NCBI GenBank assembly: GCA_001821395.1
Contig: MHLM01000015.1
Span: 1 to 64,000, forward strand
Direction: 5' to 3'
Source: Candidatus Lloydbacteria bacterium RIFCSPHIGHO2_02_FULL_50_18
GTDB lineage: Bacteria > Patescibacteriota > Minisyncoccia > Phycocordibacterales > UBA6899
Length of the DNA: 64,000 nt
Part shown: piece by piece, positions 1 through 64,000 of the stretch
Layout of the letters: each line of letters starts with the position of its first letter
Position numbering within the stretch: the stretch's first letter is position 1
Notes under the pieces: model-generated
Databases searched by the model: none
What the model was told of the DNA's origin: nothing
Seen by the model: only the letters and a program-made list of their open reading frames with translations
Made by a program: the position numbers and the translations under genes

Positions 1-50
1 CTGAAGAGCGCTGTGATGATAAGTAGCGTGATGATAAATACTAATTCCAT
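1..50 (-). CDS. 5' end (first 16 aa, MELVFIITLLIITALF) of a hydrophobic membrane protein that continues beyond the window edge; probably the next membrane subunit of the hyf/Mrp-like operon
   Basis: ATG at 50-48 on the minus strand, preceded by AAGGA. The frame stays open to the window edge. It sits directly downstream of the HyfE-like gene. Confidence 0.3.
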   Translation of the reverse strand, partial: MELVFIITLLIITALF

Positions 51-54
51 GGTG

Positions 55-702
55 TTAATCCTTTAGTTTATTCATTGTGGTGACAATGTTTGATCCAAAT
101 TGCTCATAGATCATCGTTACAAATATCGTGGAGATGATGATCCAAACAAAAATATCGAAGATGATACCGATCTGTAACCCGGGAAATTGTTCAAGTCCTG
201 CAAAAATAGCAAAAACAACGATACTGTTTTCTAGCGATAAAATGCTTATGATCTGCGAAATTGCCTCCTTGCGATTTATGATCATGAAAAGAGAAATGAA
301 TATCCCGGAAAGCGCGATGGCCAAAATACCTTGGTGCAGAGGAATGATGTTCGTCAGCGGAAGTAGTCGCTGCGAGTGCGCCAAGAAGGTCAGCATGGCA
401 ATGACAATAAGCGTGAGCGGCATATTGAGATAGGTGCTTACCGAAAATGACAGTTGATGTTTTTCTATTAACCGAATAAAAAACATCGGGGCGAGGATGA
501 CCTTGATCACAAGGGTGAGCAAAACGAGCAGCAATACATATAAGTTTCTCGTCTCCAGATATGAGCTAAGGAAGATCATCATTACTGCAAAAGACTGTAT
601 ACCGAATACCATCGCTGCCAGATAATTTTTTTTTGTCAGGTTAAGGAAAATGAGGGAGAGAAAAATGAGACCTGCAAAGAACTGTAATATTGAGATATCC
701 AT
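55..702 (-). CDS. HyfE-like (NuoK-related) small membrane subunit of a hydrogenase-4/formate-hydrogenlyase-type complex
   Basis: 215 aa, multi-pass hydrophobic protein. Its size and position downstream of NuoL-like and NuoH-like genes match hyfE. Confidence 0.55.
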   Translation of the reverse strand: MDISILQFFAGLIFLSLIFLNLTKKNYLAAMVFGIQSFAVMMIFLSSYLETRNLYVLLLVLLTLVIKVILAPMFFIRLIEKHQLSFSVSTYLNMPLTLIVIAMLTFLAHSQRLLPLTNIIPLHQGILAIALSGIFISLFMIINRKEAISQIISILSLENSIVVFAIFAGLEQFPGLQIGIIFDIFVWIIISTIFVTMIYEQFGSNIVTTMNKLKD

Positions 703-703
703 A

Positions 704-1633
704 TTATAAGTAGATAAGACCTATTGCCACGGCATTAAGAATAAATGAAACGATCAACAGGTCAGGTAAACGAAAAAATCTGAATTTTGCCATCACTGAT
801 TCAATGACTGCGATAATAGCGGCAAACACACCCAACTTAAGGAAGAAGGCGGATAAGCCGATGATGAGCGCCCCGACCGATTCCGACGCGGCAAGACCTA
901 TTGGAAAGAAGACATTCGCACCGAGCATGAAGAAAATGACCAATTTATTAGCCGAAGCCCACTCCATCAACGCCAATTTTTTTCCGGAATATTCCAATAT
1001 CATTGCTTCGTGGATCATTGTGAGCTCAAGGTGCGTCGCAGGATTATCGAAAGGAAAACGCGCGGTCTCCGCCAGGAGAATGATGAAGAAACCGCTGAAT
1101 GCCAATATGGTTGGAATAAGATATTGCCCGTCAAAAAACAATGTATTACCTGATATGGTAAAAAGATCCGCAGTACCTGTCATGATCGCAATGGTCAATA
1201 AGGAAAAAATAAATCCCCCTTCCGCCAGTGCGGAAAGCGTCATCTCTCGACTTGAACCGAAACCACCGAATGCACTCCCCACGTCCATTCCCGCAAGTGC
1301 CAAGAAAAATGTTCCTATCGCAAGCGTATAGACGATCACAAGCATATCACTCATGAGGTGTGTACTCGAAAAAGAAGAAAATAGTGGAATACTTGCACCC
1401 GCAATGATCGTTACCCCAAAGACAACATACGGGGCTGCGCGAAATATCCAGGAAGCATCACTACTTACAACCTCATCTTTATAGAAAAGCTTTCGGAGGT
1501 CACTATACGGCTGTAATACACTTGCACCATCGCGGTTCTGCAATCGTGCCTTTATTTTTTTTATGATACCAACTGCAAGCGGTGCTACCGACGGTACAAG
1601 TATTATCTGAGTGAGCAAAAAGAAAAGATCCAT
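704..1633 (-). CDS. HycD/HyfC/NuoH-like membrane subunit (complex I subunit 1 family)
   Basis: 309 aa. The N-terminus LVPSVAPLAVGIIKKIKARLQNRDGASVLQPYSDLRKLF resembles the HycD/NuoH N-terminal consensus. About 8 TM helices. Confidence 0.8.
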   Translation of the reverse strand: MDLFFLLTQIILVPSVAPLAVGIIKKIKARLQNRDGASVLQPYSDLRKLFYKDEVVSSDASWIFRAAPYVVFGVTIIAGASIPLFSSFSSTHLMSDMLVIVYTLAIGTFFLALAGMDVGSAFGGFGSSREMTLSALAEGGFIFSLLTIAIMTGTADLFTISGNTLFFDGQYLIPTILAFSGFFIILLAETARFPFDNPATHLELTMIHEAMILEYSGKKLALMEWASANKLVIFFMLGANVFFPIGLAASESVGALIIGLSAFFLKLGVFAAIIAVIESVMAKFRFFRLPDLLIVSFILNAVAIGLIYL

Positions 1634-1639
1634 AAGTTT

Positions 1640-3691
1640 TTACAGTACAACGTATAATGAAATGATCAACGCGATAAAAATATAGGAAATATAGACATTG
1701 ATATTTCCACCTTGAATATTCTTCACTCGTAACGACAAGCCGTTGATCATTGTATTGATCGGTTCATAAAAATACTGTTGATACATATCAATGACATGCA
1801 TTGACACCTTCCCCGAATGTGAAAAATACCTACTCTGCTCATCGTGGTACCTTACCTCACGCTGAAGGCTTGGCTTCAGGACAGACTTAAAGACAAGAAT
1901 GATGGACCGAGCAAAACCGGTTGAAGTAATTTCCATCCGGGGTCCAAGAGTTGTGCCACAATCCCACGTTTTTCCGACGACTATTTTTTGTTTTCTGTTC
2001 ACAAGAAAGCGTACCGATATGACCACGATGCCAAAGACAACCGCGAAGAAACCGAGTATGACGGGGGCGGAGACGCGCGCGAAGCCGTCGGTAAGCAGAA
2101 GTCCGAGTTTTGGGGTAACAGAAACAAAAGACGTCGTAGTGTGAAAAATATCCAAACTTGCCGCGATTTGCTCAAGGAACCTTGTCACATATCCGGAAAA
2201 GATGCCAAAAAAGATAGTAACGATGGAGAGCAACCCCATGGCAACACGCATTGGCATGGCTGATTCCTTTGCGTGCAGGACTTCCCCGCTTCTCGGACGA
2301 GCAAGAAATATCGCTCCAAACGCTTTTGCGAAACACATCAATGCCAGCCCTCCGGTAAATACGAGCGAAGAAGCGGCGAGCACGAATATCCATCTCAACG
2401 AATAATGGAAGCTTGTTATGCCCTGAAACAACGACTGATATGTTAACCACTCACTGAAAAATCCGTTCAACGGGGGCAGTGCGGAGATCGCCATTGAACC
2501 GATAAGGAAGAAGAGCGCAGTCGATGGCATATATTTTATCAGGCCTCCATATTCTTCCATGTTCTTGGTATGTACCTCATTGATCACCGATCCGGCGCTC
2601 AAAAAGAGTAGCGACTTAAAGATCGCATGATTGATCGTATGAAAGAGGGCCGCAATAAAACTGAGCAATGCAAGTGAAGGGACTCCCAGAGTATAGAAGA
2701 TCAGTGCGCTACCAAGCCCAAGCAAGATGATGCCGATATTTTCGATACTGTGATACGCTAGCAACCTCTTAATATCATGCTCAGTAAGTGCATAGAGCAC
2801 TCCAAGTAAAGAAGAGACCGCACCGATGACCAACACTGTCTCACCCCACCACAATGGCACGGGCTGTAGTATGTCGAGGAATAATCTCATCATCATATAG
2901 ATACCGGTCTTGATCATGACACCCGACATGAGCGCAGAAACGTGAGAAGGAGCAGCCGGATGCGCCGCAGGAAGCCAAATATGAAGCGGGATGATACCGG
3001 CCTTTATTCCGAAACCGATCAGCGCAAAAATAAAGATCGCATTTTTGACAGACTGAGGTACAAGCGCTATCCCCGATGCAATAGCTGAAAAGTCAAAAGA
3101 ACCGGTGTACTTATAGAGGAACAAGAAAGCCAAGATAATGAACGCCGTCCCGACATAGGTCATGACGAGATACAGTGAGCCCGCTTTGATATTTGCCGGA
3201 TCGTTGCGATCATAGACAACGAGAAAGTAGGAGGCGATAGACATCAATTCCCATGCAATGAGAAAAAATAATGCATTTGCTGAAGATACGACCAAAAACA
3301 AACTCAGGAAGAGGATGTTATAAAAAAACCCAAGCGTCCCTAGCTGATATTTCCCGTAGTAATGCGTAACGTAACCGAATGCATAGACAGAACAAAAAAC
3401 ACCAATGAGCGAGATCGCAAATATAAAGAATGAAGAAAGTAGATCAACATGAAAAGAGAACGAGAGCAAGGAAAAAGGAGAACTCCCGATCATGAAATCA
3501 TACTCTTTACCCGCATAGATCGCAGCAGATGAAAAACATAACCCGAGAGCTGTGCCAAGTACCGCAAAAGAATTACTCCACCAATTTGTGACTTTGTCAT
3601 TTTTTTGCAAAAAAAGCGAGCCGATCGCGCCTGCTCCGAACAGCGCAAGCGCCGTAAGAAAAAATAGAGGAGAAAGTATTATTGTAAGCAT
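1640..3691 (-). CDS. HyfB/HycC/NuoL-like antiporter-type membrane subunit (NADH dehydrogenase subunit 5 / MrpA family)
   Basis: 683 aa polytopic protein with the conserved NuoL/MrpA-type core (WLPAAHPAAPSHVSALMSG, AYHSIENIG). Confidence 0.8.
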   Translation of the reverse strand: MLTIILSPLFFLTALALFGAGAIGSLFLQKNDKVTNWWSNSFAVLGTALGLCFSSAAIYAGKEYDFMIGSSPFSLLSFSFHVDLLSSFFIFAISLIGVFCSVYAFGYVTHYYGKYQLGTLGFFYNILFLSLFLVVSSANALFFLIAWELMSIASYFLVVYDRNDPANIKAGSLYLVMTYVGTAFIILAFLFLYKYTGSFDFSAIASGIALVPQSVKNAIFIFALIGFGIKAGIIPLHIWLPAAHPAAPSHVSALMSGVMIKTGIYMMMRLFLDILQPVPLWWGETVLVIGAVSSLLGVLYALTEHDIKRLLAYHSIENIGIILLGLGSALIFYTLGVPSLALLSFIAALFHTINHAIFKSLLFLSAGSVINEVHTKNMEEYGGLIKYMPSTALFFLIGSMAISALPPLNGFFSEWLTYQSLFQGITSFHYSLRWIFVLAASSLVFTGGLALMCFAKAFGAIFLARPRSGEVLHAKESAMPMRVAMGLLSIVTIFFGIFSGYVTRFLEQIAASLDIFHTTTSFVSVTPKLGLLLTDGFARVSAPVILGFFAVVFGIVVISVRFLVNRKQKIVVGKTWDCGTTLGPRMEITSTGFARSIILVFKSVLKPSLQREVRYHDEQSRYFSHSGKVSMHVIDMYQQYFYEPINTMINGLSLRVKNIQGGNINVYISYIFIALIISLYVVL

Positions 3692-3692
3692 A

Positions 3693-4289
3693 TTATTTTG
3701 CAGTTAGGGATCTCTTATCCACGACCTCCAGTATGTGCAGAAGCCCGAGCAAAATATCTTTGGGTGAGGGTGGGTCGCCGGGGATATGATAATGAACCGG
3801 GATGACAGAATCCACGCCGTCCATGACTGCATATGAACCCCTGAAGATCCCTCCATCAAGCGCATCATCACCGATCGCTACCACGATCTTAGGTTCCGGG
3901 GTCGCTTCATAGGCGTCCTTGACCGCCGAAGCCATATTTCTTGTAACTGGTCCTGTGACAAAAAGCATATCGGCATGGCGAGGAGAAGCGACAAAATGTA
4001 TACCAAAACGTTCAACATCGTAAAAATTATTCGATAGCGCAACCAATTCCTGCTCGCAGGCATTGTCGGAACCGGCATCAACCTGCCTTATTGCGAGCGA
4101 ACCATGAAAAAGGCGCTTAATATTATCGCGTACTTTTTCTCCCACCTCCGCATACGCTGCATTCGCAATATCCCCAGAGTCTATGCTAATGACATTATTT
4201 GGTGTCTTAATTATTTTGAGAAAAATATTCAACATATTTACCATTATGAAACGTCTAATACACTCGGACGAAATCGCTATCCCCCTCAA
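3693..4289 (-). CDS. NuoB/HycG-like small subunit (group 4 hydrogenase / complex I 20-kDa family) lacking most [4Fe-4S] Cys ligands
   Basis: Aligns along its length to E. coli HycG/NuoB (ERFGIHFVASPRHADMLFVTGPVT, IPVHYHIPGDPP). The canonical Cys positions read A-G-S-D-N-A-C, GDDALDGG and GDPP. Confidence 0.75.
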   Translation of the reverse strand: MRGIAISSECIRRFIMVNMLNIFLKIIKTPNNVISIDSGDIANAAYAEVGEKVRDNIKRLFHGSLAIRQVDAGSDNACEQELVALSNNFYDVERFGIHFVASPRHADMLFVTGPVTRNMASAVKDAYEATPEPKIVVAIGDDALDGGIFRGSYAVMDGVDSVIPVHYHIPGDPPSPKDILLGLLHILEVVDKRSLTAK

Positions 4290-4532
4290 CTATTTTTTCA
4301 GAAAAATCCACACAAATTGAACCCCATACCACAGATACCATGCTAACCATAAAACGAAATATGGTTGCAACTGGTGCAACTAATAGAATAAATATATGCA
4401 ATTTTTAAAATTAAGTCAAAAAATGGACATACTGAAGCCCTTTTCTGCCATTCTCGCTTCAAGAATGAACGGAGTGTCATTAGGAAAAATTGGTCGCGCA
4501 AAGCTCTTCGATTCCTGTTGGAGGAAATTCCA

Positions 4533-4572
4533 ATGCCGGGAATCTCGGCTACCGCCGCGGGTGATATTCAAT
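4533..4572. repeat. Repeat copy 1: 8-nt antisense tRNA-Pro 3' fragment (atgccggg) fused to a 34-nt element GGAATCTCGGCTACCGCCGCGGGTGATATTCAAT (identical at 25107-25140)
   Basis: Direct string identity between the two loci; a diverged third copy lies at 17406-17450. Confidence 0.7.
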
Positions 4573-4735
4573 CTCGACGACTCGATAATGAATATCCTTT
4601 CGATTCTCGTCGACAGTGCCGCAGAGTGAGAATCGGTCACGAGTTACTAAGCTTTTTATTTCGCTACGCTCATAAAAATCTAAGTACTCTCGACCCCGAC
4701 TCGCTCGCCTCGAAGACTCGGCATAGCTCCGTCTT

Positions 4736-4825
4736 TCGATCCCCGGGCGGGACTGAGGCAGCTCAGTCCCTCATCCCGACCATATGAAAAAACACCTGAT
4801 GGCGTTTTTTCATATGGTCGGGATG
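4736..4825. repeat. Plus-strand inverted partial copy of the tRNA-Pro 3' half (T-loop through CCA) interrupted by a 9-bp hairpin with a GCAG loop, followed by a 21-bp perfect inverted repeat that includes the real tRNA-Pro 3' end; also a bidirectional terminator
   Basis: ttcgatccccggg (4736-4748). Hairpin gggactgag-gcag-ctcagtccc (4749-4770). catcccgacca (4772-4782). Arms 4772-4792 / 4805-4825 with loop cacctgatggcg. Confidence 0.6.
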
Positions 4826-4888
4826 CCGGGAATCGAACCCGGTTCTTGCGAACCCGAATCGCAAATACTACCGGTGTACTACATCCCG
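4815..4888 (-). tRNA. tRNA-Pro (anticodon CGG), CCA encoded
   Basis: Manual cloverleaf: acceptor CGGGATG/CATCCCG with the C1:G72 pair typical of bacterial tRNA-Pro. Anticodon stem TGCGA/TCGCA, loop TTCGGGT, T-arm CCGGG-TTCGATT-CCCGG. 74 nt. Confidence 0.85.
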
Positions 4889-4955
4889 TCTATTCTCTGA
4901 CGGTTCCAACTCAATAAATAACTCATCTACTATACTCCACAAAACACCTTCAACG

Positions 4956-5189
4956 CTAGAGCCCGGTGAGCGCCGTTGAATAACTATCTAAAAACGAAGG
5001 GATCACAAGCACGAGCCCGATGAGTGGAATAATGAATACTGCAAGCGTGATCACCATCGTCCAAAAGAAATATTTTCTCGTCTTCTCTACTGAGACGTAT
5101 ATTGCATCGATCTTCCCCTCAAGCGTCTCAAGTTTTTTGTTTATTTCTGTTTCCATATTGCAAAGTGTAGCACGAGAAAATTCTTCCAA
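4956..5189 (-). CDS. hypothetical small protein (N-terminal coiled-coil, C-terminal TM helix)
   Basis: 77-aa ORF lying between the tRNA and the DUF2207 gene. Confidence 0.35.
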   Translation of the reverse strand: MEEFSRATLCNMETEINKKLETLEGKIDAIYVSVEKTRKYFFWTMVITLAVFIIPLIGLVLVIPSFLDSYSTALTGL

Positions 5190-5300
5190 ACAGCCTTGAG
5201 CGCGAGGCGTGGGGAAAGTGATGAGGAAGACTTATTCGTATAAGTTGACCGAATCACAGGGGTCCCCACAACAAAGTGGGCAAGGTTGTTTGGAGGGATT

Positions 5301-7082
5301 TTACCAACTTCCGCCACCACCGCCACCACCACCGCCTCCCGACATACCTCCCCCGCCCGAACCTCCGCCCGCACTTGCGAACGCAGTGCCCGCACTCGTA
5401 CTAAAGGCCCCCATCGAAGCTGCCAGCGCGGCCGCATTAAACCGTACCCCGCCGCCCTGGTACCAACGTTCGGCATCTTTCTTCGTGTACATGTCCACAA
5501 ACTTTTCCGCCCAGGCTTTCTCGACACCAAAGATCATCGCGTATGGAAGAAATCGTTCAAACGTTTTTGGCTCTTTTTCCGGTGCGTTTGCAAAATCGAT
5601 GCGATCCTTCTCCGCAACGGAGAGATATTCCTTAAACCCCTCGATCTCTTCACGCGCAATAGCACCCTGCTGTGTCCGTTTGCCCATAAAGTATCCGAAG
5701 ACCGTGACGATGACACCTGAAACAATGAGTGCCAAATTCCCGAATGAAAGCAGTGAGCCGATGACTATCAATGCGATACCTGTCAGCACGTAATTCCTCG
5801 TCGTGACCTGCGGATCCGTTTCAAAATAACCCAAAGAGGTGAGATCGACAGCGATGAGCTTTGATAGTTCACTCCTCACATCGACAAACTTGTGCGCAAG
5901 GGTTGATACGAGCACCGTTTCCCCGCTCGCACGAAGCGTATCGTAAAGCATTTTTTCCGGTGCAGTAAGCAGGCTCGTATCAACGCCGGGGAGAAAATGC
6001 AGTCGATGATCTTCGTTTGTGACCAACAGTCTCTTTTTCTTCGTACGCTCGATAGTGAGCAATCCGCGCACGGCGAAGTCGATGATCGCTGCTGATATTG
6101 TTTTGGGCTTGAGATCCGAGTGATACAAATATCCGAGCTCAAGTGTCGTCAAATGCTTCGGTATATCGTATTGCGCGATGATCGTCCCCCGGCCTTTTGG
6201 ATCGCGACCCTTTTTCCACCAGATATTCCACATGACCACGAATACGACAAGCGGTATGAGTGCACTCATGCCAAGAAAATCATTTTTCCACCAGCGATAG
6301 AATCCCACACTGTCTGCGAGTTTTTTCACCGATGACTTTGGAGCAATGAGGAATATGCCCTTCGGTATCCCTACGGCAACGGTCATTCCCTCATTTGAGT
6401 GCAGCGAGCCATCATAGGTAAAACGTACGGAATTGATGATTCCCGTTCCCTCTTGCGGAGTGGACGATGCGGTGCACAATGCAGTGCTTCCCAGGGGACC
6501 AACATAACACGCACTTGAAATACTATTTTCGTTGAGCGGAAGCGGCAGGATCACGTCAGTACGTACTGCGGCGATAGTTTGCTTCCATTCATTCCCCGTG
6601 ACATTCCAATAGAACTCATCCTTGCCTGCCAACCCCTGATTGATCGCACCCCAGACCGTGTAATGAATGACGTAGAGCTGTCTTCCCGTGACCTCAACAT
6701 CAGGGTCGCCGATCTTCAACTCCATATAATTCCCTCCGCCCGAATACTTCGACTCCCGGAGGTTTCCCTTGCCGTCCGTGACCATGATACTTGAGATCTC
6801 TATGCTGCGTGCTGCACGCTCTCCCGGAACGGTGAAAGTGAGCGGAATGCGACGATAGATCCCATGTCGCACTTCACCATCCGGATTAAAACTATAGACG
6901 ATCTCTTCTTGCACGACAGCACTACCGTTCGGTTTCAACTCGATATGCGCAGTGAATGCGTCGATAGAGTCATCCGCGAACGCGAAAAAAGGCGTCAAAA
7001 AAAAGAAAGCAGCACAGACCAGTCGAAGAAACCGATGATCAGTCATTGTCACCGAGCTTCTTTTTAACGTCCTCGAATTCAT
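5301..7082 (-). CDS. DUF2207-family membrane protein (signal peptide, extracytoplasmic domain, TM segments, Gly-rich C-terminal tail)
   Basis: 593 aa. Domain layout and the terminal GGGSGGGGMSGGGGGGGGGGSW tail match DUF2207. The start could alternatively be ATG 7046 (MTDHRFL). Confidence 0.6.
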   Translation of the reverse strand: MNSRTLKRSSVTMTDHRFLRLVCAAFFFLTPFFAFADDSIDAFTAHIELKPNGSAVVQEEIVYSFNPDGEVRHGIYRRIPLTFTVPGERAARSIEISSIMVTDGKGNLRESKYSGGGNYMELKIGDPDVEVTGRQLYVIHYTVWGAINQGLAGKDEFYWNVTGNEWKQTIAAVRTDVILPLPLNENSISSACYVGPLGSTALCTASSTPQEGTGIINSVRFTYDGSLHSNEGMTVAVGIPKGIFLIAPKSSVKKLADSVGFYRWWKNDFLGMSALIPLVVFVVMWNIWWKKGRDPKGRGTIIAQYDIPKHLTTLELGYLYHSDLKPKTISAAIIDFAVRGLLTIERTKKKRLLVTNEDHRLHFLPGVDTSLLTAPEKMLYDTLRASGETVLVSTLAHKFVDVRSELSKLIAVDLTSLGYFETDPQVTTRNYVLTGIALIVIGSLLSFGNLALIVSGVIVTVFGYFMGKRTQQGAIAREEIEGFKEYLSVAEKDRIDFANAPEKEPKTFERFLPYAMIFGVEKAWAEKFVDMYTKKDAERWYQGGGVRFNAAALAASMGAFSTSAGTAFASAGGGSGGGGMSGGGGGGGGGGSW

Positions 7083-7248
7083 TTTCCAATTCCTTAAGAC
7101 GCTCTTTACTTGCCTTGATAAGCTCGGCCCCTTCCTTCACTTTCTCAATCCCTTTTTCAACGTCGATCTCTTCTTGCGACTCGAACCACTCCGTGATGGC
7201 GCGAAGTTTTTTCATCATCTCGGTTATATTGGCTGTGCTTTTTGGCAT
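7039..7248 (-). CDS. xseB: exodeoxyribonuclease VII small subunit
   Basis: 69-aa helical acidic protein (EEIDVEKGIEKVKEGAELIKASKERLKELENE) immediately downstream of xseA. Confidence 0.7.
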   Translation of the reverse strand: MPKSTANITEMMKKLRAITEWFESQEEIDVEKGIEKVKEGAELIKASKERLKELENEFEDVKKKLGDND

Positions 7249-7251
7249 ATA

Positions 7252-8817
7252 TTATTTATCGTTAATCGGATGTTTCTCCTTAGTTTCAACCACCAGTGTA
7301 CCATCTGAAAGACGGGCATCAAAACTCTGCCCGACGGCGATATCAGCAATACTGCGGACCACCTTTCCGCCGTGAGTGAGAATGCTATAGCCGAGTTTTA
7401 ATTGACGAAGCGGATCATTTTGCTGAACCGATCGCGCAGCGGAGGCAAGCGCCTCAAGGACAAAGCGGCGTTGTTGCCTATACTGCTCAAGAAGTGTCTT
7501 GCTCGAATAATGCAGCTCATCCTTTTTGGATGATAATTGACGCGCAAGGAGAAGGACCGAATCATTGAAGCTCGTGATGAGCAGGCGAAATGGTTGAATA
7601 AGCACATCGAGCCGTGTTTCCAATTCACCGCTTACGGTTCGCAGGGCATCTTGCATCCGCCACACATCCTGCTCGAAGCGAACGATCAACCCTCGGGAGA
7701 GCGTTTGCAGTTCGTGTATCGTATGCTCCCACGACGCATTGAGGAGGATGGTCGTTGCCGTCGGGGTCGATGGTGCGTAGTCGGCAACAAGCTGCACGAG
7801 CGGCACATCCTTGTCGTGCCCGATGGCACAGATGGTAACGGCGGGAAACGTCGCAACCTTGCGCACCACGTGCTCGTTATTGAAAGCCTGTAGACTCTCG
7901 AGTGACCCTCCGCCACGAACAAGCACAAGGACGTCAATATCTTTCGATTCGAGTAGTGTGAGTGCGGCAAGAATATCTTTGACGGCTCCCGCTCCTTCAA
8001 CGCGTGAATCGACGAAGACCACATGATAGCCGAATCGGCCGAGATTATTGAGAAAATCGTGAATGACCGCACCGGAGCGCGATGTCACGAGACCGATACG
8101 TATCGGATGTTCTTTAAGCTGCCGCTTCCTCTCGGGCGCAAATAGCCCTTCAAGCTCAAGTTTCTTTTTAAGTTCGTTGTAGGCCTTCTGGAATGCCCCT
8201 TCCCCAACGAGCTCGATCGTTTCCGCACGAAAACTGAAACGTCCCGAGGGTTTATATATCTCGCTTCTTCCCTCGAGGATGACCTCAAGCCCCTCGGCGA
8301 GCGTGATTCCCGCAAGCGCAAAATCACTCATCCACATGAAGACTGAGAGCATGCTTCCGTCTTCCGCATCGCGGAGGGAGAAGTAGACTGCTTTCCCCTG
8401 CTCCTTGAAGCTCGTCACCTCACCCTTCACGGTCGCGCGCATGCGCCAGAGCTCCCGATTCACGATGTCGAGATAGGTGCTGACGGAATAGAGCATGCGT
8501 TCCTCCTTCGGCTTTGGCAACACCATTCCATCCACAATGTAGGAAATAGCGGTAATCTCATCGGGCTTTTGTCCAAAGGCTGCCTTTGGAGTTTCCGCAC
8601 CGCCGCCTTCTTTGACCATATTGAGGATTGCAGCTCCATATTGATTGTACTTCGCTTCCTTGATGCCCTTGATGGCCGTCAGCTCTTCCTTGGTCTTCGG
8701 CATTGCTCGCACGATCTCGTCGATCGCGCTGTTCGGCAGCACGCGAAAAAGCTCAACGCCTTTCTTTGCCGCCTCACTCTCCCTCCATGCATGTAATACG
8801 CTTCGCAGATTTGCCAT
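7252..8817 (-). CDS. xseA: exodeoxyribonuclease VII large subunit with an additional N-terminal HRDC-like domain
   Basis: The core matches E. coli XseA (GLFAPERKRQLKEHPIRIGLVTSRSGAVIHDFL, VLVLVRGGGSLESLQAFNNEHVVRKV, AIGHDKDVPL). The first ~70 aa match the HRDC pattern. Confidence 0.8.
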   Translation of the reverse strand: MANLRSVLHAWRESEAAKKGVELFRVLPNSAIDEIVRAMPKTKEELTAIKGIKEAKYNQYGAAILNMVKEGGGAETPKAAFGQKPDEITAISYIVDGMVLPKPKEERMLYSVSTYLDIVNRELWRMRATVKGEVTSFKEQGKAVYFSLRDAEDGSMLSVFMWMSDFALAGITLAEGLEVILEGRSEIYKPSGRFSFRAETIELVGEGAFQKAYNELKKKLELEGLFAPERKRQLKEHPIRIGLVTSRSGAVIHDFLNNLGRFGYHVVFVDSRVEGAGAVKDILAALTLLESKDIDVLVLVRGGGSLESLQAFNNEHVVRKVATFPAVTICAIGHDKDVPLVQLVADYAPSTPTATTILLNASWEHTIHELQTLSRGLIVRFEQDVWRMQDALRTVSGELETRLDVLIQPFRLLITSFNDSVLLLARQLSSKKDELHYSSKTLLEQYRQQRRFVLEALASAARSVQQNDPLRQLKLGYSILTHGGKVVRSIADIAVGQSFDARLSDGTLVVETKEKHPINDK

Positions 8818-9281
8818 ACGGGTATTCTACTACATGAAGCGAATTGATGGCAGAAAATTGAATTCTCCAAATATACTTCGGTATTCTCTATAAAATTAAA
8901 ACTAACAAAAATACCCCAAAATGGGATATTTGAATTCTAACCAAATACTTACTTTGTTCCTTGCTGTTTCTGGAAATGATTTGGGCATTCCGGCTGAATG
9001 CAGCCCAATACTTTGAATACAAAGAATTTTCTCCTGAGCGAACTTCCACACGTCTTACATTTGGGGGAAGACTCCGGATCGCTACTCCTAATGAGCCTGG
9101 CGGGTGGCGGATTTGGTTTTCCCGCAGCATCGTATCCGAATTTCCATTCATCTGCCATTCATATTCCCCTTCTCATGTTCTGAGCATAAACTACCCTACA
9201 AAAAAATTGTGTCAAATCACACCTAGCATAAACGAAGCATGGTGTTCAACTTATAAAAATACTGCTCATTACGGCGAAGCA

Positions 9282-12200
9282 CTATACTGCCCCCGCAATG
9301 AGGTCTTCTTCGAATTGTTCGATTCCAGCAAGATCGGGGGAATATTTTGAAACATCCGGAAAATCAAGGCTGATGATCTTTTTATGGACCGCCTGGATCA
9401 GCTGCTTGAGACGTGCAACGTCTTCGTCGGTTATCGAAAGCGAAAGCGATCTGATCTCGCCGTCGACTGGCTCAAGAAATTCAAGCGTTCCTTCGTGCAC
9501 CTTCCAATTGGCAAACTCGTGGGAATTTTCGACGAGAATCTTATAGAACACCAGCTGACGTTTGTAATTATGGAGTGTGACCTTCTCGCGCGCATCCTTT
9601 CCGTCCCAGTCATACTTCGCTTTTCCGGTCTTGAAGTCGATGACATGCATATTCCCTTCTTCCTCGACCATCTTGTCGATCTTGCCCGTGAGTTGGACGT
9701 CTTCGAGAACGACGCCCTGAGCGCGAAAATCCGCTTCCGAGCGGTCGGCCTTCTTTGCGGTCTTCCCTCTCTTCTCCCACCAGACATCAAGCGCCTCTCT
9801 TCCGTGATCGCGAAAATGTGTGCGCTCAGATCGCATCATCCGTTCCTTTTCGATCGCCTCATCGAAGAAGCGAACGAGATCAGCCTTTGATGGAATTTTC
9901 CCGCTCTTGTGCAAATGGCGATAGAATATTTCGATAGCCTTGTGCATCGCGCTGCCGAATGCACTCGAGGGACTCATCGCCTGCGGGAAGCGCAGCAGAT
10001 TCTGTTCAAGAAAAGCGGTCGGTCCTCCGATAGTGACATTGAGAAAATTATTCAGATGCGTGACGCTCATGCGGTAATCCTTCACCAGCTCGGCAAGTAT
10101 CGCTTGCTCGCCGGGAACAATCGGGTAGAACGACGGATGATCGGGCACCCCCGCGATCGCCTGCACGATCTCCTCGGCTGATACACTTGTCTCGTTTTGC
10201 GCAACATGTGTTGCGAGTGAGCCCTCAGGCTTGTCCGGTTTGATGTAGTGCACGGTGAGCGTGTCTTTCCCCGCATCGTCTTTGCGATATGCAGAGAGAC
10301 ACAGATGGCGCTTCGCACGCGTCAGTGCAACGTAGAAGATGCGCAATCGATCGTCACCGCCCTCCTCTCGCTCGATAGGAAGATTGATCGGGAACGGGAG
10401 TTTATTCGGGAATCCACGACCCGCCCATACTTCCTCCTGACAGGAGATGACGAAGACCGCATCGAACTCGAGGCCTTTTGCCTTGTGCGCGGTCATCAGA
10501 TTCACCGCATTTGCGGCGCTTGCGAATGGCGTTGTGTCGGCGAGTGAGATACCATTCCGCTCGTGCATGTCCGCAAACTCTACTAAGTGACTGAGCGTGA
10601 GCTGTTTTCCCTTACGAAATTCACGAAGTGAGCCGACAAACACGCGCAGACTCGAAAGAAAGAGCAGATACCGCGGCTCATTATTCCTCCGCGCAATAGG
10701 ACCAAAATAGAACTCACGGAAGGGACTCTTCCATGTGCTTGGTTTTTTATCCGAAACGAAAGGTTTGATCGATTCATCGTGCGCGTCCTCGCCCCCTCCC
10801 GGCAGGAGCACGCCGTCACTCCCGATCAGTTCATCGAGAATGCGCTCAAGCGGCTCATGCTGTGAGCGTGCCGCGATCTCGATCAGCCATTCTCCAATGA
10901 TGCGCAACTTCTCGTTCGGATGCTCTTTCATTGCGCCGATCCACAATCGATCGTCCCGTCTATTCGCCGCGACAGAGAGATCCCAGATATCCTTTCGGCT
11001 GATGCCCCAGAACGGTGCAGTAAGTATCTCGGGCAAATATTGATCGGCCTCTTTTTGGTCACTCTTCAATAGTGTGACGATGAAGCGCGCCAATGTGACG
11101 ATGATGCGAATGTGCTCCTCTTCAAATACATTCTGCTTGCGCTCATAGGTGATCGGCATGCCGCTGCGCACCAAGACGCGTGCAATATCTTCAAGCTCCC
11201 GGTGCCTGCGAGAAATGATGGCGATCTCTTTTGCGGGTACACCTTCGGAAATCAGACGCTTCACCTCGTGCGCGACATACGCGTATTCGTGTGCGCGAGT
11301 CGGGAGCAACATGTGTTCGATGTTGCCCTTACCAAGCTCAGGTCGCGCGGCGATCAGCTTTTTCTCGAGCGTAGGAATGACCCGCTCGAGCCGCTCGTCA
11401 CTCTTTTCGATCACCTCTCGAGCAACATCGAGAATGTCCTGTGTTGAACGATAGTTCTTGGTGAGCACGATGAGCGCATGGTCCTTGTAGTGTTTGGGGA
11501 AATCAAGAATATTCGATATCTCAGCACCTTGAAAGCGATAGATAGCCTGATCGTCATCGCCCACGATCATGATATTCGCCTTACCTTCGTTCACCGGCGC
11601 ATTACCGAGATGGCGAACGAGTCGCAGCTGTGCATCATTCGTGTCCTGAAATTCATCGACGAGAATGTACTGATAGCGTTCCTGCAGGTCAGCAAGGAGT
11701 GACGGATGATCCTCAAGCGTTGAAACGACGTCAAGCAACATGTCATCAAAATCATAATAACCCTCCTTCCGCATCTCTTCGCGATACCGTGCGTATATAT
11801 CTGCAAGCGAACGCATTTTATCGAGATAGAGCGTGTCCTTGAATACCCGTTCATCAGCATCGGTAGTCTTCATCCATGACTGCTTCCACGCCGAAAGCGG
11901 AGCGGTCTTCTCTTCATCAATCGACAGACGCAGCGCCCGAGTGAGTGACAGTCCAATACTTGCTGAGATCGGAAGCCGAGCATCAAGCGGTACCGGAGCG
12001 CCGCCCTCCGCGGCGAGTTCCTTTGCGATGGCAGCGATCGGATCAAATGAATTTTTCGATAGACGCTCTGCGAATATCTTTCCAAGGAGTGTGTTGATGT
12101 GTTCGAGCGATCGCTCATTCCCTTCTATCAATTCTACAAATTCGTGAGGCGTAATGCCTGCCTGTTTCAAAAGTCCGATCGCCCGCTTCGCATCTTTAAT

Positions 12201-12689
12201 GTAGGTGTACTTTTCTTCAAATTTCGTCGACAGTGGGTCCTTGCGCGGAAGGAGAGCAAACACCGACTCAAGGATCTCCAGTTGCGTCAGTTCATCGGCT
12301 GCCACAAAATCAGCACCATCGTAAAAATATTCGGGATACGACGAGATCACCTCTCTCGCGAAACCGTGAAAAGTATAGACCGCAACCTTGTATCCGGATG
12401 GGCCGATGATCGCTGCGAGGCGCTCGCGCATGTTCACCTGCGCCGCGTCAGTAAAAGTAAGACAGAGGATGTTCCCCGGTCTGATGTCGGTGCATTTAAG
12501 AATATTTCCAACACGAAGCGAAAGCACTTGTGTCTTCCCCGTCCCGGGGCCGGCGATGACCATAACCGGCCCGTCGATAGTGTCGACTGCTTTTTTTTGT
12601 TCCGGATTCAGATTCTTGTAGGCTGCTTCGAATTGAGGTGTGGTCGACATGGAACGATTGTACCATGCAGGGAAACAACAGATCATCAA
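9282..12689 (-). CDS. UvrD/PcrA-family ATP-dependent DNA helicase fused to a C-terminal PD-(D/E)xK (RecB/AddA-type) nuclease domain
   Basis: Walker A GPGTGKTQ, UvrD motifs (TFHGFAR, VDEFQDTN, GDDDQAIYRFQGA). C-terminal VIDFKTGK plus the QLVFY motif of the RecB nuclease family. Probable true start is ATG 12650 (MSTTPQFEAAY). Confidence 0.8.
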   Translation of the reverse strand: MMICCFPAWYNRSMSTTPQFEAAYKNLNPEQKKAVDTIDGPVMVIAGPGTGKTQVLSLRVGNILKCTDIRPGNILCLTFTDAAQVNMRERLAAIIGPSGYKVAVYTFHGFAREVISSYPEYFYDGADFVAADELTQLEILESVFALLPRKDPLSTKFEEKYTYIKDAKRAIGLLKQAGITPHEFVELIEGNERSLEHINTLLGKIFAERLSKNSFDPIAAIAKELAAEGGAPVPLDARLPISASIGLSLTRALRLSIDEEKTAPLSAWKQSWMKTTDADERVFKDTLYLDKMRSLADIYARYREEMRKEGYYDFDDMLLDVVSTLEDHPSLLADLQERYQYILVDEFQDTNDAQLRLVRHLGNAPVNEGKANIMIVGDDDQAIYRFQGAEISNILDFPKHYKDHALIVLTKNYRSTQDILDVAREVIEKSDERLERVIPTLEKKLIAARPELGKGNIEHMLLPTRAHEYAYVAHEVKRLISEGVPAKEIAIISRRHRELEDIARVLVRSGMPITYERKQNVFEEEHIRIIVTLARFIVTLLKSDQKEADQYLPEILTAPFWGISRKDIWDLSVAANRRDDRLWIGAMKEHPNEKLRIIGEWLIEIAARSQHEPLERILDELIGSDGVLLPGGGEDAHDESIKPFVSDKKPSTWKSPFREFYFGPIARRNNEPRYLLFLSSLRVFVGSLREFRKGKQLTLSHLVEFADMHERNGISLADTTPFASAANAVNLMTAHKAKGLEFDAVFVISCQEEVWAGRGFPNKLPFPINLPIEREEGGDDRLRIFYVALTRAKRHLCLSAYRKDDAGKDTLTVHYIKPDKPEGSLATHVAQNETSVSAEEIVQAIAGVPDHPSFYPIVPGEQAILAELVKDYRMSVTHLNNFLNVTIGGPTAFLEQNLLRFPQAMSPSSAFGSAMHKAIEIFYRHLHKSGKIPSKADLVRFFDEAIEKERMMRSERTHFRDHGREALDVWWEKRGKTAKKADRSEADFRAQGVVLEDVQLTGKIDKMVEEEGNMHVIDFKTGKAKYDWDGKDAREKVTLHNYKRQLVFYKILVENSHEFANWKVHEGTLEFLEPVDGEIRSLSLSITDEDVARLKQLIQAVHKKIISLDFPDVSKYSPDLAGIEQFEEDLIAGAV

Positions 12690-12759
12690 ATAACCACAGC
12701 TGCGAGGCGCAGAGGGTGGTCACGTGCCAAAGCAGGTATTGATTATTTGGTCATTTCGA

Positions 12760-12786
12760 AGAAAAAAACCGCACGGATGTGCGGTC
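12760..12786 (-). terminator. rho-independent terminator downstream of the 12792-13421 gene
   Basis: Hairpin accgcac-ggat-gtgcggt followed, on the minus strand, by a U7 run. Confidence 0.6.
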
Positions 12787-12791
12787 TAAAC

Positions 12792-13421
12792 TTAGTCGGA
12801 TATAAGCAATTCAACAAGCTCCGGATAATCAGAGATCACCTTGTTCTGCAGCGACGCGGCAACGAGAACTTCCGTCAACTGCATATCCAACTCGATGTCA
12901 GACAGGCCTTTTCCGTCAAGTATCTCGGACAGGGATTGCATCTCCATGAAGGCATTATCGCCGAATGCGGCAGAATGCTTTCTTCTCATTGACTTCATCG
13001 TACGGATACCGGACTCCGGAAACCATCGACGACGGAACAACACCCTGCCGCGCGCCAGGGCAATGGCAGATAAGAACCAAAACTGCTTTATATGGATATC
13101 CCCGTAACCGGCAAACTGAGGGCTGTGCAACTTGCGGGCAATACCACAGAGCCATAAAGCATAGCATTCATGATTCTTGGGAAACGTCACGATATTCTTT
13201 GCATTCGAACTTCCGGAGGGAACTTTTCCCAATACGCTTGCGACAATTCCCACACGTATCCCGGGCATACCCCCCTCAGGATAATCCTGGAGAGAAACGA
13301 TCGACGCAGGTGCATGCCCGCGTGCTACGAATACGAGATTATCAAGCCTGCGGATCTCACCGACAAGGTCCAGCAAAGAGAGCCGGACGTCAGATTGATC
13401 ACCAGTGTCCATCTCATCCAT
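12792..13421 (-). CDS. hypothetical protein
   Basis: 209-aa ORF with its own terminator; no motif recognised with confidence. Confidence 0.4.
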   Translation of the reverse strand: MDEMDTGDQSDVRLSLLDLVGEIRRLDNLVFVARGHAPASIVSLQDYPEGGMPGIRVGIVASVLGKVPSGSSNAKNIVTFPKNHECYALWLCGIARKLHSPQFAGYGDIHIKQFWFLSAIALARGRVLFRRRWFPESGIRTMKSMRRKHSAAFGDNAFMEMQSLSEILDGKGLSDIELDMQLTEVLVAASLQNKVISDYPELVELLISD

Positions 13422-13649
13422 GTTTTTCTCCCATTACTTCTTGGCTCACTATAATGAGTAATATCCAGTCAGTCAACTCTTCGCGTTGCTCCTTCAGCGT
13501 AGCCGGAGAAATGAACGCATCGGAAAAGATAGAGTTAACTGTTGTGCGCTAGCGCCCAAGGAACCAAAAAACAAAAAAGCCTATGATCGCTAAGGTAAAT
13601 ACGATAAGGGTAACCGCAACGGCATTTTTTAACCACATAGAAATAAAGA

Positions 13650-15044
13650 TTAATGTATTGAAAATTCCTCAGAGTGCACACAGCTCACCGGGACCTGCCA
13701 CTTTGCAAACTGAGACTTGATCGATCTCATCATGGGGGGTGGTCCGCACACAAAGATCTCCTTTCCTAGTAGATTTTTACTTTCGGCCGCAATGGCATCT
13801 GCCGACAAATACCCCTTCTCTACTCCATACCAAGGGATAAGGCGGAAATTCGGATTCGTTGCCGCAATCGAGCACAACTCTTCGTTCCATGCCGCACCCT
13901 CAGATGACATCGCCGAATAATACATATCTACCTTATAGTCGCTCTCTTTGGTCAGACTTCGTGCCATAGAGAGAAACGGTGTGACGCCGATCCCTCCGGC
14001 GATCCATATCTGCTCCTTGCAGGGATAATAGACATATGATGTCCTCCCGAAAGGACCCTCGATAACCGCGCGAGACCCGGGCATTATCCGATTCAATTGT
14101 TTCGTATAATCACCGAGGGCCTTGACTCCGATCGAAAGTTTATCGGTTCCCGGTGACGAAGTGAGCGAGAACGGATGCACTTCCTCGAGTCCCCTGGTAT
14201 CGGGAAATCCGATGAACACAAATTGACCGGGCGTGTAGCTCATCGGTTTTCCGTCCTTGGCATGCATGACGATCTCGACGATGCTCGGATTTATCTGTTT
14301 CACTTCATCAACCACATATTCGCGTCTTGGGATCAACAATGCGCCAAGGATCGTACGATACATGATACTTGCAAAGCCGATGGCCGCGAGAAACCACATG
14401 TAGTACTGAAGTACGGGAGATCGCGTCACATCGCTAGAGACGAAGAGCGCATGAAGCGCGCCGAAGAAAAAAGCGAAACCGAGAAATTTGTGCGTGAGCT
14501 TCCAAGTATGATATGGCAGCTTGATAAAAAAAGTAAGCACGAGAAACAGTATCATGAGGAGAAGTGCAACAACACCGAATAGATATGAGCATTCAGGGTT
14601 AACGAGACTGAACTGCGCAAAACAGAACGGATTTGCAATATAAAGCACATAACTGCTCTTCAATCCGATCGCCCCAAAACCAAGATACTGCGCGACCAAC
14701 AATATCGGATGAACAAGCAGAAGAATGAACGAGACTCCGCCCAAAATATGATGCACGATATACACCCGATTCATGCCGCCAAAGAGACTCTCGAGGAAGC
14801 GGAGGCGCGCACCAAGCACGAGGTTAAGCGCAAACATCGCCATGCCGACCAGACCGAGCGCTTGCCCGAGCGCCTGCATCGTGAGGGAAAAACTAAATGC
14901 TCCATGGCTGATAAAACGCTGATGGAGAGGAAGTGGTGTAAAAAACCAAAAGACGAGCGGAAGGAAGGACAGAAATAGCATTAGTGGCCACCCAAGTTTT
15001 GAGACACGAGGAAATTTCATTGCTTCATTGTAACACCTCACCAA
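13650..15044 (-). CDS. ferric reductase / NOX-like flavocytochrome (ferric-reductase TM domain fused to FAD- and NAD(P)-binding domains)
   Basis: N-terminal polytopic domain with conserved His. HPFSLTSSP (the FNR-type HPFT motif), GGIGVTP and CGPPPM NAD(P)-binding motifs. Confidence 0.7.
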   Translation of the reverse strand: MVRCYNEAMKFPRVSKLGWPLMLFLSFLPLVFWFFTPLPLHQRFISHGAFSFSLTMQALGQALGLVGMAMFALNLVLGARLRFLESLFGGMNRVYIVHHILGGVSFILLLVHPILLVAQYLGFGAIGLKSSYVLYIANPFCFAQFSLVNPECSYLFGVVALLLMILFLVLTFFIKLPYHTWKLTHKFLGFAFFFGALHALFVSSDVTRSPVLQYYMWFLAAIGFASIMYRTILGALLIPRREYVVDEVKQINPSIVEIVMHAKDGKPMSYTPGQFVFIGFPDTRGLEEVHPFSLTSSPGTDKLSIGVKALGDYTKQLNRIMPGSRAVIEGPFGRTSYVYYPCKEQIWIAGGIGVTPFLSMARSLTKESDYKVDMYYSAMSSEGAAWNEELCSIAATNPNFRLIPWYGVEKGYLSADAIAAESKNLLGKEIFVCGPPPMMRSIKSQFAKWQVPVSCVHSEEFSIH

Positions 15045-15520
15045 CTGCCGGAAAACTCATCATGACCGCCCGAAAGAAACTCTTCGATCCTCCGTTTTGT
15101 CGCAGGGGCGATATCTTCCGGCAGTTGATCGATCGGAAAAAAGCGACGCTCCGCGATCTCAAGATTCGGCCTCCAAAGATCAAGCTCCTCCCACTCACCG
15201 GCCACATACACATGCATCGTGATCGTCGTAAAAAAACGTTTCTCAGAGTAGGTACCGAGTTTGCGCACGATATTTCTGATGAACACCCGAGCCTCCTCTT
15301 TGGTCTCTCGGATAGCGGCGGACTCCGGTGCCTCAAGCGACTCGATCTTTCCTCCGGGAAACTCCCAGTGAGGACGATAAGTTGTCTTGATCAGCAAAAT
15401 TTCCCCATGCCGTTCGACGAGGGCTTGTGCACCGTTCAGCTGGATTCCTAATAACGATTCCGCACCGACAAGCGTACGGTACAGATAATTGAGGGCTGGA
15501 GAATAGGTGATCATACTCAA
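15038..15520 (-). CDS. NUDIX hydrolase
   Basis: Nudix box GGKIESLEAPESAAIRETKEEA. Confidence 0.8.
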   Translation of the reverse strand: MSMITYSPALNYLYRTLVGAESLLGIQLNGAQALVERHGEILLIKTTYRPHWEFPGGKIESLEAPESAAIRETKEEARVFIRNIVRKLGTYSEKRFFTTITMHVYVAGEWEELDLWRPNLEIAERRFFPIDQLPEDIAPATKRRIEEFLSGGHDEFSGSW

Positions 15521-17349
15521 TTATATCCTACTGCCTGGAGGGCAAAAAGTCGTGCGTATTCTCCCCCAAGAGCGACCAGCTCCTCGTGGGTCCCCGACTC
15601 CTTGATCGTCCCGTCCAAGAGTACGATGATCTTGTCAGCGTGCCGCACCGTAGAAAATCGGTGTGAGATAAGGATGACGGTGCGGTCCTTCGGCAGTGCT
15701 TCAAGCTTTTCAAAGATGTGCGCCTCAGATTCGGCATCGACCGAGGCGGTCGGCTCATCGAATATCCATATCCGTGGATCGCGATAAAAGACCCGTGCGA
15801 TGGCAAGCTTCTGTTTTTGCCCAATGGACGGCTCGATGCCATTATCAAACTCTTTCCCCAGTACCGAGTCGTACCCTTTCGGCAGATTCCCGACAAAAGA
15901 TTCGGCCTCGCTTTTCATCGCCGCATCCTCGATCAGGTGCATGTCTTCCGAGCTCGATGAATCACCCAATGCGATCGCTTCTTTGATCGTAAAACTGTCA
16001 TAGGTCGAATATTCCTGAAAGAGCGCGCCGATCATTCCATACCAGCTCTTCTGTTCGACCAACCGCAGGTCTGTTCCATCGACCGTGATCTTCCCCATGG
16101 TGGGGTCGTAAAAGCGCGCGAGCAATTTGATGAGCGTTGTCTTCCCCGCCCCGTTCAATCCGACGATGGCGAGCTTTGTTCCGGCGGGAATATGCAGATC
16201 AATATCGCGGAGGATCGGGGTAGTCGAATCCGGATATGAAAAATCAACATGATCAAATACGATATCGGGCGTCTTAGCGGAGTCCAATATGATGGGGTGT
16301 TCCGCCTCCGCAATCATCCCGGGAAGATCGAGCAGCTTGAACACATCCGTGACGAAAAGATTATCCTGGTACTGGACGCCGAGATTCGAAAAGAACCCTG
16401 AGAGCGACATACTCAGTCCCCCCATCGAGGAAAGAAGGAACACGAAAGTACCGATGGCGATCTCACCGGCGAGCACCTGATGCACGAACCACAACGCAGA
16501 GATACCAATAGTAAGCTGTGCAAAAAATTGGGTTGAGAGCTGAAGCAGTAACTTGTGACGATCTGCACGAATTTGTTCAGACTGAAATGAGGCATACAGT
16601 TCACCGATAAGTGACATGAATTTTTTCACATTCTGGAACAGTTTGAGTTCGATCAGATGTCGCACGTGCACGGTATGCTCCGTAAGTGCCCAGAATCGCC
16701 GCCGACGCGCCGCCCCCGAGCCATAGATACTCCACACCTCTCTTCCGTATTTTATCTCTATATAAAGGCTGGGTATCGTACCGACCACGAGCAAAAGGAG
16801 CAGCCACCACGTCGCATATCCCAATACGACCATAGCGATGATGATCTCAAAAATATTCTGCAAAATGAAAAGTTGACGACTTGCAAAACTCTCCATACGC
16901 CACACACCGCTTTCTTTCACCTTAAGAAAGATATCCTGCAATGCGGGGTCCTCGTGACTGGCAACATCAAGCACGGCCATCTTGGAATACACGAGCATCG
17001 TAAACAATTCCTCAAAATAAAAACGAAATACCTTGTTGTAATACCACTGAAGCGTATAGACGAGCGGGGGCAAGACCTCCGAAAAGATCAGAAACCCCAC
17101 ATACAGCAATATCTCTTTATCGAAAACGCCTTTTCCTACGGCACCCAAAAGATGGTTAATGAGCAGAGCCACTGCGCCCGTCCGCAGAAACGGCATCGCT
17201 GCGCCGAATACATACAATGCACCAACGGAAGTCAGAAGCAATTTTCGTCCTCCCCAGACGATAAGCCAAACACGCTTCATGTTGATGAGCGTTGAGACGA
17301 GCGCAGACAAGCGCAGTGTTTCTTGATGTTCAGGGTTCGATCGTGGCAT
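15517..17349 (-). CDS. ABC transporter, fused permease/ATP-binding exporter (MsbA-like)
   Basis: Six N-terminal TM helices. Walker A GLNGAGKTT, signature SIGQKQ, Walker B IWIFDEPT, H-loop. Confidence 0.85.
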   Translation of the reverse strand: MPRSNPEHQETLRLSALVSTLINMKRVWLIVWGGRKLLLTSVGALYVFGAAMPFLRTGAVALLINHLLGAVGKGVFDKEILLYVGFLIFSEVLPPLVYTLQWYYNKVFRFYFEELFTMLVYSKMAVLDVASHEDPALQDIFLKVKESGVWRMESFASRQLFILQNIFEIIIAMVVLGYATWWLLLLLVVGTIPSLYIEIKYGREVWSIYGSGAARRRRFWALTEHTVHVRHLIELKLFQNVKKFMSLIGELYASFQSEQIRADRHKLLLQLSTQFFAQLTIGISALWFVHQVLAGEIAIGTFVFLLSSMGGLSMSLSGFFSNLGVQYQDNLFVTDVFKLLDLPGMIAEAEHPIILDSAKTPDIVFDHVDFSYPDSTTPILRDIDLHIPAGTKLAIVGLNGAGKTTLIKLLARFYDPTMGKITVDGTDLRLVEQKSWYGMIGALFQEYSTYDSFTIKEAIALGDSSSSEDMHLIEDAAMKSEAESFVGNLPKGYDSVLGKEFDNGIEPSIGQKQKLAIARVFYRDPRIWIFDEPTASVDAESEAHIFEKLEALPKDRTVILISHRFSTVRHADKIIVLLDGTIKESGTHEELVALGGEYARLFALQAVGYN

Positions 17350-17405
17350 ACATACTGAGGCGTTAAGCCTCGACGCTCATTTTAACATATTTAACGCCCT
17401 AGCTG

Positions 17406-17450
17406 TGGACCATAACGGAATCTCCACCTACCGTGGCGGGTGGATTCTCC
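17406..17450. repeat. Degenerate tRNA-Ala 3'-end-like repeat (att-like), diverged copy of the 25096-25140 element, located just past the end of hsdR
   Basis: tggaccataacggaatctccacctaccgtggcgggtggattctcc, compared by eye with tggaccgtacaggaatctcggctaccgccgcgggtgatattc and with the 3' part of tRNA-Ala(GGC). Confidence 0.5.
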
Positions 17451-17469
17451 TACGGAACAATACAAATTG

Positions 17470-19827
17470 CTATTTTACCCCCGCGTACAAACTTCTCTGG
17501 AAATCAAAAAAGGTCGAGCGAATAGCGTCTACATCCCCGAGAATATCCACCGCATCAGCAATAGCGTGATATTTCAAATTGAGCAATTGCGGGAGCTTTT
17601 CTTCGTCGAGCTCCTCGACTCCGCGCTCGACATACTTAGCAAGTACGAACTCAAGAAAATCTTTTTGATCATCATTCAATCCGCCCAAGATTGCACTCTT
17701 GGCACCCAAAACACGATCGACGCGCGAGATTGGCTGTACGCAAAACGAGACATAAGCGAGCACGTCAAACAAATCACTGTTTTCCGCATCGATCATCTTT
17801 TGAAGTATCTCAAGCTCATCCTTCCCATACCCCGCCTCAGCAAGCTTATCGAGAAATACTTTTCTCGTACTTGGATTGGCCCAAATTTCACGAAGCTCAA
17901 CTTCATTCTTATAAAATGAAGGGAGTGCACCGAACATGTTGTTCATAAATTCCTCTACCGAGATCGGCTTCCCATCTGCGCTCCAAAATGAGGTGGAGAT
18001 CATATGCTTTATTTCTCGATCCTTTCCATCCCGCAACTTTATTTTAAGCTTTTGTATGGGTGGAGGCACATCGCACACGCACGGCTTCTGTCCGCACACA
18101 ACGCATGGCGCGGTCGGAGGCTTCACACACACACAGGGCGTCATACCACATGCTGCACAGGGTTGTTTCGGCGCTGGCTCCACTATCGGCTCATCAATGG
18201 GCTCTCCGTCCCACTCAGGGTCAGCGAAGTGATGATACGCATCCACAAAGTCATAGATAGTGAAATACTCCTTTCCGTCAAAGAGCCGAGTTCCTCGTCC
18301 AACGATCTGCTTAAACTCAATCATGGAGTTTACGGGGCGCATCAGTACAATATTGCGAATGTTTCGCGCATCGACTCCCGTCGAGAGCTTTTGTGAGGTA
18401 GTGAGGATGGTGGGGATACTTTTTTCATTATCCTGGAATTCTTTCAAATACTGATCCCCGCGAGCACCGTCATTGGCCGTCACGCGCACACAATAATTTG
18501 GCTCAGTGCTCTCTTTCATCTGATTCACCAAGTCACGCACTGCGAGTGCATGGTCTTGTGTTGCGCAAAAGATAATAGTCTTTTCGTTTTGATTTATCTC
18601 CTCAAGTATGACGCGTACACGCTTCGCCTCACGCTCCTTGATCTCGATGATCTTATTAAAGTCCGCCTCTTCGTAGATTTTTCCTTCCTCCACTTCCCCC
18701 TCGATGATCTGGTCGTCCGAAGTGTACACATAATCATCCATCGTCGTCTTGATACGCTTCACCTTAAATGGCGTCAGAAATCCGTCATTCACTCCGGTTT
18801 TGAGCGAGTAAGTGTATACGGGCTTTCCGAAATAGTTGTAGGTGTCCACGTTGTCTTGCCTGCGTGGCGTCGCGGTGAGCCCAAGGTGTACCGCAGGCGC
18901 GAAGTGCTCGAGGATCGCTCGCCAATTGCTCTCATCGTTCGCACCCCCACGATGACACTCGTCAATAATGATCAGATCAAAAAAGTCCGAGGGATAGTCC
19001 CCGAAATATGGCGAACCATTTTGCCCGCTCATAAAAGTCTGGAATATGGTGAAAAAGATGCTCCCATTTGTGGGCACAGCACCCTTCTTCCGTATATCAA
19101 GTGGATTAATGCGCACAAGTGCATCCTCATGGAAAGCCGAGAATGAATTAAATGCCTGATTTGCTAAAATATTTCTGTCGGCAAGAAAGAGGATTCTCGG
19201 GCGCCTCCCTCCATCTCGCGCCAAGTTCCATCGTGACTGAAAAAGCTTCCACGCGATCTGAAATGCAATAAAAGTTTTCCCCGTGCCTGTCGCAAGCGTT
19301 AGAAGCGCCCGTTGCTTGTTTTCCGCAATTGCATCGAGTGTATTGTTCACGGCAATTTCTTGATAGTATCGCGCACTCTTTGTGCCGTTCATATCCTCAA
19401 ACGGGACAGCGGCAAATTTCTCCTTCCATGCATTTTGGTCAGAATAGACCATGTTCCATAATTCATCAGGAGTCGGGAAACGTTCCACATATTTCTCCGC
19501 ACCCGTCTCCATGCATATCTCGTATATTTCTTTGCCGTTAGTGGCATAGGTATATTTGATCTCAAGTTTCTCAGCATAAGCCTTCGCCTGTGCGACGCCC
19601 TCCGTCGCCGAGAGTCCCTCATGCTTTGCCTCCACAACCCCGATCTTCATGTTTTTATAAACCAAAATATAGTCAGCGATCTCAGGCTTCCCGCGTACTC
19701 CACCAGTCATAATGCGTCCGAGGGTTATGCGAAACTCCCGCAGGACCTTCGATCCCTCGATCTCGCCCCATCCGGCTTCTTTCAGCTTCGGATCAACATA
19801 TTCCGCTCGTGTTTCAGATTCATTCAT
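17470..19827 (-). CDS. hsdR: type I restriction enzyme R subunit
   Basis: N-terminal PD-(D/E)xK (ADYIL...VVEAKHEG). SF2 motifs (LATGTGKTF, DECHRG, TATPRRQ, motifs V/VI). EcoEI-R-type C-terminal domain. Unusual Cys-rich insert at 18067-18159. Confidence 0.85.
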   Translation of the reverse strand: MNESETRAEYVDPKLKEAGWGEIEGSKVLREFRITLGRIMTGGVRGKPEIADYILVYKNMKIGVVEAKHEGLSATEGVAQAKAYAEKLEIKYTYATNGKEIYEICMETGAEKYVERFPTPDELWNMVYSDQNAWKEKFAAVPFEDMNGTKSARYYQEIAVNNTLDAIAENKQRALLTLATGTGKTFIAFQIAWKLFQSRWNLARDGGRRPRILFLADRNILANQAFNSFSAFHEDALVRINPLDIRKKGAVPTNGSIFFTIFQTFMSGQNGSPYFGDYPSDFFDLIIIDECHRGGANDESNWRAILEHFAPAVHLGLTATPRRQDNVDTYNYFGKPVYTYSLKTGVNDGFLTPFKVKRIKTTMDDYVYTSDDQIIEGEVEEGKIYEEADFNKIIEIKEREAKRVRVILEEINQNEKTIIFCATQDHALAVRDLVNQMKESTEPNYCVRVTANDGARGDQYLKEFQDNEKSIPTILTTSQKLSTGVDARNIRNIVLMRPVNSMIEFKQIVGRGTRLFDGKEYFTIYDFVDAYHHFADPEWDGEPIDEPIVEPAPKQPCAACGMTPCVCVKPPTAPCVVCGQKPCVCDVPPPIQKLKIKLRDGKDREIKHMISTSFWSADGKPISVEEFMNNMFGALPSFYKNEVELREIWANPSTRKVFLDKLAEAGYGKDELEILQKMIDAENSDLFDVLAYVSFCVQPISRVDRVLGAKSAILGGLNDDQKDFLEFVLAKYVERGVEELDEEKLPQLLNLKYHAIADAVDILGDVDAIRSTFFDFQRSLYAGVK

Positions 19828-20477
19828 GATGATTGTTTCGCACCATACTGCTTAACTGCCACACCGTCATATCTTTCTTTGAGTCCCTCATAAATAAGAC
19901 TCACGAGGGGCTTATAATCATCGGCATGATCGATTTGCGCAAGCGCCTGACGGTAGCGATTCTTATTTTCCTTTTCTACTTTTATTGATATACCAATTAA
20001 CCCGTAGCGCTCCAAAATCAAATTCGCAGCAAGACGAGCAGTGCGTCCGTTCCCATCCCGAAATGGATGAACGCAGGTGATAGAATAATGCAACCATGCC
20101 GCCAGATGAATAACTCGCTCAACCGTCTGATGGACTTTCGCCATGCTTACATTTTTTCCTCTTATTATTCCCTCTGCTTTATCTAGCGCTTGTAATTTTT
20201 TCTGCAACTCGACCTCCCTTTCGTTCATGAGGTCATTTATTTTTGAGTGATGAGGGGGGACGTGACTTGAGTCTGTTATTTCAAGATTTTCCGTTCTATA
20301 CTTTCCCGCAATATCAGGCCAGGCATCTTTGAATATTTCCCGATGAATTTCCTTGATCGTTTCAATCGAAATACCCTTGTGTGATCGTGCAAATTTTCTT
20401 ACAAAACGAGAAGCGCGGATCACTCCAATCGCTTCTCGTTTTTGTAACTCTTCTTCCGAGCGCGGACACTCTACCAT
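19824..20477 (-). CDS. Fic/DOC-family protein (putative AMPylating toxin, FicT-like)
   Basis: Fic motif HPFRDGNGRTARL. Confidence 0.85.
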   Translation of the reverse strand: MVECPRSEEELQKREAIGVIRASRFVRKFARSHKGISIETIKEIHREIFKDAWPDIAGKYRTENLEITDSSHVPPHHSKINDLMNEREVELQKKLQALDKAEGIIRGKNVSMAKVHQTVERVIHLAAWLHYSITCVHPFRDGNGRTARLAANLILERYGLIGISIKVEKENKNRYRQALAQIDHADDYKPLVSLIYEGLKERYDGVAVKQYGAKQSS

Positions 20478-20485
20478 GGCAATGC

Positions 20486-20680
20486 TTACGCTACTTTTAG
20501 CGCAAGTTTTTCAAATTCCCCGCGATCAAGCTTGCTTCCCTCAAGCGCACTCGAATAATAGGCATGCTCAATATCCCAACTTTTTTCAAGGGCGGATTTT
20601 TGTTTTGGCGTAAGCTGAGAAATCTGTCGTTCTGCAACTTTCTTACTCGCCATTAACTGTACGAGCCGTAGATTCTTCAT
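20486..20680 (-). CDS. FicA/VbhA-like small antitoxin carrying the inhibitory [S/T]xxxE[G/N] helix motif
   Basis: 64-aa ORF. Motif IEHAYYSSALEGS. Its stop lies 9 nt before the Fic ATG, in a different frame. Confidence 0.55.
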   Translation of the reverse strand: MKNLRLVQLMASKKVAERQISQLTPKQKSALEKSWDIEHAYYSSALEGSKLDRGEFEKLALKVA

Positions 20681-20772
20681 GGATATGACTATACCACTAT
20701 TTGACTATTTTACAACTCCTCATGTTTCAGGGGTGACTCCTTGGCCTTGAAAGGTGTCTCCTCGGAAACTGC

Positions 20773-21978
20773 TCACAACTCCCCAGCAAAGGCCTTTTTC
20801 AACACTGATTTTTTAAGCTCCTCAATATCAGCAAGTTTTTGCCCGTAGATTCCTTCAAGTTTTTTTGTCTGCTCCGCAAGCGCATCGAGCTTTTTGACGA
20901 TGGTTTTTTGCTCTGAGACAGATGGAAATGGAAACCGCTCATGCTCAAACGTTGCCATGTTGATATTGGCCTGCGCACTTCCTTTTCCTTTTGCCTGGAG
21001 TACTGCCTTAAATGATTGCAAAAGATACTCGACAAAATTAGTATCTGCAATTTTGGGATTAGCAACAAGTCCGATCACGCTATCAGGAAAACACGCATCG
21101 AAATTCAGAATTCCAGTTTCTGCGATATTCGCCGCAATCGTAATGCAGATAGTTCCTCTCGGCCACAGCTTGCTCTGCGCCAGTCCCGCCTCGCTATACG
21201 ACTGTGAGTACTCCACAATAAAGTGTCCAGAATTTCGAATATCTCCCGTCTGAATAAAGGGGTACTTTCCGCCATAGAGTTTTTTGTCGTTTCTTGGGCG
21301 ATGCTTAGATTTTCCTCTGCCGAATTGCAGGGAGACTTCTTCTAGCGTCTTTTTCTCCCATTTCGAATTTTCAAAAACCCCCTGCAAATACGATTCAAAA
21401 AGTTCGCGGGAATTCTTCAAATTCTTCTCCGCATTCTCCTTCGCCTTCTCCACTCCCTCAAAAACCTCATCAAGAATTTTTACGATGCGCTTTTGCTCGA
21501 TCGCAGAAGGAAAAGGTATCTCAACCTCTTTTAATTTTGTTCCAGAAAGTTCCTTAAAAGTTGTACCACTACCCAAACTATTCAAAAGTTCAACTGAATC
21601 TTTCAAAAAATAATAGAGAAATTTTGTATCAAGATTTTTATTCGGTATTAATCCCTTACACCCCTGATTTGTTGAAATTTCTTTTGTGTTTATCGCCAAG
21701 TGACCAATCGGAGCACGGGTAGACAAAATAATCGAGTTGGGTGGAATGATTTTTGCTGACGACCTTTCTAATCCAGCCTTTGAAATTTTTCGTTCTGTTT
21801 CCTCAACGTATATTTTCCTAAGTCTCCCCATGTCTTTGGGTGTGATCCACAAAATATTTCCATCCCAGTACCTCAAAACGCCCGTTTTAGGAGTTCCTCC
21901 GTTTACAATCTCGCAAACCTCCCCAAGTTTTTTTATTTGCCAGTTAGTTTTCATAGTGAGAAATAATTTGCTTTCCAT
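20773..21978 (-). CDS. hsdS: type I restriction-modification specificity subunit
   Basis: Two target-recognition-domain layout with conserved central/C-terminal helices. TRD motif EIVNGGTPKT. Alternative start ATG at 21954. Confidence 0.85.
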   Translation of the reverse strand: MESKLFLTMKTNWQIKKLGEVCEIVNGGTPKTGVLRYWDGNILWITPKDMGRLRKIYVEETERKISKAGLERSSAKIIPPNSIILSTRAPIGHLAINTKEISTNQGCKGLIPNKNLDTKFLYYFLKDSVELLNSLGSGTTFKELSGTKLKEVEIPFPSAIEQKRIVKILDEVFEGVEKAKENAEKNLKNSRELFESYLQGVFENSKWEKKTLEEVSLQFGRGKSKHRPRNDKKLYGGKYPFIQTGDIRNSGHFIVEYSQSYSEAGLAQSKLWPRGTICITIAANIAETGILNFDACFPDSVIGLVANPKIADTNFVEYLLQSFKAVLQAKGKGSAQANINMATFEHERFPFPSVSEQKTIVKKLDALAEQTKKLEGIYGQKLADIEELKKSVLKKAFAGEL

Positions 21979-23113
21979 TCTGTATCAATTGGTCGTAAGT
22001 GAGAATGTCTATATCATGTAAACTAGAGTTTAAAAAATGAAGAGCTTTTTTCTCATCCTCAGTAAAGGCATCTGACCGACCGAGAATGAGCTGGACTCTT
22101 GGTCTTAGTATTCGAACAGAGTGCTGAATCGACAAAGTTTTTTTATAGTCTTCGATTCTTTGTAAATAAATTAAGGACTGACCAATTGCTTCCGAGAAAG
22201 GGCTCGTAGGGAAATGGCAACGATGCGAAGTATCATATCTAAACAGCGGGCTGCCGACACTTGGCCTCTTAACTTCAATGAGGCTGATAAATCCATCGGG
22301 CGTTTCGAGTACGATGTCTGCCTCAGAGTTATCTTCTCCAATCTTCCTGAATGTGTGCTTTTTGTAGTACTCGACTCCAAAAACCCACAAATTAGCCCCA
22401 ATCCATTTATGAAACACACCCTCTGGTTGATTTGCGTGATATTTCTTTAGTGCACCATTTCCTTTTATTGCCTCAAGGAAATTCACGTCAGATTCGATGC
22501 TTAAAAGGTATTCTAAATTAGCAATAGCCTCTTTGTGTTCTTTTTGTTTTATTGCTGCGCTCAAACTCTCGACGTCAAGGGCATCAATATTCTCAATAAA
22601 CTTCTGAAATAAACTATTTCTTTCAGCGGTGCCCAACTTATTAAAAAGCTGAAACAGCTGATCAGATGTTAATGCTTGCGACCCATGCAATAACTGTGAA
22701 AATGCATTCTTTCGCTCCACAAGTTCACTTACGTTTTGATCAGTAAATTTTAAATTTTCCTTAGAAGTTAAGTCCAGTAAATCTAATGATTCAAGAAACT
22801 TAATAAAGCGAGTAAGTGCTCCTCCATGAAAACTGAAAGATTGATTATGTGGTATGCCAGTATCTTTTGAAAATCTTTGAATGCGCAATGAAAACCCAGT
22901 GGTGTCTTGATTATAAATAGCGGTTATTTCTTGCACTGCGCTTTCGCGTATGACCTCAAAAACTTTCTTTTCTTTTTGATCGTTATAAAAATCTTTAAAA
23001 TCTTTTAGCTCAAATACTTTTGAAATGTATCTGATGTTCCCATCTTTCCCAATCGCCCTACTCACATAAGTAAGTGCGGGGTCTTTTTTGATCGCATACT
23101 CTCCATTGCTCAT
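21944..23113 (-). CDS. uncharacterised protein with a putative PD-(D/E)xK nuclease core, nested between hsdM and hsdS (possibly DUF4263/Shedu-like; candidate accessory defence gene)
   Basis: 389 aa. Motif SEADIVLETPDGFISLIEVKRP (D...E-x-K). The gene overlaps both neighbours by a few nt, so it is in the operon. Confidence 0.5.
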   Translation of the reverse strand: MSNGEYAIKKDPALTYVSRAIGKDGNIRYISKVFELKDFKDFYNDQKEKKVFEVIRESAVQEITAIYNQDTTGFSLRIQRFSKDTGIPHNQSFSFHGGALTRFIKFLESLDLLDLTSKENLKFTDQNVSELVERKNAFSQLLHGSQALTSDQLFQLFNKLGTAERNSLFQKFIENIDALDVESLSAAIKQKEHKEAIANLEYLLSIESDVNFLEAIKGNGALKKYHANQPEGVFHKWIGANLWVFGVEYYKKHTFRKIGEDNSEADIVLETPDGFISLIEVKRPSVGSPLFRYDTSHRCHFPTSPFSEAIGQSLIYLQRIEDYKKTLSIQHSVRILRPRVQLILGRSDAFTEDEKKALHFLNSSLHDIDILTYDQLIQNGKQIISHYEN

Positions 23114-24555
23114 AACAAGTTTTTCAATATCTGAGCACTTTCTTTATCCAATTTCTCCATTTCCTTCAAAATCTCCTTCGGGGTGCGCAGCGCTACCTCA
23201 CCTCCCTTGTTTGGATTCTTTGCCGATAGGTCGAAGGTCTTCTGGTCGACGTCTTTTATGTCTATGCTCCATGAATTTTCAGAATCACCATTCGTCTCTT
23301 GGAGTTTTATAAAATCAGCAAGGTCGGCTTCGTTGAGTGCATTGGTCTTGCCGAGGTTGCGGTCGAGGTTGAGCTGATAGAACCAGACTTTTTTCGTTGG
23401 TGCACCCTTCTCAAAAAAGAGTATGACCGTTTTCACCCCTGCACCAGTGAATGTGCCACCTGGCAGGTCGAGCACGGTGTGGAGATTGCAACTTTCAAGC
23501 AGCATTTTGCGAAGCGACACCGAAGCATTGTCGGTGTTGGAAAGAAAGGTGTTTTTGATGACCACACCCGCTTTTCCTCCGGCTTTCAGCATTTTGATGA
23601 AATGCTGGAGAAAAAGAAATGCCGTCTCTCCCGTTTTGATAGGAAAATTCTGCTGTACCTCAGGTCTCTCTGAGCCTCCAAATGGCGGATTCGCAAGCAC
23701 GATCTCATAGCGGTCTTTCTCCTGAATATCCGCAAGGTTTTCGGCAAGTGTGTTGGTGTGAATGATGTTCGGAGCCTCGATGCCATGGAGAATCATGTTC
23801 ATGATGCCAATGATGTAGGCGAGCGATTTCTTCTCCTTGCCGTAAAATGTCTTCTTCTGAAGTGTCTGCATGTCGCTTGTCGAAAGCTTCTTGCTCTCCT
23901 TCAAGTATTCAAACGCTTCCACGAGGAATCCCGCCGAGCCCACAGCCCCATCATAGACTTTATCGCCGATTTTTGGAGCGACCACCTTCACGATGGTCTT
24001 GATGAGTGGGCGCGGGGTGTAGTACTCGCCACCATTGCGCCCTGCGTTGCCCATGTTCTTTATCTTGCCCTCGTAAAGGTGTGAAAGCTCGTGCTTTTCG
24101 CTCTGCGAGCGAAAGTGCATTCCATCCACGAGGTTCAGCACCTCGCGGAGGTTGTACCCACTTTGTATCTTGTTTTTGATCTCGCTAAAAATTTCTCCGA
24201 TCTTGTACTCGATCGTGTCGGGACTCACTGCATCCGCCTTGAATTTCTTGAAATACGGAAAAAGCTCGCGCTCGACGAAATCCTTAAGGTCATCACCCGA
24301 CAGTGCTTTGCTGTGGTCAATCTTCTTATCTCCTGTCTTGGGCACTGCCCACACTTCCCAGCGAAACTTCGGCGAGATGATATATTCGTATTTTTTACCT
24401 GCGAGCTTCGCCTCGGTCTCCTTATCCTTTTCAAGATCATCAAGATACTTGAGAAAGAGCACCCACGAAGTCTGCTCGATATAATCCAGCTCACTCGACG
24501 CCCCCGCATCCTTACGCAATATGTCATCAATATTTTTAAAGTGTTGTTCAAACAT
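23110..24555 (-). CDS. hsdM: type I restriction-modification N6-adenine DNA methyltransferase
   Basis: HsdM N-terminal domain. SAM-binding motif DGAVGSAGFL. Catalytic motif NPPFG. Start moved to ATG 24555 because the longer ORF would overlap the tRNA. Confidence 0.9.
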   Translation of the reverse strand: MFEQHFKNIDDILRKDAGASSELDYIEQTSWVLFLKYLDDLEKDKETEAKLAGKKYEYIISPKFRWEVWAVPKTGDKKIDHSKALSGDDLKDFVERELFPYFKKFKADAVSPDTIEYKIGEIFSEIKNKIQSGYNLREVLNLVDGMHFRSQSEKHELSHLYEGKIKNMGNAGRNGGEYYTPRPLIKTIVKVVAPKIGDKVYDGAVGSAGFLVEAFEYLKESKKLSTSDMQTLQKKTFYGKEKKSLAYIIGIMNMILHGIEAPNIIHTNTLAENLADIQEKDRYEIVLANPPFGGSERPEVQQNFPIKTGETAFLFLQHFIKMLKAGGKAGVVIKNTFLSNTDNASVSLRKMLLESCNLHTVLDLPGGTFTGAGVKTVILFFEKGAPTKKVWFYQLNLDRNLGKTNALNEADLADFIKLQETNGDSENSWSIDIKDVDQKTFDLSAKNPNKGGEVALRTPKEILKEMEKLDKESAQILKNLL

Positions 24556-24561
24556 TTTTTT

Positions 24562-24637
24562 TGGTGGACCATGGGAGAATCGAACTCCCCACCTCTTCCA
24601 TGCCATGGAAGCGCTCTACCAAATGAGCTAATGGCCC
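24562..24637 (-). tRNA. tRNA-Ala (anticodon GGC), CCA encoded
   Basis: Manual fold: acceptor GGGCCAT/ATGGTCC with G3:U70. D-arm GCTC-ATTTGGTA-GAGC. Anticodon loop ATGGCAT. T-arm GGGAG-TTCGATT-CTCCC. 76 nt. Confidence 0.85.
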
Positions 24638-24892
24638 GTAGAAAGATGATAACTTACAAATGGGTTTTCTTCAATGAAGACGGGGGGGGTCGAGTCGTGA
24701 AGGGAGTCGAAGCTTATTCGAGATCGTCATCGCAAGCTTTGTGGAGATGGCAAGTCGTGTAGTGCGTTGCCGGAGGGCAACACTGCTACGAAAAAGCCAA
24801 CCGGGTGTCTGGCTTTGCGGACTTGGCTTACAGCTTCAGTACGCCTTTTCGATTTATTCAGAGCGAAGCTCTTCATAAATAACGAAAAGCCC

Positions 24893-24988
24893 TTCGACTC
24901 CCCGCCGCAAGTGAAGCAGTTCACTTGCTTGAGTCCACAGGTACAAAAAAATTACGATTTCTCGTAATTTTTTTGTACCTGTGGACTC
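24893..24988. repeat. Inverted partial copy of the tRNA-Ala(CGC) 3' half (T-loop, GCAG-loop hairpin insert, acceptor 3' strand) followed by a 27-bp perfect inverted repeat / bidirectional terminator
   Basis: ttcgactccccg (24893-24904). Hairpin gcaagtgaa-gcag-ttcacttgc (24907-24928). Arms 24931-24957 / 24962-24988 with loop tttc. Confidence 0.6.
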
Positions 24989-25052
24989 ACGGGGAGTCGA
25001 ACCCCGGACTCGGCAATGCGAATGCCGTGTAATACCACTTTACTATGAGCCC
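24982..25052 (-). tRNA. tRNA-Ala (anticodon CGC), CCA not encoded
   Basis: Manual fold: acceptor GGGCTCA/TGAGTCC with G3:U70. Anticodon arm CGGCA-TTCGCAT-TGCCG. T-arm CGGGG-TTCGACT-CCCCG. Confidence 0.8.
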
Positions 25053-25095
25053 AGTAGGCGAATAGTAGCGAATTTATCCGTGGGGTGCAAATTGT

Positions 25096-25140
25096 TGGAC
25101 CGTACAGGAATCTCGGCTACCGCCGCGGGTGATATTCAAT
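25096..25140. repeat. Repeat copy 2: 14-nt antisense copy of the tRNA-Ala(UGC) 3' end (tggaccgtacagga) fused to the same 34-nt element as 4539-4572; first unit of a degenerate tandem array of tRNA-3' fragments (cgtacaggaat at 25101, 25145 and 25314)
   Basis: Exact 34/34 identity with 4539-4572. Repeated cgtacaggaat and ccagtttc-r-attt strings between 25096 and 25420. Confidence 0.65.
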
Positions 25141-25398
25141 TTCGTACAGGAATTTCGACGCCTACTGCGTCAGTACCCAGTTTCAATTTGAATACAGGAC
25201 TCTTCCTCTACGAGGACAGTATACCTTTCACCACAGAGAGTACTTCTTGTTTTCTAGCTCACTTCGTTCGTAAGTAAACAATGTCGTCCGTTTACTGAGG
25301 ATAAGAATCCTGCCGTACAGGAATCTCTCCCCTTACAGGGGCAGTGTCCAGTTTCGATTTACTCAAAATAGGAATTTCTCGTAAATATCGAAACAGGC

Positions 25399-25500
25399 TT
25401 CGAGTCCTTACGCAAGCAATGCAGATTGCTTGCTACGGTCCACACCATATAAGAAAAAACTGCCTTACGGCAGTTTTTACTTTATGGTGTGGACCGTACA
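25399..25500. repeat. Inverted partial copy of the tRNA-Ala(UGC) 3' half with GCAG-loop hairpin insert, plus a long imperfect inverted repeat / terminator
   Basis: ttcgagtcct (25399-25408). Hairpin gcaagcaat-gcag-attgcttgc (25412-25433). tacggtccacacc (25434-25446) inverted against gtgtggaccgta (25486-25497). Terminator aaaaactgcc-ttac-ggcagttttt. Confidence 0.55.
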
Positions 25501-25562
25501 GGACTCGAACCTGCCACCCCCGCATTGCAAATGCGGTGCTCTACCAGATGAGCTAACGGCCC
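25490..25562 (-). tRNA. tRNA-Ala (anticodon UGC), CCA not encoded
   Basis: Manual fold: acceptor GGGCCGT/ACGGTCC with G3:U70. Anticodon arm CCGCA-TTTGCAA-TGCGG. T-arm GCAGG-TTCGAGT-CCTGT. Confidence 0.85.
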
Positions 25563-25817
25563 TAAAACATTTTGCTGCAAAACGTTCGGGCGAACAATTT
25601 TTCGGAAAATTGTTTTAGCCCAATGACCAACAAAGAGCTTCTTCGTCAGTAACGGAAAGAATACACTAAAACAGTATCTCAAACAAGTACCCCACCGATC
25701 ACAGAAGAAGAGCGATGTATCTTTCAACTATTTCCTCAAGTGTAAGCCGTTCCTATTGTGCGGCAGAGGTGGGGTCCATACGATCAAATACCACTGACGC
25801 GGCGATTGAGAACCTGA

Positions 25818-26783
25818 TCACCGTGACACGACACATAGTCCAATCACATGATCGAGAAATTCGGGAAACGCTACTCCCCCGGCCGCGAGCGCTTTAGGAA
25901 TGAGTGATTCATCAGTGAGTCCCGGGAGCGTATTGATCTCAAGCGTGTAGATACCATCATCGGAAATAATGAAGTCTGTACGAGAATAATGCCGTGCACC
26001 GATCGCTCGGTGCGCTTTGACCGCCATGTCGCGGAGTGTACTGTGCATCCCAAGCGTGAATCTTCCGGGGCATATCTCACTCGTCGCACCCCCATACTTC
26101 GCTTCGTAATCAAAAAATTCCTTGGAACCCTGCGGAACGATCTCGATCGGATAGAGGACAAAATATTCACCCTCCGCTCCGCTGTCAATGACGCACACGG
26201 TTGCCTCCTTTCCTGAAATGACATCTTCAACAAGCACATCACCGAATTGTGCGGCGATCTCTATTGCAGACGCCAGTTCCGGAAAAGAGCGCACGATCGT
26301 TGTACCAACGGACGACCCCCCCGTAACCGGCTTCACGATAAGCGGAAAATTTCTATTGCGGTAGATCTCAAAAGCGGCATCGGCAATATCCACCCCCCCA
26401 ACGACGATATCTCCACGGGGTACCAAAAGTCCGTTTTCCACAAAGCGCTCTTTTGCCAGACCCTTGTGCATACCGATGGCCGACGGTAGCGATGCGGAGC
26501 CTGTGTACGGCATGCCGAACTGTTCAAAAAGCTGTTGTATCTTCCCATCTTCACCGTACGTGCCATGAAGGGCGTTCCAAATGACGTCAACGTGGGCGGC
26601 GATATTCGCAAAGTCCGTCTGCATGCCGTTCATGAGCCACTCACCGCCTTTTGTTAAAATGATATCGACGGGAGCATATTTGTTTTGATCGAGACTACGC
26701 AGCACGTTAGCACCCGTATTGAGGGAGACCTCATATTCACTTGAGGGACCGCCGCGCACTACGCCAACACGGATCTTTTCCAT
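25818..26783 (-). CDS. ddl: D-alanine--D-alanine ligase
   Basis: ATP-grasp Ddl motifs (RVGVVRGGPSSEYEVSL, C-terminal EINTLPGLT). Start taken at MEKIRVGVV. Confidence 0.9.
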   Translation of the reverse strand: MEKIRVGVVRGGPSSEYEVSLNTGANVLRSLDQNKYAPVDIILTKGGEWLMNGMQTDFANIAAHVDVIWNALHGTYGEDGKIQQLFEQFGMPYTGSASLPSAIGMHKGLAKERFVENGLLVPRGDIVVGGVDIADAAFEIYRNRNFPLIVKPVTGGSSVGTTIVRSFPELASAIEIAAQFGDVLVEDVISGKEATVCVIDSGAEGEYFVLYPIEIVPQGSKEFFDYEAKYGGATSEICPGRFTLGMHSTLRDMAVKAHRAIGARHYSRTDFIISDDGIYTLEINTLPGLTDESLIPKALAAGGVAFPEFLDHVIGLCVVSR

Positions 26784-26816
26784 ACATCCATTATAACGCA
26801 AAAGGGACGTCGGGGG

Positions 26817-28091
26817 TTACTTTTTTGAGGGCGTTATCCTATCTCTCAACTGCCGATGATATGCAACCGCAAAACGATGGGACTCTGCATTACCGAGAAG
26901 AATGCCGCGCTTGTATGATTCTACGATCTCCTTGTTCCCCAGTATTGCCTTTGGTTTATGTCGTTCATCCTTAACGACACTGACGATATCGATCGAAGCA
27001 CCGAGTTCCTTCATTACCTTCTCGGCTCGCCGCTTTTGCGCGGTACTGCCGTCGATCACGAGCAGGTCCGGACTGGTCCATTCCGTGTGGCTGAATCTGC
27101 GGCGAAGCACCTCATCAAGATGCAGCGTATCATCGGACTTTTCGCTTTCAATACGGATCTTGAATTTACGATAATCACTCTTCTTTATGTGTCCGTCTTC
27201 GACCACCACCATGACACCGACCGTGTATTTTCCTCCGATGTGCGCTATGTCGTACGCTTCAATACGAAATGCTTTCCCTCGCTTTCGAGATGACTCGCGC
27301 GACACTTCGCGGATCTCATCACTGATCAGCGACACATCATTGATGTGCATCAGTCCGAACAGCGTGTTCTTGCATTCCTGCGCTTTTTCAAACTCATGTC
27401 TTTTCGCATGTGCATGCATCGCTTTTTCGACGCGCGTGAGAACGACCTTTTTCTTTCCTTCAAAGAATAGTGCAATATTACGGATCTGCTCACCGTAGTC
27501 CTTTGCGGAGATCTCGCCAGTGCAAACACCCGGACATAAGCCTATTTGGCGATTGAAACATGGCTTACCTTGATGCAGAGTGCCCGTCTGCCTGGGCAGG
27601 CAGGTATCTCTGAATGGAAAGATCTTGCGGATCAGTTTCAATGCCATAGCCAAATTCGTTCCGTGCGGAAACGGTCCGAAGATATATTTATATTTACTTT
27701 TGAGATCACTGTCTCCCGAAAGCATCGTGCGTTCGCGAATGCTTATGACACGCGGAAATTCTTCCTCAGTGATCACAATATAGTTAAAACTTTTATTATC
27801 CTTTTCTTTGGTGTTGTAATACGGCTGATGCTCTTTGATGAGGCTCGCCTCCAAGATCACGGCCTCGAGCACCGAATCGGTCGCTGTATGCATGACGCCC
27901 TTCGCGAGCGTGACCATGTCGACGATATGCTTTCCGCGCGTATGCAAAAGATCGTTCGCAAAATAACTGCGTACGCGATCGGCAAGCGATGTCGCTTTGC
28001 CGATATACATGATCCCACCTTTGGCATCGAGGAACCGATAGACCCCCGGCTTGTCGGGAAGTTTGGCTTTTTTCAGTTCTTCTTTGAGCAT
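26817..28091 (-). CDS. uvrC: excinuclease ABC subunit C, compact form apparently lacking the C-terminal (HhH)2 domain
   Basis: N-terminal GIY-YIG (PGVYRFLDAKGGIMYIGKA), a UVR-like helix, and the C-terminal RNase-H-like endonuclease region (IEAYDIAHIGG). Only 424 aa. Confidence 0.8.
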   Translation of the reverse strand: MLKEELKKAKLPDKPGVYRFLDAKGGIMYIGKATSLADRVRSYFANDLLHTRGKHIVDMVTLAKGVMHTATDSVLEAVILEASLIKEHQPYYNTKEKDNKSFNYIVITEEEFPRVISIRERTMLSGDSDLKSKYKYIFGPFPHGTNLAMALKLIRKIFPFRDTCLPRQTGTLHQGKPCFNRQIGLCPGVCTGEISAKDYGEQIRNIALFFEGKKKVVLTRVEKAMHAHAKRHEFEKAQECKNTLFGLMHINDVSLISDEIREVSRESSRKRGKAFRIEAYDIAHIGGKYTVGVMVVVEDGHIKKSDYRKFKIRIESEKSDDTLHLDEVLRRRFSHTEWTSPDLLVIDGSTAQKRRAEKVMKELGASIDIVSVVKDERHKPKAILGNKEIVESYKRGILLGNAESHRFAVAYHRQLRDRITPSKK

Positions 28092-28103
28092 GATCGCAGT
28101 TTA

Positions 28104-30752
28104 TTAGCGTTTCCCCTTTGCCAGCATTTTCTTCAGGTATTTGCCGGTATGCGACTTCGGATTATTAGCGACCTCCTCGGGAGTCCCCGTCGCGACGAGT
28201 TCCCCGCCGCCCGATCCGCCCTCCGGCCCGATATCAATAACGTAGTCCGACGACTTGATCACGTCGAGATTGTGCTCGATGAGAAGCACGGAATTGCCTT
28301 TATCAACAAGCGTCTGAAGGATCTCGATCAACTTTTTGACATCTTCATAGTGCAGACCGATCGTCGGCTCATCAAGCAGATACATCGTGCGCTGCATGAG
28401 CGGTCGATACAGTTCTGAGGCGATCTTCACGCGCTGTGCTTCTCCACCCGAGAGCGTGGTTGCCGACTGACCCAACTCCAAATAGCCGAGGCCGACGTCC
28501 ATCATCGACTTCAACCTGTCGGATATCGCGGGAATATCCTCAAAGAATGTTGTCGCCTCCTCTACGGTCATCTTCAGTACTTCATAGATATTCTTCTTCT
28601 TGAATTTGACCTCGAGTGTTTCTTTCTGGAATCGTTTCCCCTGACAAACGTCACAGAGCACATAGACCGTGGGCAAGAAATGCATTTCGACGGCGATCAT
28701 GCCGTTTCCCTCGCATGCTTCACAACGCCCTCCTTTTACATTGAAAGAAAAACGTGAAGGCTTCCAGCCGCGCACCTTTGCCTCCTCGGTCTCCGCGAAG
28801 ATATCACGAATGAATGTCCACGCTCCCGTGTAGGTCGCGGGATTCGAGCGAGGTGTCCGTCCGATCGGCGATTGATCGATCAAGATCGTACGATGGAGAT
28901 ACTCGGACCCCAAAAATGATGCGCAGTTATATGTCTTCGCTGAGCGATATTTGCGGTCGAAACGTGCCTGAAGATTCTTGTGCACGAGCTCATAGAGCAA
29001 CGTCGACTTTCCCGAGCCCGACACCCCCGTGACCGTTACGAGTCGTCCGAGAGGGATATCGACATTCATGTGCTTGATATTGAACGCCTTTCCGCCGCGT
29101 ATCTGCAAGGCACCCTTCTCTTTTTCTCGCCTTTTTTCCGGAATGGGAATGCTCTTGTCTCCGCGCAGATAATCGAGCGTGAGCGAATGCTCTTTTTTAT
29201 TGAGGAGGAGATCTTCAAGATAACCGGCTGCGACAACATGTCCGCCGTGCACACCCGCACCGGGACCGATATCAATCAGATAATCGGATGCAAAAATAGT
29301 ATCTTCATCGTGTTCCACGGTAATAATGGTATTGCCGATGTCACAAAGCTCGCGAAGGGTCTTGATCAGTCTATCATTATCTTTCTGATGCAGACCGATC
29401 GTCGGTTCATCGAGCACATAGAGCGCACCGACCAAGCGGGAGCCCAGCTGTGATGCGAGACGGATGCGCTGCGCTTCTCCTCCCGAAAGCGTGTTGGCGC
29501 GCCTTCCAAGCGTCAGATAGCCGATACCGACGTCGAGCATGAAGGACAAGCGGGACTGGATCTCCTTTATGACCACGTTGGAGATTTCACGCTCGGTCGG
29601 CGTGAGTTTCAATGTTCTGAAATATGCGTCCGCCTCTTCGATCGACATGTCGGTGATGTCGACAATGTTCTTTCCCGTCTCGATGGCCACGCTTCCTTCT
29701 TTGGTATTTTTGCTTTTCTCTTTTTTTTCACCTCCGATGCGCACATGAAGCGCTTCTTCGCGGAGCCGCGCTCCGTGACACACCTCACAGACCTCATCAC
29801 CGAAAAAATGCTTTGTCCCAAGTCCGTTACACCCCTGACATGCGCCTGCAGGAGAATTGAACGAGAACAGTCTCGGCTCGACTTCAGGATAAGAAAATCC
29901 GTCGTCCGGACAGGCGAATTTTGCCGACATGAGGATGTCGTCCTCACCGATGACGAGACGCACCAACCCTTCCGTCTCGTCGAGCCCGCGCTCAACTGCT
30001 TCGGCTAAACGCTCACGAACACCCTTCACGTTGTCGGTGAATTCGGAAACGAAGAACTCATCGACGAGAATGTCGATGTCGTGTTTCTTGGTCTTTGTGA
30101 GAACGATCTGCTCGCGAAGATTCTTTTGTTTCCCATCGATGCGCGCCTTGATGTACCCCTTTGAAAGAAAATCGTAGAGCAACTGATAGTACTCGCCCTT
30201 CCTGCCGCGAACGACGGGCGCATAGATCCCAACTTTTAGCGTTGAGTAGGAAACTCCGAGTACGACATCCTTTGCCTCGTGTTTGCCGATCTCTTCCACC
30301 TTCTCGATCACAAAATTCATGATCTCCTCATTAGTGAGACGCTTAATGGGCTTTCCACAGGTAAGACAGTGCGGGATACCGATGCGCGCATAAAGCACGC
30401 GCAAATAGTCGTAGATCTCCGTGATCGTCGCAACCGTCGAACGCGGGTTCGATGAGTGCGATTTCTGATCGATCGAAATTGCGGGTGAAAGTCCGACGAT
30501 CTCGTCGACGTCCGGCTTCTGCATCTGATGAAGGAATTGTCGCGCATAGGCAGACAGTGACTCTACGTAACGCCGCTGACCTTCGGCAAAAATCGTATCA
30601 AAAGCAAGCGAAGACTTCCCGGACCCCGAAAGGCCGGTGATCACCACCATCTTGTTTCGAGGCATTTCAACGGTGATATTCTTGAGATTGTGCGTGCGTG
30701 CGCCGCGCACGATGATACTTCCCAATTCCTTTGTTTTGTGTTTTTCGTTCAT
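28104..30752 (-). CDS. uvrA: excinuclease ABC subunit A
   Basis: Two ABC ATPase modules ([23 protein letters not shown]), zinc-finger CxxC pairs, signature motifs. Confidence 0.9.
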
Positions 30753-30842
30753 GAAGTGAGCGCAATACTAACACATTTTTGTAAAAATGCAATGTCATAC
30801 CAACTGACTTTCTCCGGGATCAGCGCCGTCCGATCCTATCGA

Positions 30843-31700
30843 TCATTGCTTATGCGGAGTCACAACCATTTTTTTGACCTCCGCGACGATCTCATCAAGA
30901 GTGTAATTCGCCTTCACCATGAACTGGTCCGCTCCCCCCTTTAGCGCCTTTTCAATATCTTCGCGCTGTCCGAAATTTGAAAGCATGGATACTTTTGTTT
31001 GTGCCAAAGCGGGATTCGCGCGAACACGACTCAGCACTTCAAAGCCATCGATACCCGGCAAAAGAATGTCGAGCAGTATAATGTCCGGTATTTCCTTCTC
31101 AGCAAATTCGACGCCCTGCTCACCGTCAACGGCAGCCACGACGTTAAAACCTTCCTTTGCTATCTTCTGAAGCGCAAGATCACGCAAGAATTTATCATCC
31201 TCAATGACCAATACCTTGATGGAAGATGCTTCGCGCGGTTCTGCACTTGCAGTCGCCGATGTTGCCGCACCCACCAGAGATGCCGACACGGATGGCACTG
31301 CGACTGCGCCCGCTACAGGAAGGACTTTTGCGATCTTTTGCAGTATCTGCGTAGTATCATTTTTGGATTTTACAAAATAATCCTTTACCCCAAGCTTAAT
31401 GGCGACTGCGATCTCCACCAGATCGCCGCTCTGCGAAGCGGCAATGACCGGCACGAGTGCGATGCGTTCGTCTGCCTGTGCGCGGATCGCCTCAAGCATG
31501 GCGATGTTGTTTTCACCGTTCATTCCGACATCGACGATCAGTAATTCCGGAATGGCGACCGAAAAAACATCCCTCAATGACGGTTCATCATGAGCCAATA
31601 GTACGCGATATCCAGCTTCCTTAAGTACTCCAGAAAGCCTTGTTGTAAATTCCTCGTCAATGGAAATAATGAGGATTGTTCTTGTTTGTTCGTCGGTCAT
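30843..31700 (-). CDS. two-component response regulator with tandem receiver (REC-REC) domains and no output domain
   Basis: Two CheY-like modules; the second has canonical DIILLDILLPGIDG. Alanine-rich linker. Confidence 0.75.
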   Translation of the reverse strand: MTDEQTRTILIISIDEEFTTRLSGVLKEAGYRVLLAHDEPSLRDVFSVAIPELLIVDVGMNGENNIAMLEAIRAQADERIALVPVIAASQSGDLVEIAVAIKLGVKDYFVKSKNDTTQILQKIAKVLPVAGAVAVPSVSASLVGAATSATASAEPREASSIKVLVIEDDKFLRDLALQKIAKEGFNVVAAVDGEQGVEFAEKEIPDIILLDILLPGIDGFEVLSRVRANPALAQTKVSMLSNFGQREDIEKALKGGADQFMVKANYTLDEIVAEVKKMVVTPHKQ

Positions 31701-31735
31701 AATGTAGGTGATAATATTATAGCACGTGCCGGGAA

Positions 31736-33169
31736 TTAAATGTTCAAGGGCAATACAACATGAAAGGTTGAACCCTCCCCCAGCACACTCTCAAACCACA
31801 TTCTTCCCGAATGTCGCTTGACGATAGTCTGCGCAATAAAGAGCCCCAATCCCGACCCATCTGTCTCCGTGTGCGTGGCATTCGTTGCTCGAAAAAATCT
31901 TGCAAATATCTTATCCGACTCCTCCGGTGGTATACCAATACCGTTGTCTTTCACCCAAAAATGCAGTTCATCATCTTCTTGTGCGACACCCACCAATATC
32001 ACCCCGTCTTTTTTCGTGTATTTGATCGCATTGTCGATAAGATTCTGGAGTACGTCATGCATCTTATCCACGTCTACCTTAATCTTGGGGAGCAGGTCCT
32101 TCGGGGATGAAAATTCGATCCGGATGTTCTTCCGCGTCGCAAGAGTCAGCAGATTCCTGATCATTTCCTGCACAATGTCCTCGAACTGTACGGGGACAAA
32201 AGCATATTTAATCTTTCCGGACTCTAAGCGATCGACAGAGAGCATATCGTTGACGAGCTTGATCATCCGCTCATTCGAATCAAATCCTTTTTGTAGGAGT
32301 TCCTGCTGCTGATCGGTCAATACTCCGGCATCTTTGTCGAGCAGTATCTTCAGCGTCCACTTGATCGCGGAAAGGGGTGTCCGCAGCTGATGCGCCACGA
32401 CAGAAATGATCTCGGACTTCATTTTATCCAACTGGATCAATTTTTCGTTTGCACTCGTGAGCTCCAAGTCACGACGCACCAACAACTTTGCGCTTTGATC
32501 AAATCCTTTAGTTAATTTTTCGAGTCGATCGATCTGACTTTCCTCGCGACTGATCTGTTCCTGAAAAAGTTCATCGCGAGCATCGATCAAGCGAGAAATA
32601 TACCCGCCAAAAAAACCAGTGAGCACATAGAGGAGTGAAATGACTCCGGACTTGAGCAGCACATTGGTCAGATCATGAGAAAAAAGACGTGACGTATCCC
32701 CGATCAGCAATTCAGTGATGATACCCGAATGCAATAATACGGAAAGAAAAACGAGAAAACTGGCTGCAATCGCAACGGAGATCGCTCCGCGAAAACCAAA
32801 AATGATCATCGACACGACGATGGGGACAAAAAAGAACGAGTGTCCGATACTTTCAACCCCGCCACCTGTGAACATCATGATAATGAAAAAAAACACCATA
32901 TCGACGCCAACCTGCGCCATATTCAGTGTATTCACTCGTGCTTCCGTTATGTGCTCCGTATCGATCCTCTTGATGGCGAGAACGAATATCCAGTTACACA
33001 ACAATACGATGGTGAGCGAAGCGATAAGGATGCCAAGCGCATTCGATCCGCCGGTACCGTCCTGAGCAATAAGTCCTAAAAAAAATGCCAATAGCGCGTA
33101 ATACCAACGGGCATCGACGATCCAACGCATCGATTGTAAGCGAGCTTCACCGTGTGGTTGATTTTGCAT
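31736..33169 (-). CDS. sensor histidine kinase (polytopic N-terminal sensor, HisKA and HATPase_c domains)
   Basis: H-box AHQLRTPLSAI. N box NLIDNAIKYT. G boxes DNGIGIP and GSGLGL. Confidence 0.85.
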   Translation of the reverse strand: MQNQPHGEARLQSMRWIVDARWYYALLAFFLGLIAQDGTGGSNALGILIASLTIVLLCNWIFVLAIKRIDTEHITEARVNTLNMAQVGVDMVFFFIIMMFTGGGVESIGHSFFFVPIVVSMIIFGFRGAISVAIAASFLVFLSVLLHSGIITELLIGDTSRLFSHDLTNVLLKSGVISLLYVLTGFFGGYISRLIDARDELFQEQISREESQIDRLEKLTKGFDQSAKLLVRRDLELTSANEKLIQLDKMKSEIISVVAHQLRTPLSAIKWTLKILLDKDAGVLTDQQQELLQKGFDSNERMIKLVNDMLSVDRLESGKIKYAFVPVQFEDIVQEMIRNLLTLATRKNIRIEFSSPKDLLPKIKVDVDKMHDVLQNLIDNAIKYTKKDGVILVGVAQEDDELHFWVKDNGIGIPPEESDKIFARFFRATNATHTETDGSGLGLFIAQTIVKRHSGRMWFESVLGEGSTFHVVLPLNI

Positions 33170-33200
33170 GATACTGCTCTAATATTACGCGATAATGCAC

Positions 33201-34379
33201 CTATTCGGCAATAGCCCAAATGAGCAAAGAGCCGTTATGGAATTGTAAGTCCGGTCCGGATTGACCGCCGACCTGAGCGTAACTATAGAACCCCACCATG
33301 GGCACGTCCCTTCCAAGAATACGCTGAATGACCTCGATCTCTTCGTCGACGCGTAGTCCAAACATCTTTTTTCGTGAAACAGAATTGATAATGATGACTG
33401 CTTTTGGTTTTTTTCCGTTCAATTTTTTTATTACTTCATTTGCGGCAAGTTCTGCGGTCTCGAGTCCACGTTCGACGTCCGAGATCATGAGGCGGATCTC
33501 AGCACCGACGGGTATTGCCGATGCAAAGGTCATTCCGCCCTTTTGGTCAACGAATATCGGGTTACGTAAAAGTACTTCTTCACTGTCGGACAAATAAACA
33601 CCCAAAGGGTACGACGTGGCGAGGGATGGAAGCAACCCGACATGCAGATCATGGGTATGCTCAAGTCCGAAATAATCTTCATAGATCGATGTCGCGGGCT
33701 TTCCATCCAACTCAAGCAGTGTGGTCCCCTCGGAGCGGGTCACCTTGCGTGCGATCCCGATGGGAAGAAACCCGTGCATGGCGACTGCTGCCGCTTGATA
33801 CTCTCCGGAAAGACCCAACCCAACGATAGAGCCTCGATATGCTTTGTTTTGAAAGTATTGATAGGTCTCGAAGAAAAGAAGATCGTCACTCGCAACCCCA
33901 CCGCAAACGGGGAACGACGGGCCGAGTTTGCTCATGAAACCGCCAATGGTCGCATCTGCATTCCCCGATAATACATCGAGAAATGTTAAGCAGGAGCTCA
34001 TATATCCGCGTGAGTTATACTGGAGCGTATTCGCACATTCTTCACCCGCCTTTTTAGGGTTCCAGAGAATATGATTCCCCATCGCGCCCCAAAATTGCAC
34101 CTGATCTGAAGAGATCGCCATGATCACCACACTACCTTCAGAGGAAATTCCCTCGCTTGAGATCTCTCCCGCGGATGAACATCCGACGATGACGGCATCG
34201 GACGCGAGCTCTCCGACCCCGTCGAGCATCTTGTCCTGGTCAAGTGCGATCGAACAAAAAACGATGAGCGCATCCGCCTTCTTCCCAGGAGGCAAACCGG
34301 AGAGCGCGGCCGCGCACGCCTCTCTTCCTGCTTTTTGCGGATCTTTTCCTGTCCCAACTCCGATACTTGCGGCTATCAT
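33201..34379 (-). CDS. FIST-domain sensory protein (FIST_N + FIST_C), first gene of the FIST-HK-RR operon
   Basis: 392 aa soluble protein. Pattern recognition only, plus co-operonic two-component context. Confidence 0.5.
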   Translation of the reverse strand: MIAASIGVGTGKDPQKAGREACAAALSGLPPGKKADALIVFCSIALDQDKMLDGVGELASDAVIVGCSSAGEISSEGISSEGSVVIMAISSDQVQFWGAMGNHILWNPKKAGEECANTLQYNSRGYMSSCLTFLDVLSGNADATIGGFMSKLGPSFPVCGGVASDDLLFFETYQYFQNKAYRGSIVGLGLSGEYQAAAVAMHGFLPIGIARKVTRSEGTTLLELDGKPATSIYEDYFGLEHTHDLHVGLLPSLATSYPLGVYLSDSEEVLLRNPIFVDQKGGMTFASAIPVGAEIRLMISDVERGLETAELAANEVIKKLNGKKPKAVIIINSVSRKKMFGLRVDEEIEVIQRILGRDVPMVGFYSYAQVGGQSGPDLQFHNGSLLIWAIAE

Positions 34380-34453
34380 AAAAAGAAGTATACCATTTTC
34401 AAGCCCTAGGGAGGTCGTTATTCACACCATGACGGCAACGTATACGACGATAT

Positions 34454-36511
<2,058 letters not shown>

Positions 36512-36614
36512 GATAGCATAAAGTTGTCATTTCAGCAACGCATGCGCATGCCTCCTACTTCCCCTTACGATAGGTTTCAGTATACTAAACACAGACAAGG
36601 ATTGGAGGGGTACC

Positions 36615-36842
36615 ATGCCGAACATTTGCGGAAAACCGATCTTTCCTCTGCGCGGCTTCATTCCGATCGGACACTGCGGTCTCATCGAGTATCATGATGG
36701 AAAATGTATGATGCAGATTGAGACAAAAAGCGACGCGATGCAGACGAAGCAGCTCGACATCGATCTCCGAGACCTATGGAAACCGATAAGGGATCTTCCC
36801 GATGGTCATACACCCTGTTTTCCGTTCGCGTATGAAACGTAG
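36615..36842 (+). CDS. hypothetical small protein
   Basis: 75-aa ORF with GGAGG 7 nt upstream of ATG, transcribed divergently from uvrB. Confidence 0.4.
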   Translation: MPNICGKPIFPLRGFIPIGHCGLIEYHDGKCMMQIETKSDAMQTKQLDIDLRDLWKPIRDLPDGHTPCFPFAYET

Positions 36843-36876
36843 CACATGTTCCGCCGAATATATATCGGCGGAACTT

Positions 36877-38073
36877 TTATTTAGTATAGAAATCTCTGAG
36901 TGTTCGCTCTTTCAATACTTCGTACGTCCCGTCGAATAACGAGAGGCGTATCCGTTCGACCAAACTGACCGCAAAATACAAATTATGAATGGAGCCGAGT
37001 GCGGCACCGAGCATCTCGTCCTCACGAAAGAGGTGTGCGAGATACGCGCGCGTATGATTTGTGCAGGTATAACATCCGCAGTCATCTTCGACAGGAGTAT
37101 GATCGTCGATATATTTCGCATTCGTGATGTTCATACGCCCATGCTTTGTATACAAGGAACCGTTCCTCCCCAATCGTGTCGGCGAAACGCAATCGAACGT
37201 ATCCACGCCGGCTTCGATGCCGTAAAAGAAATCGATCGGCTCACCGATACCCAACAGATGCCGGGGTTTATTCTCGGGAAGTATCGCATTCACCCATCGG
37301 ACAGCGGTGCCGATGTCGTCCTTACTGAATGACCCTCCGATGCCGAAACCGTCAAAATCCATTGCGCCGATCGTTCGTGCGGCCTCTTCCCGCAGATCGC
37401 GATGTTTTCCTCCCTGGATCACGCCAAAGAGTGCCTGGTCCCCGCCCAATGATCGATGCTCCGCAAGGCTACGCTTCGCCCATTCGTGAGTGCGGTCGAG
37501 TGATGCTTTTTGCTTGTCATACGGTGCATGCGGTGAGGTGCATTCATCGAACGCGACAATGATGTCAGCACCGATGTTGTGCTGGATCTGAATAGACCGT
37601 TCAGGCGTAAAGCGGTGTGAGCTTCCGTCGCGATGTGACTTGAAGGTGACCCCTTCATCGTCAATCGTTGCAAGCTGTCCGTGATCGCTCTCCGTATCTT
37701 CCTGATTCTCCTCTTCACTCGCCACCTTACCGATTCCCTTTCCATATGCAACTCCGAGTGAGAACACCTGGAATCCGCCCGAGTCGGTGAATGTGGGGCC
37801 ATCCCAGTTCATGAATTTACCGAGCCCGCCCGCCCTCTTCACCAGCTCATCACCCGGAGCGAGGTAGAGGTGATAGGTGTTCGAAAGAACAATTTGCGCT
37901 CCGATACTCTTTACCTGCTCCATCGTGAGAGACTTCACGGTTGCCTTCGTCCCGACAACGATGAACGCCGGTGTCCTGATATCGCCGTGCGGTGTATGAA
38001 TGATTCCCGCGCGCGCGAGTGAACCCCCTCCGACCTTTTTCTCTATGGTGAAACCGAATTTCTTTGAATTCAT
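36877..38073 (-). CDS. tgt: queuine tRNA-ribosyltransferase
   Basis: TGT TIM-barrel motifs and C-terminal zinc site CGCYTCTNH...H. Start set at MNSKKFGF; the longer ORF has a non-homologous N-terminal extension. Confidence 0.85.
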   Translation of the reverse strand: MNSKKFGFTIEKKVGGGSLARAGIIHTPHGDIRTPAFIVVGTKATVKSLTMEQVKSIGAQIVLSNTYHLYLAPGDELVKRAGGLGKFMNWDGPTFTDSGGFQVFSLGVAYGKGIGKVASEEENQEDTESDHGQLATIDDEGVTFKSHRDGSSHRFTPERSIQIQHNIGADIIVAFDECTSPHAPYDKQKASLDRTHEWAKRSLAEHRSLGGDQALFGVIQGGKHRDLREEAARTIGAMDFDGFGIGGSFSKDDIGTAVRWVNAILPENKPRHLLGIGEPIDFFYGIEAGVDTFDCVSPTRLGRNGSLYTKHGRMNITNAKYIDDHTPVEDDCGCYTCTNHTRAYLAHLFREDEMLGAALGSIHNLYFAVSLVERIRLSLFDGTYEVLKERTLRDFYTK

Positions 38074-38124
38074 GATAATGATGACTATACCACGTAGGGA
38101 AAAATTCATGATATATTTACGCAC

Positions 38125-39042
38125 ATGAAACAATACCTGGACTACCTGCGCACGATAAAAGAAAAAGGGGCTAAAAAAGAGGACCGCACGGGGACCGGGA
38201 CGGTCAGCGTCTTCGGGCATCAAATGCGTTTTGACCTCTCGGAAGGACTACCGCTCACAACGACAAAAAAGTTGCCGATCAAAACGATCATTCATGAACT
38301 ACTGTGGTTTCTGAAAGGTGACTCGAATCTCCGCTACCTCGCACAAAATAATGTGCATATCTGGGACGAATGGCCGTACAAAGCGTATCTCGTTCGCAAT
38401 GGCCTGCCGGTACCTAAAACCGATTCGGACGAATGGAAAATGGGGATTGCCGCATTCGTCGAGAAGATCAAAACAGATGATGCATTCGCAAAAGATTTCG
38501 GTGAACTTGGTCCGATCTACGGATACCAGTGGCGCAGCTGGCCGACCCCGAAAGGCGGTCACATTGATCAGATCGCACAGGTCATCGCACAGATAAAGAA
38601 TAATCCCGATTCCCGCCGCATGATCGTGTCTGCCTGGAACGTTGCCGACATCGAGGAGATGGCGAAGGCGGGACTTCCGCCCTGCCACTGTCTATTTCAG
38701 TTCTATGTCGCCGACGGAAAACTCTCATGCCAGCTCTATCAGCGCAGCTGCGACTCTTTTCTTGGTGTTCCCTTCAACATCGCATCGTATGCACTCCTGA
38801 CCGAGATGATCGCGCATGTCACAGGACTCACCCCCGGTGAATTCATTTGGACGGGGGGCGATTGCCATATCTACAACAATCATTTTGAGCAAGTGGCGGA
38901 GCAGCTCGCTCGCACCCCGCGCACACTTCCCCGACTCGTGATCAATCGCAAGGTCGATTCGATCTTCGACTTTCACATAGATGACTTTGACATCGTTGGA
39001 TACGACCCTCTGCCTGCCATCAAAGCCCCAATTGCCGTCTGA
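38125..39042 (+). CDS. thyA: thymidylate synthase
   Basis: ThyA motifs including the catalytic Cys context [12 protein letters not shown] and the C-terminal GDCHIY. Confidence 0.9.
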
Positions 39043-39075
39043 TCATAGTTGCGCTACTTTTTATTTTTTCTCCAC

Positions 39076-39579
39076 ATGACCCTCACACTTATTGCCGCAA
39101 TGGATCGACAGAATGGGATCGGTTTCAAAAATACTATTCCCTGGATGGGTAAGGTCCCTTCCGATATGCGATGGTTCAAGCAGGCGACGATGGGTCATCC
39201 CGTAGTCATGGGAAGAAATACCTTTGACGCAATGGGAGGTCGAGCGCTTTCGGATCGGACCAATTATGTACTGACACGCCAAAGCGAACATGCCATTGAA
39301 AGAGTGTTCACCGCAAAAGCATTGGAAGATGTTCTTGATCTCTACAAAGAGACCGATGAAGAGGTCTTCGTTATCGGCGGTGCCCAAGTTTACAAAGAAG
39401 CCCTCCCGCTTGCCGACAAACTCTTCATCACCATTGTGGACGGAGTCTTCGAAGCCGACACGTATTTCCCAAGATGGAACGATGCTGAATGGGTCATCGC
39501 AGAAGAGCGATATGTTCCGCAAAGTGACACAGACAAATTCGCACTTCGTTTCCTTACACTGAAGAGAAAAACCGCCTGA
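39076..39579 (+). CDS. folA: dihydrofolate reductase
   Basis: LIAAMDRQNGIG, GRNTFDAMGG, VIGGAQVY. Start at ATG 39076 (the track ORF begins at an upstream TTG). Confidence 0.85.
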   Translation: MTLTLIAAMDRQNGIGFKNTIPWMGKVPSDMRWFKQATMGHPVVMGRNTFDAMGGRALSDRTNYVLTRQSEHAIERVFTAKALEDVLDLYKETDEEVFVIGGAQVYKEALPLADKLFITIVDGVFEADTYFPRWNDAEWVIAEERYVPQSDTDKFALRFLTLKRKTA

Positions 39580-39597
39580 TCAGGGGCGGTTTTTTAT
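39567..39597. terminator. bidirectional rho-independent terminator shared by folA (+) and the convergent ORF 39580-39945 (-); both stop codons lie inside the palindromic loop TGATCA
   Basis: aaaaaccgcc-tgatcagg-ggcggtttttt. Confidence 0.65.
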
Positions 39598-39945
39598 TGA
39601 AACAACGATATCGAGTAGCTTGGACTGATCGAGACGACGAAGTCGATCGGCAAACATGTCTATTGTCACTTGGGGCACAACTCCACGATAGAGCGCGATG
39701 GTGTTCTTGTGAACCTCAACAAAACCGCCAATGCGCTTAATGCGTCTTACCTCAGACTGAAAAGACTCAGAGCGGATGAATGTTTCGGCATCGCACTCAA
39801 TAATCTCGAGGGCAAGATTCGTGCAACCGGGCGACCGCGCCCCGTGCTCGCTATAGATCTCAAAACCCACTAAATACGGATTTGCTGACTGCGAAACATG
39901 CCTTTCTGCAACTCCACAATCAACACATTTCCACGTGTAGTTCAT
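39580..39945 (-). CDS. hypothetical Cys-containing protein (CVDCG ... CTNLALEIIEC)
   Basis: 121-aa ORF with its own terminator; no family recognised. Confidence 0.4.
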   Translation of the reverse strand: MNYTWKCVDCGVAERHVSQSANPYLVGFEIYSEHGARSPGCTNLALEIIECDAETFIRSESFQSEVRRIKRIGGFVEVHKNTIALYRGVVPQVTIDMFADRLRRLDQSKLLDIVVSIKNRP

Positions 39946-40001
39946 TTAGATGCCTCCTGTTTGGTGCTTGTACTATCTGCGACTTAGATTAGTTGATGGG
40001 A

Positions 40002-40850
40002 TTACTTCGTCAAGTTTTGTTTCACAAAGTGGAGCGCGCCATGCAGTCCGCCGATATCTCCCAGTTCAGAATGTTCAATCTTTGGGAGCTCGGGGTAAAT
40101 ATTGAGAATCCCTTTCAGATGTGCGCGCACGCGATCAACAGGAATGCCGATCTTCTTCATCATCGAACCGCCGAGGACAACGATGTCCGGCGACCAATGG
40201 ACGATTGTATTATTAAGACCATACGCAAGAAGACGTGCCATTTCTTCCCAAAATACCTCATCGGTGATCTCAAATGGCTTCTTGCCGTATCGTGCGGTGA
40301 CTGCCGATCCGGAGATCTGCGATTCAAAATCAAGACCCGTACCGCAGACCGACACCTTACAGAGTGATCCGTCTGCGTCGATGATCTGGTGACCCGGCTC
40401 AAAACCTATGGCAGAGATGTCGATCGACTGATTCACGATCCGCACACCTCCCACTCCCGTCGAAACGGTCATATAGACGACGATAGGATACCCGCGCCCC
40501 GCGCCCGCAACCGCCTCACCGAGACCTACGATTGCCGTATCATTCTCAATGAATGTCGGCACACCGAACGACTGCTCAAGCGCAGCCTTGATGGGTTTTC
40601 CATTCCAACCTTGAAGATGCGGGCCGTTCAAAAATTTTGTCTTATCACGAGAAAGTGTTCCTGCGATCCCACCGCCTGCAGCTATCAGTTTTTCTCCATT
40701 CAGTAATTCAGCGGACAGACTTTTCAGCATGAGCATCCCGGCATCGAAATCTTTCGGGGTCTCAACAATCTTCGGCTCTCCGAAGGTCTCACCGTCTTTT
40801 GATAATGCTACACGCATATTTGTCCCACCAATGTCGAACAGTATGAACAT
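40002..40850 (-). CDS. ROK-family sugar kinase (glucokinase-like)
   Basis: N-terminal FDIGGTNMRVA and ROK glycine-rich motifs. Confidence 0.8.
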   Translation of the reverse strand: MFILFDIGGTNMRVALSKDGETFGEPKIVETPKDFDAGMLMLKSLSAELLNGEKLIAAGGGIAGTLSRDKTKFLNGPHLQGWNGKPIKAALEQSFGVPTFIENDTAIVGLGEAVAGAGRGYPIVVYMTVSTGVGGVRIVNQSIDISAIGFEPGHQIIDADGSLCKVSVCGTGLDFESQISGSAVTARYGKKPFEITDEVFWEEMARLLAYGLNNTIVHWSPDIVVLGGSMMKKIGIPVDRVRAHLKGILNIYPELPKIEHSELGDIGGLHGALHFVKQNLTK

Positions 40851-40866
40851 ATGTTTATTGTTAATT

Positions 40867-42210
40867 TTAGTCTTTTAAGCTTCCAAGGATTCGCCTCGTG
40901 CCCTCTTTGTAATCCTCTACATTCGGCTGATCAAAGGGGTCTACGTGCATCAGTGCCGCCAAATGAATGACCGCAAGCATGCGCCACTCGAGGTACGCAC
41001 CAAGCACGTACGGTGAAATGGTCGGGAGCCGCACCTCGGCGAACGGCAATGCGTTCTTCTGATACCCGCTCATGACACCGTCGAATATCGCTGACATGAT
41101 CGTGCTGGGACTTTTTCCGGCAATTCCTGAAACCAGACCCTGCAAAAGCCCCTGCTCGGGAACACGCCGTGACGACGTACTCCCCGCGTGAACGAGCATG
41201 GTGAATTTGTCTTTCGGTCCGCCAAAGTAGAGCTGTGCCATTGAGTGGAGGTCGGTCGAACCGATCGAGACAATCGGAGTGATGCCTACATGGACGACTT
41301 TCCCCGAGAGGTCTTTCTCTTTGCCGAGCGACTCTGCAATGAGCTGCCGCTCCCATTTCCCGAGCGACTCAAGCTCCGGTGCAAAGTGAAAGATATTGAG
41401 TATCGCTATTCCCCGTTGCATTTCCGCATGAAGGATCTCCGCAGATCGTCTTGCGTGATGCGTATTCGGGTCATCGGAAATACACTGCGCAAGCATATCT
41501 TTCGCCCCATCACGGAGCGCTACAACGTCGACCCCAGCAAGCAAGAGCGGGAATAATCCAACGGAAGAAAAAACGGAGAAACGACCTCCGACAACCTTGG
41601 GTATCTCAAGCAGCCCATATTTTTTTTGTTCAGCAATCTTCCAGAGTGCGGAAAATGCGTCCGTCGTACAAACGACTCGCTCCTCAATGCCGTCTATGCG
41701 CTGCATCAGATATCGCATCAGGAGCTCAAAGTTAGCGATACTTTCCGTCGTCGTTCCGGATTTGCTTATTAAATTAATGACGAGTTCCTCTTTATGATGT
41801 ACATCGCCCCCAAGCACTTCTTCGAGATCATGTATCATCCGAGCGGAAGTGGTATCAAGAAATAAGAGTTTTGGGGCCTTATCGGAAAGGAGATCAAACG
41901 GTCCTCGCAGTGCGTCGTAAATGGCCCTTGTACCCAAATTAGACCCGCCAATACCGATAATGATGATGAACTTAAGTTGTGATGTGTAAAAACGCTCCGC
42001 CACCTTCTTCACATCCCCGAGGATGTTCGGATCGAGCGGTAAACGGATCACTTCGTTGTGTGACACATATGCTCCGGAACGAAGTGCTGCGATGCGGCGA
42101 AATTCCGTAAGCAATGCCTCGGATGCGCTGCCTTCATGGCTCGTACGCAGCGGCGACGTATTGTAATAATGGCAGGAAAGTAGGTTATCCATGAGGGTTC
42201 TTTGTTTCAC
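40867..42210 (-). CDS. pgi: glucose-6-phosphate isomerase
   Basis: IGIGGSNLGTRA and SKSGTTTE signature motifs. Confidence 0.85.
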   Translation of the reverse strand: MKQRTLMDNLLSCHYYNTSPLRTSHEGSASEALLTEFRRIAALRSGAYVSHNEVIRLPLDPNILGDVKKVAERFYTSQLKFIIIIGIGGSNLGTRAIYDALRGPFDLLSDKAPKLLFLDTTSARMIHDLEEVLGGDVHHKEELVINLISKSGTTTESIANFELLMRYLMQRIDGIEERVVCTTDAFSALWKIAEQKKYGLLEIPKVVGGRFSVFSSVGLFPLLLAGVDVVALRDGAKDMLAQCISDDPNTHHARRSAEILHAEMQRGIAILNIFHFAPELESLGKWERQLIAESLGKEKDLSGKVVHVGITPIVSIGSTDLHSMAQLYFGGPKDKFTMLVHAGSTSSRRVPEQGLLQGLVSGIAGKSPSTIMSAIFDGVMSGYQKNALPFAEVRLPTISPYVLGAYLEWRMLAVIHLAALMHVDPFDQPNVEDYKEGTRRILGSLKD

Positions 42211-44170
42211 TTATCAGACTAAGTTCTTTGAGCTTTTGCATATACATGATCACGGTGCGCAAAAATTCAGCATGACTCCATGTTAACGGTGCCGCTCCCA
42301 CCTGTTCACGCGTATATGGATTCAATTGTTCGGAAAGTATTCCCGAGCGAAGCGTGTTTCGTTCTACCCAATTGAGATCGGCGCGCACTTTATCGAGATC
42401 ACGATCACTGCGTGCGATGCTTATCTCCCACTGTGTGTACCATAAGGTGGTAATGAACCATGGATTCCCCGGCACATCTGCTGCGGATCGGTAATATTGG
42501 TCACCTTCATAGCGAGCCATCCCGCCGACCGGAGTATTTATCGTCAATCGCTCCTTTGTGATACGCACTGCACTCTGCAAGCGCTCATCATCCTGAGGCA
42601 ATATCCCAAAGAGAAATACTCCATACGCGCTCGACGCATCCAAGGTGCGATCGAATGTCATTTCGCCGCTATCGCTAATGAGTGCGGAGCGGAGAAAATA
42701 GCCGCTCTTTTCGTCATACAGATACTTGATGATCGCACTACGCATCTCCTCCGCAACAGTACGAAAACTATGCTCGGTACGTTCTTCACCAAAAATATGC
42801 GCAAAACGTGCCGCCGCCATGAGTCCCGCATACACCGTAGCTGCGGTGTATGTATGCACACCGAATTTTTCCTCCCACAGATTGTATGATGGTTTTGGCA
42901 GCCCTGTGTATGGGTCACGATAGGTCGTCAGGAATGTTGCGGCTTTCTTTATGAACGACTCATAAATCGACTCAATGTAGTCAAGATCCTTCGATGCGAT
43001 CCAGTGTTCCCAGAGTGCCCACAAGATCAGCGCTGTTTCATCTTCCTGTATCGGAAGTTCTGTCTTTCCGTTCACGACGTAGCCATGCCATGATGAACCC
43101 AACGACTCATCGGCACGATACTTATGCATCAAATAGCCGTCTTTACTGATCACGTGATTGCAAAAATCAAAGAATTTACGGGCACTGTGTCTGTCGCCAA
43201 GCCAATCAAGCGTCACGGTGACATATGCGGCATCTCTCGGCCATACGTAGGCATAGGTGTCTCTCCCTCCTTGAAGCATATCTGAATCGCCGGACGCGAT
43301 GATGCCGCCGTGAATATCGACGTGAGACCTTAGGTAAAATTGCGATTTCTTGAAGAGGTCGATCACGTTGTCTCCTAGTCCGTAAAAATTCCAATTGAGC
43401 TTCTCCACCCATGCGTTCCAATAATCACGCGTTGTTTTCATCAAACTGTCGGGTGAATGACGAAGGACATAAGTGTTCAATTCCTTTGCCTCATCGACAG
43501 AGTGACCGATGGTCATCCAGTAGTGAAATGTCTCCACACTCTCACCTTCTATCTGCATGGCCATCGCGACCGTCGAGTCAACACTGCCGTGTTCGATCGT
43601 GTTTTTTGACAGCAGTCCGTCTTCCGCATCCTTATATGTTCCCTCCTTTCCTTCGATCTGAAATATGCCGACCGTATAGTCGGTCAATCCACGACCTTCC
43701 CGCAATGCGTTGATGAGAAATGCTCGCGCGCCCTCATAGTGAACGACGGTATTGCTTTGTGGATCGTAAAATGCGGTATCACCCTTGTCGGAATGACAAA
43801 GCTCGAACTGTTGATTGAAAAAGACGCGTACTTCACGTTTTTGCGTGAGCTTATTCAATACCTTTATCTTACGCAGAAAGATATTCTTTTCATGACACAA
43901 TACATCGGTGAAGTGTATCTCCAATTGGAGTGCACTCGAGTATGCCGTCGTAAGACCTGTATATGCGAGATCGGACTGTACATTGATTGTCCACGAACCA
44001 TCATCAAGCCAGGAGAACCGTCCGTCCACCCAGACACCCAGGCGATGCGCATTGGAGCCGCCCGCGTGATTTTCGAGTCCGACGTAGGGAAAATAGATAT
44101 CACGCACACGCGCATACGCGTCCGTTAATATAAGGAGCGAACCGTTTCCGAATGAAAGGTGCTTAGCCAT
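42185..44170 (-). CDS. glycoside hydrolase family 15 (glucoamylase / glucodextranase-like)
   Basis: (alpha/alpha)6 catalytic-domain motifs (YVWPRDAAYV etc.) plus an N-terminal beta-sandwich domain. Confidence 0.8.
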   Translation of the reverse strand: MAKHLSFGNGSLLILTDAYARVRDIYFPYVGLENHAGGSNAHRLGVWVDGRFSWLDDGSWTINVQSDLAYTGLTTAYSSALQLEIHFTDVLCHEKNIFLRKIKVLNKLTQKREVRVFFNQQFELCHSDKGDTAFYDPQSNTVVHYEGARAFLINALREGRGLTDYTVGIFQIEGKEGTYKDAEDGLLSKNTIEHGSVDSTVAMAMQIEGESVETFHYWMTIGHSVDEAKELNTYVLRHSPDSLMKTTRDYWNAWVEKLNWNFYGLGDNVIDLFKKSQFYLRSHVDIHGGIIASGDSDMLQGGRDTYAYVWPRDAAYVTVTLDWLGDRHSARKFFDFCNHVISKDGYLMHKYRADESLGSSWHGYVVNGKTELPIQEDETALILWALWEHWIASKDLDYIESIYESFIKKAATFLTTYRDPYTGLPKPSYNLWEEKFGVHTYTAATVYAGLMAAARFAHIFGEERTEHSFRTVAEEMRSAIIKYLYDEKSGYFLRSALISDSGEMTFDRTLDASSAYGVFLFGILPQDDERLQSAVRITKERLTINTPVGGMARYEGDQYYRSAADVPGNPWFITTLWYTQWEISIARSDRDLDKVRADLNWVERNTLRSGILSEQLNPYTREQVGAAPLTWSHAEFLRTVIMYMQKLKELSLISETKNPHG

Positions 44171-44238
44171 TGCTACAGTATACCTGCTCGTTTTCTAATT
44201 AACAAAACGGATAATGCGTTCCGAGATCGCGAGGATGA

Positions 44239-45579
44239 TCATTTTTTTGTCACGGAATGCTTTTTCACTGCGACTTTCTTTTTTGGAGCACTCACGGTCT
44301 TTGCGACCTTTACGACAGCCTTCTTCGCGGGTGTTGTCTTCTTTTTTGCGACGGAAAGTTTTTTGCTCTCCACGCGTTTGTTCTTTTTTTCTTCGATGCG
44401 CAGACGGAGATCGTGAATCACGTTGTTGTACGCAATGAATGCTTCGTAAGGGGTATCGTAAGGATTGAAATATTTGTGCACGTCACCATCGGAGAACCAC
44501 TTTGTACACATATAGTAAAAATGATCTGAGGTTTGAAGTTTGCGCCAATCTTCGATGATCTTTACGTCACCCGTGGCAAACACGTCCGCCTCAAGCGCGT
44601 AGATGTTGTTGATCGCCTCGTGCTGCATCGTATTGGATAACCACGCAGAGAGATCGCGCTCCACATCGGCCCATGAGACGTAATTGTGCGCATCAAACTC
44701 TCCTACCGCCTCATATTTGTCTGCAACCTCAGACGGGGTAAGGAATTCATTATCGGGATGCTTAAGGATCTCACCCGGAAGTGCGCGCATGAAATCGAAG
44801 ATGCCGGTATCTTCCCACTGGTGTTCGCCGAATGTCTCATAGTCCATGAACAAGTTCACGACATTACCGTTACCGTTGACGTTATTCACCCACTGAGTGA
44901 ATTTCTCCGAGGTAAGCGGCCATTCCTCCCAGCTCTTTGAGGAAAAACGGAAGGCGATATCATCGGACAATTTATAGTTCTTGAGAAGAGTCTTGATGGA
45001 CGTTGTGCCCGGAGACTTGTAGACGAAGTTCGGACTGCGCCATCCGAGTAAGTGATCGGCACCTTCCGCGAGGATCGCCTTGTATCCCATTTCTTCGACG
45101 TACTTTGCCAATTCGTTATTGTAGATAAGTTCGGTGTTACGGAATACTTTTGGAGTGACGCCAAAAAGCTTTTTCACCTTTGCGCGATGGAGCTCTACCT
45201 GGCGTACAAATTCATCTTTTGAATAAAGGAAAGAGAGCGAATGGTAATAGGTCTCATCGAGAATTTCCACTCGTCCGGTCTTTACCAGTTTTTGAAACGA
45301 GATGAGCGTCTCCGGTGAAAATTCTTCAAGCTGATCGAGAAAGACTCCTGAAAACGAGTAAGCGATCTTGAATTCCGGATGCTTTTCAAGGAGCTCGAGC
45401 ATGAGCTTATTCGTCGGCAAATAACATTTACCCGCAACCTTGTGGAGAATCTTTTCGTTGTTGATATCACGATCGGAGCGATCATTGAAATATTCGTGAT
45501 CATGACCGACATCGAATATACGATATTTCTTTATACGGTAAGGTTGATGCACCTGAAAATAGAAACAAATAGAGGCCAT
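44239..45579 (-). CDS. glycoside hydrolase family 57 (alpha-amylase / branching-enzyme type) with a Lys/Ala-rich histone-H1-like C-terminal tail
   Basis: N-terminal FYFQVHQPYR motif of GH57. The C-terminal ~50 aa are KKxxKK repeats. Confidence 0.8.
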   Translation of the reverse strand: MASICFYFQVHQPYRIKKYRIFDVGHDHEYFNDRSDRDINNEKILHKVAGKCYLPTNKLMLELLEKHPEFKIAYSFSGVFLDQLEEFSPETLISFQKLVKTGRVEILDETYYHSLSFLYSKDEFVRQVELHRAKVKKLFGVTPKVFRNTELIYNNELAKYVEEMGYKAILAEGADHLLGWRSPNFVYKSPGTTSIKTLLKNYKLSDDIAFRFSSKSWEEWPLTSEKFTQWVNNVNGNGNVVNLFMDYETFGEHQWEDTGIFDFMRALPGEILKHPDNEFLTPSEVADKYEAVGEFDAHNYVSWADVERDLSAWLSNTMQHEAINNIYALEADVFATGDVKIIEDWRKLQTSDHFYYMCTKWFSDGDVHKYFNPYDTPYEAFIAYNNVIHDLRLRIEEKKNKRVESKKLSVAKKKTTPAKKAVVKVAKTVSAPKKKVAVKKHSVTKK

Positions 45580-45618
45580 GATTTTATAAGTTAGATCTGT
45601 GTGCTGATATCCATATGA

Positions 45619-46842
45619 TCAGTCTGCACGATTGATAATGTCCTCATAAATTTGCGTGCACTTTCCCGCTGCGCTTTCCCAGGTCACATGTTCAACGTCC
45701 TTTGCACCCAATTCTCCGAGCGTATCGCGAAGCGCATTGCTTCCGACAACGTTAATGATCTTGTCGGCCATATCGTCAACATCCCAAAAATCCGACTTGA
45801 GCGCATGCGTCAGCACCTCCGAGACGCCGGACTGTTTTGAAACAAGAATAGGAGTACCATTTGCCAACGCCTCAAGGGCAGTAAGTCCGAACGGCTCCGA
45901 GATCGACGGCATGACATAGAGATCTGCTGCGCGATAGAGCTTCAAAAGTTCGTCTCCTCTCACGAATCCCGCGAATACAATCTTGTCTCCAAGACCCATA
46001 TCCGAAGCGAGACGGATGATCTGGTGCTCCATATCGCCTGACCCGGAAATGATGAAAAGCACGTTTGGATCATACTCAAGCACGCGCTTTGCAACCTTGA
46101 TGAAATAATCGGGGCCCTTCTGGATAGTGATACGTCCGACAAAAAGCACGATCTTCTTACCCTGTGCGCGAATATTGCTCAAAGCCGCAGGAAGCTCGTG
46201 ACGGTAATCTTTATGATCGATCCCGTTATGCACCACCATGATCGCTTCGGGTGCAATACCGTAATGTTCAACAATGACATTCTTCGTATGCTGCGAAACA
46301 GCGATGATGCAGTCTGCCGCATGGAGTCCTCGACGCTCCTCTTCGTAGATGTATTGATTGGGGTGCCCCGCGGTACGATCGAATTCTGTGGCATGGACAT
46401 GTACGATAAGCGGCTTTCCGGAAATACGCTTCGCCTCCATCCCTGCGCGGAATGAAAGCCAGTCATGCGCATGAATGACGTCGTGCTCTTCCTCCGCAGC
46501 AATGACCCTCGCCTGAAGACCGTACCGTCTCACCTCGTCAAAAAGATTCAATCCGTAGATCTCATTTTCAGGAGTTTTGAGCAGGTATTCATCGTACAAT
46601 TCGGAGGTAATGTACGGATGAATGAGCGACGTGACACTGCGGAATTTGATGTTGCGAATATTGGCAAAGACGATCTTCATGAAGTCGTGCTCAAGACCGC
46701 CAAGTTTCTTGGGTAGCACAAAAGTCACCGAGACTTCGCTCCGTGAAAGACTTTTAGTAAGGCCATAGCAAGCCATACCAAGGCCACCGCTGTTATGTGG
46801 CGGGAACTCCCATCCAAACATGAGTACCTTTATATTCTTCAT
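45619..46842 (-). CDS. GT-B glycosyltransferase (GT4/GT5-like; possible alpha-glucan/glycogen synthase)
   Basis: N-terminal GWEFPPHNSGGLG resembles the KTGGL region of GlgA. C-terminal GT-B sugar-nucleotide-binding helix. Confidence 0.65.
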   Translation of the reverse strand: MKNIKVLMFGWEFPPHNSGGLGMACYGLTKSLSRSEVSVTFVLPKKLGGLEHDFMKIVFANIRNIKFRSVTSLIHPYITSELYDEYLLKTPENEIYGLNLFDEVRRYGLQARVIAAEEEHDVIHAHDWLSFRAGMEAKRISGKPLIVHVHATEFDRTAGHPNQYIYEEERRGLHAADCIIAVSQHTKNVIVEHYGIAPEAIMVVHNGIDHKDYRHELPAALSNIRAQGKKIVLFVGRITIQKGPDYFIKVAKRVLEYDPNVLFIISGSGDMEHQIIRLASDMGLGDKIVFAGFVRGDELLKLYRAADLYVMPSISEPFGLTALEALANGTPILVSKQSGVSEVLTHALKSDFWDVDDMADKIINVVGSNALRDTLGELGAKDVEHVTWESAAGKCTQIYEDIINRAD

Positions 46843-47000
46843 TGAGGAAATAAAATGAACAAAGCCGCGTTAACGTTGTCTAAAAAAGAAACAACAAACG
46901 ACTAAACAACCCCGATATTATAACATATAAGCAACACAAACTCATACAATGTGCACTAGAAATGAACACATTTAGGACACTATAGCAAGTATGCTTCTTG

Positions 47001-47543
47001 TTACCGTACGACGAATGACACGATCACGACCTTTTCAGGTGAAAACGGAGGAAGATCTGTGAGGCGATTGAACTGACCATCCCCATCATCCGGAAGTAAG
47101 GCCGCAAAATACCTACCACCGGCAAGGGTCCCTTCGGGGCGAAGCAGCTCTACGGCAGTGATCTTGTCCCCACCATTCACCTTCTGTGCGCCGAGGATAG
47201 ACCCCGGTTTTCCGTCCTTCTCCTCGTAGATCGCGACCCACGAAGTCTCTGTAACGCTCACTGCACTTATAAGAACAGTGATCCCAGCCGCTTGGTCGAG
47301 AACGGTGATGCCCACACGGGAATTCGCCGGGACTGAAGGCGGTAACGGGAATTGTTTCGCGGGCGAGATTGCCTGTTCGGATGCGGAAATATCCATAGCG
47401 GGGTTGCTATCCGTTGTAGAAGGCGTTGTTGACGTGATGCTCGCATCATTCGTACCGCTTCTTGAAAAGGACTTTACTGCTGCCGTGCCGATAAAAATAC
47501 CGATGACAAGCATCAAAATAAGCTGTTGAGTTTGTTTGGTCAT
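47001..47543 (-). CDS. hypothetical membrane-anchored/secreted protein
   Basis: N-terminal TM helix followed by a Ser/Thr-rich linker. Start taken at MTKQTQQLIL; the longer ORF upstream lacks coding character. Confidence 0.45.
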   Translation of the reverse strand: MTKQTQQLILMLVIGIFIGTAAVKSFSRSGTNDASITSTTPSTTDSNPAMDISASEQAISPAKQFPLPPSVPANSRVGITVLDQAAGITVLISAVSVTETSWVAIYEEKDGKPGSILGAQKVNGGDKITAVELLRPEGTLAGGRYFAALLPDDGDGQFNRLTDLPPFSPEKVVIVSFVVR

Positions 47544-47668
47544 ATGAAACAAGGGTAGCAAATATAGAGGGTAAGTCAAAAAGAACATGTAGGGTGCGGT
47601 ATTTATCAAAAAAGTCAAAAACACAGCACTTGTTTTTGCTGCTGAATTTCTTCTGCCAGTCAATTGGT

Positions 47669-49750
47669 CTAAATTTTTAATTTTGACTCTACTCTCTTTA
47701 GCAACACCGCATTCGTGGCCACAATGATCGAGGATGCGGACATGAGCAGGGCCGCAATCTCAGGACGAAGTGACCAACCAAATGGTGTGTAGAATATTCC
47801 CGCGGCAACGGGAATGGCAAGCACGTTATAGATAGCCGCCCAAAAAAGATTCTGTTTCATCTTGCGTACTGTAGCCTTCGAGAGACGGATCGCCGCCACA
47901 ATGTCGTAGGGGTCCGACTTCATAAGCACGATATTGGCGGTTTCAATCGCTACGTCGGTACCCGCGCCGATCGCGATGCCAATATTTGATTGAGCGAGAG
48001 CGGGTGCGTCATTGACGCCGTCGCCGACCATCGCCACAAATTTCCCTTCGTCTTGTAATTTTTTCACAAAACTCGCCTTGTCTTCCGGCATGACTTCTGC
48101 GAATACACGGTCAATCCCAAGTTCCATCCCAACAGCCTCTGCAATTTTTTTATTGTCCCCAGTGATCATCGCAGTTTCTATGCCAAGTTTTTTCAGTTCC
48201 GTGATTGTTTTTCGGGACGACTCACGAACAGCATCGAAAATACCGATAAGTCCGACCGTCTTTCCGTCAACAGCGATGATGCTCAACGTTTTTCCCGTTG
48301 CCAACAATTTTTCAATTTCCACCTTCACACCCTCGATATCAACACCCCTCTCTCGAAGTAATCGTTCAGTGCCGATCAACACATTTTTTCCGCCAACCCC
48401 TGCTTCAAGCCCCAAGCCGGAAAGTGATAGAAAATTTTCTATTGCAAGAAGAATAATTCCGCGCTTTTTTGCTTCAACAATTATAGCCGCCGAGAGAGGA
48501 TGATTAGACTTGGATTCAACGCTTGCGGCATATTGCAGAATTGCGTCTTCGGAAATTTTTCCAAGTGCGATAATGTCAGTCACTCTTGGTTTGCCCTCCG
48601 TAAGTGTTCCTGTTTTATCAAGTACGATGGCATTTATTCTTGATGTACCTTCAAGCGTAGAGGCGTCTTTGATGAGAATATTGTGTTTCGCGCCAAGTCC
48701 GGTCCCCACAGCAACCGCCGTAGGTGTCGCAAGCCCGAGTGCATCGGGGCACGCGATGACGATGGTCGAAATGGCGAACGTGAGCGCGACGACGAATGTT
48801 GCACCTGCGATGACATACCACCCAAGAAACGCGAGGATACCGGACCCGACCGCAAGCACGACGAGCCATGACGCGGCTTTGTCGGCGATCCTTTGTCCTG
48901 GTGCTTTAGAATTTTGCGCCACCTCAACCATTTTGATAATAGAGGCAAGCACGGTGTCCATTCCAACTTTTGTGGCGCGAAATTGTACCGATCCATTTTG
49001 ATTGATCGAACCACCTATTGTCTTGTCGCCAACTTTTTTAAGCACGGGAAGTGACTCCCCCGTAACAAGTGCTTCATCAATGGATGTTTCGCCCACCACC
49101 ACTTCACCATCAACAGGAACCTTATCGCCGGGTTTTAGCACAACGATATCACCCACAACCACCTCCGTGCTTGGGATCAACATTTCTTTTCCGTCGCGCA
49201 CCACTCGCGCCTGCGGAGGCACGAGGTCAAAAAGCGCATGAAGCGAATCTGAAGTTCCGCGACGAGATTTCATTTCCATCCAATGCCCGAAGAGTACGAA
49301 GGTGACGAGCATTGCCGCCGCCTCATAGAATGCTTCTCCTGAAGCATTGAACGCAAGAATGACACTGCCGACATACGCCGCCAAGACTCCTGTTGCAATA
49401 AGCACGGACATGTTGAGCTTACGTGCTCTGAGTGAGTAGTACGTCCCGGTAATGAAGATCGAGCCCGCCCAAAAAACTATTGGTGTCGTCAGGAGAAAGA
49501 GGAGTAAGTTTTTTGGGATGGGTGACGGAAGCAAGATTCCAAAGAGCATCTCACCCATCCGTGAATACAAGACGATAGGGATAGTGAGCGCGAGCGAAAT
49601 GAAAAATCTCATCCGCATGTCAAACTCCATCTCTTTTGCCATATTTGGATCAGTCATCGCTCGCTCGTGGTCCATGTGGCTCATATGCTGCATTGATCCT
49701 TGAGCATCCGAATGTCCTCCATTTGTTGTGTGATGATGTGTGTGGTCCAT
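47669..49750 (-). CDS. heavy-metal (Cu/Ag-type) translocating P1B-type ATPase with His-rich N-terminus
   Basis: DKTGT, TGES, GDGVNDAP. TM6 CPD (CPx variant). N-terminal MDHTHHHTTNGGHSDAQGSMQHMSHMDHE instead of a CxxC HMA domain. Confidence 0.85.
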   Translation of the reverse strand: MDHTHHHTTNGGHSDAQGSMQHMSHMDHERAMTDPNMAKEMEFDMRMRFFISLALTIPIVLYSRMGEMLFGILLPSPIPKNLLLFLLTTPIVFWAGSIFITGTYYSLRARKLNMSVLIATGVLAAYVGSVILAFNASGEAFYEAAAMLVTFVLFGHWMEMKSRRGTSDSLHALFDLVPPQARVVRDGKEMLIPSTEVVVGDIVVLKPGDKVPVDGEVVVGETSIDEALVTGESLPVLKKVGDKTIGGSINQNGSVQFRATKVGMDTVLASIIKMVEVAQNSKAPGQRIADKAASWLVVLAVGSGILAFLGWYVIAGATFVVALTFAISTIVIACPDALGLATPTAVAVGTGLGAKHNILIKDASTLEGTSRINAIVLDKTGTLTEGKPRVTDIIALGKISEDAILQYAASVESKSNHPLSAAIIVEAKKRGIILLAIENFLSLSGLGLEAGVGGKNVLIGTERLLRERGVDIEGVKVEIEKLLATGKTLSIIAVDGKTVGLIGIFDAVRESSRKTITELKKLGIETAMITGDNKKIAEAVGMELGIDRVFAEVMPEDKASFVKKLQDEGKFVAMVGDGVNDAPALAQSNIGIAIGAGTDVAIETANIVLMKSDPYDIVAAIRLSKATVRKMKQNLFWAAIYNVLAIPVAAGIFYTPFGWSLRPEIAALLMSASSIIVATNAVLLKRVESKLKI

Positions 49751-49787
49751 AACTTAATTATACCGCTTCTTTCATAAAGACCGTCGA

Positions 49788-49994
49788 CTAATCTTTGTGT
49801 TCTTTGTGCAAGTCAGCAACATGTCCTCCGTGACTTCCATGCATAAGGAGATGCATGAAGAAACACCCGAGCAGGAATGTGAATGAGAGATAGGGGGCAA
49901 GGTGTTCTCCGTGGTTAGCAACAAGGTAGATTCCTGAAATCATAAGGAGTGCGAGTAATACATACCGAAGGTGGAAGCTTGATTGATTGTTCAT
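49788..49994 (-). CDS. small His-rich membrane protein (possible metal-binding accessory protein)
   Basis: 68 aa, two TM helices, HxxxH-type C-terminal HLLMHGSHGGHVADLHKEHKD. Confidence 0.45.
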   Translation of the reverse strand: MNNQSSFHLRYVLLALLMISGIYLVANHGEHLAPYLSFTFLLGCFFMHLLMHGSHGGHVADLHKEHKD

Positions 49995-50040
49995 TATTTT
50001 GTTGGTTCAACAATTTCACACTCTTAAGCATCACCTAATG

Positions 50041-50364
50041 CTACATATCCATCTTCGTGACATTCCCCTCCGTCATACTCTTGCCGTTCGTCTGACTCTT
50101 TGTGCCATATACAGAAAGGTCCTTGGCGGCCATTGAGAGATCGTTATCGTTGTATTTTGCTCCACGATCCTCAAGAAGCACGCTGGCATTCACCATGACA
50201 TCGCCCATTTTTTTCATTTGTTCTCCATCAGCAGTGATCATCTTGGTAAGCTCTGCAACTTTTGTTGAATCAGTCGATGCCACATTGCTACCTCCCGACA
50301 GATATCCTACTCCGCCGCCAATAACGAGCGCAACGACGGTGGCAATAATTGTTGTTTTGTTCAT
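50041..50364 (-). CDS. hypothetical secreted/membrane-anchored protein
   Basis: 107 aa with N-terminal TM/signal segment, between the ATPase and the RND pump. Confidence 0.45.
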   Translation of the reverse strand: MNKTTIIATVVALVIGGGVGYLSGGSNVASTDSTKVAELTKMITADGEQMKKMGDVMVNASVLLEDRGAKYNDNDLSMAAKDLSVYGTKSQTNGKSMTEGNVTKMDM

Positions 50365-50453
50365 ATGAGTTTGATTTTATTGATCGAATTAATTAATACG
50401 GATTGCGTATCGTCTTGGGCTGTCACGCCCGTGAATATTTTCCATATGTTTGG

Positions 50454-53400
50454 TTAGAACCCGGATGAGGATTCGTGATCAATTTGTAATACCGCCTTTT
50501 TACCGAAACGATAAAGCAAGGCTGGGGTAAGAAAGAGGGAGATGACCGTCGATGACAGCAGTCCCCCGAATACCACAACCGCAAGCGGATGGAGCATCTC
50601 TTTGCCCGGCTCATCGCCATAAAGGAGAAGTGGCACTAACGCGAGCGAAGTTACCAGCGAAGTCATCAATACTGGCGTCACACGATCAAGCGTCGCACGA
50701 ATGATCGTTGCGGGCGTAAAAGGCTCTCCTTCGTTTCGCACAAGCGACAGCGTGCGACCGATGAGCATGATGCCATTACGCGAGACTATTCCTGCGAGCG
50801 AAATAAAGCCGACCAAATGCGCGAGATTAATCGTCCCCCCCGTGAACCAAATGCCCAACATTCCTCCGATCATCACCGTCGGGATATTTGCGAGCACCAA
50901 GAGTACAATCGCTGTTGAATGAAACGCGCGATAGAGGACTGCGACGATCATCACAAACCCAGCGAGAAAGACGAACGCAAGTCGTCGCGTGCTTTCTTTT
51001 TGGCTTTGATAGTTTCCCTCGAAGGAAAGCGTCACGCCGACGGGGAGTTCGCCGCTCTCAAGTGCAAATTTCACTGCCTCAACTTCACCGACGAGATCAC
51101 TTCCTTGATAATTTGCGGTCACCGCAAGTACGCGCTTTCCGTTTTCATGGTCGACGCTATTGCGACCTCCTTCAATGCGTACGTCGGCAACGCTTCCCAG
51201 TGATGCCGCCTCCATAAACGGCAGCGCAATATCCCGCAACGATGCCATTGCCCCTTTTGATTCAGCATCGTACCGCGCAACAACATTTACCGAAGCGGCA
51301 CCGAGTCGCACTTGCCCGAGTGTGTCACCCATGAGGCCCATCTCGAGGTCACTTGCCACACCCCCCGCAGAAAGCCCGTATTCCGCGATGCGATTATGGT
51401 CAACATATACTCGAAATTCGGGTACAACAGTATTTTGCTGGATGCGCGGGTTTGTGATCCCCTTTTGCTTTTTCATCTCAGCAAGTACCTGCTTTGCCGC
51501 CTGATCCATGCTCTCGGAAGTATCCCCAAATACTTTTACTACAATAGGCGCACGCACTCCCGAAAGGAGCATCTCGACACGATGTGTGATCGGTTGACCG
51601 AGACTGTAATCTGCTCCACCGAAGCGATCAAGTGTTTTCTGAATATCGCTGAACAGGCGCGGGCGTTCACTCTCGAAGTATCCTGGCTTAAATACAATCT
51701 GAATCTCGCTTGCATTCGCACTTCCGCCATGAGGATCTGCGGGCGCACGTCCTGCAATATTTGACACCTGTCGAATTCCCGGAATTTGTAGTAATGCGGT
51801 TTCGAGTTTCGTCACATAAGCGTTCGTCGCAGAAAGTGCAGTTCCAGGAGGAAGAAAAAGCATTATCACTGCTGAACCCTCATTAAACGGCGGGATGCCC
51901 TCCTTTCCTGCGAAAGAGTAAAACCCCGTAGCGAGAACAAGAGCGATCACGACTCCACCAGAGAGGAATTTTACATTAGTGATACACCAACTGATCCAAG
52001 GGGTTATTCTTTCCTTGATCGCAATAACAACCCGCGTTTCTTTTTCATGCCCTTCGAGTGATTTGTCACTCAAAAGAAGTGCAGACAGAACTGGCGTTAC
52101 AGTGAGTGAGACCGCCATCGAAGCGACCAGGGAGACTAGGTATGCAGCTCCTAATGAGGCAAGGAGCCGCCCTTCGATATCCGGCATAAAGAATATCGGA
52201 AGAAAAACCACGGTCACAAGGAGTGTGGCATAGACGATGGAATTTCGTACCTCGCTTGAGGCGCTCTGCACAACTTCTTCTCGATATTCTTTCTTTCCTG
52301 TTTGTTTCCAGATACGCAGCCGTCGAAAGATATTTTCGACATCAACGATAGCGTCATCGACGAGTTCCCCGACGGCAACGGCGATACCGCCAAGCGTCAT
52401 GACATTCACTGAAAGTCCAAATTGCTTGAAGACGATCACCGTCACGAGGATCGACAGCGGGATCGCCGTGAGCGTGATCATTGTCGTACGCACATTCATC
52501 AGGAAAATAATGAGAACAATGATGACAAGGATCGTTCCATCACGAAGTGCTCCCGTGACATTTCCGAGTCCTGCACGAATGAAATTCTCCTGACGAAAAA
52601 GATCGGGGTGAATTTCTACTCCCGGGGGCAGACTCGCAGCAAGCGAACGAAACGTTCCATCGATTGCATCGGTCACCGCAAGTGTTTGCGCATCTGGCTG
52701 ACGAATGACGCGTAAAATAACCCCCTGATCTCCATCAATTGCACTTGATCCACGAATTGGGCTTGGTGTCTCAAGCACTGTTGCAATATCTGCCAGACGA
52801 ACAACACTTCCCCCTGAGGTCCTCCCAATCGCAAGCTCACCAAGTGTTTTTACTTCGGTTGGCGCAACAAGAATTCTAATTGGATACTCTTTGCCACCTT
52901 CAACGAGAATATTGCCGCTTTTGTTTGTTATTGCTCCTTCGACTTTCGTGCGCACGTCTTCGATCATGAATCCATAGCGTCGCATACGCTCCGCATTGAG
53001 ATCGATCCGCCACTCTCTGACATCGCCCCCCATGACGAGCACGTTCGCAACGCCGGGAGTCTTCAGTATCGCGGGACGTATTGTCCAGTCTGCAAGCGTG
53101 CGGAGTTGCATGGGAGTGATACTCGGATCTTTTGCGGTGATGCCGACCCACATAATCTCACCCAACAGCGAGGTCGAGGGGCCGAGTATCGGTTTCACAC
53201 CGCGCGGGAGTACCGCTTGCGAAAGACGCTCCTGGACGATCTGTCTATTGCGCAGTGAGTCTGAGCCCCAAGCGAATTCAATGTTCAGTGTCGCTTGCGC
53301 GAACGATGCATTCGAACGGATGCGATCGACCCCAGGTGCCCCAAGCATTGTAGCCTCAAGTGGATTTAAGACGAGAAGCTCGACCTCTTCCGCAGCGAGT

Positions 53401-53564
53401 CCTGGACTCTCTGCAAACACGGTAACAGTCGGCTTGTTAATGTCAGGAAGGATATCCACCTTCATTGTCGACAAGCTCCAAAGACCGAGGACCGAGACGG
53501 CTCCGGCTAGGATAAGCACGAGGTATTTATTTTTGAGCGACCAAGAAATGATTTTATTTAACAT
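50454..53564 (-). CDS. heavy-metal-efflux RND transporter (CzcA/CusA family)
   Basis: 1036 aa, 12-TM RND architecture with two large periplasmic loops. N-terminus typical of the HME subfamily. Confidence 0.85.
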   Translation of the reverse strand: MLNKIISWSLKNKYLVLILAGAVSVLGLWSLSTMKVDILPDINKPTVTVFAESPGLAAEEVELLVLNPLEATMLGAPGVDRIRSNASFAQATLNIEFAWGSDSLRNRQIVQERLSQAVLPRGVKPILGPSTSLLGEIMWVGITAKDPSITPMQLRTLADWTIRPAILKTPGVANVLVMGGDVREWRIDLNAERMRRYGFMIEDVRTKVEGAITNKSGNILVEGGKEYPIRILVAPTEVKTLGELAIGRTSGGSVVRLADIATVLETPSPIRGSSAIDGDQGVILRVIRQPDAQTLAVTDAIDGTFRSLAASLPPGVEIHPDLFRQENFIRAGLGNVTGALRDGTILVIIVLIIFLMNVRTTMITLTAIPLSILVTVIVFKQFGLSVNVMTLGGIAVAVGELVDDAIVDVENIFRRLRIWKQTGKKEYREEVVQSASSEVRNSIVYATLLVTVVFLPIFFMPDIEGRLLASLGAAYLVSLVASMAVSLTVTPVLSALLLSDKSLEGHEKETRVVIAIKERITPWISWCITNVKFLSGGVVIALVLATGFYSFAGKEGIPPFNEGSAVIMLFLPPGTALSATNAYVTKLETALLQIPGIRQVSNIAGRAPADPHGGSANASEIQIVFKPGYFESERPRLFSDIQKTLDRFGGADYSLGQPITHRVEMLLSGVRAPIVVKVFGDTSESMDQAAKQVLAEMKKQKGITNPRIQQNTVVPEFRVYVDHNRIAEYGLSAGGVASDLEMGLMGDTLGQVRLGAASVNVVARYDAESKGAMASLRDIALPFMEAASLGSVADVRIEGGRNSVDHENGKRVLAVTANYQGSDLVGEVEAVKFALESGELPVGVTLSFEGNYQSQKESTRRLAFVFLAGFVMIVAVLYRAFHSTAIVLLVLANIPTVMIGGMLGIWFTGGTINLAHLVGFISLAGIVSRNGIMLIGRTLSLVRNEGEPFTPATIIRATLDRVTPVLMTSLVTSLALVPLLLYGDEPGKEMLHPLAVVVFGGLLSSTVISLFLTPALLYRFGKKAVLQIDHESSSGF

Positions 53565-53662
53565 ATTATTTTGTTATTCATTACTACTCCTAGCGAAGAA
53601 CGTATAGAAAATTCTGATTTTATACAACGTCCGAGCGACGGAGTGGATAGGAATTCTTATTC

Positions 53663-55432
53663 CTACATTCCCATAGCCCGCATCGCCGCATCATACGATG
53701 ACTCACCCTTTTGTCCGCTATCAGGTGCTTTGATATCATCGAGTAGCATGTCTTCGGCAATCCCCGGGACAGACTTTACGATATATTGTTCGCCACGTGA
53801 GAGTCCGCCATAGACCTCAATCTTGTCACCGAGCGTACGTCCGAGAGAAACTTTCTTCGCATAGAGACGTCCCCCTAAAGAGACCGCCCAGACATTCGGG
53901 CTAGCGCCTGCATCCCACCAAATCGACGAAAGAGGGATCTCAAGTGTTTCAGTATCAACTCCAGTGACGACGCGAAGCGATACTCCGATAGGCCAATCGA
54001 CAGGTTCGAGCAGGAGCGCATCGGCCATGATAGAGCCAGTATCATCGAGAGAATTCCCGACACCGATCAATTTTGCGCGTGGCATCATCTGCGGAAAACC
54101 GGAACGTGTGACATAAAACTCTTGTCCGATTTCCGGCTTACGTATATTGCTGGGGATGCGGAAGCGAACAATGTAGTCACTACTCTGCCCCCCCGTTACC
54201 ACGGCGACAGGCATGCCGGGCCCGACAAATTCTCCTACCTTTCTCATAATCGACGAGACGGTACCGCCCTTTGGTGCGACGATCGCAGCATTACCGAGCA
54301 CGCCATTCTTTACCGTCTGATACGCGGCCTCTTTCGCGGCGAGATCGCCTTCAGCCATTGCGAGATCTTGTCGAAGCATTGCGATATCATTATCGTTCAT
54401 ACGCACTTGCTCAAATGATGTTTTTTCAGTATCGACCGCCATTAACTCAGTCTCACGAAGCTTATCAGCCGCCATGATGAACGACTCCTGATCTCTATGG
54501 AGCATCGCCTTCAGGTTCATAAGCTCAAGATCCGTGAGCATGCTGCCATCAGGTATTGATGCATCGGCGAGCTTGATCGTGAGTTCAAAATACGCGAGCC
54601 CTGATACAAGCGGGAGTTTATCCGGTGTATCAATGTCGGACAGCGTGGCAAACAAGACTGATGGGAAAGCGTCACGCAAGCGGACGTTTTGCGCACCTAT
54701 CGCGTCCTTGAGCGCGACAGCAGTCCATCGTGCGGGAAGCGTTCCGTTACCGGAGAGCATCGGATAAGTCGTAGCGAGCGTCCCACGCAACATTGCGCGA
54801 AGCGTCTGTTTTTTTGCCTCGATCATCGAAAAATTCGACCCTCCCGACACTTGCAGCATCGACATGCTTCCACCAAGTAGTGCCCGTGAAGCATCGAGCG
54901 AACGCAAGGTGTTCTCACGAAGTTCATCAATTTGCGCAATACGCACCTTTGCATAGACGCGCTTTGCGTCAACGCTGGCTCGCGCCATCGAAACCATTTT
55001 TTGTTCATCCGCGAGCATCGCAATGGTATCAGGCATTGCGGGCGGGACAGAAAGCATGCCAAGCACCTCACCGGCAGCAACTCGCTGACCGACGTGCACA
55101 TTCCAAGAAGAGATCGTCCCTTCTCGTGCGGGCTGAATGGGTATACTTCCCAGCGAGATAAGCTCACCCGGCCATGAATTTTCAACTCCTGATATGTCTG
55201 CGGAACTTGTTGCTCCGGCTACAGCAATTTCGATATCAGAGATCGGACTATTTCCGACTTCTTCGGTGGCAGGATCCGATGAGTTTTTGACGGATGCGCT
55301 GACCACAGCAAATCCGATCACCATAACGATAACTCCGAAGAGTATACCAAACAATATTTTTTTATCCGCAGTCACCCACTTTATAGATCGTTGTATGTTC
55401 TCTTGCATAAAGGATAGTAAATTGATTAACAA
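53663..55432 (-). CDS. RND efflux periplasmic adaptor (membrane fusion protein, CusB/CzcB-like), unusually long
   Basis: N-terminal TM anchor, coiled-coil hairpin and beta-barrel/MP domains; co-operonic with the HME-RND. Confidence 0.7.
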   Translation of the reverse strand: MLINLLSFMQENIQRSIKWVTADKKILFGILFGVIVMVIGFAVVSASVKNSSDPATEEVGNSPISDIEIAVAGATSSADISGVENSWPGELISLGSIPIQPAREGTISSWNVHVGQRVAAGEVLGMLSVPPAMPDTIAMLADEQKMVSMARASVDAKRVYAKVRIAQIDELRENTLRSLDASRALLGGSMSMLQVSGGSNFSMIEAKKQTLRAMLRGTLATTYPMLSGNGTLPARWTAVALKDAIGAQNVRLRDAFPSVLFATLSDIDTPDKLPLVSGLAYFELTIKLADASIPDGSMLTDLELMNLKAMLHRDQESFIMAADKLRETELMAVDTEKTSFEQVRMNDNDIAMLRQDLAMAEGDLAAKEAAYQTVKNGVLGNAAIVAPKGGTVSSIMRKVGEFVGPGMPVAVVTGGQSSDYIVRFRIPSNIRKPEIGQEFYVTRSGFPQMMPRAKLIGVGNSLDDTGSIMADALLLEPVDWPIGVSLRVVTGVDTETLEIPLSSIWWDAGASPNVWAVSLGGRLYAKKVSLGRTLGDKIEVYGGLSRGEQYIVKSVPGIAEDMLLDDIKAPDSGQKGESSYDAAMRAMGM

Positions 55433-55502
55433 AAAAGACCCTTATTGAGGATCTTTCTGCGACGCAAGAAACACTTTTGACAAGCGTTAATAGTGCGTCG
55501 CT

Positions 55503-55985
55503 TTAAGCGAAATTTGGGCTGGTTTCAAAAAGTGAAAGCCAGTTAAGAATACTTTGTCTTATTCTGTTTCGCGGTTCGTCCGCTCTTCGCGCACGAAGAT
55601 GCACAAAAACACGAGCAAGAAACGCGCGCAAATAAGCATCGATCAAACCGGTGGCGACAAGGAGGAATAATGCAATAATGACCGTCATCAATGACAGCGT
55701 CAGAAGTGGAGTTTGGGACAGGGAAAGATACATTCCGACATGATTCATCATTGATCCAATTGCTCCCGTATCCATTGATTGTACGCATCCCGAGATCGAC
55801 ATACCACAATCCGAAACCTGATGCACTGGGCCGACGTCCATATCCATTTCCATCGTACTCACTTGCGCAGAAAGCATGCCGCCAAAAAAACAGAACGGCA
55901 CCAATGTGACGTACCCGAGCAAGATCGTTATCGCGACAATGCGTTTCATTGATAGCAACATACCATAAAGATCGTCCGATAGCAA
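55503..55985 (-). CDS. Met-rich membrane protein (possible Cu(I)/Ag(I)-binding periplasmic segment)
   Basis: Hydrophobic helices flank a Met/His-rich segment STMEMDMDVGPVHQ...GSMMNHVGM. The overlapping ORF 55543-56229 in another frame looks non-coding. Confidence 0.4.
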   Translation of the reverse strand: MLSDDLYGMLLSMKRIVAITILLGYVTLVPFCFFGGMLSAQVSTMEMDMDVGPVHQVSDCGMSISGCVQSMDTGAIGSMMNHVGMYLSLSQTPLLTLSLMTVIIALFLLVATGLIDAYLRAFLARVFVHLRARRADEPRNRIRQSILNWLSLFETSPNFA

Positions 55986-56084
55986 TGCTCCATGAAACAG
56001 AATATTTCAGAAAATCGGCATAAAAAACAGCAAGAAGATCTTGCTGTTTAAACTGGGACGACGATAGGTACTTCTCGCCGAGTG

Positions 56085-56810
56085 TCATGCCGCATTTGCG
56101 GCACTTTGTGCAAGAGATATTCCCTGATTGAAATATTGCTCCAGGCGGCGATTGAGCCCAGCGGGGCCGCCTTCGAGCGAAACGTGGTCGACGCGCTGAA
56201 AGGTCACTGTTATGGGAAGCCGCTTCCACAATGAAGGCGGCCGTTGTTTCGACCTCCCGAACCGTGAGCGCTCTAGCCCGCGAATGGTGACGAGGACCAC
56301 GGGCTTTGCGGGCTGCGCCAATATAAGATCATGCAGACCAGAGAAATGCGGAGTGATCTTCACTCCTGCTCCATCACCGATCCCGCCTTCCGGACTTATC
56401 GCAACATGCGCTCCTCCAGCGAGAACGTCAACCAGAAGATGCAGTGCTTTTTCCTTGCGTTCCATCCGCTTCTCCTTCGACAGATGCTTCGGGCTGCCGA
56501 CGGAGATCGCGTCAAAAAGCTTGAAGAACGGGTACTGCAGCGGATGCGCATATTCTTCATACCACACAGCACCGCACACCTGAATGGGCCACACGGCACT
56601 CACGAGGAGCGGCGCGTCCATCAACGAGACGTGATTGATAACAACGATGGCCGAGTCGACACTCCCAAGCGTCTCCGAGAGCCCGCAAATCGTCAGTCGA
56701 TAGTTGCAAAGGATGAACGGATGGACGAGGAAATTGCGAAGAAATGCCTTGATCAATTTTTTCACAACGAACCTCCTGTTTAGTAAAAGATCCCTGCCCC
56801 CATTATGCAT
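56085..56810 (-). CDS. 1-acyl-sn-glycerol-3-phosphate acyltransferase-like (PlsC/LPLAT family)
   Basis: Motif I NHVSLMD (HX4D). Motif III ISPEGG. Confidence 0.7.
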   Translation of the reverse strand: MHNGGRDLLLNRRFVVKKLIKAFLRNFLVHPFILCNYRLTICGLSETLGSVDSAIVVINHVSLMDAPLLVSAVWPIQVCGAVWYEEYAHPLQYPFFKLFDAISVGSPKHLSKEKRMERKEKALHLLVDVLAGGAHVAISPEGGIGDGAGVKITPHFSGLHDLILAQPAKPVVLVTIRGLERSRFGRSKQRPPSLWKRLPITVTFQRVDHVSLEGGPAGLNRRLEQYFNQGISLAQSAANAA

Positions 56811-56864
56811 GTGGTCAGTGAAGAATCAAGATGCAAAAACGGTGACGAGCACCGTTTTCATTTT

Positions 56865-57188
56865 CTAAAAAGGTATATCGGCAGGATTGATGTCTTCGTC
56901 CGTCGGATACTCCACCACGGGCTGTGAGGTCGAAGCGCGCGCCGTTGCTTCAGGTTTCGCGGCGTTCTGATCGGGCTTCCATGTATCGATCTGCACGGTG
57001 TGCGTCTTGCCATACTGATCGGGCTGCCGCATCTGCGACATAATCAGTTTCACGTATCGCTTTCCGTTATATTCGAATGCGTGAGGCTGAAGTGCATCGA
57101 GCTCCACACTGAACGAGATGTTTCCATACTGACCGACCACCTTCCCTTTTCCGACATAGATCTTTTCATTCATAGAACGATTATACAA
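56865..57188 (-). CDS. small SSB-like OB-fold protein with the canonical SSB C-terminal acidic tip (...DEDINPADIPF)
   Basis: 107 aa. Beta-rich N-terminal region, a low-complexity linker, and a terminal DIPF as in the SSB-Ct motif. Confidence 0.5.
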   Translation of the reverse strand: MYNRSMNEKIYVGKGKVVGQYGNISFSVELDALQPHAFEYNGKRYVKLIMSQMRQPDQYGKTHTVQIDTWKPDQNAAKPEATARASTSQPVVEYPTDEDINPADIPF

Positions 57189-57312
57189 TGTTATCTCCGA
57201 CTAAATTTTTGCTACTGATATTCCCACCGATCGCGAGCGGGACATGCGCGCGAACCTATGATGCGAATCGTAGGGGTAGTGTATTTTACATCACGCACAT
57301 GGTCAACCGATG

Positions 57313-60300
57313 CTACGTAATGGCGTTTTCGTTACTTTTGTCATCTATGCCAAACCGATAGTAAAGGATCGGGAAAATGACCAACGTGAGGACTGTCGAA
57401 AGCGAGAGTCCAAAAATGATCGCCCATGCGAGACCGCTCCATACGGGGTCGGTCACTATGACCACAGAACTCAGGATGGCCGTTATCGACGTCAACATGA
57501 TCGGGCGAAGACGAGTCTTGCACGCTTCAACGATGGCATGCTTTGGACCCATACCGCGCGTGCGCAACTGCTCGATGAAGTCAAGCAAGAGTATCGCGTT
57601 ACCCACGACGATCCCACCCAGTGCAATAACGCCAATCATTGAGGTTGCGGAGAAATATGTTCCCGAAAGCGCGTCAAGGATCGCGAAGCCGGGCATGACT
57701 CCCGCAAAGCCGAGAATGATCGTGGTCATGATAAGTGCCGAAGAACGAAAACTGCGAAACTGTGCCACGAGAATGACATAGATCAGAAAATACGATATCA
57801 GCATCGCCGTTCCAAGATCTCTAAAATTATCGAGGGTCATTTCGAACTCTCCGCCCCATTCGATCTTGTATATCTCATGAGTGATCTCGTCTTCAAAAGT
57901 GAGACCATAGAGGCTCCAACTCGTAAGGTGTCCGTGACCGCCAGGCAAGCGATAAGACCGAAGCGATGTGATCAGGTCTTTGACGACATAGACCACGGAC
58001 CTCCCTTCCACCTCACCAGTCACGAGGTCCATTTGTTCCTGCGCATCGTGCAAGATCGGGGTCGGACTGACGCCTACCCTTGTTTTCATGACACTCGAAA
58101 GCGGAACCATGACTCCGACATTGTTTTTCATTTCGATACGTGAAAGATCGGAAAGCTTTTCACGCGCGGACTTCTCGAACTGCACAACGATAGTTGTGTC
58201 TTCACGACTTTCGAGATGAGCGATCGCAATCGGACTACCAGTCGTCATGACCCGCAGCGTATTCACGACATCGGCAACAGAAAGACCCGATCGTGATAAT
58301 TTTTCATGGTCGATATCCAATAATTCGCTGCTGCCTCCGGACGCTAGCGAGGAATTGATGTCGACAACGCCACGCGTCCCACGGAACAATGACTGCATGT
58401 CACGGATGATCGCCCCGCGAACTTCCGGGTCTGCACCTTTCACTCGCGCAACCAGCGTTGAGAGCACTGGGGGGCCCGGTGGATCTTCAACGAGCTGCAA
58501 GCGTATTCCGGGTGTATCGGTGAATGCTGAAGTAAGCTTTACCCGCAATGACGTAACGATCTCTTCACTCATCATTGTGCGCGAAGTAACAGGAGTCAGA
58601 TCGATCTTCATTGTCGCCTGAAACGGAAAGCTGCGCGCATCTGAACCGCGAAATAAACCGTTGAAATCGATGATGGGAGCGGCGCCCACAAATGATTCAA
58701 CTGAAACAACGTTCGGGTCTGTGAGCATGATCTGCGAGACTCGAGACGCGGCCGCATCAGTCGCGCCAAATGCCGTATTCTCCGGCATATCGAGGTACAC
58801 ATAAAATTGTTCCTTGTCCGCTTTTGGCAACATACGAAAATGCACGAATTGAAAGACGGGGAAGCTGAACGCGATGACTACCACAAGCGTTACGCCGATC
58901 AATATCCGATCTTGAATCTTTTTGCTGTCCAAAATATGATGGATCAACGTCTTGTACCACAGCTCAAATTTGGAGTGTTTTTCCTCGTGCGCCCCTCGCT
59001 CGATACCGTCTCCTTCCACGTGCTCTTTAAGGAAAATAGATGCAATGAACGGAGAAAGCGTATATGCGACGATAAGCGACGCCAAGCGTGCAACAGGTGC
59101 AAAAAATGCGATCGGCCCCATGTATGCACCCATCATCCCCGTCACCATGCCCATCGGAACAAAGACGACAACCGCAGTTATCGTAGAAAGGAACACTCCC
59201 ATACCCACCTCACCGGTCGCATGAGCAATGGCGTCGGTCCGGAGTTCTGTCTTCAATGAAAAATGACGGTGAATATTTTCGATAACCACGATCGCATCAT
59301 CGACAAGCAAACCCAAAGAAAATATGAGCGCAAAAAGGGTGATGCGGTTGATCGTCTCACCGGAAAAATATCCGGCAATGAACACCAGTGCGAGTGTCAG
59401 CGGGATCGCGGTTGCTACTACAAGTGCGGGACGCCATCCGAGAAAGAACACGAGTGTCAGCGTCACAATAAGTATCGCAAGCAAGAGATGTTCCGTGAGT
59501 TTCATGATCTCCTCTCCCGCGATCGCCCCTTCGTCGCAAGAGACGCGCACGTCGATGTTGTCGGGAATGAAATGCTGTTTCATTTCATCGAGACGAGACC
59601 TTACGAGCGTGGCCACGTTGGTGATATTCGTCCCCTGTGCTTTTGCGAACGACAGATACACGACGTTGACGTCATTACTGATCGCATCAGGCGATTGTTT
59701 TTCAATAAGACTGATGTGATGGTCGATCACGTCATACCCGTCAATGATCGTTGCAACGTCTTCGAGATAGATCGGTGAGATGCTTCCCCCGCCGATCACG
59801 AGCTTCGAGAGCGTAGATCCGTCGATGATATTTCCGTCGATCTCGATGGGGATATTGAGTGCTGCTCCTTCGAGCGCTCCTACGTTTACGCGAAGATCAT
59901 TCATCGAAATAGCTTGCGTTATGTCGCCAACGCTCATATGACGCGCCGCAAGACGGTCAGGGTTGAGCAAGACGGTCAGTTGACGCGAGTGTCCGCCGTT
60001 GATCTCGATATTCGTGATCCCCGATACCGTCTTTAATTGATCTTTGAGTTCGTATGCAAACTGACGTAGACCGTCAGGGCTGACCTCCGTGCTGGTGATC
60101 GCGAGCGTCATAATGGGAACATTCTCCGGATCGATCTGCTCGATCAGCGGCACACCGACTCCGATCTGTCCGGGGTCGATCGCGGACTGCATCTTTTGGA
60201 CGATCTCCGTCTTGCTCGTCTCAAGTTTTGTCCCGATCTTAAAGACTACCGTAACTACACTTTTTCCTCCTGAGAACGACTGCGAACTCAGCGTATCAAC

Positions 60301-60552
60301 GCCAGGGATAGCGGCAATGCTATTCTCTATCTCGTTTGTAACAAGTCTTTCCACTTCACCTGAGGTGGCACCGGGATACATGGTCACGACACGAAATGCC
60401 GGAAGCGTGATCTCGGGATTATATTGCTTTGGAGTAGCGATAAATGCGAACAGACCAAAAGCGAAGGTTGCTAATATGAGGATCAGCGACAAATGGCGAT
60501 TCATCACGAAAAAGCGCGAAATGTGCGAATAGATATTCTCTTTAGTTTTCAT
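57313..60552 (-). CDS. RND efflux transporter (AcrB/HAE1-like)
   Basis: 1079 aa, 12 TM helices and two large periplasmic loops; overlaps the adaptor gene by 11 nt. Confidence 0.85.
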   Translation of the reverse strand: MKTKENIYSHISRFFVMNRHLSLILILATFAFGLFAFIATPKQYNPEITLPAFRVVTMYPGATSGEVERLVTNEIENSIAAIPGVDTLSSQSFSGGKSVVTVVFKIGTKLETSKTEIVQKMQSAIDPGQIGVGVPLIEQIDPENVPIMTLAITSTEVSPDGLRQFAYELKDQLKTVSGITNIEINGGHSRQLTVLLNPDRLAARHMSVGDITQAISMNDLRVNVGALEGAALNIPIEIDGNIIDGSTLSKLVIGGGSISPIYLEDVATIIDGYDVIDHHISLIEKQSPDAISNDVNVVYLSFAKAQGTNITNVATLVRSRLDEMKQHFIPDNIDVRVSCDEGAIAGEEIMKLTEHLLLAILIVTLTLVFFLGWRPALVVATAIPLTLALVFIAGYFSGETINRITLFALIFSLGLLVDDAIVVIENIHRHFSLKTELRTDAIAHATGEVGMGVFLSTITAVVVFVPMGMVTGMMGAYMGPIAFFAPVARLASLIVAYTLSPFIASIFLKEHVEGDGIERGAHEEKHSKFELWYKTLIHHILDSKKIQDRILIGVTLVVVIAFSFPVFQFVHFRMLPKADKEQFYVYLDMPENTAFGATDAAASRVSQIMLTDPNVVSVESFVGAAPIIDFNGLFRGSDARSFPFQATMKIDLTPVTSRTMMSEEIVTSLRVKLTSAFTDTPGIRLQLVEDPPGPPVLSTLVARVKGADPEVRGAIIRDMQSLFRGTRGVVDINSSLASGGSSELLDIDHEKLSRSGLSVADVVNTLRVMTTGSPIAIAHLESREDTTIVVQFEKSAREKLSDLSRIEMKNNVGVMVPLSSVMKTRVGVSPTPILHDAQEQMDLVTGEVEGRSVVYVVKDLITSLRSYRLPGGHGHLTSWSLYGLTFEDEITHEIYKIEWGGEFEMTLDNFRDLGTAMLISYFLIYVILVAQFRSFRSSALIMTTIILGFAGVMPGFAILDALSGTYFSATSMIGVIALGGIVVGNAILLLDFIEQLRTRGMGPKHAIVEACKTRLRPIMLTSITAILSSVVIVTDPVWSGLAWAIIFGLSLSTVLTLVIFPILYYRFGIDDKSNENAIT

Positions 60553-62152
60553 AGACAGTATTGCCGGAAATTGTGGTCACCACATCATCATCACGTAAAT
60601 AGCGATGCCCTGCCGTGGCAACGATGTCGCCGGATGTCAGTCCGCTTATGATCTCGATGAGCTCAGTCGACTCTGCGCCGACGGTGACCATACGACGATG
60701 TACAACCTTACCGTCAAAGACAAATACATATACGGAACCGTACTCCAACAGAAGCGCACTGCGCGGAATCGCGACGGAGGCGCTGTGTGCTTTTTCAAAT
60801 GCCACATGTGCATACGATCCGACCTTCAATGCGTGATCGCCATTTGCGATCGATAATTCCATCGTTACTTTTTTGCTCACGGGGTCAGCGCTAGGATCGA
60901 TCCTGGTGATCACTGCGACAAATGTTCGCTCGGAAAGAAGATCGCTCACGATCGTTGCCGTATCTCCGACATGATAAAGCGACACACGGTCATCCGGCAC
61001 ACCGATCGAGAGCTTAAGGACTGAGTCGTCGACGAGATGAAAAAGTGGCGTTCCGGGAGCAATGACCGCACCTTGTTCGACATACTTTTTTGTGATGAGT
61101 CCCCCAAATGATGCATGAATGACGCCATCCGCAAGAATGGTATCGGTCACATCCGTTTGCCCCTTTAATGCGACGATCTGCGACTGTGCTTCTGCGAGTT
61201 TTGTGTCGCGTATCCTTTCGAGCAGTATGACACTCGTCGATACATCATGGATGTTCTGCAACAGTGACTGCACTTGCCCACCGAGCATCGTGACGTTTGT
61301 TTTGTATGAGCTGATCTCAGCACCGCTTGCGCTTGAGGCCGCGACACTTCCCGATAATACGGCGTAAGCTTGGCTCAGAACAACTTTTGAATTCGTGAGC
61401 ACCGCCACTGCTTCCGTAAGCCCCAAATCGACGGCCGACTGACTCGGATCTTTGTTCAGAATGGATCCGTGAAAATAATTTTGAAATTTATCATTTGCAA
61501 GTTGGTATGCCATGAGTGTTTCGCGCGCAGTCATTTTTGCCGCTGTATTTCTCACACCAAGCTCATTATCAAATGTTATTTCGATACTGCTGTCTTTTCC
61601 GTTCTGCACAGAGAGAAGAGTACCGAGAATGTCACTCACCTGATCAGAAAGTATCGCGGCGTTCGTAAGCGCTGCAACGCTAGCAGTCTGCGACGACCCC
61701 GTATCAGTTGCGCTCGGGATCGGACCACCCGACGTTTGCTCTGTACGGATCTGCTCTTTGTAATAGCGATCGATCGCAGAGACACCCTTTTCGGCGACGG
61801 CGATGCTATTGTTCAGGCCATCTCTTGTTGCCCGAGCCGTTGTTCCGTCGAGTTCAGCAAGTGTTTGAGCGGAAAAAACACGCGCTCCAACATCAGCATA
61901 TAACGCAACGATGCTACCGCCCGTCTTTGCCGCCAGATCTACCTCACGCTCCGGCTGCAGTATTCCGGTAAAACGCTCCGCATCCGAAACATCCGCATTT
62001 ACCGCGGCGGCGGTAGTGATGACCGGAATCTGCTGCACAGGAAGAACCTGCGCATTGATACGCATTATAACGAGCACAACAAATAGGAGTAGCGCCGTAA
62101 TACTCACTACAGTAAAACTATGGGGGCGAATTTTTTGTATGATGGATCGCAT
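60542..62152 (-). CDS. RND efflux periplasmic adaptor subunit (membrane fusion protein)
   Basis: N-terminal TM anchor, long alpha-hairpin region, lipoyl/beta-barrel segments; translationally coupled to the RND gene. Confidence 0.75.
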   Translation of the reverse strand: MRSIIQKIRPHSFTVVSITALLLFVVLVIMRINAQVLPVQQIPVITTAAAVNADVSDAERFTGILQPEREVDLAAKTGGSIVALYADVGARVFSAQTLAELDGTTARATRDGLNNSIAVAEKGVSAIDRYYKEQIRTEQTSGGPIPSATDTGSSQTASVAALTNAAILSDQVSDILGTLLSVQNGKDSSIEITFDNELGVRNTAAKMTARETLMAYQLANDKFQNYFHGSILNKDPSQSAVDLGLTEAVAVLTNSKVVLSQAYAVLSGSVAASSASGAEISSYKTNVTMLGGQVQSLLQNIHDVSTSVILLERIRDTKLAEAQSQIVALKGQTDVTDTILADGVIHASFGGLITKKYVEQGAVIAPGTPLFHLVDDSVLKLSIGVPDDRVSLYHVGDTATIVSDLLSERTFVAVITRIDPSADPVSKKVTMELSIANGDHALKVGSYAHVAFEKAHSASVAIPRSALLLEYGSVYVFVFDGKVVHRRMVTVGAESTELIEIISGLTSGDIVATAGHRYLRDDDVVTTISGNTVYEN

Positions 62153-62158
62153 AGCTTT

Positions 62159-62383
62159 TTATTTTGTGGGAACTCCAAGCTTTTGAAGCAATATCGCCGA
62201 CGGACAGTATCCGGTCATTGCAAAAATGATCTGCATGCATCCGATAAGTGCAGTAACGGCGAGCCACCAAAGTTCCCGGAAATATACCGCGAGGCCGACC
62301 GAAACAAGCACGAATAATCCGGCAAGAAGATAAACAACGCGGGTGACATACCAATGTGATGTCTCAAGACGAAATATATTCAT
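62159..62383 (-). CDS. DUF2892/YgaP-like small two-helix membrane protein
   Basis: 74 aa. The pattern W..V.R.V..LAG...L is shared with the N-terminus of the next gene. Confidence 0.45.
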   Translation of the reverse strand: MNIFRLETSHWYVTRVVYLLAGLFVLVSVGLAVYFRELWWLAVTALIGCMQIIFAMTGYCPSAILLQKLGVPTK

Positions 62384-62482
62384 AGAGATAATATAAATTT
62401 TTTAACAATAACTAAATGCGTTGCAGTACGAGTTCTTTCGTGCGGCGTCAGAGAAATACGTTTATTTCGCGAGCGACTCCAC

Positions 62483-63385
62483 TTAGCCCCTCTTGAGATA
62501 CACCTTTACAAAACTGCTTTTCATTTCTGCCGCTTTTGCTGAAAGAGCTTCTGTGTCATTTGTTTTGGAGAGATCTAAGAGCTGCTCTAAATTTTGTCGA
62601 ATTGTTTGGATCTCGGTATCATTTGCAACCTCTTCTACAGCCTTGAGCCTGTCGCTTACAAGAGGATATGTCGCGATGACAAGTTCCGGATCTTTTGCAT
62701 CTGCTGCTGCAATGATCGTCTCCATCGCATCATGAAAATCAACAAGGGATACCGCAAGCATCGAGAAGGCATTGCGCTTCAATATGTTCTGAAATACCGG
62801 ACGGACCTGTTCAAGGTCAAGGTGTGCTGATTTAAGATCACCAGATAATATCTTATCCCTGGGCATGGCGATCATCGTGGCGATCCGATCAAGGTCTTCG
62901 TTGAATTGTGCATCATGCGAAACAACATAGGGATGATAACCTTGATACTTGGAACGAAAGTCCGCATATGCCGATTGTAGCTCAGTATAGTTTTTTACTG
63001 ATTGTTCTCGATCTATCTGCCCGGTGTAAAACAATGCTTGTTTATAGGATTGATTCATTGCAGTGTAATCATCGAGGAAGATCTTCTTTGTAAAAAAGTT
63101 GCTCGCATAGCCACCTCCGATCACGATAAGCAACGACACAAAAAATAGAATACCAATTCCTGTTTTTGATAAAAGTTTTTCATGCGACGAACAGGTGCTG
63201 ATCCCAAATATTTTATACAATCCGCAATATCCGACGATCGCCGTCACCAGCATAATCAAACCAATAAGATAAAATGCGATCTGTAAAATACCTCCAAGCC
63301 AAAAAAAGCCAAGCAAAAATAATATCTCGGACAATATTAGCCGTGTCCCTCTATCCGCTATCCCTTCATTTTTTACAATATTCAT
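62483..63385 (-). CDS. membrane protein with an N-terminal DUF2892-like two-helix module and a C-terminal extracytoplasmic helical domain
   Basis: 300 aa; the N-terminal ~70 aa are paralogous to 62159-62383. Confidence 0.45.
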   Translation of the reverse strand: MNIVKNEGIADRGTRLILSEILFLLGFFWLGGILQIAFYLIGLIMLVTAIVGYCGLYKIFGISTCSSHEKLLSKTGIGILFFVSLLIVIGGGYASNFFTKKIFLDDYTAMNQSYKQALFYTGQIDREQSVKNYTELQSAYADFRSKYQGYHPYVVSHDAQFNEDLDRIATMIAMPRDKILSGDLKSAHLDLEQVRPVFQNILKRNAFSMLAVSLVDFHDAMETIIAAADAKDPELVIATYPLVSDRLKAVEEVANDTEIQTIRQNLEQLLDLSKTNDTEALSAKAAEMKSSFVKVYLKRG

Positions 63386-63412
63386 ATGTGAACGGTGATT
63401 TAATAAATAATG

Positions 63413-63703
63413 TCAGATCGAAAACGCAGACGCGACGACCGTGCGTATATCCTTCTCAAATTTCAGTGAAACGCCTTCACCTTTTGCGCACGTGATCGCA
63501 TAGGCATCTATATACGCTTCGGCGAACCGTTTTACGGCAACATGCACCGCTTTGATCTGTCCGATATTTACGAGGCAATCGCCCTGCTTATCGGACTCGA
63601 CCGAACGCTTGATGCCTTCGATCTGCCCTTGGATACGATTGAGGCGATGAAGCAACGCTTCTCGCTCATCTGCGGTCTTATTTAATTCTTGTGAATTTTT
63701 CAT
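63413..63703 (-). CDS. csoR: CsoR/RcnR-family metal-sensing transcriptional repressor
   Basis: 96 aa. LHRLNRIQGQIEGIKRSV helix and C-x-H-x-C ligand pattern (C..H..C). Confidence 0.8.
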   Translation of the reverse strand: MKNSQELNKTADEREALLHRLNRIQGQIEGIKRSVESDKQGDCLVNIGQIKAVHVAVKRFAEAYIDAYAITCAKGEGVSLKFEKDIRTVVASAFSI

Positions 63704-63711
63704 GCATACAC

Positions 63712-63733
63712 TATATACCCCATGGGGTATATA
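63712..63733. promoter_or_regulatory. 22-bp perfect palindrome TATATACCCCATGGGGTATATA, 9-30 nt upstream of the csoR start: candidate CsoR operator
   Basis: Self-complementary string with G/C tracts flanked by AT, resembling known CsoR operators; located in the csoR promoter region. Confidence 0.6.
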
Positions 63734-63865
63734 GTCAACAGCGCGATAAGTTCTTTTCGGTATCGGGTTCTTCTATTCGTATCGCAACGCTTCCATAGGC
63801 AAGGGATCATTTAATTTCCGTTTCCTATTAACACCATCAGGCACCCATCTGTACAGAGGGGCACC

Positions 63866-64000
63866 CTATGGGGCTTTCTGTGCGGCGCTCATTTCTTGCA
63901 ATTTTTTCACGAAAGGGATATCGGCGGGAGCAAAGTCAAAATTGTTCAAATCAGCGATATCGAGCAGCATGATCGCATCATGAACGGTCAGCTTGAAATC
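63866..64000 (-). CDS. 3' end (last 44 aa) of an unidentified gene entering from beyond the window
   Basis: Only one minus-strand frame is open from the window edge to TAG at 63866-63868. Confidence 0.3.
   Translation of the reverse strand, partial: DFKLTVHDAIMLLDIADLNNFDFAPADIPFVKKLQEMSAAQKAP

Follow-up and report, generated by a model that had tools for sequence, protein, structure and literature searches.

A predicted two-gene Fic module with a separately encoded inhibitory helix between hsdS and hsdR of a Lloydbacteria contig

Genes and features of the locus

The window analysed here is a 64,000-nt stretch of contig MHLM01000015.1 from Candidatus Lloydbacteria bacterium RIFCSPHIGHO2_02_FULL_50_18. 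Two open reading frames (ORFs), one for a Fic-domain protein and one for a 64-residue protein, were confirmed on its minus strand in the different frames originally predicted, and they lie, as had also been claimed, between hsdS and hsdR. The features of this region are as follows:

17470–19827, minus strand: hsdR, restriction subunit of type IB, EcoAI family (context, outside the module)
19824–19827, minus strand: ATGA overlap between the Fic stop and the hsdR start, with the same 4-nt overlap in the related locus L001
19824–20477, minus strand: Fic ORF, a 217-aa Fic-domain protein with a FICD-like fold
20034–20069, minus strand: active-site motif H137-P-F-R-D-G-N-G-R-T-A-R148, of the form HxFx[D/E]GNGRxxR
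20478–20485, minus strand: 8-nt spacer gcattgcc, separating the small-ORF stop (TAA) from the Fic start (ATG)
20486–20680, minus strand: small ORF, 64 aa, C-terminus ...IEHAYYSSALEGSKLDRGEFEKLALKVA*, predicted detached inhibitory-helix subunit, antitoxin-like
20537–20554, minus strand: inhibition motif S43-S44-A45-L46-E47-G48, fitting [S/T]xxxE[G/N]
20688–20715, minus strand: promoter-like site TTGTAA-16 nt-(TG)TATAGT from a consensus scan, of putative function
20773–21978, minus strand: hsdS, specificity subunit (context)
21944–23113, minus strand: Shedu SduA-like nuclease gene between hsdM and hsdS (context, defence island)
23110–24606, minus strand: hsdM, methyltransferase subunit (context)
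24562–24637: tRNA-Ala, overlapping the start of the listed hsdM ORF

HsdR scored 817 bits against a cutoff of 550 for the NCBIfam restrict_EcoAI equivalog and also matched Pfam ResIII and EcoEI_R_C, HsdS matched Pfam Methylase_S (5.3e-60) and PADLOC Specificity_I (3.5e-122), and HsdM matched Pfam N6_Mtase (2.3e-63). The SduA-like gene, identified by Pfam SduA_C (6.3e-14) and PADLOC SduA (1.2e-33), was absent from the related restriction–modification (RM) locus L001. The PADLOC MTase_I match begins at HsdM residue 18, and the true start of hsdM is probably M18 at 24555. We also observed that tRNA-Ala genes lie near the module.

The Fic half retains a complete AMP-transferase motif. The 217-aa ORF matched Pfam Fic with an E value of 1.8e-20 (74 bits against a cutoff of 24), and the canonical motif previously reported in it was recovered, with H137, P138, F139, G142, N143, G144, R145 and R148 invariant among 31 homologues. 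Its AF2 model had a pLDDT of 84.5. More than 120 homologues were found in total, the best 120 of which were all 203–239 aa long and shared a homologous Met start. The protein of the window begins with MVECPRSEEELQKREAIGVIRASRF, and its C terminus contains SLIYEG, which fits the inhibition motif. A class III reading of this C-terminal segment was rejected, the S being variable and the E position being occupied by E, D or Q across the family.

The inhibition motif was indeed carried by the separate 64-aa upstream ORF, as first proposed. S43, S44, E47 and G48 were invariant in an alignment of 34 homologues, and the family has 13 invariant columns, including the invariant consensus WD[IV]EHAYYSSxLEGS. 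Differences at the three codon positions (0.217/0.125/0.501) were biased towards the third position, indicating purifying selection on the small ORF. With 187 homologues, nearly all of 64 aa, this ORF is beyond chance and, judging by its conservation, a real protein-coding gene; in some assemblies it was left uncalled. The AF2 model (pLDDT 89) consists of three helices, with E47-G48 capping helix 2, and E47 is the predicted inhibitory glutamate. The small protein had no match in Pfam, NCBIfam, PADLOC or PHROGs; a HMMER profile search against the PDB and a Foldseek search with the model were also negative.

The junction between the two genes

The two ORFs, described earlier as lying 9 nt apart, are in fact separated by 8 nt, with Fic in frame +2/−1 relative to the small ORF. 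Short A runs occur at the junction of the window, and an A5 run lies just upstream of the small-ORF stop. The original prediction had offered two readings of this arrangement, namely, a genuine class I pair or a class II Fic split by a frameshift. Under the latter, a single gene would have been broken by a 1-nt indel, either an artefact of sequencing or assembly or a pseudogenising frameshift of recent date, as could be imagined from the A runs, from the colinearity of the fusion with FICD, and from the fact that a single shift inside gaaaaacttgcgctaaaagtagcg would join the frames. However, the whole 897-nt module, junction included, was identical in eight independent assemblies (eight identical contigs from at least seven samples and three assembly sources).

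The split also recurs in relatives. Among 67 non-redundant related loci, the small ORF was closed by a TAA, TAG or TGA stop in every case, the gap to Fic ranged from −1 to 20 nt (63 nt in one locus), Fic began with ATG in 65, and the relative frame was 0, +1 or +2 at approximately equal frequencies (20, 26 and 21 loci, respectively). This conserved stop and restart, combined with a freely varying frame, argues for a real split rather than a frameshift. In addition, the best 120 Fic homologues spanned only the Fic 70–76% of an artificial small+Fic fusion, and a profile of the small protein detected no fused small+Fic protein among 1.84 billion protein representatives, the 30 matches being short and free-standing except for two of low complexity. 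A truly disrupted class II gene, found at another locus (L016), looks different. Pairwise identities of the small protein and Fic correlated (r 0.52; Mantel 0/2000). The two genes are separate, conserved and co-inherited, and comparison of these sequences shows their split to be genuine and conserved among tiny groundwater bacteria rather than a sequencing error. The chance that an indel explains the junction is next to negligible given these observations, and the frameshift reading survives in an evolutionary sense only, as the two genes together are colinear with class II proteins.

Programmed ribosomal frameshifting or stop-codon readthrough could also be imagined to yield a fused class II protein, because the gap is short, with stop and start close together, and because of the A5 run. 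We consider such recoding scarcely credible, as the frame relation and the gap length both vary across loci, so that no single conserved recoding mechanism would be possible. Furthermore, Fic possesses its own conserved ATG, and no canonical slippery heptamer was recognized by eye in the window.

Expression and genomic surroundings

The −10 hexamer of the promoter-like site ends 7 nt ahead of the small-ORF ATG, indicating an mRNA that probably has little or no leader. A similar sequence, TTGTCA-17-TATAGT, was seen by eye in L001, and across the 67 loci −10-like hexamers piled up 6–11 nt upstream of the ATG (33, compared with approximately 3–5 in background bins), with a Shine-Dalgarno-like sequence upstream of the small ORF in only one locus. 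The pair thus apparently has its own leaderless promoter. Inspection by eye revealed no Shine-Dalgarno-like sequence in the 8-nt spacer, and Fic is therefore probably translated by coupling to the small ORF.

A separate promoter for hsdR is expected in type I RM operons, and here the promoter of the pair occupies its expected place. This position, together with the placement between hsdS and hsdR and the ATGA overlap with hsdR in both the window and L001, would suit an RM accessory that modifies HsdR or acts as a PrrC-like second line when restriction is inhibited; fic toxin–antitoxin (TA) genes adjoining hsdMRS have been reported (PMC5604120). However, hsd genes flanked the pair in only 2 of approximately 70 loci, the window and L001, and the neighbours were otherwise heterogeneous and unrelated, with none conserved. 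This rare placement indicates that the functional unit is the pair itself, and we regard an accessory role in restriction as highly improbable and reject it as a property of the family. The pair behaves as an autonomous unit, found in unrelated sequence contexts mostly in Patescibacteria, and the hsdS/hsdR placement is local, not a family trait. A scan of viral contigs detected no phage-borne copy of the pair.

Origin, proposed mechanism and comparison with known Fic systems

The window Fic matched FICD in phmmer (E 2.5e-16), and FICD was the top Foldseek match of the Fic model (E 5e-10). The small+Fic fusion aligned to FICD across the junction with 70.2 bits, compared with 63.0 bits for Fic alone, and SSALEGS of the small ORF aligned with TVAIEGN of human FICD. 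In hhalign comparisons, the Fic family covered class II columns 132–301 (E 1.7e-30) and the small family covered columns 82–118, the FTYNTNAIEGS region (E 9.5e-5, probability 59%); taken by itself, the small protein therefore has a modest statistical tie to the inhibitory helices of class II. The class II comparators were distant loci from a scan of genome contigs with the Fic alignment, which was swamped by the generic HPFR[ED]GNG pattern and yielded one close locus, L001. In relatives of approximately 310 aa (30–36% identity), [ST]NAIEG stands approximately 17 aa before the equivalent of Fic M1. The Fic start corresponds to helix alpha1 (column 132 in hhalign), past the inhibitory helix, which indicates that Fic has no inhibitory helix in cis. 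Thus, both ORFs together align colinearly with single-chain class II Fic proteins, and the break point falls in the loop that connects the inhibitory helix to helix alpha1.

This colinearity points to a class II-type Fic that was split in the distant past. Overall, we consider it probable that the two genes form a genuine Fic module with class I architecture, derived from a FICD-like class II protein through that ancient fission. The mechanism of Fic inhibition and the architectural classes of Fic were reportedly established by Engel et al. in 2012, a study to which PMC3667792 and PMC5033356 refer. By analogy, the small protein would bind the Fic core, with Glu47 pairing with Arg148 of the Fic motif, and would force ATP into a non-productive orientation, so that AMPylation would be blocked. 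If the small protein were lost or out-titrated, free Fic might AMPylate a cellular target and arrest growth, which would amount to TA or abortive-infection behaviour. Binding and inhibition are suggested here by the motif and the colinearity alone, and we infer toxicity, a target and complex formation in the same conditional sense. Expression appears to start from the promoter next to the small ORF, yielding a leaderless mRNA on which translation of Fic would be coupled to that of the small ORF over the few-nucleotide gap. In the window, hsdR, which belongs to a type IB system within a defence island, would in turn be translationally coupled to Fic. Comparison with FICD and Fic-1–AntF (PMC13327609) suggests by analogy that AMP removal may be a further activity of the complex.

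The last possibility leads to a different view of the pair, namely, a non-toxic two-subunit FICD-like AMPylase/deAMPylase, with the small protein as a permanent subunit, that reversibly modifies a housekeeping target and serves neither as a TA module nor in defence. The nearest relatives are FICD-type enzymes, in which the inhibitory Glu is described as doubling as the deAMPylation catalyst (10.1101/323253, PMC6826200), a role that E47 of the small protein could possibly share; deAMPylase activity has, moreover, been demonstrated for a class I Fic complex (PMC13327609). Conservation of the small protein is unusually high, nearly reaching that of the Fic enzyme (mean column identity 55%, compared with 66%), and the protein shows no DNA-binding domain, features that suit a permanent subunit of the enzyme no less than a labile antitoxin. 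Many neighbours are also housekeeping genes, such as those for BipA, TrmD and Hsp70. On the other hand, copies of the pair are spread over many lineages of Patescibacteria, in unrelated contexts with no conserved neighbour, the small ORF is present without Fic in a few loci (L127 and L147), and genes for Zeta toxin, TOTE, transposase, RM and Shedu are found alongside the pair; these patterns are those of mobile TA or defence modules. In addition, the Fic half matches the PADLOC candidate PDC-S04 (E 1.3e-23, model positions 30–203 of 205) and SoFic (E 1.6e-21, only model positions 88–263 of 361). We therefore regard the non-toxic two-subunit enzyme as unlikely, although the small ORFs that lack a Fic partner also speak against the favoured reading of a two-gene module. 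A more speculative proposal, which we hold to be rather doubtful, is that the family is a natural 'split FICD', in which free Fic would AMPylate and the complex would deAMPylate via Glu47, with the direction set by a subunit ratio that the leaderless coupled operon would fix; the same promoter and coupling would drive hsdR here, so that production of the restriction subunit would follow the state of the module.

The Fic pair does not overturn current understanding. It brings to light a sizeable Patescibacteria family of unannotated 64-aa inhibitory-helix proteins and suggests that the class I architecture of Fic systems can evolve through fission of a FICD-like class II protein, separately from the FicT/VbhT lineage. 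Should the pair be toxic, ultra-small bacteria, whose defence repertoire is sparse, would gain a TA or abortive-infection candidate; should it be non-toxic, it would serve as a simple model, in two pieces, of how FICD-type AMPylation and deAMPylation are controlled. Our literature search retrieved no relevant described Fic TA system in Patescibacteria.

Among known systems, SoFic is a stand-alone Fic anti-phage defence gene (10.1101/2022.05.11.491447) that is toxic and acts by abortive infection (PMC12249575). Unlike the window pair, SoFic is a single-chain class II protein of approximately 360 aa with a C-terminal domain, and the window Fic reached only 33.6 bits against a cutoff of 550 for NCBIfam SoFic. 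AS1, the reported SoFic antidote, is encoded downstream and is unrelated to the inhibitory helix (PMC12249575); it was rejected as a counterpart of the small protein.

Class I systems are defined by an [S/T]xxxE[G/N] helix that comes in trans from a small gene located upstream (PMC3667792, PMC5033356). VbhT/VbhA, EcFicT/EcFicA and Fic-1/AntF likewise combine an upstream small gene, a canonical Fic motif and tight operon spacing, and the window pair shows the canonical active site, the motif on a separate upstream protein and no functional cis helix. The proposal of a genuine class I pair therefore holds at the level of architecture, the motif lying on a separate conserved polypeptide and the split being fixed in related loci. 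The label 'FicT/FicA-like', in contrast, fails as a statement of homology. Alignment with class I and class II Fic proteins placed FICD/HYPE and BT_2513 nearest, whereas VbhT and EcFicT were only weak matches (phmmer E approximately 1e-3, Foldseek E approximately 2e-5), and the NCBIfam scores fell far below the cutoffs (VbhT, 20.8 bits against 800; PRK10347 Fic, 24.7 against 181). The N-terminal DPY lock, a trait of FicT-type class I proteins (PMC5033356), was absent from the window Fic (by eye) and from the family consensus, and the three-helix small protein has no similarity to VbhA or FicA. Consequently, membership of the FicT/FicA clade was rejected, and the FicT targets GyrB and ParE cannot be assumed for the window Fic.

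The class II proteins FICD/HYPE and BT_2513 are thus the nearest relatives in both sequence and structure, and they have the inhibitory motif at the same distance upstream of helix alpha1. Unlike these proteins, the window family carries the inhibitory helix on a separate polypeptide in every member examined, lacks TPR, wHTH or other extra domains, and has a specific insertion at residues approximately 88–118 that is gapped in the FICD alignment. The design of a Fic enzyme with a detached inhibitor encoded by a second gene is already known, and the window provides a new example of it.

The junction between the small ORF and the Fic ORF

Features of the window around the pair
17470..19827, minus strand: hsdR, EcoAI/type IB equivalog
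19824..20477, minus strand: Fic ORF, 217 aa, in a frame different from that of the small ORF
20486..20680, minus strand: small ORF, 64 aa, TAA stop
20688-20715, minus strand: promoter-like TTGTAA-16-(TG)TATAGT, ending 7 nt before the small ORF ATG
20773..21978, minus strand: hsdS
21944..23113, minus strand: Shedu SduA-like gene (PADLOC SduA, 1.2e-33; Pfam SduA_C)
23110..24606, minus strand: hsdM

The 217-aa ORF matched the Pfam Fic domain (PF02661, E = 1.8e-20) and contained a complete Fic motif, H137PFRDGNGRTAR148, and the small ORF carried S43-S-A-L-E47-G48, which fits the inhibitory motif [S/T]xxxE[G/N]. The original prediction of two ORFs in different frames bearing these motifs was thus borne out, except that the spacer from the small ORF stop to the Fic ATG is 8 nt (gcattgcc) rather than 9 nt. 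Upstream of its ATG, the Fic frame stays open for just 14 codons, so one shift within 'gaaaaacttgcgctaaaagtagcg' would be enough to join both ORFs. The alternatives posed were a FicT/FicA-like class I pair, in which the inhibitory helix acts in trans, and a class II Fic, in which this helix is N-terminal in the same chain, split by a frameshift.

Four agreeing lines of evidence showed that the split is real. The exact 217-aa Fic protein was present on 17 contigs, and the junction was identical in all eight contigs fetched, representing at least seven samples (ENA, JGI and Logan assemblies); six of these were identical over the whole 897-nt module, and the two shorter contigs had zero mismatches across the 834 nt covered. 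A search with an artificial small ORF-Fic fusion gave 322 homologues, of which the best 120 (57-100% identity) were all 203-239 aa long and matched the fusion over its Fic part alone (70-76% of its length); the aligned Fic homologues share a homologous Met start, M..RP..EEELQKREAIGVIRASRF. Metagenomes scanned with an alignment of the small protein yielded 80 loci, and junction statistics were obtained for 67 non-redundant loci with both genes present. The small ORF ended in a stop codon in 67/67 loci (TAA 50, TAG 16, TGA 1), Fic started with ATG in 65, the gap was -1 to 20 nt except for one of 63 nt, and the Fic frame relative to the small ORF was 0 in 20 loci, +1 in 26 and +2 in 21. Sequencing error, a recent frameshift and a programmed frameshift were all rejected, as none would use all three frames uniformly. 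In addition, an HMMER profile of the small protein searched against 1.84 billion representative proteins gave 30 matches and no fused small protein-Fic, the matches being free-standing and 41-112 aa long save two repetitive outliers (155 and 494 aa). The identical junction, the three frames and the lack of a fusion refute the frameshift alternative, and the location of the inhibitory motif on a separate upstream ORF at every one of the 67 loci supports a class I architecture. Genuine disruption of a class II Fic looks different: in Lactobacillus kalixensis (L016, 5896-6594), the inhibitory-helix fragment SSNAIEGSSLTKYETAELLETGLTVHG is in another frame and overlaps the beginning of the 215-aa Fic ORF, and an intact 270-aa relative exists (L015); L016 is a useful negative control for the appearance of a frameshift.

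The small-protein family and its putative expression signals

With the 64-aa ORF alone as the query, 187 homologues were retrieved, nearly all of 64 aa and sharing the invariant block WD[IV]EHAYYSSxLEGS. In the small ORF, per-site differences were 0.217, 0.125 and 0.501 at the first, second and third codon positions, respectively, and purifying selection acts on it; the pairwise identities of the small protein and Fic correlate across loci (r = 0.52, reached by 0 of 2000 Mantel permutations). The small protein alone had no match in Pfam, PADLOC, NCBIfam, PHROGs or PDB (HMMER profile; Foldseek on its model), and the homologue search returned the exact 64-aa sequence without an NCBI source. The gene is uncalled in some assemblies' gene sets despite identical DNA (L164 and L167, contigs sharing window sequence), and this antitoxin-like gene is easily overlooked by annotation. 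Free-standing proteins that are more distantly related and 60-81 aa long (P0256 and P0259-P0270) keep ..EH.Y.SS.[IL]EG[ST].LT, and detached class II-type inhibitory helices may be broader than the 64-aa family alone.

Orphan small ORFs with no Fic gene downstream occur at L127 (4962-5192, next ORF 543 aa) and L147 (2119-2313, next ORF an unrelated 80 aa), and a Fic match downstream of the small ORF is absent at L132 and L146. At L131 (35-313 and 838-1208), a Fic fragment is followed by a complete small ORF and then by the start of another Fic, an order that may reflect tandem modules or rearrangement.

Among the 67 loci, -10-like hexamers cluster 6-11 nt 5' of the small-ORF ATG (33 versus about 3-5 in other bins), and a Shine-Dalgarno-like sequence precedes the small ORF in only one. 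The hexamers next to the ATG and the near absence of Shine-Dalgarno sequences suggest a leaderless or near-leaderless mRNA for the module, generally in these Patescibacteria, and, with so short a gap between them, translation of Fic is probably coupled to that of the small ORF.

Genomic context and candidate function

The gene order in the window is hsdM, Shedu, hsdS, the pair and hsdR. A role linked to restriction-modification (RM) in this genome is possible, given that Fic is coupled to hsdR by an ATGA overlap of the Fic stop with the hsdR ATG and that the putative module promoter sits where a separate hsdR promoter would be expected in a type I RM operon. However, placement between hsdS and hsdR holds for the window and not as a family property: tblastn with the window Hsd proteins found an RM operon surrounding the pair only here and at L001, a close related locus whose Fic is 78% identical to the window Fic. 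Among 88 flanking ORFs scanned against Pfam at other loci, none recurred as a partner; these included three Zeta toxins, a TOTE primase, a transposase and helicases as well as BipA, TrmD and Hsp70. The pair is a self-contained unit. Nearly all of its named sources belong to Patescibacteria/CPR (Lloydbacteria, to which the window's organism belongs, Wolfebacteria, Uhrbacteria and CPR1), and no small ORF was found in the viral contig scan.

The Shedu gene overlaps hsdM and hsdS by 4 nt and 35 nt, respectively, and is absent from L001, indicating that the type IB operon of the window acquired both Shedu and the Fic pair, as separate passengers. Directly upstream of hsdM lie three tRNA-Ala genes (anticodons GGC, CGC and TGC; 24562-25562, minus strand), and since the first ATG of the hsdM ORF (24606) falls inside tRNA-Ala(GGC), the gene probably begins at M18 (24555). 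With tRNA genes at its flank, the island may be a hot spot for integration, and the low GC across hsdS and Shedu (0.38-0.40 at 21000-23000; Fic pair 0.43; window about 0.49) is consistent with horizontally acquired DNA. Separating the helicase domains of HsdR from EcoEI_R_C, at residues ~556-590 (window ~18060-18165, minus strand), is a Cys-rich sequence present in two copies (CAACGMTPCVC ... CVVCGQKPCVC), a possible metal-binding insertion.

The module is founded on two conserved, co-inherited genes, one with a complete catalytic motif and the other with an invariant SxxxEG. By analogy with characterized Fic systems, Glu47 of the small protein would pair with Arg148 and block productive ATP binding, and free Fic would AMPylate a cellular target, leading to growth arrest (PMC3667792, PMC5033356). 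[quoted passage not shown] The main rival, a non-toxic two-subunit regulatory enzyme, would fit a small protein that is highly conserved and has no DNA-binding domain, whereas a toxin-antitoxin-like module is favoured by the scatter of genomic contexts, the small ORFs without Fic at L127 and L147 and the defence and mobile-element neighbours.

Origin and class of the pair

The alignment of the fusion with human FICD spanned the junction and placed SSALEGS opposite TVAIEGN, whose Glu is the inhibitory Glu234; the fusion scored 70.2 bits, versus 63.0 for Fic alone. Modelled with AF2 (pLDDT 84.5), Fic had FICD/HYPE as its best Foldseek match (E = 5e-10, TM 0.68), followed by C. elegans Fic-1 and BT_2513, whereas VbhT and EcFicT matched only at E about 2e-5. 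In profile-profile comparison with ten single-chain relatives (about 265-330 aa, 26-36% identity) from archaea (DPANN-type, e.g. Woesearchaeota and Micrarchaeota), cyanobacteria and other bacteria, the small family aligned to the FTYNTNAIEGS region at columns 82-118 (E = 9.5e-5, probability 59%), and the Fic family to columns 132-301 (E = 1.7e-30). In the closest single-chain relatives (30-36% identity, about 310 aa long), the motif precedes the Fic M1 equivalent by about 17 residues, which matches the motif's place in the small ORF. The pair is colinear with enzymes that use the corresponding helix as an intramolecular inhibitor, and the colinearity of both families with these class II relatives indicates that the pair arose when a class II, FICD-like Fic split long ago in the loop that joins the inhibitory helix to helix alpha1.

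Under the architectural definition, in which the gene just upstream encodes a small protein that supplies the inhibitory helix (PMC3667792, PMC5033356), the pair is now class I. However, by sequence it is not homologous to the FicT/VbhT clade: the NCBIfam scores of the window Fic are far under the cutoffs of that clade, and it lacks the DPY lock described at the clade's N-terminus (PMC5033356). The term 'FicT/FicA-like' therefore stands as an analogy and fails as a statement of homology; what is new relative to those systems is an unannotated antitoxin-like family and a FICD-type origin.

Follow-up and report, generated by a model that had tools for sequence, protein, structure and literature searches.

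The Shedu family of anti-phage nucleases is represented by two structurally solved enzymes, SduA of B. cereus (BcSduA; PDB 8ti8 and 8ti9) and SduA of E. coli (EcSduA; PDB 8ps4 and 8ps5). In Gu et al. (2023/2025), Shedu is described as a single-gene system, tetramers are predicted for all major Shedu families, and 602 of 5,499 Shedu genes are placed within restriction-modification (R-M) systems, type I included (Supplemental Figure S8E). According to the literature on EcSduA, the N-terminal domain both keeps the nuclease in check and detects DNA ends, and anti-phage protection depends on the nuclease active site. Genes of other families have also been found embedded in type I R-M loci. TgvAB from VPI-2 of Vibrio cholerae, a GmrSD-like type IV enzyme, protects alone when cloned without the R-M genes (bioRxiv 10.1101/2024.04.04.588119), and the HEC systems are embedded-gene candidates of Payne et al., as cited in the same preprint.

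Here, we describe a 389-aa protein (ORF389, referred to as SduA) whose gene is flanked by hsdM and hsdS in a type I R-M operon, within a 64,000-nt stretch of DNA (the window) from Candidatus Lloydbacteria. Like BcSduA and EcSduA, the protein has a C-terminal PD-(D/E)xK nuclease with all motif I–IV residues, and it shares with EcSduA the layout of N-terminal domain, helical linker and DUF4263. Its length is similar to that of the solved proteins (382 and 408–411 aa). The gene is likewise a single one and is also found alone in defence islands. In contrast to the solved enzymes, the host is a CPR bacterium. Neither enzyme has an N-terminal domain to which that of SduA aligns, and SduA may accordingly sense another signal. 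Shedu genes in R-M loci, among them type I loci, are the arrangement reported by Gu et al. in the figure cited above. The likeness to TgvAB and the HEC systems lies in autonomous defence genes placed between hsd genes and co-located with active type I R-M, as a layered defence; the effector families differ, and the window carries two modules, Shedu and Fic with a small upstream ORF.

Results

Position of sduA in the R-M operon

The sduA gene was located on the minus strand, with the ATG at 23113 and the TAA at 21946–21944, exactly where a 389-aa ORF overlapping hsdM and hsdS had been predicted (Table 1). A rough base-composition estimate (~0.068 stops per codon) gave a chance of ~1e-12 for 389 open codons. 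Upstream, the hsdM stop and the sduA start overlap by 4 nt (ATGA). Downstream, the overlap with hsdS is 11 nt with the ATG at 21954, the 393-aa start of public gene calls, or 35 nt if the longest hsdS ORF is taken, and the codons overlapping the sduA 3' end preserve the hsdS start. We infer from the 4-nt and 11-nt overlaps that sduA is almost certainly co-transcribed with hsdM and hsdS, with translational coupling probable. The original prediction had likewise concluded co-transcription from the overlaps. Equally tight overlaps would be expected of a protein made in fixed stoichiometry with the methyltransferase. Direct or inverted repeats on either side of sduA were searched for and not found, which leaves the gene with no identified insertion scar. 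The identical SduA protein was encoded on 18 contigs, and the four representative places came from four different samples.

Table 1. Features of the type I R-M operon and of sduA, in window coordinates
Feature	Position	Strand	Evidence
Promoter-like site TTGAAG-17-TATCAT, upstream of tRNA	24646..24674	-	Consensus scan, weak
tRNA-Ala(GGC)	24562..24637	-	ARAGORN; Rfam tRNA, 60.7 bits
hsdM, methyltransferase, 481 aa	23110..24555	-	Pfam N6_Mtase PF02384 (2.3e-63), HsdM_N PF12161; public gene call
sduA, Type 1 Shedu nuclease, 389 aa	21944..23113	-	ORF, Pfam, PADLOC, Foldseek, UniProt name
Beta-rich N-terminal putative sensor domain, residues ~1–112	22778..23113	-	AF2 model and alignment
Alpha-helical linker, residues ~113–228	22430..22777	-	AF2 secondary structure
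DUF4263/SduA_C PD-(D/E)xK nuclease domain, residues 229–389	21944..22429	-	Pfam stretch 229–377
Catalytic codon E231	22421–22423	-	Invariant residue
Catalytic codon D266	22316–22318	-	Invariant residue
Catalytic codon E280	22274–22276	-	Invariant residue
Catalytic codon K282	22268–22270	-	Invariant residue
Catalytic codon Q312	22178–22180	-	Invariant residue
hsdS, specificity subunit, two target-recognition domains, 393 aa	20773..21954	-	Methylase_S PF01420 (5.3e-60), two stretches
64-aa ORF with Fic inhibitory-helix motif S-x-x-x-E-G (SSALEG), 8 nt upstream of fic	20486..20680	-	Motif
fic, 217 aa, between hsdS and hsdR, HPFRDGNGRTAR motif	19824..20477	-	Pfam Fic (1.8e-20)
hsdR, restriction/translocase subunit, 785 aa	17470..19827	-	ResIII (8.1e-38), EcoEI_R_C (6.9e-23), Helicase_C, HSDR_N_2

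Judged by its domains, the type I R-M operon is intact, with HsdM, an HsdS with two TRDs and an HsdR with nuclease and SF2 motor domains. The longest hsdM ORF (498 aa) overlaps the tRNA-Ala gene; the real hsdM start is thus the ATG at 24555, which lies 6–7 nt behind the CCA end of the tRNA. Upstream of the operon, the scan picked out a single promoter-like site (Table 1), in a region no richer in such sites than shuffled sequence. Promoter and terminator scans inside the operon likewise returned sites no more frequently than in shuffled sequence.

Assignment to the Shedu family

Profile and model evidence identified ORF389 as an ordinary member of the described Shedu (SduA/DUF4263) anti-phage nuclease family. 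Pfam SduA_C (PF14082) matched with 52.9 bits, above the gathering cut-off of 27 (E 6.3e-14), over residues 229–377, corresponding to profile positions 2–159 of 159. Nineteen PADLOC SduA models also matched (best PDLC00385, 1.2e-33), and one of them, PDLC00394, reached N-terminal residues 4–150 as well. Profile searches detected BcSduA (1.9e-4 in one, 1.4e-29 in another) and EcSduA (2.8e-11). The AF2 model had a mean pLDDT of 80, with about 85–92 in the nuclease domain, and its top Foldseek matches were 8ps5, 8ti9 and 8ti8, all with a probability of 1.00 (8ps5_A, 3.5e-8; 8ti9_B, 2.7e-7, TM-score 0.68 normalised to the target). UniProt names the exact sequence a Shedu SduA C-terminal-domain protein. 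The predicted DUF4263/Shedu-type nuclease was hence borne out by profile, PADLOC and fold matches, and the uncertainty originally attached to the family assignment is removed by the same results and the UniProt name.

A previously undescribed defence family that merely resembles Shedu had been proposed for this gene. Its GenBank label is "hypothetical protein", NCBIfam holds no model for it, and phmmer with the single sequence retrieved nothing from the PDB, the Shedu structures being reached by profile searches alone. We rejected this reading as hardly credible, given the match above the SduA_C gathering threshold, the PADLOC SduA models covering N- and C-terminal parts, the profile and fold matches to solved SduA structures and the UniProt name. 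Publications already cover the Shedu family, how its nuclease works and how often it resides in R-M loci, and databases already tag ORF389, so "candidate novel" does not describe the gene. Viral contigs scanned for SduA relatives contained none.

Active site and domain architecture

As read from the alignment, the active site is complete, with PD-(D/E)xK motifs I–IV (E, D, ExK, Q) all present. E231, D266, E280, K282 and Q312 were invariant across 22 homologues (33–75% identity) and in register with E204, D249, E264, K266 and Q295 of BcSduA (motifs I–IV, numbered as in Gu et al.). The stretch SEADIVLETPDGFISLIEVKRP, in which a PD-(D/E)xK-like core had been recognised, corresponds to residues 263–284 (22262–22327) and includes D266, E280 and K282. 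The spacing between motifs I and II is 35 residues in ORF389, compared with 45 in characterised Shedu.

By the definition of Gu et al., the protein has a Type 1 Shedu architecture according to sequence and model, with an N-terminal regulatory domain and a linker before DUF4263. The N-terminal region had been described as long and helical; in the model, a beta-rich domain is followed by the helical linker, with helices at 125–143, 150–159, 162–174, 178–205 and 212–218. Invariant residues of the N-terminal domain were Y16, R28, Y29, K32, F34, R56, Q79, R80, F81, K83, Q91–F93 and F95. The domain recurred in Shedu proteins only, always at the N-terminus, and SduA_C was its sole Pfam partner seen in more than one member.

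When the N-terminal domain and the linker were searched separately, Pfam gave no match even at E = 10. Profile comparison aligned part of the linker to BcSduA and detected no sequence similarity of the N-terminal domain to the BcSduA or EcSduA sensor domains, including the EcSduA clamp (residues 1–145, with the conserved Trp25). A fold search with the N-terminal domain, from a model with a pLDDT of 59, assigned no fold. Since the domain has no match among solved Shedu sensors, SduA may respond to a different trigger, and its precise mode of cleavage may also differ. Proteins of ~105–127 aa encoded upstream of shorter Bacteroidota-type Shedu genes were considered as a split-off version of the domain and rejected for lack of similarity (best E 0.49).

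Sister operons and homologues

The GC content of sduA was 0.374 (GC3 0.349), compared with 0.477 (GC3 0.602) for hsdM. Sister R-M operons, whose HsdM and HsdR were 86–88% and 71–79% identical to those of the window, carried other genes between hsdM and hsdS: AbiLi/AbiLii and PDC candidates, PD-Lambda-3 and unknowns, or a gene for an unknown 183-aa protein. Their hsdS–hsdR gaps contained Fic, DUF3800 or small ORFs. Operons whose HsdM is at least 80% identical number in the thousands.

Homologues with 52–68% identity were usually standalone, in defence or mobile-element contexts. They were found beside toxin–antitoxin genes, among housekeeping genes and on a conjugative element, and another adjoined an EcoRI-like methylase and GmrSD. 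Relatives with 39–75% identity adjoined wHTH, UDG, PIN_12 or recombinase genes. For the full-length subfamily, most loci that could be interpreted had no R-M genes nearby. Type I R-M loci did house another member of the subfamily (L044) and a distantly related protein (L022), and from these two the subfamily may have a selective affinity for such loci. The distribution was patchy over unrelated phyla, including Lloydbacteria and other Parcubacteria, Sedimentisphaerales, Desulfobacteraceae, Saccharibacteria and Omnitrophica.

From these comparisons, sduA is best read as horizontally acquired cargo in the variable hsdM–hsdS gap of a widely transferred R-M operon. The standalone homologues, the varied gap contents of the sister operons and the lower GC content of sduA together point to an autonomous nuclease in a cargo slot.

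Discussion

SduA is most probably a Type 1 Shedu enzyme acting as an autonomous single-gene defence, carried as cargo between hsdM and hsdS. By homology with the B. cereus and E. coli enzymes, it would most likely form a homotetramer via its nuclease domains. The N-terminal domains may hold the enzyme inactive as long as no nucleic-acid cue of infection is sensed; once activated, SduA would nick or cut DNA and phage replication would stop. By analogy with the characterised enzymes, we infer anti-phage activity for SduA. Through co-expression with hsdM and hsdS, the cell would gain a second defence layer with another mechanism each time the R-M system is expressed.

The nested position of sduA, whose ends overlap the hsdM stop and the hsdS start, would also suit an accessory functionally coupled to the R-M system, which either finishes phage DNA cut by HsdR or acts as a PrrC-like guard against anti-restriction proteins. 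Restriction makes free dsDNA ends, which EcSduA recognises, two relatives reside in type I R-M loci, and Gu et al. suggest that Shedu may complement R-M or BREX. We nevertheless regard such coupling as unlikely. The full-length subfamily is found without nearby R-M genes at most of its interpretable loci, and in sister operons with near-identical backbones the gap is filled by unrelated genes, so the R-M enzyme can do without SduA. In addition, the L044 gene follows hsdS in an unrelated R-M lineage (HsdM 30% identical), and by sequence the N-terminal domain is not of the EcSduA end-clamp class.

PrrC and RloC are ABC-ATPase-type tRNA anticodon nucleases held in check by the R-M enzyme. SduA shares with them the position in a type I R-M locus and the proposed second-line role, but the resemblance is positional only: ORF389 has the fold of a DNA nuclease and no ATPase domain, and its homologues function away from R-M loci. 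Scans with Pfam, NCBIfam and PADLOC matched SduA models only and gave neither an ATPase nor an anticodon-nuclease family. The PrrC/RloC-like analogy of the original prediction is not supported, as the nearest homologues lie outside R-M loci and the sister operons have unrelated genes in the gap. A guard of the R-M system, triggered by restriction products (DNA ends, stalled translocation complexes) or by inhibition of HsdM2S1 by phage anti-restriction proteins, is quite improbable; if it were true, the codon-overlapped placement of sduA would reflect functional coupling to R-M rather than hitch-hiking.

Two further readings appear very unlikely. A DNA-repair nuclease with a housekeeping role (NucS/EndoMS type), or some other PD-(D/E)xK enzyme unconnected with defence and placed in the operon by chance, could be considered because Gu et al. 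name EndoMS as the structure nearest to the Shedu nuclease domain outside its own family, and the NucS-type endonuclease 2vld was a weak Foldseek match (E ~1.5e-2). Shedu profiles and structures matched far better than NucS, however, and the patchy distribution across unrelated phyla, the foreign GC content and the defence or mobile-element neighbours also speak against it. Foreign GC content and the reduced genome of the CPR host would fit an inactive or decaying passenger gene without current function, equally improbable given the intact full-length ORF, the retention of all catalytic residues and of many invariant N-terminal residues, the identical protein on 18 contigs with representative places from four samples, and the overlapping codons that preserve the downstream hsdS start.

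This CPR protein has an N-terminal sensor class unmatched in sequence to the two solved ones, and its subfamily could reveal a new Shedu trigger. Its location in an R-M operon makes it a clean natural test case for synergy between an embedded system and the host R-M. The R-M lineage has two variable cargo slots, hsdM–hsdS and hsdS–hsdR, in which Shedu, AbiL, PD-Lambda-3, Fic and DUF3800 were found, and the unannotated genes in these slots are reasonable candidates for new defence genes.

The second embedded gene of the operon is fic, with its small upstream ORF, and the operon thus holds two separate embedded modules. PADLOC matched fic to PDC-S04 (1.3e-23) and SoFic (1.6e-21). The 64-aa ORF gave nothing in Pfam and no BLASTP alignment to a SoFic-like N-terminus, so its designation as a putative Fic inhibitor follows from the motif only; it is called as a gene in public assemblies. 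The fic stop overlaps the hsdR start (ATGA).

Family assignment and architecture of ORF389

ORF389 (sduA), the 389-aa gene between hsdM and hsdS, is a new, uncharacterised representative of Shedu (SduA), a known defence family, and the genomic setting in which it lies is also of a known kind. Pfam family SduA_C (PF14082, formerly DUF4263) covered residues 229–377 end to end (52.9 bits; gathering score 27). Nineteen PADLOC SduA models matched the protein (best 1.2e-33), and one of these, PDLC00394, extended over the N-terminal 150 residues as well. A profile from 22 homologues matched B. cereus SduA (8ti9) in the PDB, and a broader profile matched the B. cereus (1.4e-29) and E. coli (2.8e-11) proteins. 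Mean pLDDT of the AlphaFold2 model was 80.4, with values near 90 for the C-terminal domain. Its eight top Foldseek matches were all SduA structures, from E. coli (8ps5) and B. cereus (8ti8, 8ti9), each with a probability of 1.00, and other PD-(D/E)xK enzymes (Nt.BspD6I, FokI, NucS) ranked far lower. The Pfam, PADLOC, profile and Foldseek matches concur with the Shedu likeness proposed in the original prediction.

The gene had also been framed as undescribed, which was wrong. The exact sequence is UniProt A0A1G2CU70, under the name 'Shedu protein SduA C-terminal domain-containing protein'; its GenBank entries, OGZ04929.1 and OGZ08874.1 (Candidatus Lloydbacteria bacterium), are labelled hypothetical protein. 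Gu et al. counted 602 of 5,499 Shedu genes within R-M systems, type I included, and suggested a possible role of Shedu as a complement to R-M and BREX. TgvAB of V. cholerae VPI-2, an experimentally documented defence system embedded, like sduA, in a type I R-M cluster, protects alone when cloned without the R-M genes; a survey of embedded genes by Payne et al. is cited in the same paper (bioRxiv 10.1101/2024.04.04.588119). Therefore, both the family and the R-M-embedded arrangement are already known. What is still of interest is the sensor class to which the uncharacterised N-terminal domain of ORF389 belongs, together with the unannotated genes found at the equivalent cargo positions of sister operons.

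The model comprised a beta-rich N-terminal domain (about residues 1–112) with one helix at its end, a helical linker (about 113–228) and an alpha/beta nuclease domain (229–389). The same three-part layout is described for E. coli SduA, and ORF389 is a 'Type 1 Shedu' as Gu et al. define it. The 'long helical N-terminal region' originally described was therefore only half right: the linker is helical, but the domain preceding it is beta-rich.

Residues E231, D266, E280, K282 and Q312 were invariant among 22 homologues of 33–75% identity. In the HMMER alignment they fell on motifs I (E204), II (D249), III (E264/K266) and IV (Q295) of B. cereus SduA, as listed by Gu et al. (full-length residue = chain residue + 151, checked by hand; the PDB construct carries E264A). 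Homology and structure prediction show that ORF389 is a putative PD-(D/E)xK-class DNA nuclease whose Shedu active site is intact. Active-site mutants of E. coli SduA lose both defence and dsDNA cleavage. By analogy with the characterised Shedu enzymes, ORF389 would form a tetramer via its nuclease domains and would be auto-inhibited by the N-terminal domain and linker, the deletion of which makes B. cereus and E. coli SduA toxic or active. An infection-associated nucleic-acid signal would activate ORF389, which would then nick or cleave phage DNA.

The N-terminal domain was strongly conserved, with invariant residues including Y16, R28, Y29, K32, F34, R56, Q79–F81, K83, Q91–F93 and F95. No Pfam family was found for it, profile searches aligned it with neither of the N-terminal domains in the two solved Shedu proteins, and its stand-alone model (pLDDT 59) was too poor for fold assignment. 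Its profile had 127 matches among 1.84 billion representative proteins, and the domain was N-terminal in all. A Shedu nuclease was present by local profile in 31 of the 32 matches of 340–460 aa, and its motifs were seen by eye in the 32nd; matches of lesser length were contig-end fragments. No Pfam family other than SduA_C accompanied the domain in two or more proteins; SduA_C did so in 40/107 matches scanned. The domain is thus a Shedu-specific class of putative sensor.

Operon organization

ORF389 is part of a compact minus-strand operon containing tRNA-Ala(GGC), hsdM, ORF389, hsdS, a 64-aa ORF, fic and hsdR, with complete type I R-M domain sets in HsdM, HsdS and HsdR (Pfam). The hsdM stop and ORF389 start overlapped by 4 nt (ATGA), ORF389 and the hsdS start overlapped by 11 nt, and the PD-(D/E)xK-like peptide reported earlier was located at residues 263–284; the observation of an ORF overlapping both neighbours was therefore confirmed. 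From this anatomy, we infer that sduA is co-transcribed with hsdM and hsdS. The sole promoter-like site for the hsdM operon was 5' of tRNA-Ala(GGC), and 6–7 nt separated the CCA end of this tRNA from the hsdM ATG (24555). Transcription of the R-M/Shedu operon thus appears to yield a tRNA–mRNA co-transcript. The longest hsdM ORF (498 aa) was rejected as an artefact, since the 17 codons at its start extend into the tRNA gene.

Features of the R-M/Shedu operon and its surroundings in the window
Feature	Length	Coordinates	Strand
tRNA-Ala(TGC), (CGC), (GGC), in a row		24562-25562	-
tRNA-3'-end-like fragment		25309-25345	
tRNA-3'-end-like fragment		25096-25132	
Promoter-like site 5' of tRNA-Ala(GGC)		within 24555-24674	-
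tRNA-Ala(GGC)		24637..24562	-
hsdM	481 aa	24555..23110	-
ORF389 (sduA)	389 aa	23113..21944	-
hsdS	393 aa	21954..20773	-
Promoter-like site, extended -10		20715-20688	
Fic module		19824-20680	-
64-aa ORF	64 aa	20680..20486	-
fic	217 aa	20477..19824	-
hsdR		19827..17470	-
tRNA-3'-end-like fragment beyond hsdR stop		17385-17425	-

Cargo slots and genomic contexts

Relatives of the window HsdM numbered in the thousands; the best 120 (80–88% identity) were in CPR, Omnitrophota, Margulisiibacteriota and other phyla. Three sister operons (L071–L073) shared 86–88% (HsdM), 71–79% (HsdR) and 34–42% (HsdS) identity with the window, the last being expected with variable specificity domains. Their backbone was the same as the window's, and the genes differed in both gaps (n = 3).

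Gene content of the two gaps in the window and sister operons
Operon	Coordinates	hsdM–hsdS gap	hsdS–hsdR gap
Window		SduA	64-aa ORF + Fic (217 aa)
L071	1770-5879	three unknowns + PD-Lambda-3_A (3.7e-26)	DUF3800
L072	9461-13042	unknown 183-aa gene	Fic (447 aa)
L073	9586-16148	AbiLi (6.5e-72), AbiLii, PDC-S32-like, PDC-S42-like	four small ORFs

The composition of sduA (GC 0.374, GC3 0.349) is clearly foreign: GC and GC3 are 0.477 and 0.602 in hsdM, and 0.482 and 0.536 in hsdR.

Relatives of sduA were gathered from reference genomes, metagenomes and a protein collection, and their neighbour genes were annotated. The window arrangement was repeated in all same-organism contigs. A 67%-identical homologue stood alone, adjoining three toxin–antitoxin pairs, a 68%-identical one lay among housekeeping genes, and a 52%-identical one from Parcubacteria (L033, 3537-8483; also L034) was flanked by genes for an EcoRI-like methylase and for a GmrSD/HNH enzyme. 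Further relatives adjoined wHTH regulators, UDG, PIN_12, DUF4209 or a recombinase, or were on a conjugative element. Among the relatives examined, L044 (40% identical; 178-5957) was the only other subfamily member in a type I R-M locus. Its gene order, hsdM–NYN–unknown–hsdS–sduA, places sduA differently from the window, and the two HsdM were only 30% identical. The distant relative L022 had the order DUF4145–sduA–hsdS–hsdM.

Together, the homologue contexts, sister-operon gaps and foreign GC content show that sduA is interchangeable cargo, one occupant of a variable slot, and no intrinsic part of the window R-M enzyme. Restriction-generated DNA ends may feed the window Shedu, an attractive idea for which the analysis gives no support; that close homologues are autonomous speaks against dependence on the R-M enzyme.

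The 123-, 126- and 249-aa genes of L071, the 183-aa gene of L072 and the small ORFs of L073 had no Pfam or PADLOC match; these unannotated occupants of the cargo slots are candidates for new defence genes. An hsdS 3'-end fragment in the second gap of L073 (15114-15209; 84% identity over 32 aa) hints at cargo exchange via recombination at conserved hsdS ends.

In L033, sduA was 12 nt 3' of the EcoRI-type adenine methylase gene (PF13651, 9e-139) and was followed after 11 nt by the GmrSD_N+HNH type IV enzyme; a SoFic gene was upstream. No EcoRI-type endonuclease was among the genes annotated on this contig. The methylase may stand without a partner, as an orphan, or may form a type II-like R-M system with Shedu. 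L044 is an independent type I R-M locus with several embedded genes: a MerR-type HTH was fused to the N-terminus of its HsdM, the unknown ORF was 295 aa, and sduA began 4 nt after hsdS, with the contig end falling within it.

Fic module, tRNA-like fragments and a possible two-gene Shedu variant

A second embedded module, between hsdS and hsdR, encoded a Fic protein (Pfam Fic 1.8e-20; PADLOC PDC-S04 1.3e-23, SoFic also matched) that has the canonical HPFRDGNGRTAR motif. The 64-aa ORF, 8 nt 5' of fic, contained SSALEG, which fits the Fic inhibitory-helix motif [ST]xxxE[GN]. Judging from these motifs, the pair looks like a class I Fic toxin–antitoxin pair (VbhA/VbhT-like) or a split class II Fic. 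A promoter-like site was near this module, and the Fic of L072 occupied the matching slot.

Fragments resembling tRNA 3' ends were present between the tRNA-Ala genes and just beyond the hsdR stop. The latter fragment had a local score of 40 with the 25096 fragment (14 ± 3 in shuffles; 0/500 reached it) and of 26 with the tRNA-Ala(GGC) 3' end (15 ± 3; 5/500). No integrase was seen in the R-M operon. The likeness of the fragment beyond hsdR to these sequences could reflect an att-like duplication; the entire R-M operon (7.1 kb) would then be an island integrated at tRNA-Ala.

A clade of smaller Shedu proteins (334–354 aa), mostly from Bacteroidota, matched only residues about 130–388 of the window protein (L007–L020, L045, L048–L051, L056–L058, L060, L062). 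In 23/23 distinct loci examined, a conserved ORF of ~105–149 aa lay directly 5' of the Shedu gene, abutting or overlapping it by 1 nt (e.g., L010, 1025-1348 and 1348-2412). The small protein had no clear Pfam family (weak WYL match in one member, E 0.0087) and was unrelated to the window N-terminal domain. Here a small protein encoded separately may take the place of the fused sensor domain, and the clade looks like a conserved Shedu variant made up of two genes.
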